From: Candidatus Brocadiia bacterium
GTDB lineage: Bacteria; Planctomycetota; Brocadiia; CAIUPP01
NCBI GenBank assembly: GCA_050015075.1
Contig: JBEKCB010000008.1
Location: 64,001-128,000, forward strand
Reading direction: 5' to 3'
DNA: 64,000 nt
Part shown: positions 1 through 64,000 of the stretch, one piece after another
Layout: each line of letters begins with the position of its first letter
Numbering within the stretch: position 1 is the stretch's first letter
Program-made: the position numbers and the translations under genes
Notes under the pieces: generated by a model
What the model saw: only the letters and a program-made list of their open reading frames with translations
What the model was told of the DNA's origin: nothing
The model's database searches: none

Positions 1-100
1 CTTCCCAAGGTAACCTCTGCCCTGTCGGCCACCGTCGAGTCTTTCGGCAGCCGGCCGGTCTTGAGGCTATAACAGCCGGCTTGGCTTTCGTCAAGAGAAC

Positions 101-1978
101 TTATTCTCTCGCGCCGGCCTGGAGTAAGGCGTCTCGCATATCCTTGCAAGACGTTTTCCCCGCATAATCAAGGGGCCGGAAACCGTCGCCGTCCTCCGCG
201 TTTACGTCGGCGCCGTTCGCGATAAGCAGTTTGGCGTCAGCGACGTTGTAGGAACTTGCCAGTATATGCAAGGGGGTGCTTCCGTCATTGGCTCGCGCGT
301 TGACGTTCGCGCCGCCGGCCAGGAGCACTTTTATCAAGTCGTCATTTCCGTCCGATTTCCACTTCCATCTAATCTTGTGCAATGGTGTGTCACCCCACCG
401 GTCTTTGGCATTGACATCGGCGCCTGCGGCCAGCAGGACCTTTGCGACGTCGGCGTCTTCCGCCGCGTGGAGCGGAGTCCAGCCATCTGTGTTGCGCACG
501 GTCACGTCCGCGCCATGCGACAGTAGTGTTTCTGCAGCTAATGCGTCGCCGCCATAGCAGGCTCTATGCAGCGGCGTATTACCAAAGATGTCAGCCGAGC
601 GTGCGTCGGCCCCATGTGCCAGAAGCAAGTCTACAGTCGGGTTCTTGCCCCACTCCACGGCGTTGTCCAATGGCGTTCTGCCCTCCTCATCTCTTGCATT
701 CACGTCAGCGCTTTTGGACAAGAGCAACTCGACGAGCTCTGCATTTTCGGCACAATGAAGGGCAGTCCTCCGCCTGTCGTCGCGAGCGTGAATCAGTCTG
801 GGGCGAGCCAGCAGAATAGCCCTGGCCCACGCCACGTTTCCAAGCCGGGCCGCATTGATGAGCACTTCGCCGCGCAATTGCAGCAGAACGGCCGCCAGGC
901 AGAGTGCGACAAGAAAGCAGGTGATGACGCCCGCGGCGCGGGCAATCCGTGCAGCGTTGTGTGCAGAGTTGCGCCCCGTCGCCCCTAATCCCATTTTGCG
1001 CTCTTTGCGCCGCCGGATCAGCCATGCGGCAATGTAGGTGACAACAGCGAGTCCCGTGCTCAGCGCGATCAGGCTCGAAGCGCTCATTCCAAAGCCCATG
1101 TCCCAGAACACATCGTAGATGTCCCACGTCGTGGCCGGATTATACCCGCACAACCCTGCCAGGGGCTTTGGCAGGCTGAAGAGAACGACCGTGTCGAAAG
1201 GCCGCGAAATGCCGCCAAGCAATTGGAACCACACGGCCATCCACGGGTACAACACCCAGCCGCTTGGGTTCAGCCTGCCGAAAGCTGGGCAATACCCGAG
1301 AAAGTTGGGCAGAGAAAGCAGGATCGGGAGAAGCCCAATGTGCAGCGCCCACCGCCAGGGTTTCAGCCTGCGGAGCCACGGCCAGAAGCCGAACACTACT
1401 ACGCCGCTGAGATAGAGGAACTCCAGCGGTGCGTACATCGGGTACCGCCGAAACTTGGGCCACGCCTGCTCGAAACTCTTCTCTGCCTTCAGCCACTGCC
1501 TGCCGCCGGCGTAGAGTCGTCGCCCGAGACGCTCCCTCATCACTTCATGCTCCTGCTCCAGCAACGCGGCGACATTCGAAAGATTCCCTCCGGCCGCGCG
1601 CCATTTCTTGTAGACGCGCAGCGTATCCGTCAGCGGGCCTTTCTTGCCGAGCTCAGCATCGAGCTTTTGGATCACCTCTGGAAGGTAAGCGAGCGCGTCT
1701 GACTCTTTGAGCGCATACAAGACAGCGCCAGAAAACCCGTCACTATAGTAAATCCAAAGGCCGTCCCGCGCCGGTCGTATCCCGAGGGCCTCGTCCCCAT
1801 GTATGGAATCGAAGGTTGCCAGTTTCACTCTGCAGGCTGCATACCAGAATCCTGCCGGCGCGCCCTGCCGCACCGGCCGCATGAGCGGCACAAGGCAGAT
1901 CAGCACCACTGCCATGGCAAGGATCGGCACCGCCATGACAGCCAGCTTCGCTTTAGTTGATAGGCCCCTTCCGTTCAT
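101..1978 (-). CDS. Membrane protein with C-terminal ankyrin repeats
   Basis: Several hydrophobic segments, then about 7 ankyrin repeats (GxTPLHxA...LLxxGADVNA). Confidence 0.85.
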   Translation of the reverse strand: MNGRGLSTKAKLAVMAVPILAMAVVLICLVPLMRPVRQGAPAGFWYAACRVKLATFDSIHGDEALGIRPARDGLWIYYSDGFSGAVLYALKESDALAYLPEVIQKLDAELGKKGPLTDTLRVYKKWRAAGGNLSNVAALLEQEHEVMRERLGRRLYAGGRQWLKAEKSFEQAWPKFRRYPMYAPLEFLYLSGVVVFGFWPWLRRLKPWRWALHIGLLPILLSLPNFLGYCPAFGRLNPSGWVLYPWMAVWFQLLGGISRPFDTVVLFSLPKPLAGLCGYNPATTWDIYDVFWDMGFGMSASSLIALSTGLAVVTYIAAWLIRRRKERKMGLGATGRNSAHNAARIARAAGVITCFLVALCLAAVLLQLRGEVLINAARLGNVAWARAILLARPRLIHARDDRRRTALHCAENAELVELLLSKSADVNARDEEGRTPLDNAVEWGKNPTVDLLLAHGADARSADIFGNTPLHRACYGGDALAAETLLSHGADVTVRNTDGWTPLHAAEDADVAKVLLAAGADVNAKDRWGDTPLHKIRWKWKSDGNDDLIKVLLAGGANVNARANDGSTPLHILASSYNVADAKLLIANGADVNAEDGDGFRPLDYAGKTSCKDMRDALLQAGARE

Positions 1979-2014
1979 GATCGCAATCCCTGACCTTGCA
2001 GTCCCGCGAAAAGG

Positions 2015-3412
2015 CTAGTGGGTGTCCGCCGGCGAACTGCTTGTCTCTTTCCGATAACGCTCCAGATTCTCGGCCTGCTTCTTGAGGATTTCGGCCAGGC
2101 TGATTCGGAAGTCCCACCGGTACTCCCGGCGGACATCCTCGGGCGGATGAGCTGACACGACCGGTGCGCCTTCCTCGATCTTGTACTCGAAGTCCGATTC
2201 AGTGAAGGGGTCCTTCGGCAGTCCCTGCGGGAAATATGCGCGCAGGGCTTCGAGAGAGGTCGGATATTCCCCCGTTTCGGCCTCGTGTAGCGCCGAAGCG
2301 GCAAGAATTTTGCTCATGGCAAAGCGCGCATTGTCCCGCGTGAAGTCCGCGTAAATTCCCGCCCCGATACCGGCGAAGTTCCCCACAAGCGGGTTATCCG
2401 GATACGTCTGCCCTGCGGCGGGCTTGCCCAGTTCTTTCATGTGTTCGATCCGGGCTTTGATGCGCGGCCGAGCGTCAGCGAAGCTCCCTTCGCCGGCTTT
2501 CGCCATTTCGGAGAGTTCTTCGCCGACCTGATCCGCCCACTTGCCATAGGTCGCCTTGCGCTCATCAGGCTTGAGGCGACGAAGTTGCCCGATGAGGCCC
2601 TTCCGGCCTGCGGCGAGCTCAGTGAGAACCGTCCTGAACCAGTCGTTGTCCAACGCCTGAAGGGCTGTATCGAGATCCGCATCGGTAAACAGGGTCTCCC
2701 TCTTCAACATGAGAGGCACGCGCTTTGCGTCATCGGCGATGCAGGCGGAAAACGAGAGCGGCCGCGTAGACAATTCGACAAGCCGAACCATCAGTACGCG
2801 GATGGCCGCCTTTCCTGGCTTCCGTGCCAGGAACTCGTTCATGCCTGCCAAATTGCTCTGCAATACCGCAGTCCCAGTAACCGCGTACATTAAGGTGGGG
2901 CACTGGCAGAGATGGACCGAATATTGGACGGCGTCCGCATGCACCTGCGCTGCGCGCTCAAGTTGTCCCTGTCCCTCCAGCATGGTGGCAGCCGCACATG
3001 TGCGTCTGCCCAGGTCTGTGAGCCTTCCCAGAGGAGGGATTGCTAAGCCATCCTGGGCCGCAAGGTCGAAGTCGCATTGAGTGCGCGCGGCGCCGATGTG
3101 GAGCATGTCCATCGCCTTGCCGCGCTCAAGATCTTGCTCCAGGAATGCCACGTCAGCATGGCTTTCGATGAAGAACTTCGGCCCCAGGAACGTCCTGGCT
3201 TCAATGTCGTCGAGGACCTTGTCCTCTTTCTCATTGGACGGCCAAGTCAATACCGACGCCGCGCACCAGTAATGAACGGCCGCATTGCCGGGATGCCCTG
3301 CTTCCTCCGTCCAAGCGGGCGGTGCAACGCTCAGCGCCAGCGTCAACCAGAGAATACTGTGGAAGACGCGCATCCAAGACCTCCCTTCATCATCCCACCT
3401 AACGACGGTCAA
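2015..3412 (-). CDS. Secreted hypothetical protein with C-terminal YPxSLxxL...LPKDPF motif (start probably ~3373, MRVFHS)
   Basis: Signal-peptide-like N-terminus; stop lies 37 bp from the ankyrin gene start; C-terminal motif shared with 28569..29555. Confidence 0.7.
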   Translation of the reverse strand: MTVVRWDDEGRSWMRVFHSILWLTLALSVAPPAWTEEAGHPGNAAVHYWCAASVLTWPSNEKEDKVLDDIEARTFLGPKFFIESHADVAFLEQDLERGKAMDMLHIGAARTQCDFDLAAQDGLAIPPLGRLTDLGRRTCAAATMLEGQGQLERAAQVHADAVQYSVHLCQCPTLMYAVTGTAVLQSNLAGMNEFLARKPGKAAIRVLMVRLVELSTRPLSFSACIADDAKRVPLMLKRETLFTDADLDTALQALDNDWFRTVLTELAAGRKGLIGQLRRLKPDERKATYGKWADQVGEELSEMAKAGEGSFADARPRIKARIEHMKELGKPAAGQTYPDNPLVGNFAGIGAGIYADFTRDNARFAMSKILAASALHEAETGEYPTSLEALRAYFPQGLPKDPFTESDFEYKIEEGAPVVSAHPPEDVRREYRWDFRISLAEILKKQAENLERYRKETSSSPADTH

Positions 3413-3480
3413 ACATCAAATGTCATATTCTCACGACTGAAGTCGCACCCGTCAAGCAGTTTTTGGGGTCTGCCGAAAAC

Positions 3481-3507
3481 TTGACAGCGGCAATTCGTCC
3501 CTATAAT
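3481..3507 (+). promoter_or_regulatory. Sigma70-like promoter for the glycoside hydrolase
   Basis: TTGACA-N15-TATAAT; hexamers are perfect, spacer is short. Confidence 0.5.
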
Positions 3508-3544
3508 GTGATCACACTTGGACAAAATTCTTTGGGAGCCGACC

Positions 3545-5605
3545 ATGCCCTGCATGAAGATTCTAGCCATGCTGGTTCTCATCGCCTCGCTGGCCGCCGC
3601 CGAGCCGGCGCATCCGTCGCTGCCGGGTCCGGTGATCCCCGACGGCGTGGGCGTGAATATCCATTTCACCGACGCGCAGCCGGGCGAGATGGAAATGCTC
3701 GCTGCGGCCGGGTTCCGCTGGGTGCGGATGGATTTCGTCTGGTCGGCGACCGAGCGCGAACGCGGGCGATATGATTTCGCGGCTTATGACCGGCTGATGC
3801 AGTCGCTCGACGCGCACAGCATGCGCGCGCTGCTCATCCTCGATTACGGCAATGCGCTGTACGAACCGGAGAACGCCGTCGCGACCGACGCGGGCCGGCA
3901 GGCCTTTGCTCGATGGGCGGCGGCCGCCGCGGCACATTTCAAGGGCCGCGGCATCCTCTGGGAAATCTGGAACGAGCCGAACATTGATGTCTTCTGGAAA
4001 CCCACGGCCGATGTCCGGCAATACGCCGCCCTCGCGCTGGCGGCCGCCAGGGCCATCCGCGCAGCCGCACCCGGCGAGGCGATCATCGGGCCGGCGACCT
4101 CGGGAATGGATTTCCGTTTTCTCGAAGAGTGTTTCAAGGCCGGCCTGCTCGAATGGTGGGACGCCGTGTCGGTGCATCCGTACCGGCGGTCCGATCCCGA
4201 AAGCGCGGCGGTTGACTACGCGAAGTTGCAGCGCTTGATCGCCCGGTACGCGCCGGCGAACAAGACGATCCCGATCCTCTCCAGCGAGTGGGGCTATTCC
4301 TCTGCGTGGAAGGGCTTCGACCAGGACAAGATGCTCGCGCGCCAATGGCTGACCAACCTGGCCAACCGAATCCCGCTCTCGATCTGGTACGACTGGCACG
4401 ACGACGGCGCAGACCCGAACAACGACGAAGACCACTACGGCACGGTCGCGCTGCCCTATCACTCGGGGCGAGACCCGGTTTACGATCCGAAGCCCGCCTG
4501 GCGCGCCGCGAAAACGCTGACCACCGTCCTCGGCGGCTGCCGCTTTGCGAAGCAACTGGCCACAGGCCGCCCCGACGATTTCGCCGTGCTCTTCGAACGC
4601 GCCGGCCAAGTGCGCCTGGCCCTTTGGACAACGTCGCGCCAACCGCACGAGGTGACGTTGCCTTCCAGTCCCGGCTCGTTCGAACTCGTCTCGCACGTCG
4701 GCGAGCGGCGCGGGACCGTCACCGTGCAAGGCGACAGCTTCACGCTCACCGCCACCGATGCCCCGCAGTATCTCCTCTTCAATGGGCCGAACCCCGCGCT
4801 TGCCGACGCTCCGGCGATTCACCCGCTGCGGGCAACCGTGTCGCCGGTCATGGGAATGACGCTTGTCGTTCACGTAGAGAACCTCGTTGACGCCGCCTTC
4901 AAAGGCCGCGCGCGGCTTGTCGAGACCGACGGCCTGGAACCGGTCGCCGCGGAGCAGTCCTTGGAGTTCGCGGCGAGCGAGGCGGAAGCGACTCTGCGTT
5001 TTCCCATCGCCGCGAAACCTTCGCGCGCGTATAGCTTCGGTCTGCGCATCGAGAGCGCGGACGGCAGCTTGATTCTCGATCTTTCGTCGCGCTGCTACAC
5101 CGCCGTTCCGGATGAAGTCCTCACCGACTGCAAGATTTTTGCCGACGGTGATGCCAAGGTCGGCTCCGAACTTTCTGTGGCTGTCGCGCCCGCCCCGGAA
5201 CCGCTGCCCGGCTCGGAATCTCCCGCGCTCAAGGTCACGTATCGGATGGACGCCGGCTGGAAATTCCTACGCCTCGCCCCCGAGCGCGCCGACTTGCGCG
5301 CGATCGCCGGCGAGCCGAAGGCGTTTGGTATGTGGATTTACGGCAACGGCGGACAAACCAGCCCGCGCCTGCGCGTGACCGATTCCAATGGCCAGTGCTG
5401 GCAACCCATCGGCGATGAAATCAACTGGACGGGCTGGCGCTTCGTGGAATTCGACCTAAGTCCCGCCACGGATAACTGGGGCGGCGTCGCCGATAACGCA
5501 ATCCATTTCCCGCTGAAATGGGATTCCGTGTTCCTGCTTGACAAGTCCCGTGAGCAGCAGGCGCAAGGAATAATCTACCTAACCGCGCCGGTTGTGATTT
5601 ATTGA
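3545..5605 (+). CDS. Secreted clan GH-A glycoside hydrolase (GH5/GH39-like) with C-terminal carbohydrate-binding-like domain
   Basis: WEIWNEPN acid/base motif, SEWG nucleophile, WVRMDFVW; signal peptide; C-terminal WIYG...NWTGW. Confidence 0.8.
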   Translation: MPCMKILAMLVLIASLAAAEPAHPSLPGPVIPDGVGVNIHFTDAQPGEMEMLAAAGFRWVRMDFVWSATERERGRYDFAAYDRLMQSLDAHSMRALLILDYGNALYEPENAVATDAGRQAFARWAAAAAAHFKGRGILWEIWNEPNIDVFWKPTADVRQYAALALAAARAIRAAAPGEAIIGPATSGMDFRFLEECFKAGLLEWWDAVSVHPYRRSDPESAAVDYAKLQRLIARYAPANKTIPILSSEWGYSSAWKGFDQDKMLARQWLTNLANRIPLSIWYDWHDDGADPNNDEDHYGTVALPYHSGRDPVYDPKPAWRAAKTLTTVLGGCRFAKQLATGRPDDFAVLFERAGQVRLALWTTSRQPHEVTLPSSPGSFELVSHVGERRGTVTVQGDSFTLTATDAPQYLLFNGPNPALADAPAIHPLRATVSPVMGMTLVVHVENLVDAAFKGRARLVETDGLEPVAAEQSLEFAASEAEATLRFPIAAKPSRAYSFGLRIESADGSLILDLSSRCYTAVPDEVLTDCKIFADGDAKVGSELSVAVAPAPEPLPGSESPALKVTYRMDAGWKFLRLAPERADLRAIAGEPKAFGMWIYGNGGQTSPRLRVTDSNGQCWQPIGDEINWTGWRFVEFDLSPATDNWGGVADNAIHFPLKWDSVFLLDKSREQQAQGIIYLTAPVVIY

Positions 5606-5632
5606 TCCGGACAGTGTGGCTGTTGAAGAACT

Positions 5633-5718
5633 GTCATTCCGAACGAAGTGAGGAATCTCACACGCCGCGCATTAGTAATGGTTTATGGTGTGAGATGCTT
5701 CGCTGCGCTCAGCATGAC
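5633..5718. repeat. REP-like inverted repeat with 31-bp imperfect arms
   Basis: gtcattccgaacgaagtgaggaatctcacac ... gtgtgagatgcttcgctgcgctcagcatgac, between convergent genes. Confidence 0.8.
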
Positions 5719-5850
5719 GCGGTCCAGACTTATGTATGTTATTCTGGGGCACTACACTTAGGTGGTCGGTTGTGAACGGCGAGGCTTGAGGCTGGAGAAA
5801 ATGCTTAGCGGCGGGAGCCGGCCGGCGATTGACGGATGCTTGCGCCTGGC

Positions 5851-6153
5851 TCACTTTGCGCGAGCGGCGAACGCGGCCTTTCTCTCGTTCTTATCTCTCA
5901 ACATCCGCACGAACCGGGCGTCCAATGTTCCAACGTCCACACCCTCAGCGGCGAACCCGTCCCTGACCTGTTGCGACGATATCTGCCCGTCCTGGACCCA
6001 GCCGCCGAGCGCGCCGATCATGTAGGCGATTTTGGTTTCAATCGCTTTGCGTCCGGTGGGGACCTTGGTCACTGCGAGGCGTCGTTGCAGGACGCCGATT
6101 TGGACGACGTGTGCGATTCGCGGTTTCGGCTCCAGCGTCATCTGCGTTTTCAT
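5851..6153 (-). CDS. Hypothetical protein (100 aa)
   Basis: GGAGG RBS upstream of ATG; last gene of the small-ORF run. Confidence 0.6.
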   Translation of the reverse strand: MKTQMTLEPKPRIAHVVQIGVLQRRLAVTKVPTGRKAIETKIAYMIGALGGWVQDGQISSQQVRDGFAAEGVDVGTLDARFVRMLRDKNERKAAFAARAK

Positions 6154-6189
6154 CCCTATCCCTCCAGCGTGCGGCGGATATCAAACAGG

Positions 6190-6477
6190 TCAACCTTCCG
6201 GCTCGATCGTCGCCGTGAGCTTTGCCAAGGTCAGCTTCTCGGCGTGACCGTTCGCCTGCTCCAACGTCTCGATGGCGCAGAGAGCCACTCCGTTATAGAG
6301 CGCCTCCGACGTGATCTCCTCGGCGCCGTTCCGGTTGAAGTAGAAGACCTCCTGAAGGACTTGCGCTACATAGCGGGCGACGTGAAGACCGTCGTGGTGA
6401 AGCAGCACCCGGTAGAGCGGCGTGCTGCCTCGTTGGTCGTTGACTTGCGGATCGGGTCGCACGGCATCGTCAGGCAT
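6190..6477 (-). CDS. clpS: ClpS-like adaptor protein (divergent)
   Basis: PLYRVLLHHD...YVAQVLQEVF...A.EI..EA...GVAL...LTATIEPE follows the ClpS pattern; AAGGAAG RBS. Confidence 0.75.
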   Translation of the reverse strand: MPDDAVRPDPQVNDQRGSTPLYRVLLHHDGLHVARYVAQVLQEVFYFNRNGAEEITSEALYNGVALCAIETLEQANGHAEKLTLAKLTATIEPEG

Positions 6478-6553
6478 CGGTCTGCTTCCTTTTAGGCGAC
6501 GCGGCCAGTAACGTCACCCCAACGACAAAGTCAGCGTGTTGGGATGGAATAAC

Positions 6554-6736
6554 TTAGCCGAACAGCAGAAGGCACCCCCGGCATAAGTTTCTAATAACCG
6601 CCTTCTCCTTTCGGCACTTCGAGCATATCAACGGATTATACTGATAGGCCTTGTTCCGCTGCATGCGCTGAAGAGCGGTCATGTTCCGCGGCGCGCTCAT
6701 GAAAAGCGGGTTGTGCTTCACGTACTGCATGGCCAT
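6554..6736 (-). CDS. Small protein with CxxC...CxxC (putative zinc ribbon)
   Basis: AAGGAGG RBS; CSKC...CRGC. Confidence 0.6.
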   Translation of the reverse strand: MAMQYVKHNPLFMSAPRNMTALQRMQRNKAYQYNPLICSKCRKEKAVIRNLCRGCLLLFG

Positions 6737-6748
6737 CGTGCTGCCTCC

Positions 6749-6943
6749 TTATCCTGCGCGGCGAACTAACATTCGACGAACGTCTGCGTTGGGCCGTCCG
6801 CCGACATCCGACACAGCGGGCCTGGCGGGCCGGAGAACCTGAAAGGCAAATCGTCGCCGGTGGGAAAGAGAGGCAGGACACGCCCGCTTGTGCGGGCATC
6901 TGCGACTGTCTCGACGCCGGTTCTGCGCAAATCTGCGCTTCAC
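6749..6943 (-). CDS. Small Arg-rich hypothetical protein
   Basis: AAGGAG close to a GTG start; stop overlaps the RBS of the next ORF. Confidence 0.35.
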   Translation of the reverse strand: MKRRFAQNRRRDSRRCPHKRACPASLSHRRRFAFQVLRPARPAVSDVGGRPNADVRRMLVRRAG

Positions 6944-6973
6944 CGCTCCTTCGTTGCGCCCTAAGTCAGCTTC

Positions 6974-7002
6974 ACCCTACGCTCATCTCCTGCCGAAGTC
7001 AA
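6974..7002 (-). promoter_or_regulatory. Sigma70-like promoter of the small-ORF operon
   Basis: Minus strand TTGACT-N17-TAGGGT. Confidence 0.55.
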
Positions 7003-7042
7003 TCTTTATTTTGCCATGCCGGCGCTTTTGTTAAGGAAAGGG

Positions 7043-7203
7043 CTCTCGCAAAGACGCCAAGCACGGCAACTCAATAGTTCAACCGCCAAAACGCGAAATC
7101 GCGAAAGTCTAAGTTGGGAATGGCCTGTCGCACCGCCGCTTTCGTGCTTTCGCACTTTCGCGGTCAAATTCTCGTTTTTGGCGGCTGTGCGACCTCGCGT
7201 GAG
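7043..7203. repeat. Nested imperfect inverted repeats (cgcaaag/cgcgaaa type)
   Basis: Outer ctctcgcaaagacgccaag... / ...gcgacctcgcgtgag; inner accgccaaaacgcgaaatcgcgaaag / ctttcgtgctttcgcactttcgcggt. Confidence 0.65.
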
Positions 7204-7344
7204 CCCTTTCCTTTTCCTGCGCAGGAAACAATCATTTCACAATTCCTGTGGGAAATGTACAATATCAGCGGCCGGCTCCGCGATGCCGTGCAGCGTGGGC
7301 ATCGCGGGAAACCGAAGGCGCCGGCCACCGGTTCAGGAGAGCGC

Positions 7345-8811
7345 ATGCTTTCGAACGGAGCGCGCGTCAGACTGGTGCGGCGGCTGGTGCTGGGCGTCAA
7401 CCTGACGCTCGCCGCGTTCCTGGGACTCTTCGTCACGATCGACGTCTATCTCGCGCGCCGCAACCTGATGAACCGGGAAATCACCGATCTGCAGGAAAAC
7501 GCCACGCTGCTGCTGACGTCGGTCACGCGCCTGAGCCGCCGCGGCATGCCGGCCGTGCAGGATTTCCTCGACGACACCAACGTCTCGATGCAGCCGGTCC
7601 GCGCCGCCGACAGCCCTCACCGCATTCTCGTGCGAGTGGGCAAGAGGAAGCTCGAAGCGCACCGCGATGACCCTTCCGGTCCCGAGGCGCTCGACGAGGC
7701 GGCGGTCGCCGCCTCCGCGCCCGACCATCGCGGCGTGGTGGACGGCGAGCCGGTCATCGTCGGCGGAGCGGTGCGCGCTGACGTGGCCGCCTACATCCTG
7801 GAACCCTTCTCGCAGACTGAGCAGGCCATCCGCCTCATGATCCTGCGCCGCGCCGCGGCCAACACGCTCGTCGGCCTCGGGATCGCCGCCGCGCTCAACG
7901 TCATGCTCCAGTTCTGGCTCGTGCGGCCGCTCGGGCGGATGGTGGACACGGTCCAGCAGTTCGGACGCGGCGACCTGCGTGCGCGGATGCCGCCCAACCG
8001 CAGCCGGGAACTCGGACTGCTCGCGGACGAGTTCAACACGATGGCCTCGGTCCTCGAGCGCAACGAGGCGGACCGCCGCGGCCAGATGGACCGCGCCCGC
8101 GCGATCCAGGACTGCCTGCGCCCGGACCTGAAAGAGATCGCCGGGGCGCGGTTCGCGTGCATCAGCCAGCCCGCCGCCGAGGTCGCCGGCGACTATTACG
8201 ACGTGCTGCCGTCGGGCGACGGCGGCGTGGTCCTGTGCGTCGCCGACGTGAGCGGACATGGCGTGCCCGCCGCGATGGGCGCGGCCATGCTCAAGACGCT
8301 GCTCCTGAACGGCGCCGAGCACGAGAGCGACCCGGCGAAACTCCTCGCCGTGCTGAACGCCGCGTTCTGCCGCGTGACGCTGCCGGAAGACTTCGCGACG
8401 ATGGCGCTGCTCCATTTCACGCCCGGCAGCCCGGCCGCCGCCTACGCGAGCGCCGGACACGAGCCGGTCTTCCTGGTCCATTCCACCGGCCGGACGGAGG
8501 ACCTGAAGGCGACCGGATTCCCGATCGGTGTGCAGTCGCCCTCGACCTGGGAAGGCCGCACGCTGAACGTGGAGCCGGGCGACCGGCTGATCATGCTGAC
8601 CAATGGCCTGGTCGAGACCAAGAATCCCGCCGGCGAGCCATACGGCCGAGACCGCCTCCTCGCCGACCTGATAGACCTGCGCACCAGGCCGCTGACCCAG
8701 ATGCTGGCCGGCATCCTCAGCCGCGTAACCGCCTACCGCGGCAACACGCCGCAGAAGGACGATCTGACGGGGCTGGCGGTGGAGTTCACGTCGGCGGCGA
8801 ACAAGACATGA
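7345..8811 (+). CDS. Membrane sensor with HAMP and SpoIIE/PP2C phosphatase domains
   Basis: Two TM helices, HAMP (ELGLLADEFNTMA), GDYYD, ADVSGHGVPAA, SAGH, DDLT; AGGAGAG RBS before ATG 7345. Confidence 0.9.
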   Translation: MLSNGARVRLVRRLVLGVNLTLAAFLGLFVTIDVYLARRNLMNREITDLQENATLLLTSVTRLSRRGMPAVQDFLDDTNVSMQPVRAADSPHRILVRVGKRKLEAHRDDPSGPEALDEAAVAASAPDHRGVVDGEPVIVGGAVRADVAAYILEPFSQTEQAIRLMILRRAAANTLVGLGIAAALNVMLQFWLVRPLGRMVDTVQQFGRGDLRARMPPNRSRELGLLADEFNTMASVLERNEADRRGQMDRARAIQDCLRPDLKEIAGARFACISQPAAEVAGDYYDVLPSGDGGVVLCVADVSGHGVPAAMGAAMLKTLLLNGAEHESDPAKLLAVLNAAFCRVTLPEDFATMALLHFTPGSPAAAYASAGHEPVFLVHSTGRTEDLKATGFPIGVQSPSTWEGRTLNVEPGDRLIMLTNGLVETKNPAGEPYGRDRLLADLIDLRTRPLTQMLAGILSRVTAYRGNTPQKDDLTGLAVEFTSAANKT

Positions 8812-8982
8812 TGCGCGGATTCCCGACTTCGTGGGAGCCCTGTTTTCGTATTCCGGGATTCCGGAGGCTCATACTTACTTATTGACTTAGGTCTCCAGAA
8901 GTTAGTTACGTATCGTGACGCTATTTCCGATTGCAGACTGTGCTAAGTGACACTGACAATCTCGTTTGAGATGGAGATCATA

Positions 8983-9534
8983 ATGTCAGACGCGAGGCAT
9001 TTGACTACGGCGGAGCTTGAGGCGGGGTTGGATACGATCCGGCAGTCGCCCAGGGATGAAGGCGTGCTGGAGTTGATTGTGCGGCGTCCGCGGACCGATG
9101 CGCGGGAAGTGCTCCAGGAGGGCGAATTGGATGCAGCGCGAGGTCTCGTGGGCGATAACTGGGGGCCCCGCGGCAGCGCGGACGGCGCGCCGGCGGTCCT
9201 CGACCGGCAGCTTACCCTGATGAATACGCGCGTGATTGCGCTGCTGGCGCAGACGAAGGAACGCTGGCCGCTGGCGGGCGACCAACTGTTCGTGGACCTG
9301 GATTTGAGCGCGGCGAATGTGCCGCCGGGCACGCGGCTGGCGATCGGCTCGGCCGTGATTGAAGTCACCGCCCTGCCTCACACCGGCTGCAGGAAGTTCA
9401 CGGAGCGGTTCGGGGCGGATGCGATGGCGTTCGTCAACGGGCCGAAGTGGAAGCACCTGCAACTGCGCGGCGTCAACGCGCGAGTCGTGAAGCCCGGCTT
9501 CATTCGCGTCGGCGACGCGGTGAGGAAACTATGA
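8983..9534 (+). CDS. MOSC domain protein
   Basis: GLVGDNW, RQLTLMN, GDQLFVD, PHTGCRKF, LRGVNARVV. Confidence 0.85.
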   Translation: MSDARHLTTAELEAGLDTIRQSPRDEGVLELIVRRPRTDAREVLQEGELDAARGLVGDNWGPRGSADGAPAVLDRQLTLMNTRVIALLAQTKERWPLAGDQLFVDLDLSAANVPPGTRLAIGSAVIEVTALPHTGCRKFTERFGADAMAFVNGPKWKHLQLRGVNARVVKPGFIRVGDAVRKL

Positions 9535-9572
9535 GTTATGATAGCTCCGGAAGTCAACTATTCAGATAGGCA

Positions 9573-10484
9573 ATGGCAACAGACAAGAGGACACATAAAA
9601 TGCGAGTTGCTTTTCTAATGGGAGTTCTTCTCATGGCAGCCTCGGCAGGATGCGCCGGCCGTCCGGACCTGACGCCGCCCAAGACCGGCACGGCGAAGGC
9701 GCCCAAGGGTATTCGGTCGGGCGAGTGGAAACTGGTGTGGTCCGATGAGTTCGATTACGAAGGTCTGCCGGATAAGACCAAGTGGGATTATGAGGAGGGG
9801 TTCGTCCGGAACCACGAAGTGCAATACTACACCCGCGACCGTAAAGAAAATGCAAGGGTCGAGAACGGAATGCTGGTCATCGAGGCGCGGAAAGAGGAAT
9901 TCAAGAATCCGAAGTACGAACCGGGGTCGTCGAGATGGAGCAGGAGCCGCGAATTCGCCGAAGTCACGTCAGCCAGCCTGACCACCCGAAACAAGTTCAG
10001 TTGCAAGTACGGTCGAGTTGAGGTCCGCGCCAAGTTGCCCCAGGGCAAGGGCGTCTGGCCGGCCATCTGGACTCTCGGGAACAATATCGCGGAGGTCCGA
10101 TGGCCCGGGTGCGGAGAAATCGACATCATGGAATTTGTCGGGCGCGAGCCGAACCATATTCATGGCACGGCCCACTACTCCGTCAATGGGAAGAACGTTG
10201 GGAGTGGCGAGACATTGGAAACCCAGGAGCCTTTCGCCGAGTTCCACGTATACGCTATCGAGTGGGATTCAGACCACATTGATTTCTTCTTCGACGACAC
10301 GAGGTACTTCACGTTCTCCCTCGACAAGGCCGGAACCGGCGATGACAACCCCTTCCGTAAACCCCACTACTTGCTCATCAACCTGGCGATGGGCGGCGAT
10401 TGGGGAGGCGAGATTGACAATTCGATCTTTCCGCAGAAGTACTACATTGATTATGTGAGGGTCTACGAGAAGACCGGGCAATAG
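9573..10484 (+). CDS. GH16 glycoside hydrolase (laminarinase-like), probable lipoprotein
   Basis: WKLVWSDEF, WPAIW, GEIDIME catalytic motif, FHVYAIEW; lipobox SAGC. Confidence 0.92.
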   Translation: MATDKRTHKMRVAFLMGVLLMAASAGCAGRPDLTPPKTGTAKAPKGIRSGEWKLVWSDEFDYEGLPDKTKWDYEEGFVRNHEVQYYTRDRKENARVENGMLVIEARKEEFKNPKYEPGSSRWSRSREFAEVTSASLTTRNKFSCKYGRVEVRAKLPQGKGVWPAIWTLGNNIAEVRWPGCGEIDIMEFVGREPNHIHGTAHYSVNGKNVGSGETLETQEPFAEFHVYAIEWDSDHIDFFFDDTRYFTFSLDKAGTGDDNPFRKPHYLLINLAMGGDWGGEIDNSIFPQKYYIDYVRVYEKTGQ

Positions 10485-10573
10485 GCCGCGGCGGGCGGCA
10501 TTGATTTCCTTCGGAGCCTCCGGTAACATGTGCGGCCATGCTGTTCGCGTTTTTTCCATGAAAGGACAACGCC

Positions 10574-11740
10574 ATGGCCAAATCCTCCGCCGCGAGCAAA
10601 TGGACGCCGATCCCCGCCGGGCTGAGCAAGATGACGCTCCGCGAGCGCTGGGTCCGCACGATGCATTACAAGAAGGCCGACCGGCTGCCGATGATGGAGT
10701 TCGGCTACTGGGACGAGACGCTCCCGCTCTGGCACGAACAGGGCCTGCCGCGCACGGTCCAGACCGAGGCGCAGGCGTACGCCTATTTCGGGATCGAGGA
10801 CTGGCGCGATTCGGGCGTCAACACCAACGGCCTCTGCCCGGGCTTCGAGCGCGAGACGATCGAGGAGAACGACGACTACATTATCTGGCGCGATGAGGAG
10901 CGCGCGGTCAAGAAGGAATCGAAGAAGGTCATCAAGACGATCCCGCATTTCATTGACTACGGGCTGAAGAACCGCGAGGACTGGAAGCTCTTCAAGAAGC
11001 GGCTCGACCCGGCGACGCCGGAGCGGTTTCCCGCCGACTGGGAGCGCCGCGTGGAGGAGATGCGCAAGCGCGATTACCCGCTGTGCGTCAGCATCGGCAG
11101 CCTGATCGGCAAGCCGCGCAACTGGGCCGGCTTCGAGAATATCGGCGTGCTCGCCTACGACGACCCGGCGCTGTTCGAGGAAATCATCGAGACGATCTGC
11201 GCCTGCGGCTGCGCGGTGCTCGAGCGCGTGCTCAAGCAGGCGCAGCCCGATTTCGGCGCGGGCTGGGAGGACATCTGCTTCAAGAACGGCCCGATCATCA
11301 GCCCGAAGATGTTCGACAAGTGGATCGTCCCGCGCTACAAGCGCATCACCGACCTCCTCCTGAAGCACGGCGTGGACGTGGTCTGGACCGACTGCGACGG
11401 GAACCTGATGCCGATCCTCGACCAGTTCCTCGCCGGCGGAATCAACTGCATGTTCCCGCTGGAGGTGGCCGGCGGCACCGACCCGGTGGCGATCCGCGAG
11501 AAGTACGGCCGCAGGGTGCTCCTCCAGGGCGGCGTGGACAAGGTGGCGCTGCTGAAGGGGCCGAAAGGGATCGAGCAGGAACTGCTCCGCCTTAAGCCGC
11601 TGGTCGAGGACGGCGGCTTCGTCCCGCACGTGGACCACCGCTGCCCGGCCGACGTGACGCTGGAGAACTACAAGTTCTACCTGAAGCTCAAGCGCCAGAT
11701 GTTCAACGCCGGCGATTTGAAGCCGCATTACAAAGAGTGA
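10574..11740 (+). CDS. Uroporphyrinogen decarboxylase/MtaA-CmuA family protein
   Basis: RER...DRLP, WEDICFKNGPIISP, DCDGN, GGVDK, GGFVPHVDH. Confidence 0.85.
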   Translation: MAKSSAASKWTPIPAGLSKMTLRERWVRTMHYKKADRLPMMEFGYWDETLPLWHEQGLPRTVQTEAQAYAYFGIEDWRDSGVNTNGLCPGFERETIEENDDYIIWRDEERAVKKESKKVIKTIPHFIDYGLKNREDWKLFKKRLDPATPERFPADWERRVEEMRKRDYPLCVSIGSLIGKPRNWAGFENIGVLAYDDPALFEEIIETICACGCAVLERVLKQAQPDFGAGWEDICFKNGPIISPKMFDKWIVPRYKRITDLLLKHGVDVVWTDCDGNLMPILDQFLAGGINCMFPLEVAGGTDPVAIREKYGRRVLLQGGVDKVALLKGPKGIEQELLRLKPLVEDGGFVPHVDHRCPADVTLENYKFYLKLKRQMFNAGDLKPHYKE

Positions 11741-11968
11741 CGCCGGGAACGGCGAGTGGAGCTTGCCGAGGGCTGACAGCGCGCTGAGTGCCGAAACATC
11801 GCGCATTCTGGCGTCCTTTCAGCGCCGTTCGGCGCTCGCGATTCAGTGCTCGCCGGCCGCCGTCTATTCCCGCTGAAATTTGCGCCGGGGCCTCTTCTGC
11901 GATAGGATAGGCGGCAGGGGTATTGCGTTTCTCTCCACGGGCGGATTTACAGGAACGTCGAAACCGAT

Positions 11969-12922
11969 ATGCGCATTCGATTCAGACGGGTCAAGGACGT
12001 GACCATTCGTCCGACGCACTGGCTCATCTCCGCCGGCGCGCTGCTGCCGGAATGGCTTCGGCGCTCCTACTTCAAGAGCTTCGGGCTTCTGGGGAAGGCC
12101 TACTATTTCACGCCGTCCAACCATGCGCGCCGGACGGTGGGCAATTTCTGCCGCTTGACCGGCCGCTCCGATCCCCAGGAGATTTATTTCCAGATGGTGG
12201 ATAACCTCCTGTTCGCCGCGTCCGCGTTCGGCCGGCTGATGTCCGACGGGACCGACGCGGTGGCGAACATGGTGACGTTCGACGAGCCGAGCGCCGCGCG
12301 GATGGAGGCGGTCCGCGCGAAGTACGGCGCCGGGATCATGCTGGTCCCGCATTGCGCCGCCTCGGTGCTCTCGGCGGCGGGATTCGGCAAGCGGTTCCGG
12401 ACGCTGGTGCTCGTCCGCGAGTCTCGGAGCATGAGTCGCCAGCTTCTGATGCGGCGGTACTTCGAAAAGCTCGGGCCGGAACTGCTCTTCGTCCGCCACA
12501 CCGACCCGGCGGTCGTGGCGCGCGGGATCCTCAGAGCGCTGCACGAGAAGAAGTTCGTGATCGGGACCACTGACCTGGCGCGCAACGGGGCGGACACGGT
12601 GGAGGTCGAGTTCTTCGGCCAGACCGTGTCGCTGCCGGCGTGGCCGGCCCGCTTCAGCGCGCGGCGCAAGATTCCCATCCTGCCCGGCTACATCCGCGTG
12701 TCCGGCGGCCGGATCGTCCTGAGCTGCGACGAGCCGTACATCGAGCCGGACGTAGCGGCCGCGACGCAGCGCTGGGCGCGGTACTTCGAGAAGAGCATCC
12801 GCGAGTCGCCCGCTGACTGGGTCTTCATGCTCGACAAGCACTGGTCGAGCGTGATCGCCAAAGCCGCCTCGGCTCAGCGGCACTCGCCCAAAGGCGCCGC
12901 CGCCCTGCGCGCGCCGGTATAG
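11969..12922 (+). CDS. Lysophospholipid/LpxL-like acyltransferase
   Basis: VEFFG...LPAWPARFS, PILP, P.DW.F....W; directly upstream of psd-pssA. Confidence 0.7.
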   Translation: MRIRFRRVKDVTIRPTHWLISAGALLPEWLRRSYFKSFGLLGKAYYFTPSNHARRTVGNFCRLTGRSDPQEIYFQMVDNLLFAASAFGRLMSDGTDAVANMVTFDEPSAARMEAVRAKYGAGIMLVPHCAASVLSAAGFGKRFRTLVLVRESRSMSRQLLMRRYFEKLGPELLFVRHTDPAVVARGILRALHEKKFVIGTTDLARNGADTVEVEFFGQTVSLPAWPARFSARRKIPILPGYIRVSGGRIVLSCDEPYIEPDVAAATQRWARYFEKSIRESPADWVFMLDKHWSSVIAKAASAQRHSPKGAAALRAPV

Positions 12923-12958
12923 CGCCATTCCTTGACTTTCCGCGACGCAGTTGTTTAG

Positions 12959-13699
12959 ATGCCGGAAATTCCCCAGTTGGAGAAACGAACCATTCTCGCC
13001 TCGTACGGCTGGAAGACCTGGCTGCCGCTGGGCCTGGCGCTGATTGCGGCGTCGGTGCTGAGCGCATTCTATGCGCCCTGGATCAGCCCCATTTTCGTCC
13101 TGGGGCTGCTCTTCACCCTCTGGTTCTTTCGCGATCCGGAGCGCCGCAGCGACGCGCCGGCGGAGGCGCTGCTCTCGCCGGCCGACGGCAAGGTGGTGGA
13201 GATCGGCGCGGCCGAGGAGCCGGAGTTCGTCGGCGGGCCGGCGCACAAGATCGCGATCTTCATGTCGGTCTTCGACGTGCACGTCAACCGCTCGCCGTGC
13301 GATGCCAGCGTGGACTGGACGCGCCACGAGAGCGGAAAATTCTTCAACGCGATGGGCCCGCAGGCGAGCGTGGAGAACGAGCGCGTGCTCGTCGCGCTGC
13401 GGCGCCGCCCTGAGGAAGCTCGAAGGGCCGGCGCTTCGACCTCAGTTCAGGGCCGTCCTGAGGAAGCTCGAACGGACGGCAAGCCGCTGCTGGTGAAGCT
13501 GATCGCCGGCTTGGTCGCGCGGCGCATCGTCTGTCCGCTCAAGCCGGGCGACCCGCTCCGTCGCGGGCAGCGGCTGGGCATGATTCAATTCGGCTCGCGC
13601 GTCGAGATCTTCCTGCCGCGGTCGGAGAAATTCGAGCCGGCCGTGCGGCTCGGCCAGAGCGTGCGCGCGGGCCGGACGGTGCTCGGGAACTGGCGATGA
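12959..13699 (+). CDS. psd: Phosphatidylserine decarboxylase proenzyme
   Basis: FFRDPER, SPADG, IFMSVFDVHVNRSP, IAGLVARRI, FGS cleavage motif. Confidence 0.95.
   Translation: MPEIPQLEKRTILASYGWKTWLPLGLALIAASVLSAFYAPWISPIFVLGLLFTLWFFRDPERRSDAPAEALLSPADGKVVEIGAAEEPEFVGGPAHKIAIFMSVFDVHVNRSPCDASVDWTRHESGKFFNAMGPQASVENERVLVALRRRPEEARRAGASTSVQGRPEEARTDGKPLLVKLIAGLVARRIVCPLKPGDPLRRGQRLGMIQFGSRVEIFLPRSEKFEPAVRLGQSVRAGRTVLGNWR
13407..13477. repeat. Palindromic repeat element inserted in frame in psd
   Basis: gccctgaggaagctcgaagggc / gcttcgacctcagttcagggc / gtcctgaggaagctcgaacggac. Confidence 0.75.
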
Positions 13700-14538
13700 C
13701 CACGAAACGGGTGCCCATCCTGCCGACGCTGGTGACGCTGGGGAACGCGTTCTGCGGCTTCACGGCCATCGACTACGCCATGCGGGCCGCCGCCGATCTT
13801 CCCCGGTTCTACCACTGGATCGGCTGGTCGGGCGGAATGATCCTGGTGGCGATGGTGTTCGACGCGCTCGACGGAAAAGTCGCGCGCCTGGCGCACGCCA
13901 CGAGCGACCTGGGCCGGGAGCTGGATTCGCTCTGCGACGTGATTTCGTTCGGCGTCGCCCCGGCGGTGATCGTCAAGACCCTGGCGACGTACCAGAACTA
14001 CCTGCCGCGCCTGGGCTGGGCGGCGAGCGCGCTCTTCGTGATGTGCGCGGCGCTGCGGCTGGCGCGGTTCAACATCGAGACCGACGCCGCGGAGGAGTCG
14101 CACTGGTACTTCAAAGGCCTGCCGAGTCCCGCCGCGGCGGGCTTCATCGCCGCCCTGGCGGTCAACATCTCCGAGGTCCGCGTGGCGGCCGTAGCGACGC
14201 ACGAGTTCGCCGCCGTCGCCCGGACGCTGCTGCCGATCATGGACGGCCTGCTGGCCGCCGTCCCGTTCGTGGCGCTGGTCCTCGCGCTCCTCATGATCAG
14301 CCGGGTCCGCTACGTTCACGTATTGAACAAGATGCTGCGCGGCCAGGAGCCGCTGGACTATCTCGTGAAACTGATCCTGCTGGCCATCCTGGCGGTGCTG
14401 ACCTGGCCGTTCAGCCTGGCGCTGGTCATCGGCGGATACGTGTTCTCCGGGATCGTGCTGTGGATCAAGGAACTGGTCTTCCCAAAGCCGCCCGCCGCCG
14501 CGAATCTCCCGCCGGCGGCGAAGGATCGCGAAAGCTGA
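13696..14538 (+). CDS. pssA: CDP-diacylglycerol--serine O-phosphatidyltransferase
   Basis: DALDGKVAR...G.ELDSLCDVISFG, RLARFN, FKGLPSP; ATGA overlap with psd. Confidence 0.95.
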   Translation: MTTKRVPILPTLVTLGNAFCGFTAIDYAMRAAADLPRFYHWIGWSGGMILVAMVFDALDGKVARLAHATSDLGRELDSLCDVISFGVAPAVIVKTLATYQNYLPRLGWAASALFVMCAALRLARFNIETDAAEESHWYFKGLPSPAAAGFIAALAVNISEVRVAAVATHEFAAVARTLLPIMDGLLAAVPFVALVLALLMISRVRYVHVLNKMLRGQEPLDYLVKLILLAILAVLTWPFSLALVIGGYVFSGIVLWIKELVFPKPPAAANLPPAAKDRES

Positions 14539-14849
14539 TCCCGAAGGCAAACTGAGGCCTGCCGCATCGCTCTTCTGCGTAGTCTACGAGGTCGTGAAAG
14601 CGCTTGGCAGGCTCTCCACGGCATTTGCATGCACGAAAGCGGACTTGGCGAAAGCCGTAGCGACCGTCGAGAGTCTTGTTGCGGCTGCTAAGAAGGCCGT
14701 ATAGCGGAAGACTGGGGCGGCCCGAACCGAAAGGGGCGGCTCTTTCAGTCTTCATGGGATATTTCAGGTCGTCGGGGCTTGACACGTGCGCGACGCACTG
14801 CGAAAATTCCCGCACTGGGCAGGAGAAAGATGCTGATGGGAAATGTCGC

Positions 14850-15686
14850 ATGAAATGCGCAGTGCCGCTTGTCATGATGATGCTCGTCGCTACGTGCGGC
14901 TGCATGTACCTGGACACCGGACCTCGTCAACTGCCGCCTGCAAATAAGTTTACGCCGTTACAAATCTCCATCTTTCCCTATCGTCCAGGCCCAGAGTATA
15001 AAGATCTACGTCTCTGTATTGCGCCCCTAAACTGGGACGTCTACGGTCTTAGCATGGCGCTTTGGCAAGGAGATAACTATACCGTCGCCGGTTTGGACGT
15101 TGGGCTGGTTAACTGCGCGGAGGAGGCCCTCCACGGTGTCCAAGCCTGCCTCTTGTCGGCTGCAGACAATGTGAACGGTGTACAAATAGGGCTGGCGGCC
15201 AGCGCTGCTGGGGGAAGAATGCGCGGCCTCCAAGTCTCAACAATTTGGAATCTTTGTTTGCTCGAAGAAGCAAAAGCAGATGGGGTACAAATCGCGTTGA
15301 TAGGGAATACGGCGACCGAGTTAAACGGGCTTCAACTATCCCTCTGGAACAACTCAGGTGATGCGCGCGGCGCGCAGATCAGCCCAATTCTGAACAGGGC
15401 TTCGACTATGAGAGGCTTCCAATTCGGGCTGGTCAATTTTTCTCAACAGAGTGAAGGTGTCCAGTTGGGCCTCGTTAACATCATTAGGGACAGCTATGTG
15501 CCGTTCCTTCCATTCGTCAATGTGCACTTCTCTCGGAAACAAGCAGCCGAAGCTCTCACGGAAGCCGGAACTCTGGGGCAAGTTCGTGACCAGACAATAG
15601 GACACAATTGCGCGTGTGACAGTACCATGATCAGTAGGCCATTTTGCAGTTTCGTGACTCTCTACCCCACAAGCACCAACGACTGA
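14850..15686 (+). CDS. Probable lipoprotein with G-V/L-Q-I-G-L-x-N beta-solenoid repeats (LA_2272-like)
   Basis: Repeated GVQIG/GLQLS/GFQFGLVN; C-terminal PFLPFVN; lower GC than flanks. Confidence 0.7.
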   Translation: MKCAVPLVMMMLVATCGCMYLDTGPRQLPPANKFTPLQISIFPYRPGPEYKDLRLCIAPLNWDVYGLSMALWQGDNYTVAGLDVGLVNCAEEALHGVQACLLSAADNVNGVQIGLAASAAGGRMRGLQVSTIWNLCLLEEAKADGVQIALIGNTATELNGLQLSLWNNSGDARGAQISPILNRASTMRGFQFGLVNFSQQSEGVQLGLVNIIRDSYVPFLPFVNVHFSRKQAAEALTEAGTLGQVRDQTIGHNCACDSTMISRPFCSFVTLYPTSTND

Positions 15687-15743
15687 TAGCGCCCCGACTG
15701 AGGTCTGGAGGCCCCGGTTTCAAGTCCCGCCGGCCGCCGCTCG

Positions 15744-16814
15744 TCACACCTTAAACCGGATAAGCAGGATGTCGCCGTCCTGGACGGCGTAATCTTTCCC
15801 CTCGAGGTGCATCCGCCCCGCGTTCTTGGCTTCCTTGACGCCGCCGTATTTCACGAAATCCTCGTAGGCGATCACCTCGGCGCGGATGAAGCCGCGGGCG
15901 AGGTCGCTGTGGATTTTCCCGGCGGCGGTCACCGCGTTGTCGCCGTCCCGGATCGTCCAGGCGTTCACGCCCGGCTCGCCGGCGGTGAAAAACGAGCGCT
16001 GCCCCAGCGCGTGATAGCAGGCGCGGATGATCCGGCGCGCGGCCGGCTCGCGGATGCCCAGCCCTTCGAGAAACTCCCCGCGCTCCTCCGGCGCCAACTC
16101 GGCGATCTCCTTCTCCGCCTGCGCGCAGATCGCCTCCGTCTGTGGCCCCAGGCCCTGCGCCGCGGCGCGCGTCGCCTCGGACGACAGCCCGTCCTCTGAA
16201 ATGTTCAAAACCGTCAGCATCGGCTTCACGCTAAGGAACTGCATCTCCTTGAGCAGCGCGGTCTCCTCGGTCGAGAACTGGATTGCCGACGCCCGCTGGC
16301 CGCGCTCCAGGCCCTCCTTGAGACGCTGTAGCGCCGCGAGCTCCTTCTTGTCGCGCTCCATCGTCGCGGCGTGCTTGGCGACCTGTTTCTCGACGCGCAC
16401 GATGCGGCGTTCGACGACGTCGAGGTCGGCGACGATCAGCTCTGCCTCCAATTCGGCGGTGTCGCGCTTGGCATCGAGCGAGCCGCGCGGGTGCGGCGGC
16501 GCGTTGGGCGAGTTGAAATGCCGCACGACGTTGACGATCCCATCGGCCTCGCGGCAGGCGGCGAGGACGTCGGTGACGCGCTCGCGCTCCATGTCCGAAT
16601 CCACGCCGGCCACGTCCAGGAAATCCACGTGCGCGGGCGTCACCTTCTCGGGCTTGAACGCCTTCGCCAGCGCGTCGAGCCGCTCGTCCGGGACCGCCAC
16701 CGTCGCCAGGTGCGCGGCCGCGCCGCGGTCCACCGCCGTGCCGTGCGCGCCGGTGATCGCCTCGAAAAGCGTCGTCTTCCCGCTGTACGGCAGGCCGACA
16801 ATTGCGATTCTCAT
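15744..16814 (-). CDS. ychF: YchF/OLA1 family ATPase
   Basis: GLPYSGKTT, VPDERL, FFTAG, AAGKIHSDLARGFIRAEV, EGKDYAVQDGD. Confidence 0.93.
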   Translation of the reverse strand: MRIAIVGLPYSGKTTLFEAITGAHGTAVDRGAAAHLATVAVPDERLDALAKAFKPEKVTPAHVDFLDVAGVDSDMERERVTDVLAACREADGIVNVVRHFNSPNAPPHPRGSLDAKRDTAELEAELIVADLDVVERRIVRVEKQVAKHAATMERDKKELAALQRLKEGLERGQRASAIQFSTEETALLKEMQFLSVKPMLTVLNISEDGLSSEATRAAAQGLGPQTEAICAQAEKEIAELAPEERGEFLEGLGIREPAARRIIRACYHALGQRSFFTAGEPGVNAWTIRDGDNAVTAAGKIHSDLARGFIRAEVIAYEDFVKYGGVKEAKNAGRMHLEGKDYAVQDGDILLIRFKV

Positions 16815-17007
16815 TCTTCCGCCAATTCAGTAAAATCGTGACGCCGCATCTGGCCTGGGTTATCCGCGAGCGCGCCGGCTTGGCACGGCCCGAGTCTAGC
16901 ACAAAGGGCGGGCAAGGACAACCTGAGCGCCACCAGCTTGCTTGCCTTATTCGGTCACGGATGTTAATCTCAACTTTTTCAATTTCTTCCCATTGGATAA
17001 CCCCGCT

Positions 17008-17724
17008 ATGAAATTACAAGGTGTGATCTTCGACATGGACGGCGTGCTGTGCGACTCCGAGCCGTTCATCTACGAGGCCTCGCGGCGGATGTTCGTGGAG
17101 ACGTACGGCATCAACCCGAAGGAGGAGGACTTTTTCCCGTTCGTCGGCGCCGGCGAGGACCGGTTCATTGGCGGCGTGGCGGAGAAGTACGGCATCCGTC
17201 TCGACGCGGAGCGCGATAAGGCGCGGACGTATGCGATCTACCTGGAGATCATCCGCGGCAAACTCGAGCCGCTGCCGGGCGTGGGCGAATTCGTCGGCCG
17301 ATGCCGCGAGCGCGGGTTGAAGATCGCCGTCGCCTCCGCCGCCGACGCCGTCAAGGTCAACGGCAACCTGCGCCAGATCGGCCTCACCGCGGAGACGTTC
17401 GACGCCGTCCTCACCGGGAACGACGTGCGGCGGAAGAAGCCGGACCCCGAGATTTTCCTCGCCGCCGCCGCGCGGCTGGGGCTGCGGGCGGAAAACTGCC
17501 TGGTCATCGAGGACGCCCCGAACGGCCTCCGCGCCGGAAAAACCGCCGGCGCCGCGTGCCTGGGCATCACCACCAAGTTCGACGCCGCCACGCTCCGAGC
17601 CGCCGGCGCCGACTGGACCGCGCCCGACCTCGCCCACGCGCCGGAGGAAGTCTTCGGCGGCGCCGATGCCGAAGGAAACGACGTTTTTGCCGCGAAGAGG
17701 CGCAAGAAAGAAAAGCAACCTTAG
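17008..17724 (+). CDS. HAD family phosphatase (beta-PGM/CbbY-like)
   Basis: IFDMDGVL, KKPDPEIF, VIEDAPNG. Confidence 0.9.
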   Translation: MKLQGVIFDMDGVLCDSEPFIYEASRRMFVETYGINPKEEDFFPFVGAGEDRFIGGVAEKYGIRLDAERDKARTYAIYLEIIRGKLEPLPGVGEFVGRCRERGLKIAVASAADAVKVNGNLRQIGLTAETFDAVLTGNDVRRKKPDPEIFLAAAARLGLRAENCLVIEDAPNGLRAGKTAGAACLGITTKFDAATLRAAGADWTAPDLAHAPEEVFGGADAEGNDVFAAKRRKKEKQP

Positions 17725-17765
17725 GTGTTCGTAAAGCCGTGCCACTTGGTCCTCTTCGCGGCAAA
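17686..17765. repeat. REP-like inverted repeat, copy 1
   Basis: Perfect 15-bp arms tttgccgcgaagagg / cctcttcgcggcaaa; the left arm lies in the HAD 3' end. Confidence 0.85.
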
Positions 17766-17920
17766 GACCCGGCGTTCATTCCGCGTTCCCGCTTTCGCTG
17801 GAGCTACGGCGGGCTAGCTGCAATCCGCGCTCGCCGCTGACGGCTTATTTGCTTTGCCCGGCGGAATGTCGGAAAATGGAGTATTGTCGGTTTCTTTCAC
17901 GGAAGGAATGCGGTTCCGAA

Positions 17921-18952
17921 ATGGCTCGAGCGGTTTTCATTCTCCTGGTCGTTGGGCTGGCGCTGGCGATCGCCATTACGATGGTCCCGCGGATGCACGC
18001 GGCGGGAGCCGGGCAGCGCGCCGCAAGTCCGAGCGCGGGCGGTTCGCCTTCGCCCGCCGCGGGCGGCCGGACGCTGATCGTGCTGAAGAACGGCAATCAG
18101 CTCTCCGGCGACGTGCTCAAGGAGAAAGCCGATTCGATCGTGCTCGACCTGGGATTCGCGGTCCTGACGGTGCCGGTCGAGGATATCCAGGAGCGGCGGC
18201 TGGAGTCGCAGGCGGCGGACCTGAAACTCGAAGGCGGCCCGGACAGCATCTACACCGAGGTGGACCCGCGCACGCGCCAGGAGCGGCCGGTGAAGGCGCT
18301 CGCCGACGAGCTGGGCGGATCGGTGGCGGTGGTCGAGACGCCGGCGGCGCTGGGCTCGTGCTTCGCGATTGACGAGCGCGGCTACTTCGTCACGAACTGC
18401 CACGTGATCCAGGGCGAGCAGGAGATCAGCATCAAGCTGTTCCGAAAAGGGATGGCCGGCTCGGACACGCTGAAGATTGACAAGGTGCAGATCGTGGCGA
18501 TGAGCCCGTTCATGGACCTGGCGCTGCTGAAGGCGACGATTCCGCCGGACGTGCACCTGCGGGCGCTGCCGCTGGGGTTCAGCGATTCGATCCAGAACGG
18601 ACAGACGGTCTTCGCCATCGGCAGCCCGCTCGGGCTGGAGCGGACGGTCTCGCAGGGGATCGTGAGCGCCCGGCGGCGCTCGTTCGAGGGACAGCCGTTC
18701 CTGCAGATGACCGCGGCGCTCAACCCGGGCAATTCGGGCGGGCCGCTCTTCGACCTGCGCGGCGAGGTGATCGGCGTGACGAGCATGAAGGCCGGCCTCT
18801 TCAGCGAGGGGCTCGGCTTCGCGATTCCGGTGGATACGCTCAAATCCTTCCTGCGCGACCGCGACGTCTACGCGTTCGACAAAGACAACCCCAATAACGG
18901 CTACCGATATCTTCCGCCTCCGCGAAAGCCGGGTGCGAAACCGGCGGAGTAG
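17921..18952 (+). CDS. Trypsin-like (S1C) serine protease without PDZ domain
   Basis: VTNCHV, DLALLK, IGSPLGL, NPGNSGGPL. Confidence 0.92.
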   Translation: MARAVFILLVVGLALAIAITMVPRMHAAGAGQRAASPSAGGSPSPAAGGRTLIVLKNGNQLSGDVLKEKADSIVLDLGFAVLTVPVEDIQERRLESQAADLKLEGGPDSIYTEVDPRTRQERPVKALADELGGSVAVVETPAALGSCFAIDERGYFVTNCHVIQGEQEISIKLFRKGMAGSDTLKIDKVQIVAMSPFMDLALLKATIPPDVHLRALPLGFSDSIQNGQTVFAIGSPLGLERTVSQGIVSARRRSFEGQPFLQMTAALNPGNSGGPLFDLRGEVIGVTSMKAGLFSEGLGFAIPVDTLKSFLRDRDVYAFDKDNPNNGYRYLPPPRKPGAKPAE

Positions 18953-18983
18953 GCCGCGCGGAAGTGCAGGAAATCGCCGAAAG

Positions 18984-19063
18984 TTTTGCCGCAAAGAGGC
19001 GCAAGAGGCACAGCTCAAGGAAGAGAAAACTGCGTTTGTTTCTTGCGCCTCTTCGCGGCAAAA
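18984..19063. repeat. REP-like inverted repeat, copy 2
   Basis: ttttgccgcaaagaggcgcaaga / tcttgcgcctcttcgcggcaaaa (23 bp, 1 mismatch). Confidence 0.85.
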
Positions 19064-19103
19064 TTCGTGGCCGTTTTTTCGTGTTAGAGAAAGGAAGCTT
19101 CGG

Positions 19104-20906
19104 ATGAAGACCCGCTGCGCCGTCGCCGCCGTGCTGGGCCTCCTGGTCGCGGCCTCGTGGAGCTGGGCCGCGCCGGCGTTCGAGAAGGCGGTGCCCGAGG
19201 ACACCATCGCCTTCGTGACCGTGCGCAGCATGCCCGCCTTCCAGCAGCACCTCAAGGCGGACCCGCTCTACGCCATCTGGCAGGAGCCTTCCGTGCAGAA
19301 GTTCCTCCAGAAGCCGGTCGAGAGCCTCAGGCTGAACATGACGGAGGCCGAGGGCAAGGCCGGGATCAAGTTCGACGAGATCTGGTCGCTCTTCCACGGG
19401 CAGGTGGCGCTGGCGGTCACGACCGATCCGAACGACTCCGACAAGCCGGACGTGATGCTGCTGGTGGATGTCGGCAACGACGGCGACCGCGCGATGCAGT
19501 TGATGGCGCTGGTCGAGGCGGCCTCGAGTAAAGGACCGGAGGCGCCGAAAGAGACGGCGGTCGAGGAGACTTACGAGGGCGTGAAGCTCATCCACATGCA
19601 GCCGGCGGACGACAAGGGCGCCCAGAGCGGCGAGCGGCACGCCACGTACGGCGTCGCCGGCGACGTGCTCATCCTGAGCGATTCCGACGAGGCGGTCAAA
19701 CGCACGGTCAACTTCCTCAAGGCGCCGCCGGAGAAGAGCCTGGCGACCACGGCCACGTACCAGGCGGTCCTCCAGAAGCTTTTGCCCGAGGCGGACGTGC
19801 TCGGCTTCATGGACATCGCGCAGGTCACCGCCATGGTCAAGAAACACGCCGCGGACTCGAACGGCGGCCAGGGTCCGCAGGCGTCGCAGACGCTCGACGC
19901 GACCGGCCTGAGCGGCCTGGGCGGCCTTGGCCTCAGCCTGGCGATCGGGCCGGAGTTCGACACGGTTCAGCTCTTCGCGCAGACCGTGGGCGAGCGCAAG
20001 GGCATCCTGAAGATCCTCACGCCGGCGGCGGGCGAACTGAACTCCGGCGCCGAGGCGCCCGCCGACGCGGTGACGTTCATGTCCGTGCGGTTCGATCCCG
20101 CCGGGATTTTCGACGAGATTCAGAAGATGCTCGGCGTGATGTCGCCGCAGGTGCTGGCGTACCTGAACGCGTATACGGACGGGATGTCGAAGAAGCTCGG
20201 CCAGCCGTTCGATCTGCGCAACGACGTCCTCTCGGTCTTCGGCCCGCGGCTGGCGGCGTACTCGCGCTATGAGCAGCCGGCTGCGCCCGACGCGAAACAG
20301 CAGGCGATCTTCATCATTGACATCGTCAACAAGGCGGCGTTCACGGGAATGTGGGACAAGCTGAACAAGATCCTGCCGGAGCAATTCGCGGCGTTCCAGG
20401 CGCGCGAGTATCTTGGGCAGCAGATGTACGTGCTCGCGCCGCCGGGCCAGCAGCCACCGCCGCCGGAAGGCCAGCAGACGCCGGCGTTCGTGGTGACGGA
20501 CCGCGAGTTCATTTACTCGCCGAATGTCGAGGCGCTGCAGGCGCACCTGCGGCGGATGAACGCCGACGGCCCGACGCTGCGCGACCAGCCGACTTTCCAG
20601 GAAGCGCTCAAGACGATCCCCGCCGACGGCCGCGTGATGTTCGGCTTCGAGGACCGCTCGCGGCAGGTGGAGTACGTCCTCAAGGCGATCAAGGACGGCG
20701 ACTTCGCCGCCGTGGCGGTCGCCCTGCGCAGCGAACCCCGCGTGGCCGAATTCCTGGACCAGTTCGACCTGACGCTTCTGCCCGACGCGGCCGACATCAC
20801 CAAGCACCTGTCCCCGAACGTCTTCTGCGCCGTCGTCCAACCCGAAGGCCTGCTGCTCATGTCTCGGTCCAGGACCATGCCGCAGAAGACTGAGCCGGAG
20901 AAGTGA
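19104..20906 (+). CDS. Secreted hypothetical protein (DUF3352-like)
   Basis: Signal peptide ending AWA-like, P.DTIAFV start, strong codon bias, AGGAAG RBS. Confidence 0.7.
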   Translation: MKTRCAVAAVLGLLVAASWSWAAPAFEKAVPEDTIAFVTVRSMPAFQQHLKADPLYAIWQEPSVQKFLQKPVESLRLNMTEAEGKAGIKFDEIWSLFHGQVALAVTTDPNDSDKPDVMLLVDVGNDGDRAMQLMALVEAASSKGPEAPKETAVEETYEGVKLIHMQPADDKGAQSGERHATYGVAGDVLILSDSDEAVKRTVNFLKAPPEKSLATTATYQAVLQKLLPEADVLGFMDIAQVTAMVKKHAADSNGGQGPQASQTLDATGLSGLGGLGLSLAIGPEFDTVQLFAQTVGERKGILKILTPAAGELNSGAEAPADAVTFMSVRFDPAGIFDEIQKMLGVMSPQVLAYLNAYTDGMSKKLGQPFDLRNDVLSVFGPRLAAYSRYEQPAAPDAKQQAIFIIDIVNKAAFTGMWDKLNKILPEQFAAFQAREYLGQQMYVLAPPGQQPPPPEGQQTPAFVVTDREFIYSPNVEALQAHLRRMNADGPTLRDQPTFQEALKTIPADGRVMFGFEDRSRQVEYVLKAIKDGDFAAVAVALRSEPRVAEFLDQFDLTLLPDAADITKHLSPNVFCAVVQPEGLLLMSRSRTMPQKTEPEK

Positions 20907-20917
20907 ACGGCCGCCGA

Positions 20918-21070
20918 AATTTCCGATTGCCGATTTCCGATTGCAGAATTATGACGGCGATGTGAAAAGGAAGGGTGAATGGCCGCCAACGGCGCGCGCC
21001 GGCGCGCATGGTACGGGCGCAACCCGATCCGCATTCTCATTCGGCAGTCGGCATTCGGCAATCGGAAATA
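20918..21070. repeat. Heptamer-array inverted repeat
   Basis: atttccg attgccg atttccg attgcag ... attcggc agtcggc attcggc aatcgga aat, between convergent genes. Confidence 0.75.
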
Positions 21071-22419
21071 TCGTCCGCCTCCAGCACCTCAAATCCCGAC
21101 TTCGCCGGCTTGGGCCAGGAAGTGTTGCAGTGCGGGCACGTATCCTGCGCGATGGGCCGCCGCTTCCCGCAGCCGGGGCAGGCTTCAGTCCGTTTGTCCC
21201 AATGGGCGATTACGTAGGCCCCCGCGCCGGCCAGTCCCGTTAGAAATGTGAATGCCGGCCAGGCTATTGCCCGCCATCCGCGCCGACCCGTCCTCGCCTG
21301 ATGCCAGGTCACCAAGAGCGTTAAGGCCAGGGACAGGATCACGCTTTCAATCAGTGCGGCCGTCGTCAGCTTCCACATCGGCAGAAGCAGCAAGGCCAGC
21401 GGCATGAGGATAGCACGGGATACGCCATAGTCGGCGTTGATTCGAGAATTCAACTCGTTCCGGTCAATCTCCACTCGGCGCAGCACGCTGCCGTCACTGC
21501 TCAGCAGGAATAAATTCTCCCTCCACCGATCATTCCACCAATTGTCGCGCGTGTCGCGGGTCGCGATGGAAAAGCCGCCGTTCTCCAGCGGCACAATCGT
21601 ATTCGTCCAGGCTAGAATGGACTGCGTCAATTCGTCGGACAGCGGAATCTTGCGAACCGGCGGCCCATGGAAATCGAGTTGCCACAGGGCGCCCCCTGAG
21701 ATCAACCACAGGCACGCAACCTGGTGGTCTTGTCCGCGCCGAACTCCCCAGCCTTCGACTCTTCCATGGAACAGGCGTTCGAGGCTGAGACTGCGCGGGT
21801 TCGGATTCAGCCGCAGGATTCCATCATCGGTGATCAACAGGCAGGCCTCATCGTTGGGCGTCGGAATATCGCCGAGCATGTAGGTGTAGCCTTCGCGGCT
21901 GGGAATCGGATCGCAGAGCCGGATGCGTCCCTTCGGCCGGCCGGGAGCGATCGCCACGTCGCCGTCGGGACCGATGGACTCGGAGCGAAGGCGCGTCCCC
22001 AAATCATAGAGGTCAAATTGCCCCTCAGCGCCGTTCCACCAGAGAAAAGAGTACTGATTCCGCCACGCTCTCCGCGACCACCAGTCCGGCTCCTTCTCGC
22101 TTACCGCCGTCATTGATATTCGCGCAGCCTGGTATTCCTTATCGAATGCCTTCGGAAGAACGGACAGATTTTTCACTAACAAAGTTTCGTCGTAAACCTG
22201 CGATGCGGACCGCATATTGATTCTTGGGTCAACATAGCCGACGACATGGGCCAGCGAGCCGTCGGATGTGAATACGGATTCCATCAGGGTCCGGCGCAGA
22301 TTACGTGTGCGAGCTGACTTATAGTAGTCCAGCCAGCTCTGGACAAGAGCGACGATGATGAAGACGGCCAGGAACAGCATTGAGGCTAGCGCCACCGACG
22401 ACTTGGCTGATGGCTTCAT
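21037..22419 (-). CDS. Membrane protein with extracytoplasmic domain and C-terminal double zinc ribbon; ytr operon accessory
   Basis: N-terminal TM, C-terminal TMs, CPGC...CPHC; 10 bp downstream of the permease. Confidence 0.75.
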   Translation of the reverse strand: MKPSAKSSVALASMLFLAVFIIVALVQSWLDYYKSARTRNLRRTLMESVFTSDGSLAHVVGYVDPRINMRSASQVYDETLLVKNLSVLPKAFDKEYQAARISMTAVSEKEPDWWSRRAWRNQYSFLWWNGAEGQFDLYDLGTRLRSESIGPDGDVAIAPGRPKGRIRLCDPIPSREGYTYMLGDIPTPNDEACLLITDDGILRLNPNPRSLSLERLFHGRVEGWGVRRGQDHQVACLWLISGGALWQLDFHGPPVRKIPLSDELTQSILAWTNTIVPLENGGFSIATRDTRDNWWNDRWRENLFLLSSDGSVLRRVEIDRNELNSRINADYGVSRAILMPLALLLLPMWKLTTAALIESVILSLALTLLVTWHQARTGRRGWRAIAWPAFTFLTGLAGAGAYVIAHWDKRTEACPGCGKRRPIAQDTCPHCNTSWPKPAKSGFEVLEADDISDCRMPTAE

Positions 22420-22428
22420 GGCAACCTT

Positions 22429-23175
22429 TCAGTATTCTCGAGTCCGCGCCTGTTCGCGAATGGCCCAAAGGACCAACACCATGCTCAGGAGGGCTAACGC
22501 CAGCGCGATCAGCAGAACCCACATGTCCGTGGTTTCAGACATGCGGTTATCCCAGTAGTAGTGAGGCCGGTCAAAGGGATCCGTAGCCCTGGCCGCCAGG
22601 ATATATGCGGGAATGGCGACGACCAGGGGAAACCACTTTGTGGCGTACCAACGCGCAGGTCGCAACGCGGAGAGAAAAGTTGCGAGATAGATCATCGCGC
22701 CGGCGAGGAACGTGAATAGAAGCGTGAAGAACATGTAGGCATATATCGGTCCCGGCCAGACTCCAGGTGTGTTCAACCGCGCGACGATCAGCAAGCCTGC
22801 GGGCAAAAAGACAATGAGGTACATCAAGAGGCCGGCCAGCGCCTTGGCGAAAACCATACGGCTCCTTGGCACAGGCAGGTGCGCCAGCATGGGCCAGGTC
22901 TTGCGCCGCCGCTCCTGATAGACCTGGGCCAATGCAATCGCTCCCGCGACAAGGAGGGACAGCAATATCCAGAACGGATTCAGTTGACGATTAACCCCCG
23001 CGTCGCTGACGGGGTCCGCCCCCATGCCCACGGGTTTGAACAATACCCGACAGACGCCGACGAGGGTCCAACCGGCGTCGCAGGCGGCCATGTCCAGGAA
23101 GAAAAGAACGACGACGAATGCCCCGAGCAGATAACGGGCGTTCTCGCGCAAGTCTTTCTTGATGATCGGCCACAT
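22429..23175 (-). CDS. ABC-2 type transporter permease
   Basis: IIKKDLRE start, ERRRKTW..L.HLPV.RS.....K motif, about 6 TMs. Confidence 0.85.
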   Translation of the reverse strand: MWPIIKKDLRENARYLLGAFVVVLFFLDMAACDAGWTLVGVCRVLFKPVGMGADPVSDAGVNRQLNPFWILLSLLVAGAIALAQVYQERRRKTWPMLAHLPVPRSRMVFAKALAGLLMYLIVFLPAGLLIVARLNTPGVWPGPIYAYMFFTLLFTFLAGAMIYLATFLSALRPARWYATKWFPLVVAIPAYILAARATDPFDRPHYYWDNRMSETTDMWVLLIALALALLSMVLVLWAIREQARTREY

Positions 23176-23177
23176 GG

Positions 23178-24074
23178 CTACTTTCTCCCGCTCAAAGGCG
23201 CCGTGTAATCAATGAACAGGTCCTCGAGCCCCGCGTCGAGCGGTTCGACCTCTTCCGCCCCCAGCTCGCGCAGTTGGTCCAGGCGGCTTTCATCGAATGA
23301 CGCCAGCGTGAGAGTCGCCTCGTTCTCCAGCCACCGTACGCGCAGGAGCCCCGGCACGCTGATCTCCGGCCGCTGCCCCTCGCGGAACCGGCACCGCACG
23401 CGCCGGACGTTTTCCTTGAACGTGTCCAATCCGCAGTCCGCGCGCAGCACGCCTTCCTCGATGATGCCGATGCGGTCCGCCACGCGCTCGACGTCGCCCA
23501 GGATGTGAGAGCTGTAGAAGATCGTCCGGCCTTCCTGCTGGATCATCTCCACAATGGATTCGAGGAAGTCGCGCCGGACGACCGGATCGAGGCCCATCGC
23601 CGGGTCATCCAGGATGAGCAACTCCGGCTGCGGGGCCAGGCACAAGGCCAGCGCCACTTGCGCGCGCTCACCTCGGCTGAGCGTTCCGATCCGCCGCTTC
23701 GGGTCGAGCCGGAACCGGGCCAGCGCGGCGTTAAACCATGGCCGGTCCCAGGTCGGATAATAGTTGCGAAGGAACTCGGCGTGCTCGTCAATCCGCATTC
23801 CGGTGAACAGGGGATGGCCCTCGGACAAGTATCCCACCCGCGCTTTGACCTCGGGCGTCAGGTTCTCCGAGTCGCAGCCCAACAGCGCGCTGCGCCCGCG
23901 GGTGGAGTAAAGCATGCCCAGGAGCATCCGGATCGTCGTGGTCTTCCCCGAGCCGTTGCGGCCGAGGAAACCATAAACGCATCCGCGCCGGACCGACAGG
24001 CTCAGCGAGTCCACCGTCTTCTTCCGTCCGAAGTACCGCGTCAGCCCTTCGGCCTGAATCACAACCTCACTCAT
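23178..24074 (-). CDS. ABC transporter ATP-binding protein (YtrB-like)
   Basis: GRNGSGKTT, LSRGE, LILDDP, SSH. Confidence 0.93.
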   Translation of the reverse strand: MSEVVIQAEGLTRYFGRKKTVDSLSLSVRRGCVYGFLGRNGSGKTTTIRMLLGMLYSTRGRSALLGCDSENLTPEVKARVGYLSEGHPLFTGMRIDEHAEFLRNYYPTWDRPWFNAALARFRLDPKRRIGTLSRGERAQVALALCLAPQPELLILDDPAMGLDPVVRRDFLESIVEMIQQEGRTIFYSSHILGDVERVADRIGIIEEGVLRADCGLDTFKENVRRVRCRFREGQRPEISVPGLLRVRWLENEATLTLASFDESRLDQLRELGAEEVEPLDAGLEDLFIDYTAPLSGRK

Positions 24075-24465
24075 GTTCGGGCTCCCTCAGCCGATAGCGC
24101 TTCGCCGCAGCGCGAACCATCTCCAGGCATTCCTCTTCGCTGAACCCCAGGTGAGTGGCCTCGGTCAGCAGCGCGTCCACCTGCTTCTGGAGCAGCCGCC
24201 GGCGCTCCGCCAGGGAAGACGCGTTGCCGATTTCCGCGACGAAAGTTCCCCGGCCGCGTTGCGAATAGACGAGTCCGGCGTGCTCCATCTCACGGTACGC
24301 CGCCGCGATCGTGTTCGGGTTGATGACGAGCTGAAGCGCCAGGTCGCGGACCGACGGAAGACGCTCCCCCGCGCGCAGGGCGCCGCGCGCCACCCCTTCG
24401 CGCACTTGGCGGACGAGTTGCGCGTAAACCGGTTCCGTCGAAGATGGGTTGACCTCAAATCGCAT
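24067..24465 (-). CDS. GntR family (YtrA subfamily) transcriptional regulator
   Basis: PVYAQL...GERLPSVRDLA..L.INPNT..AAY..M...G....RGRGTFV. Confidence 0.93.
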   Translation of the reverse strand: MRFEVNPSSTEPVYAQLVRQVREGVARGALRAGERLPSVRDLALQLVINPNTIAAAYREMEHAGLVYSQRGRGTFVAEIGNASSLAERRRLLQKQVDALLTEATHLGFSEEECLEMVRAAAKRYRLREPEHE

Positions 24466-24480
24466 CAGCAGCCTTTCACG

Positions 24481-24501
24481 TGTACCATTACTACTAGTAC
24501 A
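24481..24501. promoter_or_regulatory. YtrA-type operator palindrome
   Basis: TGTACcattactactaGTACA, just upstream of the GntR start and downstream of a minus-strand TTGACT at 24523-24528. Confidence 0.75.
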
Positions 24502-24611
24502 TATATCACACCAGGGTCTTGGAGTCAAGAGATTTTTTTCAAAGACAAAACATGAGTCGCGCGGCGCGCGGTCGGCCTGCACCTGATCACGGGCGCTGGA
24601 AGAAAGGCCGC

Positions 24612-24641
24612 TTGACAAGATGGCACACCATATGGTATAAT
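24612..24641 (+). promoter_or_regulatory. Consensus sigma70 promoter
   Basis: TTGACA-N18-TATAAT with TGn extended -10. Confidence 0.7.
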
Positions 24642-24852
24642 GGTGCTGTCTGAAGTTGCGGTAGCAACAGTAGTTACGACTCAAATGCTGATTTGAAAAA
24701 ACGAATCCAATTTGCTGTAACATACTGCCGTGTAACTGCTTACGCCAGTGTTAGCGTAACATACTGCTGCACCTATGTTTATAGCGCTACTGGCAAGGTA
24801 TTGCACGGGCATTCTTCGAGGCTTTGCGCGCGCCGCTTGCGCTGGGAATGGG

Positions 24853-24950
24853 ATTCCCGCCTTCGCGGGAATGACGCAGGAGACGGCGGACGGCGGAATC
24901 CGGCGCCGTTGATTCCGCAGTCCGCACTCTGCACTCCATAATCCGCACTC
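24853..24950. repeat. dRS3-like palindrome followed by a heptamer array
   Basis: ATTCCC-N8-GGGAAT at 24853-24872; attccgc agtccgc actctgc actccat aatccgc. Confidence 0.7.
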
Positions 24951-25011
24951 TGAGAACTCGCTTGCATTGGGGGGCATTTTCCGCAATAATACGGTTTTGG
25001 CGGCAGATCGA

Positions 25012-25086
25012 GCGGGCGTAGCTCAGTGGTAGAGCACGACGTTGCCAACGTCGTTGCCGTGGGTTCGAGCCCCATCGCCCGCTCCA
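25012..25086 (+). tRNA. tRNA-Gly (GCC)
   Basis: Acceptor gcgggcg/cgcccgc, D-loop agctcagtggtagagc, anticodon arm cgacg-ttGCCaa-cgtcg, T-loop gttcgag, encoded CCA. Confidence 0.97.
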
Positions 25087-25124
25087 TTTTTCCACCCGTG
25101 CGATTTTCCCGGAGGTGAACGCCG

Positions 25125-26420
25125 TTGGCTAATGTCATCGTCGAAGACGTCGGACCGTGCAAGAAACATCTGAAGATCACCATCCCGAAGGAAGACATCG
25201 AGAAGAAGGTCGAGGAGAATTACAAGCGCCTCGCCGGCAGCGCCGCGGTGCCCGGCTTCCGCAAGGGCCGCGTGCCGCGCAAACTGCTCGAGCGCCGCTT
25301 CAGCGACGACGTGCTCGAGGATGTCAAGCAGTCCATCCTCAGCGAAGCCTCGCAGAAGGCCGTCGAGGAAAAGGGCCTCAAGCCCATCGGCGATCCCTCC
25401 TTCGACAACGTCGCCTTCGAGCTTAACAAGGACTGCGTCTTCGAGATCACCCTAGAAGTCGAGCCCGATTTCGACCTGCCGGTGTATAAGGGCCTGGAGC
25501 TCAAGCGCGCGCGCGTGTCGGTGGACGACGAGGAGATCACGCACGGCCTCGACGCCCTGCGCATGCAGCGCGCGCGGCTCGATCTCATGCCCGCAGGCAC
25601 GGCCGTCGCCGCCGACGACGCGATCGTCTGCGACTGGAAAATCGCCAGCGAGGGCGAGACCGTCGCCGATCAGAAGGACGCCGAACTCCACGTCCACGGC
25701 CGCCGCTCCGGCGGTCTGGAGATGGAGCAGGACCTCTCCGAGAGCCTCGCCGGCGCCAAGTTCGGCGAGAGCCGCGAACTCAAGGTCAAGTTCCTCGACA
25801 GCTACCCCGTCGAGAAATGGCGCGGCAAGGACGGCACGCTCACCGTGGAAGTCAAAGAAGTCCGCCGCCCCGTCGCGCCCGAGCTTAACGAGGAATTCGC
25901 CAAGGCGATGGATTTCGACTCGCTCGCGGACCTGAAGAAGGCCGTCCAGCACAGCATCACTCAGAGCAAAGAGCGCGAGGCTTCCCTCGCTCTCGAGCAG
26001 CAGCTCTTCGACCAGCTCCTGGCCGCCGCCCCGTTCGAGTTGCCGCAGGGGGTGCTCAAGGCCCAGGCGCGCAACATCATGCTGCGCCAGCAGTACCGCC
26101 TGCGCCAGCGCGGCGTGCCGGCCGAGGAAATCGAAAAACACATGGACGACCTGCGCAACGTCTCCGAAGAGTCCGCCGCGCGCAACCTCAAGATCTACTT
26201 CATCCTCGACCGCATCGCCGAGAAGGAAAAAATCTTCGTGACCGAGGAGGAAGTCGAGGGCCGCATCGCCGCCATGGCCGGCAGTTACAACCTGACCCCG
26301 CAGCGCATGCGCGCCCAGATCGAACAGGAAGGCTCCCTCTCCGAACTCCGCGGCGGCCTGCGTGAAAACAAGGTGGTGGACTTCCTCCTCAAGAGCGCCA
26401 AGATCGAGGAGGCGAAATGA
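25125..26420 (+). CDS. tig: Trigger factor
   Basis: PGFRKGRVP ribosome-binding motif; GGAGG RBS with TTG start; precedes clpP-clpX. Confidence 0.95.
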
Positions 26421-27061
26421 TGAACATCGAGCAGATCCTCCGCGAGCGCGCCGAGCGCGAGGCGCTCCAGTCCTCGCTCGTGCCCACGGTCATCGAGCGC
26501 ACCGGCCGCGGCGAGCGCGCGTACGACATCTTCAGCCGCCTCCTCAAGGACCGCATCATCTTCATCGGCTCGGTGATTGACGACATTGACGCCAACCTCA
26601 TCGTCGCGCAGATGCTCTTCCTCCAGAACGAGAACAAGAGCTCCGAGATCAGCCTCTACGTGAACTCGTTCGGCGGCTCGGTCACCGCCGGCCTGGCGAT
26701 CTACGACACCATGCAGTTCGTCCAGTGCGACGTGGCCACCTACTGCATCGGCCAGGCCGTCAGCCTGGCGGCCATCCTGCTCGCCGCCGGCTCCAAGGGC
26801 AAGCGCTACGCCCTGCCGCACAGCCGCATCATGCTCCATCAGCCGTGGGGCGGCACGCGCGGCACCGCCGCCGACATCAGCATCCAGGCCGAGGAGATCA
26901 TGCGCCTGAAGAAGCACCTCAACGAGATCCTCGCCAGCCACACCGGCCAGCAACTCGAACGCATCGAGGCCGATACCGACCGCGATTTCTACATGGGCGC
27001 GCAGGAAGCCAAGGCGTACGGCCTGGTGGACGAAGTGCTCACGACGCTCAAGCAGAGATAA
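26417..27061 (+). CDS. clpP: Clp protease proteolytic subunit
   Basis: [14 protein letters not shown], Ser in GQAVS, IMLHQP, DRD. Confidence 0.97.
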
Positions 27062-27128
27062 TTCCGGCCGCGAAGAAGCGGTCCGCTTTCAGTCTCAACG
27101 GAGCGCGCGCGGCTGTCGGGAAAACGCC

Positions 27129-28433
<1,305 letters not shown>

Positions 28434-28568
28434 GACGGGCGGCGCGCGACTGGCGATAAGCGATTGAGGATTGGGGCGTCGAAGCGCGAGGAACTCGCAG
28501 GTCGGTTCGTAGAGGTTGGGCGAATGCCGACCGACATAAGCTGCACTGGTTTCTCCTTGCGGCGGCGG

Positions 28569-29555
28569 ATGCAGACAGCGACGAGGCTCCTCTCGCTGTT
28601 TATGCTGGCGGCATCCGCGGGCTTGGCTGCCGAACCACCGGCCGTCACGCGTGATGACGCGGCTCCAATGTACCTGGAGGCTTTCGTCAACCTCCCGGAG
28701 TACTTCGAGCCCCGCGCCCGCGAGGAGGATTCGCTCCCGCTTGTAGGCGATGGCCGATTGCCGGCTTTGGGGAAGCCGATGGCTGAGGATCAGAGGCAAG
28801 CCATCGCAAAGTACCTGGAGGTCAACGCGAAGTGTCTGGCATTGCTGCACGAGGCGGGTGCGCTGAAAGAGTGCCGTTGGCCGGACAAGTATAAGGAGAC
28901 ATCGCAGCGCTTTCAGGCCATTATGTCAGGAGCACGCCAAGGTGCGCGGCTGCTGGAGCTCGAGGCAATCGTTCAGGCCGAGACGGGCAAGAGCGAACTC
29001 GCAGCACGGGCGGTCCAGGACAGCTTCGTGATGGCGAAACGCTTGGAGGACATCGATCCGCCTTTGGGCATCATGGTCCGGGATGCGTGCGAACAGCTGA
29101 CTGCCGGGGCACTTGAACGCGTTCTGAATCGCGTGCAGATTTCCGAGGCGGACCTCTCCGCTCTTGCTCAGTCTGTGGCCGCAGCGGACTTGTCCGTCGC
29201 ACTTCCAGCCAGCGAATTTGACAACGATCCGCATTTGAAAGGGAGAGGCATCGGCCTTTGGCATACTTGGTTGCGCAATGCTCAAGCTGCGATCGCCGTC
29301 GAGCGCTTTCGAGCCGCTGAGGGAAAGCTGCCGGTGGGCCTGGACGCTCTAGTTCCGCGTTTCCTCTCGGCGGTCCCGATAGATCCCTTTGACGGCCAAC
29401 CGCTGCGCTACCGGCAGACTGAAGTTAGATATGTCGTTTACAGCGTAGGCCCGAGCAAGACTGACCAAGGCGGGCGCTGGGATAACCCGACAGGGTGGGT
29501 TGGCGAAACAGGCAACCTTCCGTTCAGGGTTGAGCGGGAAGCGACGCATAAATAG
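28569..29555 (+). CDS. Secreted hypothetical protein with C-terminal LPxxLxxLVPxFLxxVPxDPF...YSVGP motif
   Basis: Signal peptide; motif related to 2015..3412; weaker codon bias than flanking core genes. Confidence 0.75.
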   Translation: MQTATRLLSLFMLAASAGLAAEPPAVTRDDAAPMYLEAFVNLPEYFEPRAREEDSLPLVGDGRLPALGKPMAEDQRQAIAKYLEVNAKCLALLHEAGALKECRWPDKYKETSQRFQAIMSGARQGARLLELEAIVQAETGKSELAARAVQDSFVMAKRLEDIDPPLGIMVRDACEQLTAGALERVLNRVQISEADLSALAQSVAAADLSVALPASEFDNDPHLKGRGIGLWHTWLRNAQAAIAVERFRAAEGKLPVGLDALVPRFLSAVPIDPFDGQPLRYRQTEVRYVVYSVGPSKTDQGGRWDNPTGWVGETGNLPFRVEREATHK

Positions 29556-29636
29556 GAAAAACTGAGGCCGCTAATCTGCAAGAGGGATAGAGCCGGCCAT
29601 TGCCCCGATTACCAATCCGTGCTCTGCACTCCGCGC

Positions 29637-30278
29637 TCACTGCTCCCGTTTCCGCCCGATCCGATTCTCCGTTCCCTGGACGAGCCGACCGATGTTCGCG
29701 CGGTGGCGGACGATGCTCAGGACGGCGGCGACGGCGGCGAGCGCGGTGAGGAATTTGCCGGCTCCGAACGGGTCGCGGCCGAGGAGCAGCGCGCAGGCGA
29801 GGAGCGTCGCGGCGGCGACCATCGAGCCGACCGAGACGTAGCGCGTGAGCGCCACCACCGCCGCCCACACGCCCACCGCGATCAGCAGCCCGAGCGGGAA
29901 GACGGCGAGGAACACGCCGCAGCTCGTCGCCATGCCCTTGCCGCCCTTGAATTTCAGGAAGACCGGCCAGTTGTGCCCGGCCACGGCGGCAAAGCCGGCC
30001 AGCGCGACTCCGAGCGGGAGCTCCGGCTCGCCGATGCGGCAGCCGTGCAAGAGAAGAGCCGCAAGCGTCGGCAAGAATCCCTTCAGCACGTCCAGCGCGA
30101 AGACGAGGATTCCCCACTTGCGGCCGAGCGCGCGGCCGACGTTCGTCGCGCCCACGTTGCCGCTGCCGACCTCACGAATGTCAATCCCGCGCACGGCCTT
30201 CGCGATGAGATACGCGAACGGCACCGAGCCGAGCAGATAGGCGCAGAGAATGAGCGGAATGTCCCAGGCCTGAATCAC
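29637..30278 (-). CDS. plsY: Glycerol-3-phosphate acyltransferase PlsY
   Basis: YLLGSVPF, GSGNVGATN, GHNWPVF..FKGGKG, RHRANI; GTG start after GAGGGAG. Confidence 0.95.
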   Translation of the reverse strand: MIQAWDIPLILCAYLLGSVPFAYLIAKAVRGIDIREVGSGNVGATNVGRALGRKWGILVFALDVLKGFLPTLAALLLHGCRIGEPELPLGVALAGFAAVAGHNWPVFLKFKGGKGMATSCGVFLAVFPLGLLIAVGVWAAVVALTRYVSVGSMVAAATLLACALLLGRDPFGAGKFLTALAAVAAVLSIVRHRANIGRLVQGTENRIGRKREQ

Positions 30279-30367
30279 CGTATCGGTCTCCCTCAGCCCG
30301 GCGAATAAAGCGGTCAACTGAAACGAGTAATTCTAGCCGCGCTGTCCTGCGGTTATCAAGACCAAGC

Positions 30368-31126
30368 TCAGTAGCGGTCCCACTGCCAGAACCTGAGCCG
30401 GCATTCACGCCCTTCCGCAGCCAGCGCTGCGCTGTACGCCGGATCAGGGTGAAGCGCCGTGAGCGACCACTGTCCTGCTTGCCCGGGGTCGCCCTGAATC
30501 GCGAGAATCGCCGCAGGTTCGCACGGCGCCAGAGACACCGCGACGTTCTTCAACGGGAAGGAAAGTCCTATGCCGATTGCCTTGAGGTACGCCTCCTTCC
30601 GCGTCCAGCAGTTGAAGAAGCCCTTTTGCCGCTGGTCGGCGGGCAGGGCCAGAAACGCCTTCAACTCGGCTTCCGCGAAGAAGCGCTTGGCCATCCTTTC
30701 GCACGGCACATCGGAGCGCACGCGCTCCAGGTCAATGCCGACCTGCCTCCGGCGCGCCACGGCGAAGATCGCCAGCCCGTAGGAGTCCGACATGTTGAAG
30801 CTGATCCCCTCTCCGCCGCATTCGGGCGCGACGGCCGGCTTTCCGTGAGGCCCATAATTGAATTGCACTCGCTCGGGTTCCACGTGGAGATATCGGCCGA
30901 GAATCCCACGCAGAATCGCGCGCCCCACGATGAATTGCTCCCGGACTTCCTGGAGGGAAAACCGCGCCGCCTTACTCCGCTCGTCCTCGGACAGCAGTTG
31001 CAGGAGGCTCGGGATTTTCGACGCTTCGCGGCGAAGCGAGGCGCGCCAGACGTGGACTTCGCTCTCGTCCGGAACCGGGTTATCAGGAGGCGGAGTCCAC
31101 TGGTATTGCGATGAGGTGTCGCTCAT
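30368..31126 (-). CDS. Sfp/HetI-type 4'-phosphopantetheinyl transferase
   Basis: HGKP, FNMS, VGIDLE, WTRKEAYLKA; ATGA overlap with the NRPS stop. Confidence 0.93.
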   Translation of the reverse strand: MSDTSSQYQWTPPPDNPVPDESEVHVWRASLRREASKIPSLLQLLSEDERSKAARFSLQEVREQFIVGRAILRGILGRYLHVEPERVQFNYGPHGKPAVAPECGGEGISFNMSDSYGLAIFAVARRRQVGIDLERVRSDVPCERMAKRFFAEAELKAFLALPADQRQKGFFNCWTRKEAYLKAIGIGLSFPLKNVAVSLAPCEPAAILAIQGDPGQAGQWSLTALHPDPAYSAALAAEGRECRLRFWQWDRY

Positions 31127-34100
31127 GTCCTCGGGCCGCGAGCGGATGTTTGCGCCTCCTCGAGGTGGGCCTTGAAATATCCCGCGAGGACGCGCACGTT
31201 CGGCTCGCTCAGGATCAGCTCGTGCACTCCTGGGACAGAGTACACCTCTGCGCCGCCGGTGGCGAGTTCGCGCCAGGCCAGTCTCGCTCCATGTCTCAGG
31301 CGCGGCGTGGTTTCATTCGCCAGGAACAGGATCAGGCGGCCCTGGTAAAGCTTCGGCCTGTACCATCGCCCGGCGCGCCCGCCGGCGCGGAGCAGGGTCC
31401 GGGAGTATGCCGCCAATTGCCGCAGGTATTTGTTCAGTCCCCGCGCGGCTTCCACGCGCGCGGCGCGGCCCGCGGCGAGTCGCCGGACGTAGGCCGCCTG
31501 CCCATCCAACGTAAGCTGCGAAAGGTTGCGCAGGTGCTTTGCGCCGCGCTGAAACTGTTGCGCGATGAATCCCGGCTCGGGCCGCGCGAGTTGACGGACA
31601 TAGGCCGCCTGCCCGTCCGACTGAGGCTGCGAAAGGTCGCGCACGTCTCCTGAGCCGCGCCGAACGCGACGCTCGATGAATCCCCAGCCGGGGCACAAGC
31701 TCGCGTAATTCAACCATCGCGCCGGAGGGCTGAAGGTGTCCAGCAGCGCCAGGAAGGCGACCTCGTCGCCGCGCGCTTTGAGTTGTTGCGCCATCTCGTA
31801 CGCCACCACTCCTCCGGTGCACATCCCGCACAGGAAGTACGGCCCCTTCGGCTGGACCTTTCGCACCTCTTCCAGATAGCGGGCCGCCAGAGACTCGATC
31901 GAGACGCGCGGCTTGCGCGAGCGGGGCAGGCCCAACGGATGCAGCCCGTAACAGGGCTGCTCGGGCCCCAGGCGGCGCGCCAGGTGGACGAAGATGCCCG
32001 CATTCAGCGTTTCCACGCAGAAGAGAGGCGGCCTCGATCCCTTGGCCTGAATCCCGGTGATGAAGGTTCCCGGCTCGTCTCGGCCGTCCCGTCTGAGAGC
32101 CGCGGCGAGTTGCTCGATCGTGGGCGCTTGCAGCAGCAGCGGGAGCGGCAGGCTTTTCCCGAAAACCTCTTCAATCTCCGCGAAGAGCCGCGCCGCCGCG
32201 AGGGAATGCCCGCCCAACTCGAAAAAGTTGTCCTGCACCCCGATCGGTTCCACGCCGAGAACGTTTCCCCATATCCGGGCCAGCCGCTCTTCCACCGCGT
32301 TCCGCGGCGCCAGGCACACGCTGTCCAACGCAGGCCGCTCGGGCGGAGGCTCGGGAAGCGCCAGGCGGTCCACCTTTCCGTTGGGCGTGAGCGGGATGGA
32401 ATCCATCGGGGTGAACGTCGTTGGGACCATGTAATCCGGTAGTATCTTCTCCAGGAAACGCTGTAGTTCAGTTATTGAAGGTGTCCGCAGTTGCTTCGCG
32501 GTCACGTAGGCTGCGAGAGATTTGCTTCCCGGAATATCTTCCCGGGCTATTACCACGGCTTCTTTCACCGCAGGATGGCGGGAGAGGGCCGCTTCAATCT
32601 CGCCTAACTCGACGCGAAAGCCGCGGATCTTGACCTGATGATCCAATCGGCCGATGAATTCGATATCCCCGATCGGGAGGTAACGCGCCAGGTCACCCGT
32701 CTTGTACAGGCGCGCGTCCTGTTCATTACTGAATGGGTGGCGAATGAACCGCTCGGCGGACAACTCCGGCTGATTGAGGTAACCGCGTGCAAGACCGGGG
32801 CCGCCGATGCATAGCTCGCCCGCGACTCCGATCGGGACCGGGTTCAGGTTACCGTCGAGAATGTAGGCCGTCGTGTTGGCGATCGGCCTGCCGATCGGGA
32901 CAGTCCTCATCCCGTCCTGGACGCGCTCCACGAGATTCCAAGTGGCAAAGGTGGTCGCTTCGGTGGGGCCGTAAACATGGAGTAATCGCTCAGGCGGCGA
33001 CCGACGGAGGACCTCCGCCACCGACTGGGGATCCGCGGCCTCTCCGCCAAACAGCATCACGCGCAGGCGGCCAAAGAGCGAGGGCATCTCGCGGGCGTAT
33101 TCGTTGAAGAGCGCGGTCGTGAGGAACAGGACGTTGATCCCTTGGCGGCCGACGAGCGCGTCCAGCTCGCGCGGCACAAGCAGCGCCTGTTTCGGCACAA
33201 TCACGAGTCGGCCGCCGTTCAGGAGCGCACCCCAGATTTCGAACGTCGCCGCGTCGAAGGAGCTGTTCGAGGCCTGGGCCATGACCGAGGAGGCGTCCAG
33301 CCGTACATAGTCCGTATTCATGACCAAGCGCACGACGGCGCGGTGCGGCACGGCTACGCCCTTGGGCTGCCCAGTGGAACCGGACGTGTAGATCACGTAC
33401 GCGAGGTCGTCCGGCTCGACGGCCGCGTCGGGGTTTATCTCAGGACCCGCCGCGGCGTCTTCCTCTTCGAGGTGGACCACGGTGACCTTCGAAGTCGGCA
33501 CTGCTTCCGACAGCCGCTGCGAAGCGAGCAGGATGGACGCGCCGGCGTCCTCGATCATGAACGCCAGGCGATCCTTCGGAAACGAGGGATCCAGCGGCAC
33601 GTAGGCCGCCCCTGCCTTGAGGATCGCCAGGAGGGCAGCCAGCATCTCGGACGAGGGCTCGGCGTAAATGCACACCATCGCGCCCGGCTGGACGCCGAGG
33701 GCCTGCAGACGACGGGCCAGGCGGTTCGCGCGGGCGTTGAGCTCGGAATACGTCCACTGCGCGTCGGCGTCCACGATGGCCACGGCCCCGGGCGTCCGCG
33801 CCACCTGCTCCTCGAAAAGCTGGTGCACACACTTGTCCTTCGGATAGTCCGTCGCTGTTCGGTTCCAGTCTGTCAAGACCTGCTGTCGTTCTGGCCCTGT
33901 CAAAAGCGGCAACTCGGAAATCCTTCGGCCCGCGCCGTCGGCGGCGAGAGCTATCAGCAGAGCGCGGAAATGCCCCAGCATACGGTCCATCGCCGGCGCG
34001 TCGAAGAGCGCGGGGTTGTAGGTCATCGAGCAATGAAGCCCGCCCTCCTTCGGTTCGACGCACAGGTGCGCATCGAACTGCGCCGTCTGCGGCTCGAGCT

Positions 34101-37098
34101 CGAGCCGCTCCAGCCGAAGCGGCCCGTCCGCCGCCTGTTCGTCCGGCAGGTTGAGGAATTCGAAGACGATCTGAATGAGCGGCAGGCAGCCCTGCTCGCG
34201 CGCGGGGCGGGTCGCTTCCACCACTTTCTCGAACGGGACGTCCTGATGCTCGAGCGCGCCGAGGACCGTGCGGTGGACGCGCCGCAGCAGCTCTCGAAAC
34301 GTGACTTCGCCGGAAAGGTCCGTGCGCAGCGCGAGCATGTTGACGAAGCAACCGATGAGGCCTTCGAGCTCTGTGCGGTTTCGGCCGGCGATCGGCGTTC
34401 CGACGACGATATCCGTCTGCATCGTGTAACGATGCAGCAAGACCTTGAATACCGCGACGAGCGCCACGAACAGTGAGACGCCTTCGCGGCGACTCAATTC
34501 CTCCAGGCGTCGAAGCAGGCTGCCGGGCAGATCAAGGTTGCGCTGTGCGCTCAAGAACGTCCGCGCGCCCTTCCGCGCGTGTCCCCGGCCCAGGGCGCAC
34601 GACGGCGGCGCACTTTTGAGATTGCGCTTCCAATACTCGATCTGCCGGGCGAAAAGCGGGCTGGCTTCGAGTTCCTGTTGCCAAAGCGCATAGTCGGCGT
34701 ATTGAAGCGGCAACGGCGGCAGAGGTGACGGCGCTCCGCGACTGAACGCCGCATAGAGTACGGAAAGTTCCCTTCGCAGAATGACCTCGGACCACGCGTC
34801 GGAGACGATGTGGTGGAGCGTCAGCGTGAGCACATGGTCGTCGGGCGACAGGCGGAGCAGCTTCGCGCGCATCGGCGGGCCCTGGGCGAGGTCGAAACGC
34901 CGCCGCGCGTCCTCGCGGTGTGACCGCAGCGCCTCGGCGACGGAACCGTCGGCGGCGTCGCTTCGAGTCAACGGCACGTCCATGTCTGAAACCGGGCGCT
35001 GCGTGGACCGGCCGTTCTCGGTGCGGTACACCGTCCTGAGCAGCGCGTGGCGGCGGACCAACTCGTGGAGGCTTCGCTCCAGCGCGGGAATGTCCACGGT
35101 CCCGCGCAACCGGTACGCGAAAAGGACATTGCACAAAGAGGCGTCGGGTTCGTATTCGTGGAAGAACCACCAGCTTTGCTGCGGGTAGGAGAGTGGCATC
35201 GCGCCCTCGGAGCCGTTCCGCCGCAGCGGCGGAATCCCCGGGCTGGCGTCAAGGCGCCGCGCTTTCTCGATCTGCTCCGCCATCCCGGCGATCGTCGAGA
35301 CCTCGTCGAGCAGGCTGATGAGCGAAAGCTCCACCGCGAACTTGTCCCAAATGCGGGAGACCAGTTGCGCCGCCAGGATCGAGTCGCCGCCCAAGTGCAA
35401 GAACACGTCGTGGATGCCGATGCGCTCCAGACACAGGATTCCGGCCCACAACTGCGCCAGTTCGCGTTCCAGCGGAGTCCTCGGCGCGACGTACTCCACC
35501 TTGAGGTCGTGCAATTCTTCCGGCTCGCCCTTCAGCCCGAGCCGATCGGCCAAGCCGATACGTTGGATTTTTCCCGTCGGCCCTTTCGGCACGTCCTGCA
35601 CGATAAGTACCCGCCGCGGCACTTTGAAGGCCGCGAGGCATGCGCCCGCGAACTCGCGGATTTCCCGTTCCGAGGCGACGGCGTTCGGCTTGAGCACCAC
35701 GGCTGCAGCAACGTCCTCGCCCAGCCGCGCATCGGGCATGGCGAACGTCACCGCCTGTAAGATCGCCGGATGGCCGATCAGCGCCTCGTCCACTTCTCGC
35801 GGCGAAATCTTCTCACCGCCCCGGTTGATCAGCTCCTTGAGGCGCCCGGTAATGAAAAGATATCCCTCCGGGTCCAGATAGCCCTGGTCGCCCGTCCGGA
35901 ACCAGCCTTGAGTGAACGCGGACTCGTTGGCGCTCGGATTGTTCTCGTAGCCTTTTGTGAGGTTCTCGCCGCGCAGGACGATTTCCCCGGTTTGGCCCTG
36001 AGCGAGCAGCCGTCCAGCTTCGTCCATGATCGCGACCTCGGATCCCGTCACGAGGCCGACCGAGCCCGGTTTGCGCGTGGCTGGCGGAAGCGGATTGCCG
36101 GCAATCTGGTGAGACGCCTCCGTCATGCCGTACGCTTCGACCACCGGCGCGCGGAAGACGGCCTCCAGGTCCGCGATCACTTTCGGAGCCAGCGCGGCGG
36201 AGGACGAGCGGATGAATCGCAGCGGGCAATTGGCGATGGTCGCGCGGTGCGCAGCAGACTGCACCAGGATGGATTGGTGCATCGTCGGCACGGCGGTGTA
36301 CCAAGTCGGGTGGAATTCCGCGATCCACTCGAAGAATCTCGGCGCGATGAACCCCGGCGCGCAGACCACGCTTGCGCCCGCCCGAAGCGATGCGAGCAAG
36401 CTAGCCACGATGCCGTGAATGTGGAACAGCGGCATGACGTTCAGGCAGCGGTCGCTCTTGATAAGCCCCAGCGCCCTGCCCACGTTTCCGGCGGAGGCGC
36501 AGAGACTCCGATGGGTCAGCGGAACGCGTTTCGGCCGAGAGGCCGTTCCCGAAGTGTAAAGGACAAGGGCGACGTCCTCCGGGACGCACCATTCGCCGGT
36601 CGCCGACGGTCGCGCGTCCCGGGCGTTGAGCGTGAAGATCCCCGCGCCTTCTTCGAGCACCGGCGAAAGCTCAATGACCGGAACGCCGCGTCGCTCGGCC
36701 GCTTCGGTCGCTGCCGACTTCGCGCCCGACTCAAGGATCAACGCCTTCGGGGCCAGGTCAGCGAGGCAGAAATCGAATTCCTGGACGCCGTAGCTCGGAT
36801 TGAGGGGGCAAGCTGTCGCGCAGGAAACCACGCTCAGGAAAGCCGTGGCCATCTCCGGGCCGTTGGGCAGCACGATGGCCACGCGATCGCCGCGACCGAT
36901 TCCAAGCGACCGGAACTTCCGAGCGGTGTCGCGGACGTGCGTGTGCAAACCTGCGTACGTCAGCGGGCCGCGTGCCGGGCCCAGCAACGAGACAGCCTCG
37001 GGCGAACGGCGAGCTTGCTCCGCGACAAGATCCAGTATCGACATGCAAGTGCCCGCCTGTATGACGCTTGGATCTGCGTCGGCAATTAATCCTGCCAT
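31123..37098 (-). CDS. Nonribosomal peptide synthetase: acyl-CoA ligase-PCP-C-A-PCP-TE
   Basis: Ligase TSGTASRPK/YGMTE; PCP LGGDS; C HHIVSD; A YTSGSTGQPKG, YGPTE; PCP LGGHS; TE GMCTGG...PGVH. Confidence 0.93.
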   Translation of the reverse strand: MAGLIADADPSVIQAGTCMSILDLVAEQARRSPEAVSLLGPARGPLTYAGLHTHVRDTARKFRSLGIGRGDRVAIVLPNGPEMATAFLSVVSCATACPLNPSYGVQEFDFCLADLAPKALILESGAKSAATEAAERRGVPVIELSPVLEEGAGIFTLNARDARPSATGEWCVPEDVALVLYTSGTASRPKRVPLTHRSLCASAGNVGRALGLIKSDRCLNVMPLFHIHGIVASLLASLRAGASVVCAPGFIAPRFFEWIAEFHPTWYTAVPTMHQSILVQSAAHRATIANCPLRFIRSSSAALAPKVIADLEAVFRAPVVEAYGMTEASHQIAGNPLPPATRKPGSVGLVTGSEVAIMDEAGRLLAQGQTGEIVLRGENLTKGYENNPSANESAFTQGWFRTGDQGYLDPEGYLFITGRLKELINRGGEKISPREVDEALIGHPAILQAVTFAMPDARLGEDVAAAVVLKPNAVASEREIREFAGACLAAFKVPRRVLIVQDVPKGPTGKIQRIGLADRLGLKGEPEELHDLKVEYVAPRTPLERELAQLWAGILCLERIGIHDVFLHLGGDSILAAQLVSRIWDKFAVELSLISLLDEVSTIAGMAEQIEKARRLDASPGIPPLRRNGSEGAMPLSYPQQSWWFFHEYEPDASLCNVLFAYRLRGTVDIPALERSLHELVRRHALLRTVYRTENGRSTQRPVSDMDVPLTRSDAADGSVAEALRSHREDARRRFDLAQGPPMRAKLLRLSPDDHVLTLTLHHIVSDAWSEVILRRELSVLYAAFSRGAPSPLPPLPLQYADYALWQQELEASPLFARQIEYWKRNLKSAPPSCALGRGHARKGARTFLSAQRNLDLPGSLLRRLEELSRREGVSLFVALVAVFKVLLHRYTMQTDIVVGTPIAGRNRTELEGLIGCFVNMLALRTDLSGEVTFRELLRRVHRTVLGALEHQDVPFEKVVEATRPAREQGCLPLIQIVFEFLNLPDEQAADGPLRLERLELEPQTAQFDAHLCVEPKEGGLHCSMTYNPALFDAPAMDRMLGHFRALLIALAADGAGRRISELPLLTGPERQQVLTDWNRTATDYPKDKCVHQLFEEQVARTPGAVAIVDADAQWTYSELNARANRLARRLQALGVQPGAMVCIYAEPSSEMLAALLAILKAGAAYVPLDPSFPKDRLAFMIEDAGASILLASQRLSEAVPTSKVTVVHLEEEDAAAGPEINPDAAVEPDDLAYVIYTSGSTGQPKGVAVPHRAVVRLVMNTDYVRLDASSVMAQASNSSFDAATFEIWGALLNGGRLVIVPKQALLVPRELDALVGRQGINVLFLTTALFNEYAREMPSLFGRLRVMLFGGEAADPQSVAEVLRRSPPERLLHVYGPTEATTFATWNLVERVQDGMRTVPIGRPIANTTAYILDGNLNPVPIGVAGELCIGGPGLARGYLNQPELSAERFIRHPFSNEQDARLYKTGDLARYLPIGDIEFIGRLDHQVKIRGFRVELGEIEAALSRHPAVKEAVVIAREDIPGSKSLAAYVTAKQLRTPSITELQRFLEKILPDYMVPTTFTPMDSIPLTPNGKVDRLALPEPPPERPALDSVCLAPRNAVEERLARIWGNVLGVEPIGVQDNFFELGGHSLAAARLFAEIEEVFGKSLPLPLLLQAPTIEQLAAALRRDGRDEPGTFITGIQAKGSRPPLFCVETLNAGIFVHLARRLGPEQPCYGLHPLGLPRSRKPRVSIESLAARYLEEVRKVQPKGPYFLCGMCTGGVVAYEMAQQLKARGDEVAFLALLDTFSPPARWLNYASLCPGWGFIERRVRRGSGDVRDLSQPQSDGQAAYVRQLARPEPGFIAQQFQRGAKHLRNLSQLTLDGQAAYVRRLAAGRAARVEAARGLNKYLRQLAAYSRTLLRAGGRAGRWYRPKLYQGRLILFLANETTPRLRHGARLAWRELATGGAEVYSVPGVHELILSEPNVRVLAGYFKAHLEEAQTSARGPRT

Positions 37099-37604
37099 AT
37101 TCGCTTAGACATGCGGCCGCCCTCCACACAGCGGTCAGGCGGCAAGTGTCATACTCTGACGACCGAGTTCACTCCCTTTAACCAGGATTTATCAAATACC
37201 TGCCCTCCACGCGACCGGCGGGCAAGCCGTCCACATGACGGTCAGCCATCGAGGATCGTATTCTGATCGTCAAAATCCCCCTTGTCAATTCAACCACAGT
37301 GACAAAGGCACGGCTAGCTTCGTTGCCTTGTTCTGGAAGACGATACGCCCACGCGCGCCCCTCGCGCGCATGAATGGAAAGAGGAGCCGGAGCGGTTTGT
37401 CGTAGGTACGGGATGGCCAGACATGTTTGGACCTCCGGCCGTATAGACTACGGTATTAAGGCCGACCAAAATCAGTTCCGCCCAATGGCGAAACTGATTG
37501 GGCAAGGCTATAGCAAGGACGTTTGCCGAGGCCGATCTCTCGGAACTCGTATATCATGAAGGAGGGGGTGTTGCGCCAGATTGCCAAGGAGACGGGCGTC
37601 AGCC

Positions 37605-37938
37605 TCTCCTCGCCCAGCCGCACGACCAACCCCCGCAGTTCCTGAGCGAGGTGGGGTCTGCCGGACTTCTTGGGCGTCCTCCCTCTCTTGACGTCGTTTA
37701 TCCAGCGGCGGTACGTCGGGAGCGTGACAACTTCCAGCAGAGGGCCGACCAAATGGCCGAACTCCGAACTCAGCCGAAGCAGCTCGTATCTTTCTTTGGA
37801 AGAGGGTACAATGCGGTCTGCCCGGACACGCTTCCGCAGCATGGCCACCTGGGCTTTCAGAAAGCGTATCTGAGCGTTGTGTCGAGGAGCGAAAGCCTGG
37901 AGGAAGAGGCTGAGAACGGTTCAGAGGGCATTTGTCAT
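37605..37938 (-). pseudogene. 5' fragment of an rve/IS-type integrase-transposase
   Basis: QIRFLKAQ..MLRKR...ER.ELLRL...VVT..TYRRW...GRP....ELR.LVVRL; in-frame TGA at codon 6 (37921-37923); catalytic domain absent. Confidence 0.7.
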
Positions 37939-37999
37939 GGGTCTCTGATGCTCCGAGGAAAACTTCGAGTTCATTCAATAACCCGGAAAGGATTGCCCA

Positions 38000-38209
38000 A
38001 TGAAAATCAGCGCTCGAAACAAATTCGTCGGCAAGGTCAAGCATATCACCCACGGCACGGTCAACTCCGAGGTCATCATCGCCCTGCCCGGTGGCCAGGA
38101 ATTGGTCTCGGTCATCACCGAGACTTCGGTCCAATATCTCAAGCTGAAAACCGGCTCCCGCGTCGTCGCTTTCATCAAGGCGTCCAACGTCTTGCTGGCC
38201 GTGCCGTGA
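38000..38209 (+). CDS. Mop/TOBE molybdate-binding protein
   Basis: MKISARN...G.VNSEV...SVIT..S...L.L..G..V.AFIKAS. Confidence 0.93.
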   Translation: MKISARNKFVGKVKHITHGTVNSEVIIALPGGQELVSVITETSVQYLKLKTGSRVVAFIKASNVLLAVP

Positions 38210-38409
38210 GCTCGCAAAGACTGCGATTTCGGAAAAACACTTGACGCCATTCAGGGCCTGCTGCGCACGCACCGGCAGCACGAAACGACCCGTTCAGGGG
38301 ATGAAAAAGACGTGCGGATATTTTGAAACCTCTCCGGGAAGAAGGCAGGCAGACGATAGCCGCAGTCGGGACGCTCTCTAGCCTTTCAGGGGAAGGAAGG
38401 AGAGAACGC

Positions 38410-38910
38410 ATGGGCAAAGACTACGAGGTTCGCCAGTCAGACGGGCAAAGGCCCGCAGTCGTCTACCATTGCCCGGAATGCGGACACCAGATTGAGTCCC
38501 TTCTCAGTGACGCCGGATCAGAGGACAACTGCCCATCGTGCGGAAAAGCCCTGACCATACCCGGCGAAGCCGAATTGCGGCCACCCAAAGAGATTGCGGC
38601 ATCACAGCAGGAGCCAAACGACCGTATTGCGGTCGGGCGGAGCTTTTACGAGGCAGTTGATGCGGCGATTGCCAAGGCGGCATTGGATGAGGCAGGCATC
38701 CCGTGTCATGCAGAGTACGTTGAGAGAAGTCCCTATTCTGACTTCACGCCTAAATACGGATACGGACGAATTCTCGTGCGAGAACAGGATGCGGAGCGAG
38801 CGAACGAGATCATTGACGAGGCCTTGAAAATCCAACCTGCGGATGCCGAGGAATTCAGCCCTGAGAGTGAAGATGAGGATGAGCGAGAGGAGAGATCATG
38901 CCCACCATGA
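38410..38910 (+). CDS. Zinc-ribbon plus DUF2007-like domain protein with acidic tail
   Basis: CPEC...CPSC; A.IAKAALDEAGIP...ILVREQDAERANEII. Confidence 0.7.
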   Translation: MGKDYEVRQSDGQRPAVVYHCPECGHQIESLLSDAGSEDNCPSCGKALTIPGEAELRPPKEIAASQQEPNDRIAVGRSFYEAVDAAIAKAALDEAGIPCHAEYVERSPYSDFTPKYGYGRILVREQDAERANEIIDEALKIQPADAEEFSPESEDEDEREERSCPP

Positions 38911-40070
38911 CCAGCCGGCAGCGGCTTCTGGCGGCGATCCGGTTCGAGGGCCCCGACCGCGTGCCGGTTTGTCCGCGCATGTGGCGGTACATGCTCGCGC
39001 ACGGCGGCTCGCAACAGCTGCCGGCGTACCTGAAGTACGCGGCCGAGTACGGGGTTGACCTGATGATCGGATGCGCAGCCGGGCCTGTGGTGATGTATCC
39101 GGGTCCAGGGAGCGATTGCGCCAGGCTTGGGTCGGGGTTCCGCGTCGAGGAGAGGGTGGCCGAGGACAGCGAGGGGCGGACGGTCAGCCGCTTCATCCAC
39201 ACCCCTGCCGGCCGGCTCAGCGATCGGACGCGAATCCCCAGGCCGGGCGGGCAGTTCGGCATCGCTCCCAACAACCATATCGAGGAGTACCTGCTCAAAG
39301 GGCCGGATGATCTGCCCGCGCTGCGGACCCTGGTGTCGGCCTGGACGGCGGCCGAGCCGGGAGGCGACCTTCCCGCTGTCCGCCGCCAGCTCGGCGAGCA
39401 AGGGCTCGTGATGGCCAACACGTACTCTGCGATGAGTCATAACGCCGGCGACGTCTATTCGCTCGATCTGCTGATGGTGGATTGCCTGGAGCGGCAGGCG
39501 TTCGTGGAGGAACTGATGGACGTTTTCCACCGCCCGCTGATGGAGGCGACTCGCCGGGCGCTGGAGAGCGGGGCGGAGATGGTCTACTGCTCAACGTTCT
39601 TCGAGTCCATGAGCGCGGGCTGGTCGCCGCGGATTTACCGGGAGCTGTTCCTGCCGCGCATTCGGGCGCATGTGGAACTGACGCATCAGTACGGGGCGCT
39701 GTATCACCTCTACGATGACGGCAAGGTGGCCGGCACTCTGCCGATGTGGCGGGAGGTCGGCGTGGACCTCGTCAGCACGCTTTGCCCACCGCCGGCCGGC
39801 GACGTGACGCTTGCCGAAGCGAGGCGCCTGGCGGGGGACGACGTCTGCCTCAACGGCGGCATTGATACCGTGAACACGGTCTGGCGCGGCACGCCCGCCA
39901 CGATCGAGGCGGCCATCAGCGCGGCGATTCAGGCTGCCGCCGGCGCGGAAGGCGGGTACATACTTGGCACGAGCGATTCCATCACCGAAGAAACGCCGCC
40001 GGAGAACTTCCGCGCGTTCTTCGAGGCGGGAAACCGTCTTGGCGCACGCGCGGCCCTTACCCGGAAGTAG
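38898..40070 (+). CDS. Uroporphyrinogen decarboxylase/MtaA-CmuA family protein
   Basis: MTSRQRLLAAI....PDRVP, SP..YRELFLP, CLNGGID, GGYILGT...TPPEN. Confidence 0.85.
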   Translation: MPTMTSRQRLLAAIRFEGPDRVPVCPRMWRYMLAHGGSQQLPAYLKYAAEYGVDLMIGCAAGPVVMYPGPGSDCARLGSGFRVEERVAEDSEGRTVSRFIHTPAGRLSDRTRIPRPGGQFGIAPNNHIEEYLLKGPDDLPALRTLVSAWTAAEPGGDLPAVRRQLGEQGLVMANTYSAMSHNAGDVYSLDLLMVDCLERQAFVEELMDVFHRPLMEATRRALESGAEMVYCSTFFESMSAGWSPRIYRELFLPRIRAHVELTHQYGALYHLYDDGKVAGTLPMWREVGVDLVSTLCPPPAGDVTLAEARRLAGDDVCLNGGIDTVNTVWRGTPATIEAAISAAIQAAAGAEGGYILGTSDSITEETPPENFRAFFEAGNRLGARAALTRK

Positions 40071-40157
40071 CGTTCAGGCCGATCCCGTTGTGACCGCGAC
40101 GGGCCGCAGTCGGATGCTCAAGGCGCTCCGTGGTTCCGCCAGCCTTATTCGCGTCCA

Positions 40158-40410
40158 TTACAGGCCAAAGCGCTCAGTGCAGAGCCTGCGAATGAGCGGG
40201 GTCAGCGATTCCGGGCCGTTCGGACCGATGACGAAGCCCTCTTCGATGCGGTTCGAGCCGGCCGGATGCCCGAACAGGCTGATATCGGAGTTGACGCACA
40301 TACCCGACTGGAACCGATAGTCGGCGCGCTCGTCCGGGTACGGCGACTCCGCATCCGCGAATCCGATCCCGTGCATGGGCGGATACCACTGTAAGTACAG
40401 AGATGAGCGC
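40158..40410 (-). pseudogene. C-terminal remnant of an M24 (Xaa-Pro) peptidase
   Basis: HGIG..DAESP...GM.V..DI.LF......RIEE.FVI...G.E.LT; no N-terminal part. Confidence 0.65.
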
Positions 40411-40799
40411 CTGATCGGGCAGTTGCGTCGCCGAGGTGGTGGAGCGATGCCCCGGGGCGCGTTGGACGAGGCGCACGTTGGCGGTCTGCGCCGGCAGGCC
40501 CAAGGCGAGAGCACGCCGGAAGGAATGGCGCGTGAACGGCTGCTTCACCAAGAAGTCGGAGGTCGCCTGCGCCGCCATCGGCAAACACCTCATGCACGCA
40601 CACTGTGGCTGAACGGAGCGGGCATCGCCGCCAAAGGACACCTGCTCACCACTGTCGCCTGAGTCTGCTCCTTTTCGCTTCAGTTTCAGCCCAGCTCATT
40701 CAATCGTTCGCTCGTTCCTCCCATTGGACCAAGGTCCAATTTACACCCCGGCCCGCGTCGTGCCATCATGGCTCCTGTGCTCAGCGCATTCGAATGGGC

Positions 40800-41020
40800 G
40801 ATGGAGAAGCACGTGCAGCATAGGGTGGAAAGGGTGTTCCTTGCAGAGCGCCCCGGCAAGCTTCGGGTCGAGAGCGTCGGAGATGGGATCCGCCGCACCC
40901 TGTGGTATTCGAATTAACAGATCGCGGTCGCCGGCTTCCAGAAGCACGTCTGCGCCACAACGGATGCACCTGCATCCATTGACGCGGCGATTGATTTCGC
41001 CAACGATAGCGGGATAACCA
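40800..41020 (+). pseudogene. Remnant of a DUF2092-like periplasmic protein
   Basis: RPGKLRVESVGDGIRRTLWYSN*QIAV...HVCATTDAPASIDAAIDF; TAA at 40915-40917. Confidence 0.55.
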
Positions 41021-41133
41021 ACCAACATTTCCGCGGGAGAGGCGCAATGGGCCTGCTCGGTCCACGCGGATCGGAGACTTGGTGCGAGGGCGCAGTTGAC
41101 GTTCCTTCTTCCCCGAGTGATAGGAGACCGGAC

Positions 41134-41868
41134 ATGAAGACGCACATGGGCCGTTGCGTTGTGGTCGTTCTCGCTCTCGCCGTATTGGTCACCGCAGTTG
41201 TTCCTCTGACAGGCTGTTCGACGACATTCCAGGCTCGAAGCGTGAAACCATCCGGCTTCCTGGGTGACCCCAGTGACTACGCGCAGTTGCGCAAGGGAAC
41301 CGGCGACGAAGCGCTCATGGTCTATTTCAAGCCGGACGTGGACTGGAAGGCGTACAACGCCATCCTCATGGATCCGGTCAGAGTGTATTATTCCGTTGAA
41401 ACGGGCTGGTGGACCAGCGCTTCGCAGGAGACCGTGCAGGCCCTCGTCAACTATCTTGACGCCACAGTTCGGAAACAGTTGGGCGACAGCTACAAGTTTG
41501 TTGACCAGCCTGGTCCGGGTGTATTGCATCTGCGCGTGGCCATCACTGACACGCAAGGCTCCAACCGAGTGCTCGATACCGCCTCCAGCGTGATCCCAAT
41601 CGGCGTCGCAGCCAACCTGCTGAAACGGGCCGTATTCGGCGAGAACGCGAGTGTGGGCGAAGCCGGGATCGAGGGAGAAATACTCGACAGCCAATCGGGC
41701 GAACGGCTTGCCGCCGCCGTGGATAAGCGCGTCGGTCGGAAATACACCTTCAAGTTCAACAAGTTCAATGCATGGCGGGTGGCCGAGGATTCTTACGATG
41801 TGTGGGCGTTGCGCCTGCGGAACCGCCTCGCGGAACTGCGCGAGAGCGCCCCGGCTACCGACCGGTAG
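41134..41868 (+). CDS. DUF3313-family lipoprotein
   Basis: Lipobox LTGC, SGFLGD..DY..L, PGPGVLHLRVAITD, E.EILDSQSGERLAAAVD; AGGAG RBS. Confidence 0.8.
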   Translation: MKTHMGRCVVVVLALAVLVTAVVPLTGCSTTFQARSVKPSGFLGDPSDYAQLRKGTGDEALMVYFKPDVDWKAYNAILMDPVRVYYSVETGWWTSASQETVQALVNYLDATVRKQLGDSYKFVDQPGPGVLHLRVAITDTQGSNRVLDTASSVIPIGVAANLLKRAVFGENASVGEAGIEGEILDSQSGERLAAAVDKRVGRKYTFKFNKFNAWRVAEDSYDVWALRLRNRLAELRESAPATDR

Positions 41869-42102
41869 ATGAGAAACCGGTCCAGCGCGTCATAAGATCA
41901 CCCCATGCGCGTCTATTGGGGTTGGACGCGCAGAAGAATGGACTGAGCTTGACTAAAAAGGCGTAAAAGCTCGTAACGGCAGCGACCGTCGCCGACGGCT
42001 CTCTCGCCATCGGCATGGCACTCAACTCGCAGGCCCTTGCAGCGAAGGATAGTTCTGATGGGCAAGACAGACAAGAGCACGAAACGAGAAATTGAGGCCA
42101 TT

Positions 42103-42915
42103 ATGGCGAAAAAGTCCGAAAAGCTCGAAGGCCTGCCGAAGAAACTCAAAACAAAGGTCTATAACCGGGAGCTGGCGCGGCTGCAAACCGAGATGGTCAA
42201 ATTGCAGGAATGGATCAAGCTCAAAGGCCTCAAGGTGGTGGTGATTTTTGAGGGGCGTGATGCAGCCGGTAAAGGAGGCGTGATCAAGCGAGTGACGGCG
42301 CTGACGAACCCGCGCATTGTCCGAATTGCGGCCCTGGGGACTCCCACGGAGCGGGAAAAAACGCAATGGTATTTCCAGCGTTATGTCGCGCATCTGCCAG
42401 CAGCCGGCGAAATGGTGCTCTTTGACCGCAGTTGGTACAACCGCGCCGGCGTTGAGCGCGTGATGGGTTTTTGTACGGACAAGGAATACGAGGAGTTCCT
42501 GCACATCTGTCCCGGATTTGAGAAAGCACTGATACAATCCGGGATTGTTCTCGTCAAGTACTGGTTCTCGGTGAGTGACGAGGTTCAGGAAGCCCGTTTC
42601 CAGAAGAGGCTCAAAGATCCGGCCCGGCGTTGGAAACTCAGTCCCATGGATCTTCAGGCTCGCGCGCACTGGGTGGATTATTCCAAGGCCAAGGATGTGA
42701 TGTTTGAACACACAAACACCACACACTCTCCCTGGCATGTGGTGGATGCGAACGACAAGAAGCGCGCACGGTTGAATTGCATGACGCATTTATTGGGCCG
42801 CATTCCCTACAAGGATGTGACTGGAAAAACTCTAGCAATCCCTAAACGGCAGAAGGACAAAGGGTATAAACGGCCATCTTTGAGCAAGCAGACCTTTGTC
42901 CCGACGATTTACTGA
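42103..42915 (+). CDS. ppk2: Polyphosphate kinase 2
   Basis: FEGRDAAGKGG, WYFQRY, FDRSWYNRAGVE, WKLSPMD, KKRARLN (alternative start 42058). Confidence 0.95.
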   Translation: MAKKSEKLEGLPKKLKTKVYNRELARLQTEMVKLQEWIKLKGLKVVVIFEGRDAAGKGGVIKRVTALTNPRIVRIAALGTPTEREKTQWYFQRYVAHLPAAGEMVLFDRSWYNRAGVERVMGFCTDKEYEEFLHICPGFEKALIQSGIVLVKYWFSVSDEVQEARFQKRLKDPARRWKLSPMDLQARAHWVDYSKAKDVMFEHTNTTHSPWHVVDANDKKRARLNCMTHLLGRIPYKDVTGKTLAIPKRQKDKGYKRPSLSKQTFVPTIY

Positions 42916-43227
42916 AGAAAGGGCTGATATCCCTTTCTTCAACCATTGCGGAGTGGAGCCAGCAGGGACTGATTAAGGTCAGTCAGCAAACTATGGTTGA
43001 ACTCCAGGACAAACTGAATGCTCCGTGAGACGGCAGGAACTAAGTAGGAAGGATGCGCTGGAATCGGGCTCAGGCGCCGGGGTGAAATAAGCCCGGAGCG
43101 GCTGCGATTACGCAAGTTCAAGAATGAAGGGCCTCCGGCGGACGACGAGTCCGCCGGGGGATATCCGCTGTACAAACCGAACGGGCGCAACTACATAAAC
43201 AATTGCGCGCAAAGAACCGGCACTAGC

Positions 43228-43366
43228 AAGGCGAACATCCGCAACGTGGGCCCGCGCGCTTCGCATCTCCGAGCCGATCCTGCGGCATATGGCGGAAGCG
43301 GGCGAGGTCAAGATCGTGGGCGCCTGCTGCGTCCTCGACACGGGGCGCGTAGAGTGGCTCCAGTAG
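43228..43366 (+). pseudogene. C-terminal remnant of a beta-carbonic anhydrase
   Basis: KANIRNV/[frameshift]ARALRISEPILRHMAEAGEVKIVGACCVLDTGRVEWLQ*. Confidence 0.7.
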
Positions 43367-43388
43367 GCCAGATTCTGAGCGAACTTCG

Positions 43389-45143
43389 GTGCAAGGAACA
43401 GGTGCAGTGACGCAGTTACCGTTAACTCCAAGGGGCGCATCCGCTTCACGGTGGTGGCCGCTTGAGTATTCGAGGTCGTTCCTGCGCCTGGATGTCATAG
43501 CCGGCCTGACAACGGCTGCCGTGGTCATCCCTCAGGCTCTGGCCTATGCCGGAATTGCCGGCCTGCCTCCCAGCGTGGGACTGTATACCGCCGTTTTCCC
43601 GATGGTGGCGTATGCCCTGTTGGGCACCTCGCGTCCGCTCAGCGTCAGCACCACCTCGACCGTTGCCATTATGTGCGCCGGACTGCTCGCCGCGACCGTT
43701 CCCGCCGGCGACCCTGCCGGCCTGATTGCAGCGTCATCCACGTTGGCATGCCTGGTGGGCGCCTTCCTCCTGCTGTCCGGCATCCTGCGCATGGGATTCA
43801 TCGCCAACTTCCTCTCTATTCCCGTGCTCGCGGGATTCAAGGCGGGCATTGGCTTGGTCATTCTGCTGAATCAGATTCCCAAACTCCTGGGCATACACGT
43901 TGAGAAGGGCAACTTCCTGGCCAGTCTGCTCTCTCTCGCCCGGCATCTGCCCGAGGCCGGCGCAGCGACGGTGATTCTCGGAATCGGCGCCGTGACCCTC
44001 GTGTTGGCCCTGCAAAAATACGCTCGCCGGGTGCCGGCGCCGCTGGTAGTTGCGATTCTTGGTATTGCCGCAGCCGCGATATTTGACTTGCGCGGACAGG
44101 GCGTTGAATTGACTGGCACCGTCCAAGGCGGTATGCCTTCGCCGGCCTGGCCGAACCTATCCCTCGCGACACAGTTGTGGCCCGGAGCTTTGGCCATCGC
44201 GCTGATGGTTTTCACGGAGTCCATCGCCGCGGCCAAGACCTTTGCGCGGCACGGCGACCCGCGTCCGAACGCCGACCGGGAGTTGCTCGCGCTCGGAGGC
44301 GCCAACCTGATCGGCTGCCTCTTTGGCATCATGCCCGCAAGCGGGGGCACCTCGCAGACCGCCGTGAACCTGAGGTCCGGCGCCCGCACCCAGGCCGCCG
44401 AGATCGTCACCGCATTGCTCGGGCTTGCCGCGTTGCTGTTTCTGGGGCCGGTCATCGGCCTGTTGCCGAAGACTGTGCTCGCGGCGGTCGTCATCGCCGC
44501 CATCCTCCCGTTGCTCAACCCGGTGGGTTTCCGGGCCATTCTGCGCGTCCGCGCCGAGGAGTTCGTGTGGGCGCTGGCCGCCCTGGCGGGCGTCGTGGTC
44601 TTTGGCATGCTCTGGGGCATCCTGTTGGCGGTGGCGATCTCGATGCTCACGCTGTTCTACCTGGCCAACCATCCTCCCGTCTACGTGCTGGCGTATAACC
44701 GTTCGGAGGACGTGTTCCGCCCGTTGGGTGAGAGCCCGGACGACGTGACCTTGCCGGGCGTGCTCATCCTCCGCACGGAAGGACGCATGCACTTCGCCAG
44801 CGCCCCCCGGCCGGCCGAAAAGATGCGCGCCCTGGTGGACGAATGGCATCCCCGCGTGCTTGTCCTGGACTGCCGCGCCATCCCGGATTTTGAGTATACG
44901 GCCCTGACCATGATGTTGGAGGCGGAGCAAACGCTGCGCGAGCGCGGAATCACGCTGCGTCTGGCGGGGCTGAATCCCGGCGCGCGAAAGGTGATTGAGC
45001 GTTCGCCGCTGGGTGCGGCGCTTGGCCCGGACCGGATATTTGGCACTGTGCGCGAAGCCGTGAGCGACACCTTGTGCGCGAAACTTGCTGCGCGTGGTAT
45101 CAGCGGATTCCCCAACGCGAAGGTTACGATAGCGGAGGAATAA
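43389..45143 (+). CDS. SulP/SLC26 anion transporter with STAS domain
   Basis: DVIAGLT.AAVVIPQALAYA.IAGLPP..GLY, REL.ALG.AN, GARTQ, C-terminal STAS. Confidence 0.93.
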   Translation: MQGTGAVTQLPLTPRGASASRWWPLEYSRSFLRLDVIAGLTTAAVVIPQALAYAGIAGLPPSVGLYTAVFPMVAYALLGTSRPLSVSTTSTVAIMCAGLLAATVPAGDPAGLIAASSTLACLVGAFLLLSGILRMGFIANFLSIPVLAGFKAGIGLVILLNQIPKLLGIHVEKGNFLASLLSLARHLPEAGAATVILGIGAVTLVLALQKYARRVPAPLVVAILGIAAAAIFDLRGQGVELTGTVQGGMPSPAWPNLSLATQLWPGALAIALMVFTESIAAAKTFARHGDPRPNADRELLALGGANLIGCLFGIMPASGGTSQTAVNLRSGARTQAAEIVTALLGLAALLFLGPVIGLLPKTVLAAVVIAAILPLLNPVGFRAILRVRAEEFVWALAALAGVVVFGMLWGILLAVAISMLTLFYLANHPPVYVLAYNRSEDVFRPLGESPDDVTLPGVLILRTEGRMHFASAPRPAEKMRALVDEWHPRVLVLDCRAIPDFEYTALTMMLEAEQTLRERGITLRLAGLNPGARKVIERSPLGAALGPDRIFGTVREAVSDTLCAKLAARGISGFPNAKVTIAEE

Positions 45144-45232
45144 GGCGATGGAAGGCCAGTAGACCGCGCGGCCACAGAAGCGGACTGATTTGTGTCGGCT
45201 TCCAGACGACGCCGTGGAGGCTGGAGCACGGA

Positions 45233-45859
45233 TCAGGGTGCTTTGCCATGCTCTCCACCGATCGGCTTCAGCGAGTCAGCAATCTGCTTGCTCAATGAGT
45301 AGACCGCGCGATTAAGGGCGGCGACGATCTGATCCGGCTCGGCGCCCGTGACTGCTTCCGCAATCGCAACCCGCGACGCGAAGACTGTCTCTTGTTTCGT
45401 CCGGTCACGCACGGACCATTCCGCCGCGACATTGACGGCTTTGGCGTCCGCATCGAGGCGAGTCACTCGTACGCTCACCATGAAGTCGCCTGGGCGATGA
45501 TTGGCCGTCGGCTCAGTCTCCACGCGCCATACGGGCAGCAGCGCTGACAGATTCTCCGCCAATACGCGGGTGAGGCCCGCCTCCAGCGGTTCCGCCCACC
45601 GGCGGAACTCCAGAGGCTTGACTTCCTCACTGCTGAGGCGGGTGACGATTTCAGGGCGGACCAGATAAGCGGGCAGGACGACGGAATCCACGAAAAGCCT
45701 TGGCCCCGCCTGCTCGACGCGGGCGGCCTGGTTGGCGCCTTCGGCGAGCGGACTCAGCACATAATAGCGTGTCTGCTGGCTCCGGGCGCACGCGCCGGTC
45801 ATCAGTAGTGTGGCGGCGAGACCCGCCGCCAGCCAAAGGTTTTGCGCGCGGCGTGACAT
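45233..45859 (-). CDS. PqiC-like ABC transport auxiliary lipoprotein
   Basis: Lipobox-like GAC, YYVLS, LPAYL.RPEIV, RWAEPL. Confidence 0.85.
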   Translation of the reverse strand: MSRRAQNLWLAAGLAATLLMTGACARSQQTRYYVLSPLAEGANQAARVEQAGPRLFVDSVVLPAYLVRPEIVTRLSSEEVKPLEFRRWAEPLEAGLTRVLAENLSALLPVWRVETEPTANHRPGDFMVSVRVTRLDADAKAVNVAAEWSVRDRTKQETVFASRVAIAEAVTGAEPDQIVAALNRAVYSLSKQIADSLKPIGGEHGKAP

Positions 45860-45860
45860 G

Positions 45861-46850
45861 TCACTCACCTCCCTTTCCGCGTAAGAGGGACTCCGGTTGC
45901 CGGTCAATAAGGTTCGCCAGCGTTCCCATCGCATCGGCGGCCTTCGAAATGTCCTTCAGCGCCTTCGTCAAGGCTTGCCGGGTATCGGAATCGTAAGCGA
46001 CCGCGCCTTGGACTGTCTTCAAAGTGTCTTCGGCCTGGTCGAGGGCCTGGCGGACATTCCGCGCGGTCTCGGTGAACTCTTCGGTCAGCGGCTTGACCTG
46101 GGTGTCCACATGGCCGGTCAGATTTCGAACATCTGCCACCGCACCTTCAATGGCTGTGCGAGTTGTGTCCAGATTCTTCAAGAGTGTCCCCGCTTGTTGG
46201 ATGCTTTCGTTGGCGGACTTGATGGCGCCGGTGATCTCCGGGTCGCTGACGACTTTCTGGATGTCTTTGACCGTCGCCAGGATGGACTTCATGAGTTCCT
46301 CGATCGGCAGGTTATCGAGGGTCTTGGTGAGTTCCTCCATGCTGGATGGAATCGTGGGAATCTCCAGTTCCGCATGGAACGGGTCCAGGAATTGAGCGGG
46401 GGCCTCGGGATGAAACGCGAGGGACACCTCCAGTTGGCCAGTCACCATGCTCCGGACGCGAAGCTGCCCGCGGAGTCCTTTTTCAATCAAGTTGAGTAAG
46501 AGAGCCTTCGGGTCAGATGTAAGCATTCCCTTGGCCGCTGTCTGGTTGCGAATGACCGTCATTCCGCCGCGTTCAATCTCGACCGTGACCGGGACCAGGA
46601 ACTTCAGACTTTCGGGGTCGCCCATGATGTGAATGTCCGTGACCGCGCCGACCTTGACCCCCATGAACGTCACCGGCGAGCCGGCCGACAGACCGTTGAC
46701 AGCCCCTGAGAAATAAAGCACGCACGGTATCGTCTTGCGAAAGAACTTGCCGCCTCCGAAAAGCAGCAGGCCTCCCATCGCCAGCACCAAAGCACCCACG
46801 ACAAATCCGCCCACGACGGCGGGATTAGCGCGTTCAGCCATATAAGTCAC
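45861..46850 (-). CDS. MlaD/MCE family protein
   Basis: N-terminal TM, GL.AGSPV.F.GV.VG.V, GLRGQL...S.VTG.L, helical tail ending PESLLRGK. Confidence 0.9.
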   Translation of the reverse strand: MTYMAERANPAVVGGFVVGALVLAMGGLLLFGGGKFFRKTIPCVLYFSGAVNGLSAGSPVTFMGVKVGAVTDIHIMGDPESLKFLVPVTVEIERGGMTVIRNQTAAKGMLTSDPKALLLNLIEKGLRGQLRVRSMVTGQLEVSLAFHPEAPAQFLDPFHAELEIPTIPSSMEELTKTLDNLPIEELMKSILATVKDIQKVVSDPEITGAIKSANESIQQAGTLLKNLDTTRTAIEGAVADVRNLTGHVDTQVKPLTEEFTETARNVRQALDQAEDTLKTVQGAVAYDSDTRQALTKALKDISKAADAMGTLANLIDRQPESLLRGKGGE

Positions 46851-46871
46851 CTCCGTTCGATCGTCAGCCCG

Positions 46872-47672
46872 CTATGGGGCTGCGCTGGTTATGCCGGCGT
46901 TTCCGGCTTCCGCACCGCGGGTCAGAAATGCGCGGACCTCTGGAACCGTTGAGTGAGCCAGCAATTCCTTTGGATTCCCATGGGCGATCAGGGTCTTCGT
47001 CACCGCGTCCAGGAATATCGAGTCGTCGCCGATCGCAAAGACGCTCGCCAGTTCATGGGTGACAATCACGACCGTGGCGCCGAGGCTGTCGCGCAACTCC
47101 AGGATCAGTTCGTCGAGGCGCCGCGAACTGACCGGGTCGAGGCCGGCGGAAGGCTCGTCAAAGAAAAGTATCTCCGGGTCAAGCGCCATGGCGCGCGCCA
47201 GGCCGGCGCGCTTGCGCATGCCGCCGCTGATTTCCGAGGGGTAGAACTCCTCGAATCCGGCCAGGCCGACCAAGGCGAGCTTGAACGACACGATTTCCTT
47301 GACCTGGCGGGGCCGCAGATCGGTGAATGTTTCGAGCAGCACCGAGATGTTTTCCGCCAGCGTCAGCGAACTCCACAGCGCGCCGCTCTGGTACAGCACG
47401 CCGCAGCGCCGCATCATGCGTTCGCGTTCCTCGGCACCGGCAGCCCAGAAGTCAACGCCGCCGTGCAGCACCTGGCCGCGCGCCGGCCGAGTGAGACCGA
47501 AGAGCGCGCGCATCACCGTGCTTTTTCCGCAGCCGCTGCCGCCCATGATGAGAAAGACCTGGCCGCGCTTGACCGAGAACGCCAGATCGTGCTGGATGAC
47601 GCGATCACCGTAGGCGACCGTCATGTCTTTAACCTCGATGTGCGCCGGCGTCTCTTTCGTTGGTTCTGCCAT
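46872..47672 (-). CDS. MlaF-like ABC ATP-binding protein
   Basis: GGSGCGKST, ISGGMRKRAGLARA, FFDEPSAGLDP. Confidence 0.92.
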   Translation of the reverse strand: MAEPTKETPAHIEVKDMTVAYGDRVIQHDLAFSVKRGQVFLIMGGSGCGKSTVMRALFGLTRPARGQVLHGGVDFWAAGAEERERMMRRCGVLYQSGALWSSLTLAENISVLLETFTDLRPRQVKEIVSFKLALVGLAGFEEFYPSEISGGMRKRAGLARAMALDPEILFFDEPSAGLDPVSSRRLDELILELRDSLGATVVIVTHELASVFAIGDDSIFLDAVTKTLIAHGNPKELLAHSTVPEVRAFLTRGAEAGNAGITSAAP

Positions 47673-47681
47673 TGATAAGGC

Positions 47682-48839
47682 CTATATGTGAAGCACGGTG
47701 CAGATAACCGCCGCCAGGGAGTCGAGCAGGATGATGGCCACAATGCCGCTGACCACGGCCGAGGTCGCCGCCTCGCCCACGGCCGAGGCGCTCCGGCCGC
47801 ACTGCACGCCTCGCAGGCAACCGACGGCCGCAACCACAATTCCGAAGACGAGGCCCTTCCCCACGCCCATGCTGAAGTCGCTCAAGCTGACGACTGAGCG
47901 CGTCTGGTCAATGTAGGTGGACAGGGGAATGCCGAACATGGTGACGCTGACAAGTGCGCCGCCGCCGATCCCCATCAGCATGGCGTACAGGCAGAGCATC
48001 GGCATCATCACGGCAAGGGCAAGCAGGCGCGGCAACACCAGAAAGCCGATGGGCGAAAACCCGGCCGTGCTGAGGGCGTCAACCTCCTCGTTGACCTGCA
48101 TCGTGCCGATTTGTGCGGCAAAGGCGGCGCCGGTGCGGCCCGCCATGATAATGCCGGTCATCATGGGCGCCATCTCGCGCACGACGCCGATGGCAACGCC
48201 CGCGGCAATGTAGATTTCCGCCCCGAATTGCTTGAGCTGGTAGGCTCCGACAAATGCCAGAATCATCCCGATCAGTACGCTGATCAGCGAAACAATGGGA
48301 AATGCCTCTGCTCCCGCCGCCTGTGCGAACAGGAACAGATCCACGCGCCGGAACATGGTTTTCCCGCGGAAGAGGTCCACCGTCGCCTGAACGCAGTCGC
48401 CCAGAAAGGTCAGGACCGCCCCGGTTGACTGGACAAACTCAATGGTCTGCGCGCCGAAGGCAGCCAGAAATGATCTTCGGGCGCTTCCAGCATGGTCTGT
48501 TGCGCGCGGCGGCACAGCACGCGCCAGGCGCACAAGGCGCTGGGCGCCCTCGGGCAAGCCTGCGGTATCCACGGGAACCTTGCGTTGCGCGCAGGCATCG
48601 AAGACGCCCATGACAAGCGCCATCATGCCGGAGTCCCACCCGGAGAGTTCCTTTCCGTCGAGTTCCACGCGAATGGGGGCGCCACCTTCGTCGAGCCGGC
48701 CCAGGAGCGTATCCACGGCGGGAAGGTTCGCCGGCTGCTTCCAGTTGCCGCGCAACTGCACCACCACGGTTCCATCGGGGCGGCGTTCGAGGGTCGCTGC
48801 CGCGTCAGAAGACTGATTCTGATCTGTCATGTAACCCAT
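47682..48839 (-). CDS. MlaE family permease with N-terminal STAS-like domain
   Basis: REMAP...AGRTGAAFAAQIGTM.VNEEVDAL, VGEAAT.AVV; N-terminal WDSG. Confidence 0.92.
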   Translation of the reverse strand: MGYMTDQNQSSDAAATLERRPDGTVVVQLRGNWKQPANLPAVDTLLGRLDEGGAPIRVELDGKELSGWDSGMMALVMGVFDACAQRKVPVDTAGLPEGAQRLVRLARAVPPRATDHAGSARRSFLAAFGAQTIEFVQSTGAVLTFLGDCVQATVDLFRGKTMFRRVDLFLFAQAAGAEAFPIVSLISVLIGMILAFVGAYQLKQFGAEIYIAAGVAIGVVREMAPMMTGIIMAGRTGAAFAAQIGTMQVNEEVDALSTAGFSPIGFLVLPRLLALAVMMPMLCLYAMLMGIGGGALVSVTMFGIPLSTYIDQTRSVVSLSDFSMGVGKGLVFGIVVAAVGCLRGVQCGRSASAVGEAATSAVVSGIVAIILLDSLAAVICTVLHI

Positions 48840-49241
48840 CCGCCCGAAGCCGCCGTAACTGATACAGGTCTGACTCGCGCCGCCGTGTTCCCATCAACCG
48901 CCGTCGTTTGTGGCGGACACACATGCTTGGTACCGGCCACGTGTCCCAAGAAGTTTCACCTTTTGACGTGTATCATCGGGCCGAATTCTGTGCAATTGGA
49001 CTTTGGTCGTATTGAAGGAGTCCTGCAAAGGGCGCACAAAAATCGTGGTGCGGTGTGGAATGGAAGAAAATTACGTCACTCTTTGAAAGTCTCTGTCGAA
49101 GAGCGGAATCTGGGCAGAGTTCATTTTCGCTGATAACACGGAGGTGCCCGGTGCAACTCGACAGCTAAAACAGCGCTCCAACTTCCCTGTTCGGGTGTTA
49201 CAAAAGAGTGGAGGCCGCGGCACGTCAGCCGCACGTAAGAA

Positions 49242-49450
49242 TCACTTCTTTCCGTGGTCAGTGCCCGCGGGCTTCAACTGCAGGGTTATCGCCCGAACTG
49301 TTTTGGGGTCAACGCGCCGGCAGTACCGCGCGGTCACTCTCGGGTCTGAGTGGCCGAGCGCTTCGCTCGCAACGCGCTGGTTGATCCCCAGCGCCGCACA
49401 CGAAGCGGAGCCGATGGCTTGACCGGAGCCTCTGGAGCGTGATAGAAGCA
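49242..49450 (-). pseudogene. C-terminal remnant of a tyrosine recombinase
   Basis: ITLQRLRSSH (shifted frame) then ...GINQRVASEALGHSDPRVTARY (box II LGH...Y). Confidence 0.7.
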
Positions 49451-49482
49451 TAGTCTCATGCCCGAAGGGGCTTTCCTTCCGG

Positions 49483-51630
49483 ATGGTCCGGCGGGAATTC
49501 GGCTTTGATTGGTTCGTGACCGGCGTGGCGGAAAAACCTCCTTACAAACGAATTGACCTCGGGCAGCTCGACAAGATCCAGCAGGCGGAGCGCCCGACGC
49601 TGCGCATCCGCTGGTGGATCGTGCTGCCGCTGGCGGTGCTCCTCTCCGCCGTGCAGGCGGCGCTGAACCTCCACCTGGAGAACCGCCCCACCGGAGTCAC
49701 CCTGATCGCCACGCAGATCTCGGTCATCGCCTTCGCCTTCCTGATCCTGCTCTCCCTCGGGTTGAACCCGCTGCTGCGGCTGACTCGCCTGATGGAGCCG
49801 TTCAACCGCGGCGAGATGATGACGCTGTATGCGGCGCTCTGCGTTTCGGCGGGCATCAGTTCCTATGGCCTTGTGGATCAGCTCGTGCCGCTGATCGCCA
49901 CCCCGTTCAACACCGAGTACGCCACGGCGCAGAGCGGCTGGACGAAGGACGTGACGCCGTACCTGAACAAGGCGCTCTACATCACGGACATGGCGGGCAT
50001 CAAGGAGTACCGGCAGGGCTTCGCCTCGACCGAAGGCCTGTGGCGGAAGGTCCCGTGGGCATTATGGGCCAAGCCGCTCGCGCTCTGGATGATTTTCGTC
50101 TTCGCCGTCTACGGCGTCTTCTACGGTTTGGCGATGCTGTTGTTTGACACATGGGCGCGGCGGGAGAAGCTGATCTTTCCTCTGGCGCGGCTGCCCGAGG
50201 ACCTGATGAGCGACGAAAACGCCCCCAGCGGCACGATTTCCTCCACCCTGCGCAGCGGCCTGTTCTGGCTCGGGTTCCTTTTCGTCGCGATGCTGCTCAG
50301 CTACAATGCCTGCTGCCAGGCGGGCTGGCTCCGCGGTCTGACCCCGCTGACGCTCGGCCTCGACCAATCCAAGCTTCAGGACATGCTCTCCAACTCCGTT
50401 TTCAAGGGCATCGCCGACGAACTGGGCGGCGGGATGTACCGGGTCCGCGTCCTGATCATCTTCACGGCGATCGGGATCGGCTTCCTGATACCGCTGGAGA
50501 TCTCCGCGAGCATCTGGATCTATTACCTGGTCAGCGTCGCTCTTTTTCTGCTGGCGATCTGGACGGCCGCCGGGGCGACGATCCGGTCCTTCCCGAGCGA
50601 CTGGCTCTGGGAGAACAACTTCGTCAGCGCCCTGGGAGCCGGCGGGCTGCTGGCCTACTCGGCGGCGACGCTGGCCAAGCTGGCGGCCGAACGGGCGAGC
50701 GCCATCCGGCAGGCGGCCGCGGCGCAGGGCCGGCGCCTGAGCGCGGCGCGATGGGCCGTAGCGCTGCCGGCGAGCATGGGCTGGGGCGGACTGGTTTTCG
50801 CGGCCTCGTGCGCGGTGGCGATCGGCTGGCTGGCCTGGTGCCACGTCTCCTGGTACTGGGGCGCCGGCTTCATGGCGGTGATCGTACTGGTCACCGTCGG
50901 GCTGATGCGCGTCGTGGCGGAAGGGGGCATCTACTGGTTCCAGATCCACACCGGCCCGTTCCACCTGGTCAAGACTTTCGGCCTGACGGACTCGGTGCCC
51001 AAGTCGGTGCTGTCGCCGCTCATGCCGCTTTACTCGGTGCTGTTCACCGACATCAAGACGTTCATGGCGCCGACGGTGATGAACAGCTTCAAGATGCAGG
51101 AGGAGACGCGCGCCGCGCGCCGGTGGTTCCACGCCAGCGTCATTGCCGCGATCGTGGTGACGGTCGCCGTGTCGTTCGCTACGCTTCTGTACATCGTGTA
51201 CGGCGTGGGGGCGAACCGCTGCAGCGAGTGGTTCTTCAAGCTCGGGCCGACGAGCCTGCTCGACAGCACCCAACTGCTCGTCAGCGGCGGCGCCGCCGGC
51301 ACGCAGCCATACAACTGGATCTACTACCTCATCGGCGCCGGCTGGGTGCTCCTGAGCATTGGAATGCGGCGCAAGTTCTTCTGGTGGCTGCATCCGATCG
51401 GCTTCGCGATGATGGCCAATGCGCTGATCCCGGCGCTCTCGTTCTCCTTCTTCCTCGGGTGGTGCTGCAAGAAACTGGCGGTCCGGTACGGCGGGCGGCA
51501 TATGTTCGCCAAGCTGCGCCCGGCTTTCATCGGACTGATTTTCGGCGAACTCATGGCCTGTTTCGTCTGGTCGGTGGTCGCTTCGACCTTTGCGCTGAAC
51601 AAGGTTTCCATAGACCTCGACCGATTCTGA
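49483..51630 (+). CDS. Polytopic membrane protein (DUF6785/DUF6784-like, OPT-like transporter); start probably GTG 49525
   Basis: Many TMs; W..REKL.FPLA.LP, WWLHPIG, RYGG...F.KLRP.F.GLI.GE. Confidence 0.75.
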   Translation: MVRREFGFDWFVTGVAEKPPYKRIDLGQLDKIQQAERPTLRIRWWIVLPLAVLLSAVQAALNLHLENRPTGVTLIATQISVIAFAFLILLSLGLNPLLRLTRLMEPFNRGEMMTLYAALCVSAGISSYGLVDQLVPLIATPFNTEYATAQSGWTKDVTPYLNKALYITDMAGIKEYRQGFASTEGLWRKVPWALWAKPLALWMIFVFAVYGVFYGLAMLLFDTWARREKLIFPLARLPEDLMSDENAPSGTISSTLRSGLFWLGFLFVAMLLSYNACCQAGWLRGLTPLTLGLDQSKLQDMLSNSVFKGIADELGGGMYRVRVLIIFTAIGIGFLIPLEISASIWIYYLVSVALFLLAIWTAAGATIRSFPSDWLWENNFVSALGAGGLLAYSAATLAKLAAERASAIRQAAAAQGRRLSAARWAVALPASMGWGGLVFAASCAVAIGWLAWCHVSWYWGAGFMAVIVLVTVGLMRVVAEGGIYWFQIHTGPFHLVKTFGLTDSVPKSVLSPLMPLYSVLFTDIKTFMAPTVMNSFKMQEETRAARRWFHASVIAAIVVTVAVSFATLLYIVYGVGANRCSEWFFKLGPTSLLDSTQLLVSGGAAGTQPYNWIYYLIGAGWVLLSIGMRRKFFWWLHPIGFAMMANALIPALSFSFFLGWCCKKLAVRYGGRHMFAKLRPAFIGLIFGELMACFVWSVVASTFALNKVSIDLDRF

Positions 51631-51683
51631 GCCGCCGGCGGAGCCGCCCTCCTGCTCAACCGGGATTTGCCGGATGTCCACTG

Positions 51684-51965
51684 TGCAGGACGACGATCGA
51701 AAACCCTGGCTTGGTGGACGCTTATCTGGAACACGAGCATCAGATTAACCTTAGTACGATCGAGGTACTCGGCGACCTCGGCCTGGACTACATCCATAGG
51801 AATGGTTTCTACGAGACCGCGGATTTCTACGGTCGCGCGGTGCGGCAGGTGCTCGATGTCCTCGGCAAGACCGGCCTTATCCTGACGCAGTGTGTCTCGG
51901 CGCACAGCATTATGCCGTGGGAGAGCACACTGGCCACGATAGATGAGTGGCGCACCTTGCGGTAA
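51684..51965 (+). pseudogene. Internally deleted remnant of a uroporphyrinogen decarboxylase-like gene
   Basis: ENPGLVDAYLEHEH...RNGFYETADFYG joined directly to C-terminal AVRQVLDVLGKTGLILTQCVSAHSIMPWES. Confidence 0.55.
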
Positions 51966-52001
51966 AAAAGTGCTTGCCGAGTGTTCGGATGGTGTACGCT
52001 C

Positions 52002-55000
52002 CTAATGGCCCTTGACATAGACCGCCACAGCCGTCGTGGCCGCGGTCATTGTAAACGTAACGGATTTCTGCGCGGCAGGCTGCACCGCGCCGCTCACCGT
52101 CCAATGCGAGAAGGTGTACCCGGCCGGGTCTGTGGCCGGGGCCTGCAGGTTCACGCTCGTCCCATACGCGACTCCGGTCCTCGTGTAGTTCGTCGTGCCG
52201 CCGTGGCCCGTGCTCGAGCTGATGACCTGCTTGACCGGCGGCGTGGACTGCACGGTGAGCGCGTAGCCGATGTTCGATGTGTAGTGCGCCACCGCCGTCA
52301 CGGCCGCGTCCATCGTGAGCGTGATGGACTTCTGCCCGTCAGGCTGCGCCGCGCCGTTCACCGTCCACTGCAAGAAGGTGTATCCGGCCGGGTCTGTCGC
52401 CGGCGCCTGGAGATTCACGCTCGTCCCGTACGCGACCCCGGTCTTCGTGTAGTTCGTCGTGCCGCCGTGCCCTGTGCTGGAGCCGATGACCTGCTTGACC
52501 GGCGGCGTGGACTGCACGGTGAGCGCGTAGCCGACGTTCGCCGTGTACTGCGCCACCGCCGTCACGGCCGCGCTTATCGTGAACGTGACGGATTTCTGCC
52601 CGGGCGTCTGCGCCGCGCCGTCCACCGTCCATTGCGAGAAGGTGTATCCGGCCGGGTCCGTCGCCGGTGCCTGCACGTTCACGCTCGTCCCGTACGCGAC
52701 CCCGGCCTTCGTGTAGTTCGTCGTGCCGCCGTGCCCCGTGCTCGAGCCGATGACCTGCTTGCCCGGCGTCGTGGCCTGCACGGAGAGCGTGTACCCCATG
52801 TTCGCCGTATACTGCGCCACCGCCGTCACGGCTCCATCCATCGTGAACGTGACGGATTTCTGCCCCGGACTCTGCCCCGCGCCGTTCACCGTCCACTGCG
52901 AGAAGGTGTATCCCGCCGGGTCCGTCGCCGGCGCCTGGAGATTCACGCTCGTCCCGTTGCCGACCCCGCCCTTCACGTAGTTCGTCGTGCCGTTCCGGCC
53001 CGTGCTCGAGCTGATGACCAGCCCGGTCGGCGGCGTGGAGTCCACGGTCAGCGTGTAGCCGATGTTCGCTGTGTACTCCGCCACCGCCGTCACGGCCCCA
53101 TCCATCGTGAACGTGACGGATTTCTGCCCGGGCGCCTGCGCCGCGCCGTTCACCGTCCATTGCGAGAAGGTGTATCCGCCCGGGTCCGTCGCCGGCGCCG
53201 CCACGTTCACGCTCGTGCCGTACGCAACGCCGGGCACCGTGTAGTTCGTGATGCCGCCGTCGAACGTGCTCGAGGTGACGACCTGCTTGCCCGGAGGCGT
53301 GGACTGCACGGTGAGCGTGTAGCCGACATTCGCGGTGTAGTGCGCCAGGGCCGTCACGGCCGCGTCCATCGTGAACGTGATGGACTTCTGCCCGTCCGGC
53401 TGCGCCGCCCCGTTCAGCGTCCACTGCGAGAAGGTGTACCCGGCCGGGTCCGTCGCCGGCGCCGCCAGGTTCACGGTCGTCCCGTATGCGACGGTATTCG
53501 CGTAGTTCGTCGTGCCGCTGTTGCCCGTGCTCGAACCGATGGCCTGCTTGCCCGCAGGCGTGGACTGCACCGTCAGCGTGTAGCTGATGTTCGCCGTGTA
53601 GTGCGCCGCCGCCGTCACGGCCGCGTCCATCGTGAACGTGATGGACTTCTGCCCGTCCGGCTGCGCCGCCCCGTTCAGCGTCCACTGCGAGAAGGTGTAT
53701 CCGGCCGGGTCCGTCGCCGGCGCCGCCAGGTTCACGCTGGCGCCGTCCCCGATCCCCGTGATCGTGTAGTTCGTCGTGCCGCTCTGCCCCGTGCTCGAGC
53801 CGATGCCCTGCCCGGCCGGCGGCGTGGACTGCACGGTCAGCGTGTAGCCGTTCAGCGTGTATTGCGCCACCGCCGTCATGCCCCCATCCATCGTGAACGT
53901 GATGGATTTCTCCCCGGCCGTCTGCGCGACGCCGTTCAACGTCCATTGCGAGAAGGTGTATCCGGCCGGGTCCGTCGCCGGCGCTTGCAGGTTCACGCTC
54001 GTCCCATTACCGACGCTCTTATTGGTGTAGTAGTTCGTCGTCCCTTTCTGCCCCGTGCTCGATCCGATGCTCAGCCCGGCCGGCGGCGTGGATTCCACCG
54101 TCAGCGCGTACCCGTTCAGCGTGTACTGCGCCACGGCCGTCATGCCCCCATCCATCGTGAAGGTGATGGATTTCTCCCCGGCCGTCTGCGCCGCGCCGTT
54201 CACCGTCCACTGCGAGAAGGTGTACCCCGCCGGGTCCGTCGCCGGCGCCTGGAGATTCACGCTCGTCCCGTTGCCGACCCCGGCCTTCACGTAGTTCGTC
54301 GTGCCGTTCTGCCCCGTGCTCGAGCTGATGACCAGCCCGGTCGGCGGCGTGGAGTCCACGGTCAGCGCGTAGCCGATGTTCGATGTGTACTCCGCCACCG
54401 CCGTCACGGCCCCGTCCATTGTGAACGTGACGGATTTCTGCCCGGGCGTCTGCGCCGCGCCGTTCACCGTCCATTGCGAGAAGGTGTACCCCGCCGGGTC
54501 CGCCGCCGGCGCCTGGAGATTCACGCTCGTCCCGTTGCCGACCCCGCTCTTCGCGTAGTTCGTCGTGCCGTTCTGCCCCGTGCTCGAGGTGATGACCTGC
54601 TTGGCCGGCGGCGTGGAGTCCACGGTCAGCGTGTAACCGATGTTCGCTGTGTACTCCGCCACCGCCGTCACGGCCCCGTCCATTGTGAACGTGACGGATT
54701 TCTGTCCGGGCGCCTGCGCCGCGCCGTTCACCGTCCATTGCGAGAAGGTGTATCCGGCCGGGTCCGTCGCCGGCGCCGCCACGTTCACGCTCGTGCCGTA
54801 CGCAACGCCGGGGACTGTGTAGTTCGTGATGCCGCCGTCGAACGTGCTCGAGGTGACGACCTGCTTGCCCGGCGGCGTGGACTGCACCGTCAGCGTGTAG
54901 CCGGTGTTCGCTGTGTACTCCGCCACCGCCGTCACCGCCGCATCTATCGTGAACGTGATGGACTTCTGCCCGTCCGGCTGCGCCGCGCCGTTCAGCGTCC

Positions 55001-58000
55001 ACTGCGAGAAGGTGTACCCGGCCGGGTCTGTCGCCGGCGCCGCCAGGTTCACGCTCGTCCCATACGCGATTCCGGTCTTCGTGTAGCTCGTCGTGCCGCC
55101 CTGGCCCGTGCTCGAACCGATGGCCTGCTTGCCCACAGGCGTGGACTGCACCGTCAGCGTGTAGCTGATGTTCGCCGTGTAATGCGCCACCGCCGTCACC
55201 GCCGCATCCATCGTGAACGTGACCGACTTCTGCCCCGGACCCTGCGCCGCGCCGTTCACCGTCCACCGCGAGAAGGTGTACCCGGCCGGGTCTGCGTCCG
55301 GCGCCGCCACGTTCACGCACGTCCCGTTACAGACGCCGGACATCGCGCAGTTCGTCGTGCCGCTATGGCCCGTGCTCGAACCGATGCTCAATCCGGTCGG
55401 CGGTGTGGACTGCATGGAAAGCGTGTAGCCGGTGTTCGGCGTGTACTTCGCCACCGCCGTCACCGCCGCATCCATCGTGAACGTGACCGACTTCTGCCCC
55501 GGACTCTGCGCCGCGCCGTTCACCGTCCATTGCGAGAAACTGTATCCGCCCGGGTCCGTCGCCGGCGCCTGCAGGTTCACGGCCGTGCCGTACCCGACCC
55601 CCGGAATCGTGCACTTCGTCGTGCCGCCCTGGCCCGTGCTCGAACCGATGCTCAGCCCGGTCGGCGGTGTGGATTCCACCGTCAGCGCGTAACTCATGTT
55701 CGATGTGTACTGCGCCACCGCCGTCACCGCCGCGTTCAGGGTGAACGTGACCGACTTCTGCCCCGGACTCTGCGCCGCGCCGTTCACCGTCCATTGCGAG
55801 AAGGTGTATCCGCCCGGGTCCGTCGCCGGCGCTTGCAGGTTCACGCTCGTGCCGTACACGACCGTGTCCGCGTAGTTCGTCGTCCCGTTGTTGCCCGTGC
55901 TCGAAGCGATGCCCAGCCCCGTCGGCGGCGTGGACTGCACGGCCAGCGTGTAAGTCGGCGTGTACTCCGCCACCGCCGTCGCGGCCGCGATCATCGTGAA
56001 CGTGATGGACTTCTGCCCCGCAGTCTGCGCCGCGCCGTTCACCGTCCACTGCGAGAAGACGTACCCGGCCGGGTCCGTCGCCGGCGCCGCCAGGTTCACG
56101 CTCGCCCCGGACGCGACGCCCGGCACCGTGTAGTTCGTCGTCCCGCCGTCGGCGCTGCCCGAAGTGATCACGATCCCGGTCGGCGGCATGGACTGCACGC
56201 TCAGCGCGTAGACCGGCGCGTACTGCGCCACCGCCGTCGCGGCCGCGGGCATCGTGAAGGTGATCGCCTTCTGCCCGGCGGTCTGCGCCGCGCCGTTCAC
56301 CGTCCACTGCGAGAAGACGTACCCGGCCGGGTCCGTCGCCGGCGCCGCCAGGTTCACGCTCGCTCCGTACGACACGCTCGACACGGTATAGTTCGTCGCC
56401 CCGCCGTCGCCCGTGCTCGAACCAATGCGCAGCCCGGTCACCGGCGTGGACTGCACCGTCAGCGCGTAGGTGTTCAGCGTGTACTGTGCTACCGCCGTCG
56501 CGCCCGCGGTCATCGGGAACGTAATGGACTTCTGCCCGGCGGTCTGCGCCGCGCCGTTCACCGTCCACTGAGAGAAGGTGTAGCCGGTCGGGTCCGTCGC
56601 CGGGGTCGCCAGGTTCACGCTCGTGCCGTACCCGACGCCCGTCACGGTGTAGTTCGTCGCCCCACCGTCGGCGCCGCTCGAAGTGACCACGATCCCGGTC
56701 GGCGGCGTGGACTGCACATTCAGCGTGTAGGGGTTCGCCGTGTACTGCGCCACCGCCGTCGTGCCTGCGCTCATCGGGAACGTGATGGACTTCTGCCCGG
56801 CGGTCTGCGCTGCGCCGTTCACCGTCCACTGCGAGAAGGTGTAGCCGGTCGGGTCCGTCGCCGGCGCCGCCAGGTTCACGCTGGTATTATACGCGATGCT
56901 CGACACGGCGTAGTTCGTCGTCCCGCTGTTGCCGCTGGTCGAAGTGATCACGACGCCGGTCGGCGGCGTGGACTGCACCGTCAGCGCGTAGGTATTCACC
57001 GTGTACACCGCCACCGCTGTCATGGCCATCGCGGGCATCGTGGGCGTGATTTCCTTCTCACCCGCAGGCTGCGGCGTTCCGTTCAGAGTCCAGCAAGAGA
57101 AAGTGTAGCCGGTCGGGTCCGTCGCCGGGGCTTGCAGGTCAACGCTTATCCCGTACCCGACGGTATTGGTGTAGCTCGTCGTGCCGTCATTGCCCGTGCT
57201 CGAACCGATGCTGAGCCCGGTCGGCGGCGTGGACTGCACCGTCAGCGTGTAGGTGTTCAGCGTATACTGCGCTACTGCCGTCGCGCCCGCGGTCATTGGG
57301 AACGTAATGGACTTCTGCCCGGCGGCCTGCGCCGCACCGTTCACCGTCCACTGCGAGAACGTGTACCCGGTCGGGTCCGTTGCCGGGGCCGCCAGGTTCA
57401 CACTCGTCGCGTATACGGCGGTACCGGCGTAGTTCGTCGCGCCGCCGTTGCCGCTGGTCGAAGTGATCACGACGCCGGTCGGCGGGGTGGACTGCACGTT
57501 CAGCGTGTAGGAGTTCGCCGTGTACTGCGCCACAGCCACCATGTTCGTGGGCACGGTGAACGTGATGGACTTCTGCCCGGCAGTCTGCGCCGCACTGTTG
57601 ACCGTCCACTGCGAGAATGTGTACCCAAGCGGATCCGTGGCCGGCGCCTGGAGGTTCACGCTCGCGTCGTACCCGACGGTATCGGTGTAGTCCGTCGTGC
57701 CGGCGTTGCCCCTGCTCGAACCGATGCTCAGGCCGGTCGGCGGCGCGGACTGCACCGCCAGGTTGCACGTGCCCTGGAACTCGTAGGCGCCCATGTCCAC
57801 CGCGGGGCCCACGATTCGCGGATTGCCGTCAAGGTCCGTCGTCACGCCTGACGGAACCGCGGCATTGTTGCCGGCGTCAATGCAGGGGCTGCCGGCCCGC
57901 AGCCGGTAATCGCCCGTTGTCGTCGGCGAGAAAAATGCGGCGACGGGCGACACGAACGTCGGGTCAGCGGCGATGTTCGCGCCGCTATCCGTGCCGATCG

Positions 58001-61000
58001 AACTGTTCCATCCAGCCCCGCTGCCGCCGCAGCCGGCAACGTCGCTGTAGCTAAACGTTGCGATGAGAGTATCGTTGCAGACCTCCGCAGCCGTATTGGC
58101 GCTGTCGCCCCACAGGATGCAGTTGGTGACGGTCGCGGAAGAATTGTTGTAAATCCCGCCGCCCTGCGACGCCGCCAGGTTCCCGCTGAAGGTGCAGTTC
58201 GTAATGCTCGGAGAGCCGCCAGCGTTGCACAGCCCGCCACCGTCGTTGCTTGCCGCGTTTCCGCTGAACAGGCAGTTCGTGACGGTCGAGGATGAACCGG
58301 CGTCGTTGCACATCCCGGCGCCGGTGGTTGCCGAGTCACCACTGAACACGCAGTTCGTGAATGTCGGAGAGCAGCTATTGTCGTACACCCCGCCGCCATA
58401 AGACTCTGCTAAGTTGCCGCTGAACGTGCAGTTCGTGACGGTCGGGGAGCAGCCCTGGTTGTACATTCCGCCGCCGTCGCAATGAGGCGCGTTTGAAGCG
58501 CTCGCATTTCCGCCGGTGATCGTGAAACCGTCCAGGACCGCCGTGTTGTTCAGGCTCAGACCGTTGTAAGAGTTATTCTGATATACCACGTGGTAGCAGG
58601 TGTCCCCGCCTGACAGGATCGTGACGTTCGCCGTCCAGTTCCGCTGGCCGAGCAACGTCTCCGTGCCGGCGAAGCCGCCGTAGATGCTGACGCCGTTGAT
58701 CATCTCAAAATGATCGCCCGCCGCGCCGATGCCGAGTCCGTAGTCGCTCGTCGGCGCGTAGGTCCCGGCCGCGACCCATATCTGGTCGCCCGACGCGGCC
58801 GCATTCAGCGCGGACTGGAGCTGGACAAAGGCGTCCGTCCACGAAGTCCCATTGTTCGCGCCGGTCGCGTTCTGCTTCACGTAGATGATGCCGCTGTTCA
58901 GCGTGTACTGCGCTACGGCGCTTGTGGCCGCGGTCAGCGTGAACGCGACAGACCTCGCGCCGGCGGTCTGTGCCGCGCCGTTGATCGTCCAATGCGCGAA
59001 GGTGTACCCGGCCGGGTCCGTCGCCGGCGCCGTCAGGTTCACATTCGTGCCGTAGCCGGCGCTCGGCAGCGTGTAATTCGTCGTCCCGCCATCGGCGCCG
59101 CTGGATGTGACGACGACACCGGCCGGCGGCGTGGACTGCACGCTCAGCGTGTACGTGTTCAGCGTGTACTGCGCCACGGCCAGGATGTTTTGGCTGAAGA
59201 CCTGGACGCGGTTGTTGCCCCTTGCGGTCACATAGACATTACCCGCGCTGTCGAGGGCGAGGCCAGCGGGTTCACTGAATTGTCCCACGCCGTTGCCAAA
59301 GGTGCCCCACTGGGTGATATAAGCGCCGGAGGAGGTAAACTCCTGGATACGGTTATTCATGTTGTCGGCCACGTAGACGTTTCCGGCGCTGCTGACGCCG
59401 ATGCCCCAGGGCCCGTTCTCGAGTAAGAACTGCCCGTCGCCGGTGCCGCTGCTGCCCCACTGGGTGACGAGAGCGCCGCTCGAGGTGAACTTCTCGACGC
59501 GGGTGTTGTACTCGTCGATCACATAGACATTATCCGAGCTGTCGAGAGCGATGCCCGCGGGGGCTTGGGTGCTGGGCCACTGGGTGAGGTACACGCCGGC
59601 GGAGGTGAACACCTGGACGCGATTGTTATTATAGTCGCTCACATAGACATCGCCGGTGATGCGGCTGACGGCGACACCATCGGGCTCCTGGAACTGACCA
59701 TTCGCGGCGCCAAGGCTGCCCCACTGAGTGATGTAAGCGCCGGAGGAGGTAAACTTCTGGATGCGGTTGTTAAACCATTCGGTCACGTAGACATTGCCGA
59801 CGCTGTCGACGGCGATGCCGGCGGGGCCATTGAACTGACCATTGCCGGTGCCGTCGCTGCCCCACTGGCTGACGTATTCACCGCTGGAGGTGAATTTCTG
59901 GATGCGGTTGTTGTAAAAGTCGCACACATAAACATTGCCGGCGTTGTCCAGGGCGATGCCCTCGGGGCTATCGAACTGTCCATTGCCGCTGCCACCACTG
60001 CCCCAGATGGCGTCGGTGTCGGGGGCTGGGAACGTCACGGACTTCTGCCCGGCGGTCAGCGCCGCGCCGTTCAACGTCCATTGCGAGAAGGTGTACCCGG
60101 TCGGGTCCGTTGCCGGGGCCACGAGGTTCACGCTGGCCCCTGATGTCATTCGCAGCACGCTATAGTTGGTCGTTCCGCCGTCGCCCGTGCTCGAAGCGAT
60201 TCCCAGCCCGGTCATCGGCATGGACTGGACGTTGAGCGTGTAACTGGTATACTCCGCGACCGCCGTCGTGGCCCCAGTCAACGTGAACGTGATGGAACTC
60301 TGCCCGGGAGTCTGCCCCACGCCGTTCACCGTCCATTCCGAGAAGGTGTAAACCCCGCTCAAGTCCGTCGCCGGGGCCTGCAGGTTCACGCTCGTTCCGT
60401 AAGCGACGCTCGACACGGTGTAGTTCGCCGTCCCGCCGTAGGCGCCGCTCGAAGTGATCACGATCCCGGCCGGCGGCGTGGACTGCACCGTCAGCGTATA
60501 GGTGTTCACCGTGTACTGCGCCACCGCCGTCGTGGCTGCAGTCATCGTGAACGTGATGGACTTCGCCCCGGCGGTTTGCGCCGTACCGTTCACCGTCCAC
60601 TGCCAGAAGGTGTACCCGGTCGGGTCCGTCGCCGGGGCCGCCAGGTTCACGCTCGTCCCGTACGCGACGCCCGACATTGTGTAGTTCGACGTCCCGCCGT
60701 CGGCCGTACTTGAAGTGATAACGATCCCCGTCGCCGGCGTGGACTGCACCGTCAGCGCGTAGGTGTTCAGCGTGTATTGCGCCACCGCCGTTGTGGCCGC
60801 AGTCATCGTGAACGTGATCGCCTTCTGCCCGGCGGTCTGCGCCGCGCCGTTCACCGTCCACTGCGAGAAGGTGTACCCGGTCGGGTCCGTCGCCGGCGCC
60901 ACCAGGTTCACGCTCGTCCCGTACGCAACGCTCGACACGGTGTAGTTCGTCGTGCCGCCGTCGGCACCGCTCGAGGTGACCGCGACGCCGGTGAGCGGCG

Positions 61001-64000
61001 TGGACTGCACCGTCAGCGCATAGGTGTTCACCGTATACTGCGCCACCGCCGTCGTGGCTGCGTTCATTACGAACGTGATGGACTTCTGCCCGGCGGTTTG
61101 CGCCGTTCCGTTCACCGTCCATTTCGAGAAGGTGTATCCGGTCGGGTCCGTCGCCGGCGCCGCCAGGTTCACGCTCGTCCCGTACGCGACGCTCGACACC
61201 GTATAGTTCGTCGTGCCGCCGTCGGCGCCGGTTGAACCGATAATGACCCCAGTCAGCGGCGTGGACTGCACCGTCAGCGTGTAGGTGTTCAGCGCGTACT
61301 GTGCCACCGCCGTTGTGGCTGCGGCCATCGTGAACGTGATTGACTTCTGAAGAGCGGTCTGAGCCGTTCCGTTCACCGTCCACTGCGTGAAGGTGTATCC
61401 AACCGGGTCCGTCGCCGGAGCCGTCAGCTCCACGCTCGTCCCATACGAGACGTTCGACACCGTGTAGTTCGTCTTCCCGCCGTCGCTGCTGGTTGAACCG
61501 ATAATGACCCCGGTCGGCGGCGTAGACTGCACCGTCAACGTATAGGTGTTCAGCTTGTACTGCGCCACGGCCGTCGTAACCGCGGCCATCGCGAACGTGA
61601 TGGACTTCTGCCCGGCGGTTTGCGCCGTACCGTTCACCGTCCACTTCGAGAAGGTGTACCCGGTCGGGTCCGTCGCCGGCGCCACCAGGTTCACGCTCGT
61701 CCCGTACGCGACGCTCGACACCGTGTAGTTCGTCGTGCCGCCGTCGGCGCCGCTCGAAGTGATCGCGACGCCGGTCAGCGGCGTGGACTGCACCGTCAGC
61801 GTGTAGGTGTTCGTCGTGTACTGTGCCACCGCCGTCGCGGCCACTGCGGGCATCGTGAACGTGATGTTCTTCAGCCCGGCGGTCTGAGCCGTACCGTTCA
61901 CCGTCCACTGCGAGAACGTGTATCCGGTCGGATCCGTCGCCGGCGCCGCCAGGTTCACACTCGCCGCGTATGCGACGGCATAGGTGTAGTTCGTCGTGCC
62001 GGCGTCGGCGGTGCTCGAAGTGATAAGGATCCCGGTCGGCGGCGCGGACTGAACCGACAGCTGGCACGTAGTGCCCTGGAACTCGTAGGCGCCCATGTCC
62101 GCCCAGGGCGGGCCGATCCCGACGTTCGGCATGCCAGAGTCGTCGTGCGGGGGATTCCCGTCTTTGTCCGTGGCCGGCGCGAGCGGACCGTCCGCCGAGT
62201 TAATACACGGCGAACCGGCACTCAACCGAAAGTTCCCGCCTGCAGCGGTCACGAACAGCGGATTCGCGGCGATGTTCCCGCCGCCGTCCGTCCCGATGGA
62301 GGCTTTCCACCCCGCCCCGCTGCCGCCGCAGCCGGTGATGTCGCAAAAGCCGAACGCCGGAGAGCTGGTACTATCGGTGTTGAGGACTTCCGCGCCTGTC
62401 GTCGCGCTGTCGTTCCACAGGATGCAGTTCGTCACGGTCGGGGTGGAATAAGAGTCGTTGTACATGCCGCCGCCCGATTCTGCAGAGTTCCCGCTGAACG
62501 TGCAGTTCAGGAGGGTCGGGGTGGAATACCAGTTGTCCATTCCGCCGCCATAACCCGATGCCACCGAGTTTCCGGTGAACGTGCAGTTCGTGACGGTCGG
62601 AAAGGAATCCTCGTTGTCCATCCCGCCGCCATACCCGCCCGCCGAGTTGCCGCTGAACGCGCAGTTCGTGACGGTCGCGCCGGAAAACCAGTTCTCCATC
62701 CCGCCGCCGTAACCGGTGGTCGTGTTTCCGGTGAACGTGCAGTTCGTGACGGTCGGAGAGCAGGAATAGTTGTACATTCCGCCGCCATCGGAGAGGTCCG
62801 CGTTGTTGGAGTCAGCAGAACCGTTCGCATCTCCGCCTGTGATCCTGAAACCGTCCAGAACAGCGGTGTTGTCCAGCGCCAACTCATTGTATAAGTTGTC
62901 GTGATAGAACACGTGGTAGCATTTGCCCTGGCCGGTCAGAGTCGTGACGTTCGTCGTCCAGTTCCGCTGGCTGAGCAACGTCTCGGTCCCCGCGAATCCG
63001 CCGTAGATGGCGACGCCGTTCTGCATCTCGAAATGGTTGCCCGCCGCGCCGACGCCGATAGCGTAGTCGCTCGTCGGCAAGTACGTCCCCGCCGCGACCC
63101 AGATCTGGTCGCCGGATGCGGCCGCATCCAGCGCGGACTGGAGCAGGACAAAGGCATTCGTCCACGACGTCCCGTTGTTTGCTCCGGCGGCCTTCAGGTT
63201 CACATAAATGATGTGCGTGTACTGCGCCACGGCGGTCGTGGCCCCAGCCGTCGCGAAGGTGATGGACTTCTGCCCGTCAGCCTGTGCCGCGCCGTTCACC
63301 GTCCACTGCGAGAAGGTGTACCCGGCCGGGTCAGTCGCCGGGGCCACAAGGTTCACGCTGGTGCCGAGCGCGATGCCTTGCACCACGTAGTTCGTCGTGC
63401 CGCTGTAGCCCGTGCTCGAACCGATAGACAGGCCGGTTGGCGGTGTGGACTGAACGGCCAGTGTTGTGGACACCGTGAAGTCATTCCCCCAGACGTCGCC
63501 CGACGTCATGTTGCTGTCCGCAGAGATTCCGGTGACGGCCGTCAGGTTCGTGTAGGTTTGGCCGGACACCGTCGCGCTGAGGGTATACGTTGAAGCGGAG
63601 GGAACTCCGGCGAAAGCATAGATGCCATTCGCATTCGTGAGGGTCGTCCAGGTGCCGCCGGCAGAGCGAACGGCATGGACTGTCGCTCCGGAGACGGGGC
63701 TATCGCTCGCATCCAATACGCGCCCGCTGATGATCTCGCCCGTGCCGGCGAGGTACACGTTGTACACGCACTGGTCTACCTGGTTAAAGTCCGATCCCGA
63801 TACGACAGCATCTATGAAGGGCAGGTTGTACCAGGCGTTGTCTATTCCGCTCCAGCCCATGTTCAGGTGGTGGTAAAGGGTGGAGCTGTCGTATCCGTAG
63901 CCATCGGCGACGACCTCATGCCCGCCAACGGGCCCGTAGATGTTTAAGAGACACGGAAAACCGGCGTCGAGGTTGGGATTGAGCATGCCGATCAAGGCGC
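52002..64000 (-). CDS. Giant modular extracellular protein (>3997 aa; 5' end outside window): C10 peptidase part, carboxypeptidase-regulatory-like domain, two beta-helix/choice-of-anchor-Q regions, NHL propeller, 32 repeats of ~87 aa
   Basis: GHEVVADGYG...HLNMGWSG; NGTSWT.AF..LQSAL, TNCTFSGN repeats, DMGAYE; six NHL blades; repeat LTVQSTP...PATDP.GYTFSQWTVNG. Confidence 0.93.
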   Translation of the reverse strand, partial: ALIGMLNPNLDAGFPCLLNIYGPVGGHEVVADGYGYDSSTLYHHLNMGWSGIDNAWYNLPFIDAVVSGSDFNQVDQCVYNVYLAGTGEIISGRVLDASDSPVSGATVHAVRSAGGTWTTLTNANGIYAFAGVPSASTYTLSATVSGQTYTNLTAVTGISADSNMTSGDVWGNDFTVSTTLAVQSTPPTGLSIGSSTGYSGTTNYVVQGIALGTSVNLVAPATDPAGYTFSQWTVNGAAQADGQKSITFATAGATTAVAQYTHIIYVNLKAAGANNGTSWTNAFVLLQSALDAAASGDQIWVAAGTYLPTSDYAIGVGAAGNHFEMQNGVAIYGGFAGTETLLSQRNWTTNVTTLTGQGKCYHVFYHDNLYNELALDNTAVLDGFRITGGDANGSADSNNADLSDGGGMYNYSCSPTVTNCTFTGNTTTGYGGGMENWFSGATVTNCAFSGNSAGGYGGGMDNEDSFPTVTNCTFTGNSVASGYGGGMDNWYSTPTLLNCTFSGNSAESGGGMYNDSYSTPTVTNCILWNDSATTGAEVLNTDSTSSPAFGFCDITGCGGSGAGWKASIGTDGGGNIAANPLFVTAAGGNFRLSAGSPCINSADGPLAPATDKDGNPPHDDSGMPNVGIGPPWADMGAYEFQGTTCQLSVQSAPPTGILITSSTADAGTTNYTYAVAYAASVNLAAPATDPTGYTFSQWTVNGTAQTAGLKNITFTMPAVAATAVAQYTTNTYTLTVQSTPLTGVAITSSGADGGTTNYTVSSVAYGTSVNLVAPATDPTGYTFSKWTVNGTAQTAGQKSITFAMAAVTTAVAQYKLNTYTLTVQSTPPTGVIIGSTSSDGGKTNYTVSNVSYGTSVELTAPATDPVGYTFTQWTVNGTAQTALQKSITFTMAAATTAVAQYALNTYTLTVQSTPLTGVIIGSTGADGGTTNYTVSSVAYGTSVNLAAPATDPTGYTFSKWTVNGTAQTAGQKSITFVMNAATTAVAQYTVNTYALTVQSTPLTGVAVTSSGADGGTTNYTVSSVAYGTSVNLVAPATDPTGYTFSQWTVNGAAQTAGQKAITFTMTAATTAVAQYTLNTYALTVQSTPATGIVITSSTADGGTSNYTMSGVAYGTSVNLAAPATDPTGYTFWQWTVNGTAQTAGAKSITFTMTAATTAVAQYTVNTYTLTVQSTPPAGIVITSSGAYGGTANYTVSSVAYGTSVNLQAPATDLSGVYTFSEWTVNGVGQTPGQSSITFTLTGATTAVAEYTSYTLNVQSMPMTGLGIASSTGDGGTTNYSVLRMTSGASVNLVAPATDPTGYTFSQWTLNGAALTAGQKSVTFPAPDTDAIWGSGGSGNGQFDSPEGIALDNAGNVYVCDFYNNRIQKFTSSGEYVSQWGSDGTGNGQFNGPAGIAVDSVGNVYVTEWFNNRIQKFTSSGAYITQWGSLGAANGQFQEPDGVAVSRITGDVYVSDYNNNRVQVFTSAGVYLTQWPSTQAPAGIALDSSDNVYVIDEYNTRVEKFTSSGALVTQWGSSGTGDGQFLLENGPWGIGVSSAGNVYVADNMNNRIQEFTSSGAYITQWGTFGNGVGQFSEPAGLALDSAGNVYVTARGNNRVQVFSQNILAVAQYTLNTYTLSVQSTPPAGVVVTSSGADGGTTNYTLPSAGYGTNVNLTAPATDPAGYTFAHWTINGAAQTAGARSVAFTLTAATSAVAQYTLNSGIIYVKQNATGANNGTSWTDAFVQLQSALNAAASGDQIWVAAGTYAPTSDYGLGIGAAGDHFEMINGVSIYGGFAGTETLLGQRNWTANVTILSGGDTCYHVVYQNNSYNGLSLNNTAVLDGFTITGGNASASNAPHCDGGGMYNQGCSPTVTNCTFSGNLAESYGGGVYDNSCSPTFTNCVFSGDSATTGAGMCNDAGSSSTVTNCLFSGNAASNDGGGLCNAGGSPSITNCTFSGNLAASQGGGIYNNSSATVTNCILWGDSANTAAEVCNDTLIATFSYSDVAGCGGSGAGWNSSIGTDSGANIAADPTFVSPVAAFFSPTTTGDYRLRAGSPCIDAGNNAAVPSGVTTDLDGNPRIVGPAVDMGAYEFQGTCNLAVQSAPPTGLSIGSSRGNAGTTDYTDTVGYDASVNLQAPATDPLGYTFSQWTVNSAAQTAGQKSITFTVPTNMVAVAQYTANSYTLNVQSTPPTGVVITSTSGNGGATNYAGTAVYATSVNLAAPATDPTGYTFSQWTVNGAAQAAGQKSITFPMTAGATAVAQYTLNTYTLTVQSTPPTGLSIGSSTGNDGTTSYTNTVGYGISVDLQAPATDPTGYTFSCWTLNGTPQPAGEKEITPTMPAMAMTAVAVYTVNTYALTVQSTPPTGVVITSTSGNSGTTNYAVSSIAYNTSVNLAAPATDPTGYTFSQWTVNGAAQTAGQKSITFPMSAGTTAVAQYTANPYTLNVQSTPPTGIVVTSSGADGGATNYTVTGVGYGTSVNLATPATDPTGYTFSQWTVNGAAQTAGQKSITFPMTAGATAVAQYTLNTYALTVQSTPVTGLRIGSSTGDGGATNYTVSSVSYGASVNLAAPATDPAGYVFSQWTVNGAAQTAGQKAITFTMPAAATAVAQYAPVYALSVQSMPPTGIVITSGSADGGTTNYTVPGVASGASVNLAAPATDPAGYVFSQWTVNGAAQTAGQKSITFTMIAAATAVAEYTPTYTLAVQSTPPTGLGIASSTGNNGTTNYADTVVYGTSVNLQAPATDPGGYTFSQWTVNGAAQSPGQKSVTFTLNAAVTAVAQYTSNMSYALTVESTPPTGLSIGSSTGQGGTTKCTIPGVGYGTAVNLQAPATDPGGYSFSQWTVNGAAQSPGQKSVTFTMDAAVTAVAKYTPNTGYTLSMQSTPPTGLSIGSSTGHSGTTNCAMSGVCNGTCVNVAAPDADPAGYTFSRWTVNGAAQGPGQKSVTFTMDAAVTAVAHYTANISYTLTVQSTPVGKQAIGSSTGQGGTTSYTKTGIAYGTSVNLAAPATDPAGYTFSQWTLNGAAQPDGQKSITFTIDAAVTAVAEYTANTGYTLTVQSTPPGKQVVTSSTFDGGITNYTVPGVAYGTSVNVAAPATDPAGYTFSQWTVNGAAQAPGQKSVTFTMDGAVTAVAEYTANIGYTLTVDSTPPAKQVITSSTGQNGTTNYAKSGVGNGTSVNLQAPAADPAGYTFSQWTVNGAAQTPGQKSVTFTMDGAVTAVAEYTSNIGYALTVDSTPPTGLVISSSTGQNGTTNYVKAGVGNGTSVNLQAPATDPAGYTFSQWTVNGAAQTAGEKSITFTMDGGMTAVAQYTLNGYALTVESTPPAGLSIGSSTGQKGTTNYYTNKSVGNGTSVNLQAPATDPAGYTFSQWTLNGVAQTAGEKSITFTMDGGMTAVAQYTLNGYTLTVQSTPPAGQGIGSSTGQSGTTNYTITGIGDGASVNLAAPATDPAGYTFSQWTLNGAAQPDGQKSITFTMDAAVTAAAHYTANISYTLTVQSTPAGKQAIGSSTGNSGTTNYANTVAYGTTVNLAAPATDPAGYTFSQWTLNGAAQPDGQKSITFTMDAAVTALAHYTANVGYTLTVQSTPPGKQVVTSSTFDGGITNYTVPGVAYGTSVNVAAPATDPGGYTFSQWTVNGAAQAPGQKSVTFTMDGAVTAVAEYTANIGYTLTVDSTPPTGLVISSSTGRNGTTNYVKGGVGNGTSVNLQAPATDPAGYTFSQWTVNGAGQSPGQKSVTFTMDGAVTAVAQYTANMGYTLSVQATTPGKQVIGSSTGHGGTTNYTKAGVAYGTSVNVQAPATDPAGYTFSQWTVDGAAQTPGQKSVTFTISAAVTAVAQYTANVGYALTVQSTPPVKQVIGSSTGHGGTTNYTKTGVAYGTSVNLQAPATDPAGYTFLQWTVNGAAQPDGQKSITLTMDAAVTAVAHYTSNIGYALTVQSTPPVKQVISSSTGHGGTTNYTRTGVAYGTSVNLQAPATDPAGYTFSHWTVSGAVQPAAQKSVTFTMTAATTAVAVYVKGH
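52005..57765 (-). repeat. Tandem array of 22 coding repeats (~258-264 bp)
   Basis: Recurrent gccgttcaccgtccactgcgagaaggtgta...gggtccgtcgccggcgc. Confidence 0.95.
58900..62060 (-). repeat. Array of 9 coding repeats, one interrupted by a six-bladed NHL propeller (~59190-60010)
   Basis: Same unit as 52005-57765; NHL blades WG..G...GQF..P.GIA.D..GNVYV....NNRIQ.F. Confidence 0.9.

Follow-up and report, generated by a model that had tools for sequence, protein, structure and literature searches.

What does a small nonribosomal peptide synthetase (NRPS) load and release when its starter domain resembles an oxalyl-CoA synthetase? The question is raised by a gene pair in a 64,000-nt stretch of DNA (the window, to which all coordinates refer) from a Candidatus Brocadiia bacterium, for which an earlier note proposed a single undescribed pathway to N-oxalyl (or short acyl)-isoleucine. 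The features of the locus are as follows.

30330..30359, minus strand, promoter-like site between the PPTase gene and plsY
30368..31126, minus strand, 4'-phosphopantetheinyl transferase (PPTase) gene, 252 aa, Pfam ACPS and AASDHPPT_N
31123..37098, minus strand, NRPS gene, 1991 aa from the first ATG, A1-T1-C-A2-T2-TE
31144..32031, minus strand, thioesterase (TE), G-M-C1760-T-G, Asp1787, His1959
31475..31684, minus strand, tandem duplication in the TE lid, two 99-nt copies with a 111-nt period (37 aa), 78% identical, in frame
32083..32301, minus strand, T2 carrier, GGHS motif, Ser1632
32329..33846, minus strand, A2 adenylation domain, code DAFFLGVTFK
33880..35208, minus strand, condensation (C) domain, elongation-type by best PDB matches, HHIVSDA, His763
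35254..35481, minus strand, T1 carrier, GGDS motif, Ser573
35524..37041, minus strand, A1, oxalyl-CoA-synthetase-like starter, residues 20-525
36541..36543, minus strand, Ala186 codon in the A1 P-loop, Thr in 270 of 270 relatives
37260..37288, minus strand, promoter-like site TTGACA-17-CAGAAT, about 160 nt upstream of the NRPS gene, a consensus match only

The two-gene unit and its surroundings

The NRPS reading frame is intact, with no internal stops; the database entry begins at Met19 and is 1973 aa long. Pfam places two AMP-binding, two AMP-binding_C and two PP-binding domains, a Condensation domain (residues 631-1073) and a Thioesterase domain in it, with no epimerase domain, which bears out the ligase-PCP-C-A-PCP-TE architecture described previously. 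With a C-A-T module with intact motifs, a terminal TE and a PPTase, the system is a type I NRPS. The NRPS stop and the PPTase start overlap in an ATGA, confirming the proposed translational coupling, and the best NCBIfam model for the PPTase is HetI, at 228 bits against a model cut-off of 370. Three features absent from the earlier note are the Cys-type TE, the T186A change in the P-loop and the 37-aa duplication in the TE lid.

On one flank lie plsY, a gene for an unknown 363-aa protein and tig-clpP-clpX, and on the other a 130-aa ORF without family match and genes for a TOBE protein, a Zn-ribbon protein and a URO-D-family member. The two promoter-like sites compare with 1.0 ± 1.0 in shuffled sequence, and the one preceding plsY is a weak hint that plsY may be a separate unit. 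Membership of plsY in the NRPS-PPTase unit is not supported, given this site and its housekeeping codon use (GC3 of 0.89 versus 0.80 and 0.78). Low GC3 is also found in other accessory genes, and no genomic-island signature was seen, GC content not being distinct. An Rfam scan of 24-44 kb returned a single match, a tRNA at 25012-25083. Among the window ORFs scanned there were no tailoring, MbtH, export or oxalate-metabolism families, in agreement with the reported lack of tailoring and export genes, and no gene for making or importing oxalate is present at the locus. N-oxalyl amino acids are used as inhibitors of 2-oxoglutarate oxygenases; no feature in the locus bears on the suggested role of the product as a 2-oxoglutarate mimic or chelator.

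The starter domain and its relatives

The five motifs on which the AAE3/Pcs60 assignment of the starter was based each occur once, at residues 222, 266, 293, 323 and 505. In a PDB sequence search the best matches to A1 are the full-length oxalyl-CoA synthetases 5ie0 (425 bits), 6qjz (411) and 8aff (358), and 8atd, a shorter chain aligning with 8aff, scores 266. The next family is FadD13 at 233 bits, the 60 best PDB matches include no entry named as a fatty acyl-AMP ligase, and the aryl-acid ligases 5wm2, 7tyb and 6e8o score 183, 156 and 155 bits; by similarity A1 is not closest to fatty-acyl-CoA, malonyl or aryl ligases, which reach at most 233 bits versus 358-425. Among NCBIfam models, FadD7 scores highest for both A1 (414 bits) and the standalone ligases (414-425 bits across both, below the cut-off of 650), with long-chain ligase models at 337 or less. 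The top seven entries in a fold search are all oxalyl-CoA synthetases (Z 49.5-54.9; MatB 47.8), although the lead over MatB is narrow for 8atd (49.5).

The pocket residues I227, H228, S299, S300, G324, M325, H330 and K510 of A1 correspond to V215, H216, C288, S289, A313, M314, H319 and K500 of AtAAE3, with identity at five of the eight and at all three oxalate contacts (S300, H330, K510). S289 and H319 are conserved in oxalyl-CoA synthetases only, and kcat/KM values of 1.1e5 for oxalate, 1.8e3 for glyoxylate and 12 for malonate have been reported (PMC8905533); LsOCS takes glyoxylate at about 1.6% of oxalate, with activity on glycolate, lactate and succinate undetectable (PMC8905533). Passages of PMC9301600 gave no information on the pocket. 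Twelve of 67 standalone ligases share the A1 pocket string, which differs from the commonest string at just one position, outside the eight pocket residues.

These standalone bacterial ligases are 52-61% identical to A1, and their oxalate role is assigned from gene context: 56 of 65 adjoin a PanE2-like gene, the M. bullatum relative lies in oxlT-FAH-panE-ligase, and PanE/PanE2 of M. extorquens is an oxalyl-CoA reductase. Because it is closest to oxalyl-CoA synthetases by sequence, fold, pocket residues and the gene context of the standalone relatives, we regard A1 as a predicted oxalate-type starter of the AAE3/Pcs60 kind, as first suggested. It appears to correspond to the adenylation half of an oxalyl-CoA synthetase, a resemblance that we do not extend to classification as EC 6.2.1.8, and the family with the His pocket probably loads oxalate.

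The locus does not stand alone as one pathway but belongs to a large family. More than 200 carrier-fused relatives in many phyla keep the oxalate pocket, and the second residues of their predicted peptides vary. A biosynthetic role fits, since 115 of the 120 nearest short relatives have a carrier domain and none of 15 fused loci has a PanE2-like gene. Fused forms occupy a separate branch in the tree (32 of 33 rows, SH-aLRT 96); an earlier FastTree tree of 108 rows was less clean, with two fused rows in the standalone clade, one carrier-less row inside the fused clade and an unstable root, and the trees comprise bacterial relatives and long-branch outgroups only. The GTDB loci were retrieved with patterns fixing four pocket positions, S289, H319 and K500 being left free. 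No partner gene recurs across the 15 fused loci, and a PPTase like that of the window is found at one. Iningainema tapete, Armatimonas rosea, Aerosakkonema funiforme and Moorena are among the organisms with such synthetases; none of these named relatives is tied to a known compound, and the 11 best matches among proteins of 3486-5000 aa (48-65% identity over A1 residues 190-530) carry no pathway name.

Candidate oxalate-supply genes are present at one of the 15 fused loci (L011), where the two flanking genes, of the ICL/PEP-mutase family, could, on weak grounds, supply oxalate. At what we take to be the position of Ser281 in A. niger oxaloacetate hydrolase (OAH), the L011 proteins carry Ser, whereas Pro stands there in most of the methylisocitrate lyases displayed. 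Ser281 is a marker of this OAH (PMC3256194). The L011 ICL/PEP-mutase-family protein has six plasmid relatives (48-51%), and in the four of these that were inspected the flanking high-GC3 ORFs contain no A1-like or NRPS domains, which leaves L011 as the one locus with this lead.

We favor somewhat, over its negation, the proposition that the carrier-fused family represents an unrecognised 'oxalyl loading module', spread through many little-studied phyla and derived once from an oxalate-assimilation ligase, which caps nonribosomal peptides and perhaps glycans. If so, it would open a class of N-oxalyl natural products, N-oxalyl amino acids being the simplest, that could be metal chelators or inhibitors of 2-oxoglutarate-dependent enzymes, and its reach would widen to other small acids in members whose pockets have changed.

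Predicted product and competing readings

The C domain is closest to elongation domains (Txo1 283 bits, Txo2 280) and far from the chain-starting domains of CDA-C1, ObiF1 and EntF (51, 49 and 48 bits), so a carrier-bound donor fits; its motif has Ala in place of Gly, as in 8 of 118 relatives. Rereading the A2 code, with positions anchored by conserved motifs and consistent with LgrA and SrfA-C alignments, again gave DAFFLGVTFK, which cyanopeptolin modules use for Ile/Val and those of suomilide-type peptides for L-Ile or D-allo-Ile. A2 very likely takes Ile or Val.

We infer, at about even confidence, that the product of the two-gene unit is an N-oxalyl branched-chain amino acid. The PPTase would prime T1 and T2; A1, a recruited oxalyl-CoA synthetase, would adenylate oxalate, of external origin or supplied by genes at other genomic locations, to oxalyl-AMP and pass the oxalyl group to its own carrier T1 in place of CoA; A2 would load L-Ile (or L-Val) on T2, and the C domain would form the amide, giving N-oxalyl-L-Ile/Val-S-T2. 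The Cys-type TE would then take the product as a thioester and release it, by default as the free acid. The two substrate assignments of the earlier proposal, oxalate and an Ile-type residue, stand up to these comparisons, the short-acyl option being less likely, but free N-oxalyl-Ile is not established as the product, given the Cys-type TE and a code that equally allows Val. Against the N-oxalyl-Ile/Val model stand the locus without an oxalate gene, the residues Ala186 and Ser198 at near-invariant A1 sites, a TE in which, besides the Cys, the N-terminal loop is altered and a lid segment is duplicated, and a SrfA-C Leu code just 2 of 10 positions from that of A2.

A further point against it is that the full Ser/His/Lys triad is missing from 46 of 127 NRPS-borne domains, which suggests that the scaffold switches substrate readily. 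Together with the slight glyoxylate activity of LsOCS and the missing local oxalate source, such altered pockets favor loading of glyoxylate, glycolate, malonate or a short acyl group to give another N-acyl-Ile/Val, but A1 keeps the pocket string of standalone ligases, LsOCS has no detectable activity on glycolate, lactate and succinate, and MatB, like the fatty-acyl-CoA and aryl ligases, reaches at most 233 bits against A1; we consider this very unlikely. A most improbable reading is that A1 is still a CoA ligase, making oxalyl-CoA for metabolism or for the C domain with T1 dispensable. Standalone and fused forms differ at eight columns, two of them alignment-end gaps, and loss of CoA binding is not evident; against this, T1 has an intact GGDS, as does every one of the 84 proteins with a match to the linker pattern, the C domain is elongation-type, and PanE2-like genes are absent from the fused loci.

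Because its nucleophile is Cys1760 (GxCxG, with Asp1787 and His1959 completing the triad), release by the TE may differ from plain hydrolysis: in the two characterised Cys-TEs, ObiF and SulM, release is not simple hydrolysis, and their Ser mutants do hydrolyse. It could act as a transferase, with N-oxalyl-Ile/Val handed on to an external acceptor bearing an amine, alcohol or thiol (sugar, lipid or small amine) and the free acid as by-product. TEs of relatives without a C domain have Cys in 21 of 31 cases, and in an A-T-TE protein hydrolysis would merely regenerate oxalate, so transfer would be implied; moreover, three fused loci (L011, L012, L039) lie amid sugar or polysaccharide genes, two with hexapeptide-repeat acyltransferases. 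However, the best fold match of T2-TE is AB3403, the alignment puts Asp1787 at the ordinary position, as in AB3403 and NocB, and not at position II of ObiF/SulM, Cys and Ser are equally frequent (17 each) among C-containing relatives, oxalyl-Ile has no beta-hydroxyl or amine for cyclisation, and no acceptor-making gene is adjacent, so that transfer is conceivable if unlikely. Quite unlikely, in our view, is that this copy is a decaying oxalyl-NRPS whose starter adenylates poorly. Its P-loop reads SGTASRP versus SGTTSRP in oxalyl-CoA synthetases, a change unique among 271 sequences, Ser198 replaces an Asn present in 268 of 270 relatives, the terminal branch is 0.55 versus a median of 0.33, the duplicated TE segment has low model confidence, and a possible transposase remnant without family match lies upstream. 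The P-loop of LsOCS is described as critical for ATP binding (PMC8905533), and the portions of the literature consulted gave no measurement of a P-loop Thr-to-Ala substitution. However, the 6-kb frame is free of stops and shifts, the coupled PPTase is intact, the pocket, carrier, C, A2 and TE catalytic residues are all kept, the nine departures at 182 conserved A1 columns are equalled or exceeded by 37 of 203 relatives and lie within the family range, and T186A is a single-base change that could be an assembly error. The copy is likely active.

If the N-oxalyl-Ile/Val model is true, oxalate would stand beside fatty and aryl acids among NRPS starter units, and the Ser/His/Lys pocket would serve as a simple marker for spotting N-oxalyl peptides in several hundred orphan synthetases. 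A system of two genes and a single module is the easiest place to test this, although this particular copy may be a poor assay choice.

Comparison with known systems

We found no oxalyl-loading NRPS and no product for the carrier-fused family in the literature searched, subscription journals being mostly outside reach; in a 2024 review of the substrates of A domains, the main text contains no word starting with 'oxal' (PMC11253843). The one 'oxamic acid' passage, in a cyanobacterial review, concerns synthetic analogues.

The closest counterparts of A1 are AtAAE3 (5IE0/2/3), LsOCS (6QJZ) and yeast Pcs60 (8AFF), which have the same Ser/His/Lys residues and IKEL/LKEL hinge; these are standalone and transfer oxalyl to CoA, whereas A1 is fused to T1-C-A2-T2-TE and has Ala at one P-loop Thr. 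Methylobacterium-type oxalate-assimilation ligases, found with a PanE2-type reductase and OxlT, have the same pocket but are carrier-free and catabolic in context. In beta-ODAP (dencichine), made in grass pea by LsAAE3 and LsBOS, nature provides an N-oxalyl amino acid whose activating enzyme is of the A1 family, although this plant route uses a BAHD acyltransferase and another acceptor, without carrier or C domain. The GxCxG nucleophile of the TE recurs in AB3403 (uncharacterised), ObiF1 and SulM, the latter two having a relocated Asp and forming four-membered rings on beta-substituted residues, which is impossible with Ile/Val. Cyanopeptolin OciB-A5 and OciC-A7 and suomilide/aeruginosin modules have a ten-residue code identical to that of A2 but belong to long peptides, whereas A2 is the sole amino-acid module here. 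In FAAL-ACP, EntE/DhbE/PchD and CoA-ligase-like loading, an acyl-adenylating enzyme charges a carrier, from which a C domain transfers the acyl group to the nitrogen of the first amino acid. The proposed pathway follows the same logic with oxalate as the predicted starter, and would be an extension of known loading logic and not new chemistry.

The NRPS locus

The earlier note described an NRPS of ligase-PCP-C-A-PCP-TE layout with a translationally coupled PPTase, and both claims are borne out: a single ORF has Pfam matches to two AMP-binding, two carrier, one condensation and one thioesterase domain, in the order A1-T1-C-A2-T2-TE (A1, starter; A2, amino-acid adenylation domain), and overlaps the PPTase ORF as ATGA. 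All five starter motifs quoted in that note are present, and the A2 code reads DAFFLGVTFK, as claimed.

Features of the NRPS locus (window coordinates)
37098-31123, minus strand: NRPS ORF, 1991 aa, uninterrupted frame
31126-30368, minus strand: PPTase ORF, 252 aa, Pfam phosphopantetheinyl transferase
37459-37848, minus strand: ORF, 130 aa, no Pfam or NCBIfam match
about 38010-38206, plus strand: small TOBE-domain (Mop-like) protein, below the 90-aa ORF cut-off
37119-37247: imperfect 22-nt repeats, between a promoter-like site and the NRPS start

One flank carries plsY, a 363-aa ORF after clpX (28464-29555, plus strand; no Pfam or NCBIfam match, low GC3 of 0.69) and tig-clpP-clpX, and the other a short ORF with no family match, the TOBE protein, a Zn-ribbon protein and a URO-D-family gene. 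The 130-aa ORF presumably resembles a truncated integrase or transposase. Two copies of the 22-nt repeat are 77% identical, a third, looser copy is seen by eye, and the repeats have no Rfam match. Neither tailoring nor export families occur among the scanned window ORFs, as had been proposed, nor do MbtH or oxalate-metabolism families. A SulP/STAS transporter gene (43389-45143, plus strand) lies 6 kb from the NRPS, and some members of this family transport dicarboxylates or oxalate; nothing ties this gene to the NRPS. Elsewhere in the window are a PPK2 gene (42037-42915, plus strand) with GC 0.53 and GC3 0.65, well under its surroundings, and a gene for a giant protein (3997 aa or more; 52002-64000, minus strand, running past the window end) with NHL and 23 InlB-B-like repeats.

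The starter domain and its pocket

Searched against all PDB sequences, A1 is most similar to oxalate-CoA ligases (5ie0, 425 bits; 6qjz, 411; 8aff, 358), with a shorter 8atd chain at 266 bits and the next family, FadD13, at 233. When Foldseek's top 1000 matches to a structure model of A1-T1 (pLDDT 86.6) were re-ranked, seven oxalyl-CoA synthetase entries came out on top (Z 49.5-54.9), followed by MatB (47.8). The pocket of the oxalyl-CoA synthetase AtAAE3 consists of V215, H216, C288, S289, A313, M314, H319 and K500, of which S289, H319 and K500 contact oxalate, and conservation of S289 with H319 is described as restricted to oxalyl-CoA synthetases (PMC8905533). The A1 counterparts are I227, H228, S299, S300, G324, M325, H330 and K510, identical at all three contacts and at five of the eight pocket positions. 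Sequence, fold and contact residues thus agree with the previous likening of A1 to the AAE3/Pcs60 enzymes.

Relatives that stand alone as ligases, with no carrier, were compared by gene context. Four A1-like plasmid records were found at E 1e-80, the best being a Methylobacterium bullatum ligase (57%), preceded by genes for an oxalate/formate antiporter (scoring over its cut-off), an FAH-family protein and a PanE-type reductase; M. extorquens PanE2/PanE is described as an oxalyl-CoA reductase (PMC8411744, PMC9485241). A genome scan, with patterns fixing four pocket positions but none of the three contact residues, gave at least 600 matches, and the best 80 were kept: 65 standalone ligases and 15 fused to a carrier. 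Within these 80, a PanE2-like gene is present in the fetched flank, some flanks being under 10 kb, at 56 of the 65 standalone loci and at 0 of the 15 fused ones. As annotated from sequence, this context agrees with the oxalate reading of the A1 pocket.

Downstream domains and the proposed product

Both carriers are intact (T1, GGDS, Ser573; T2, GGHS, Ser1632). By score, the C domain lies nearest to Txo1 and Txo2 (283 and 280 bits) and far from the chain-starting C domains CDA-C1, EntF and ObiF1 (48-51 bits); the last residue of its motif is Ala, a feature shared with 8/118 relatives. The A2 code, which differs from the SrfA-C Leu code at two positions, is the one behind Ile or Val at positions 5 and 7 of cyanopeptolins (PMC2533009, Table 1) and, in suomilide-type peptides, behind L-Ile or D-allo-Ile (PMC13122637), so that the Ile-type reading first suggested extends to Val in known peptides.

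AB3403, whose Cys aligns with the TE nucleophile Cys1760, also ranks first by fold. Cys is a less common nucleophile in TEs; ObiF and SulM use it for ring closure and have a relocated Asp, whereas AB3403 has Asp at the ordinary position (PMC11298585, PMC6668435). The window TE resembles AB3403 in this respect and not ObiF or SulM. It has an unusual N-terminal loop, and its lid contains a 37-aa in-frame tandem duplication (31475-31684, 111-nt period, 78% identity), part of which has low confidence in the model.

We propose that the PPTase would prime both carriers, A1 would form oxalyl-AMP and then load T1, A2 would load L-Ile or L-Val, C would join the two to give N-oxalyl-Ile/Val-S-T2, and the TE would free N-oxalyl-Ile/Val. 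This whole route, from oxalyl-AMP to the released product, is the best explanation we have, with about an even chance of being correct. A chelator or 2-oxoglutarate-mimic role is a guess from the shape of the product; bulky N-oxalyl amino acids of L configuration are not known as general inhibitors of 2-oxoglutarate oxygenases.

A Cys nucleophile is found in 21 of 31 TEs from relatives lacking a C domain and in 17 of 34 from those that have one, and since an A-T-TE enzyme would only burn ATP by hydrolysing its own load, we infer that TEs of the carrier-fused family are capable of transfer to an acceptor; that the window TE, with its AB3403-like Asp, hands its product to an outside acceptor is unlikely, though worth keeping in view. 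Impairment of the window copy appears rather improbable. As assembled, A1 has Ala186 in its P-loop, a position that is Thr in 270/270 His-pocket relatives (those with the oxalate pocket) and here is encoded one base from a Thr codon, and also Ser198, which is Asn in 268/270; A1 departs from consensus at 9 of 182 conserved columns, as many or more departures are seen in 37 of the 203 fused relatives, whose median is 4, and the frame is open throughout. It is quite improbable that A1 loads another small acid, and that it is a plain CoA ligase is scarcely credible.

The carrier-fused family and known systems

Among the best 119 long relatives (the window's own protein excluded), 110 start A1-T-C, identities to A1-T1 are 44-61%, and 16, one of them carrying an additional insertion, have the minimal A1-T-C-A-T-TE layout; loci L013 and L066 also have this layout. 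At L066 (9944-18148) the same minimal NRPS and PPTase layout shows a frameshift between A1 and T1. A carrier is present in 115 of the best 120 short relatives, as A-T or A-T-TE, and proteins of 3486-5000 aa add 11 relatives (48-65% identity). Fused loci occur in Gemmatimonadota, Verrucomicrobiota, Cyanobacteriota, Chloroflexota, Acidobacteriota and Thermodesulfobacteriota. Organisms in culture that carry such a protein include Armatimonas rosea (P0049), Iningainema tapete and Aerosakkonema funiforme. The Ser/His/Lys contact triad is kept in 67/67 standalone, 94/101 A-T, 29/30 A-T-TE and 81/127 NRPS-borne domains, the remaining A1-like domains having altered pockets. The A-domain codes after the starter are diverse (83 in 111 proteins); DAFFLGVTFK occurs in four of the 111, the window NRPS included, and P0037, which has Thr in its P-loop, is the sole relative compared that shares both layout and code.

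A quick IQ-TREE analysis of 59 rows hand-picked from 334 groups 32 of 33 fused domains on a single branch (SH-aLRT 96), separate from 22 PanE2-linked ligases; a FastTree of 108 rows divides the two less cleanly, three rows falling across the divide and the root being unstable. These phylogenies are compatible with one origin of the fused domains and do not show it. No partner gene recurs across the 15 fused loci. Four proteins (P0002, P0004, P0057, P0067) have two to four tandem A1-like domains with differing pockets before a single carrier, and six (P0040, P0069, P0070, P0073, P0088, P0112) are A1-T-C-A-T proteins ending, with no TE, in an aminoglycoside 3-N-acetyltransferase-like domain (PF02522). 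At L015 (4179-10353) A1-T is followed by a lantibiotic-dehydratase N-terminal-domain gene, which we take to be PEARL-like, and a gamma-glutamyltranspeptidase.

At L011 (4882-9341), A1-T is joined to a hexapeptide-repeat acyltransferase inside a sugar-nucleotide cluster and flanked by two near-identical ICL/PEP-mutase-family genes with the motif RRCGH. These could encode oxaloacetate hydrolases, a candidate oxalate supply, and glycan oxalylation is a possible function of the cluster; four plasmid relatives of the ICL/PEP-mutase-family protein showed no link to an A1-like starter. Sugar genes also adjoin A1-T at L012 (9266-13039; NeuD/PglB-type sugar acyltransferase and GT2) and A1-T-TE at L039 (1-12619; glycosyltransferase, sulfotransferase and flippase genes).

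No oxalyl-loading NRPS was found in the literature searched (few subscription journals; titles and abstract openings for most papers), and the main text of a 2024 A-domain review has no word starting 'oxal' (PMC11253843); one may be published elsewhere. As an NRPS starter, and across a family of this size, oxalate seems not to have been described. Using an acyl-adenylating domain to load a starter other than an amino acid is itself established logic.
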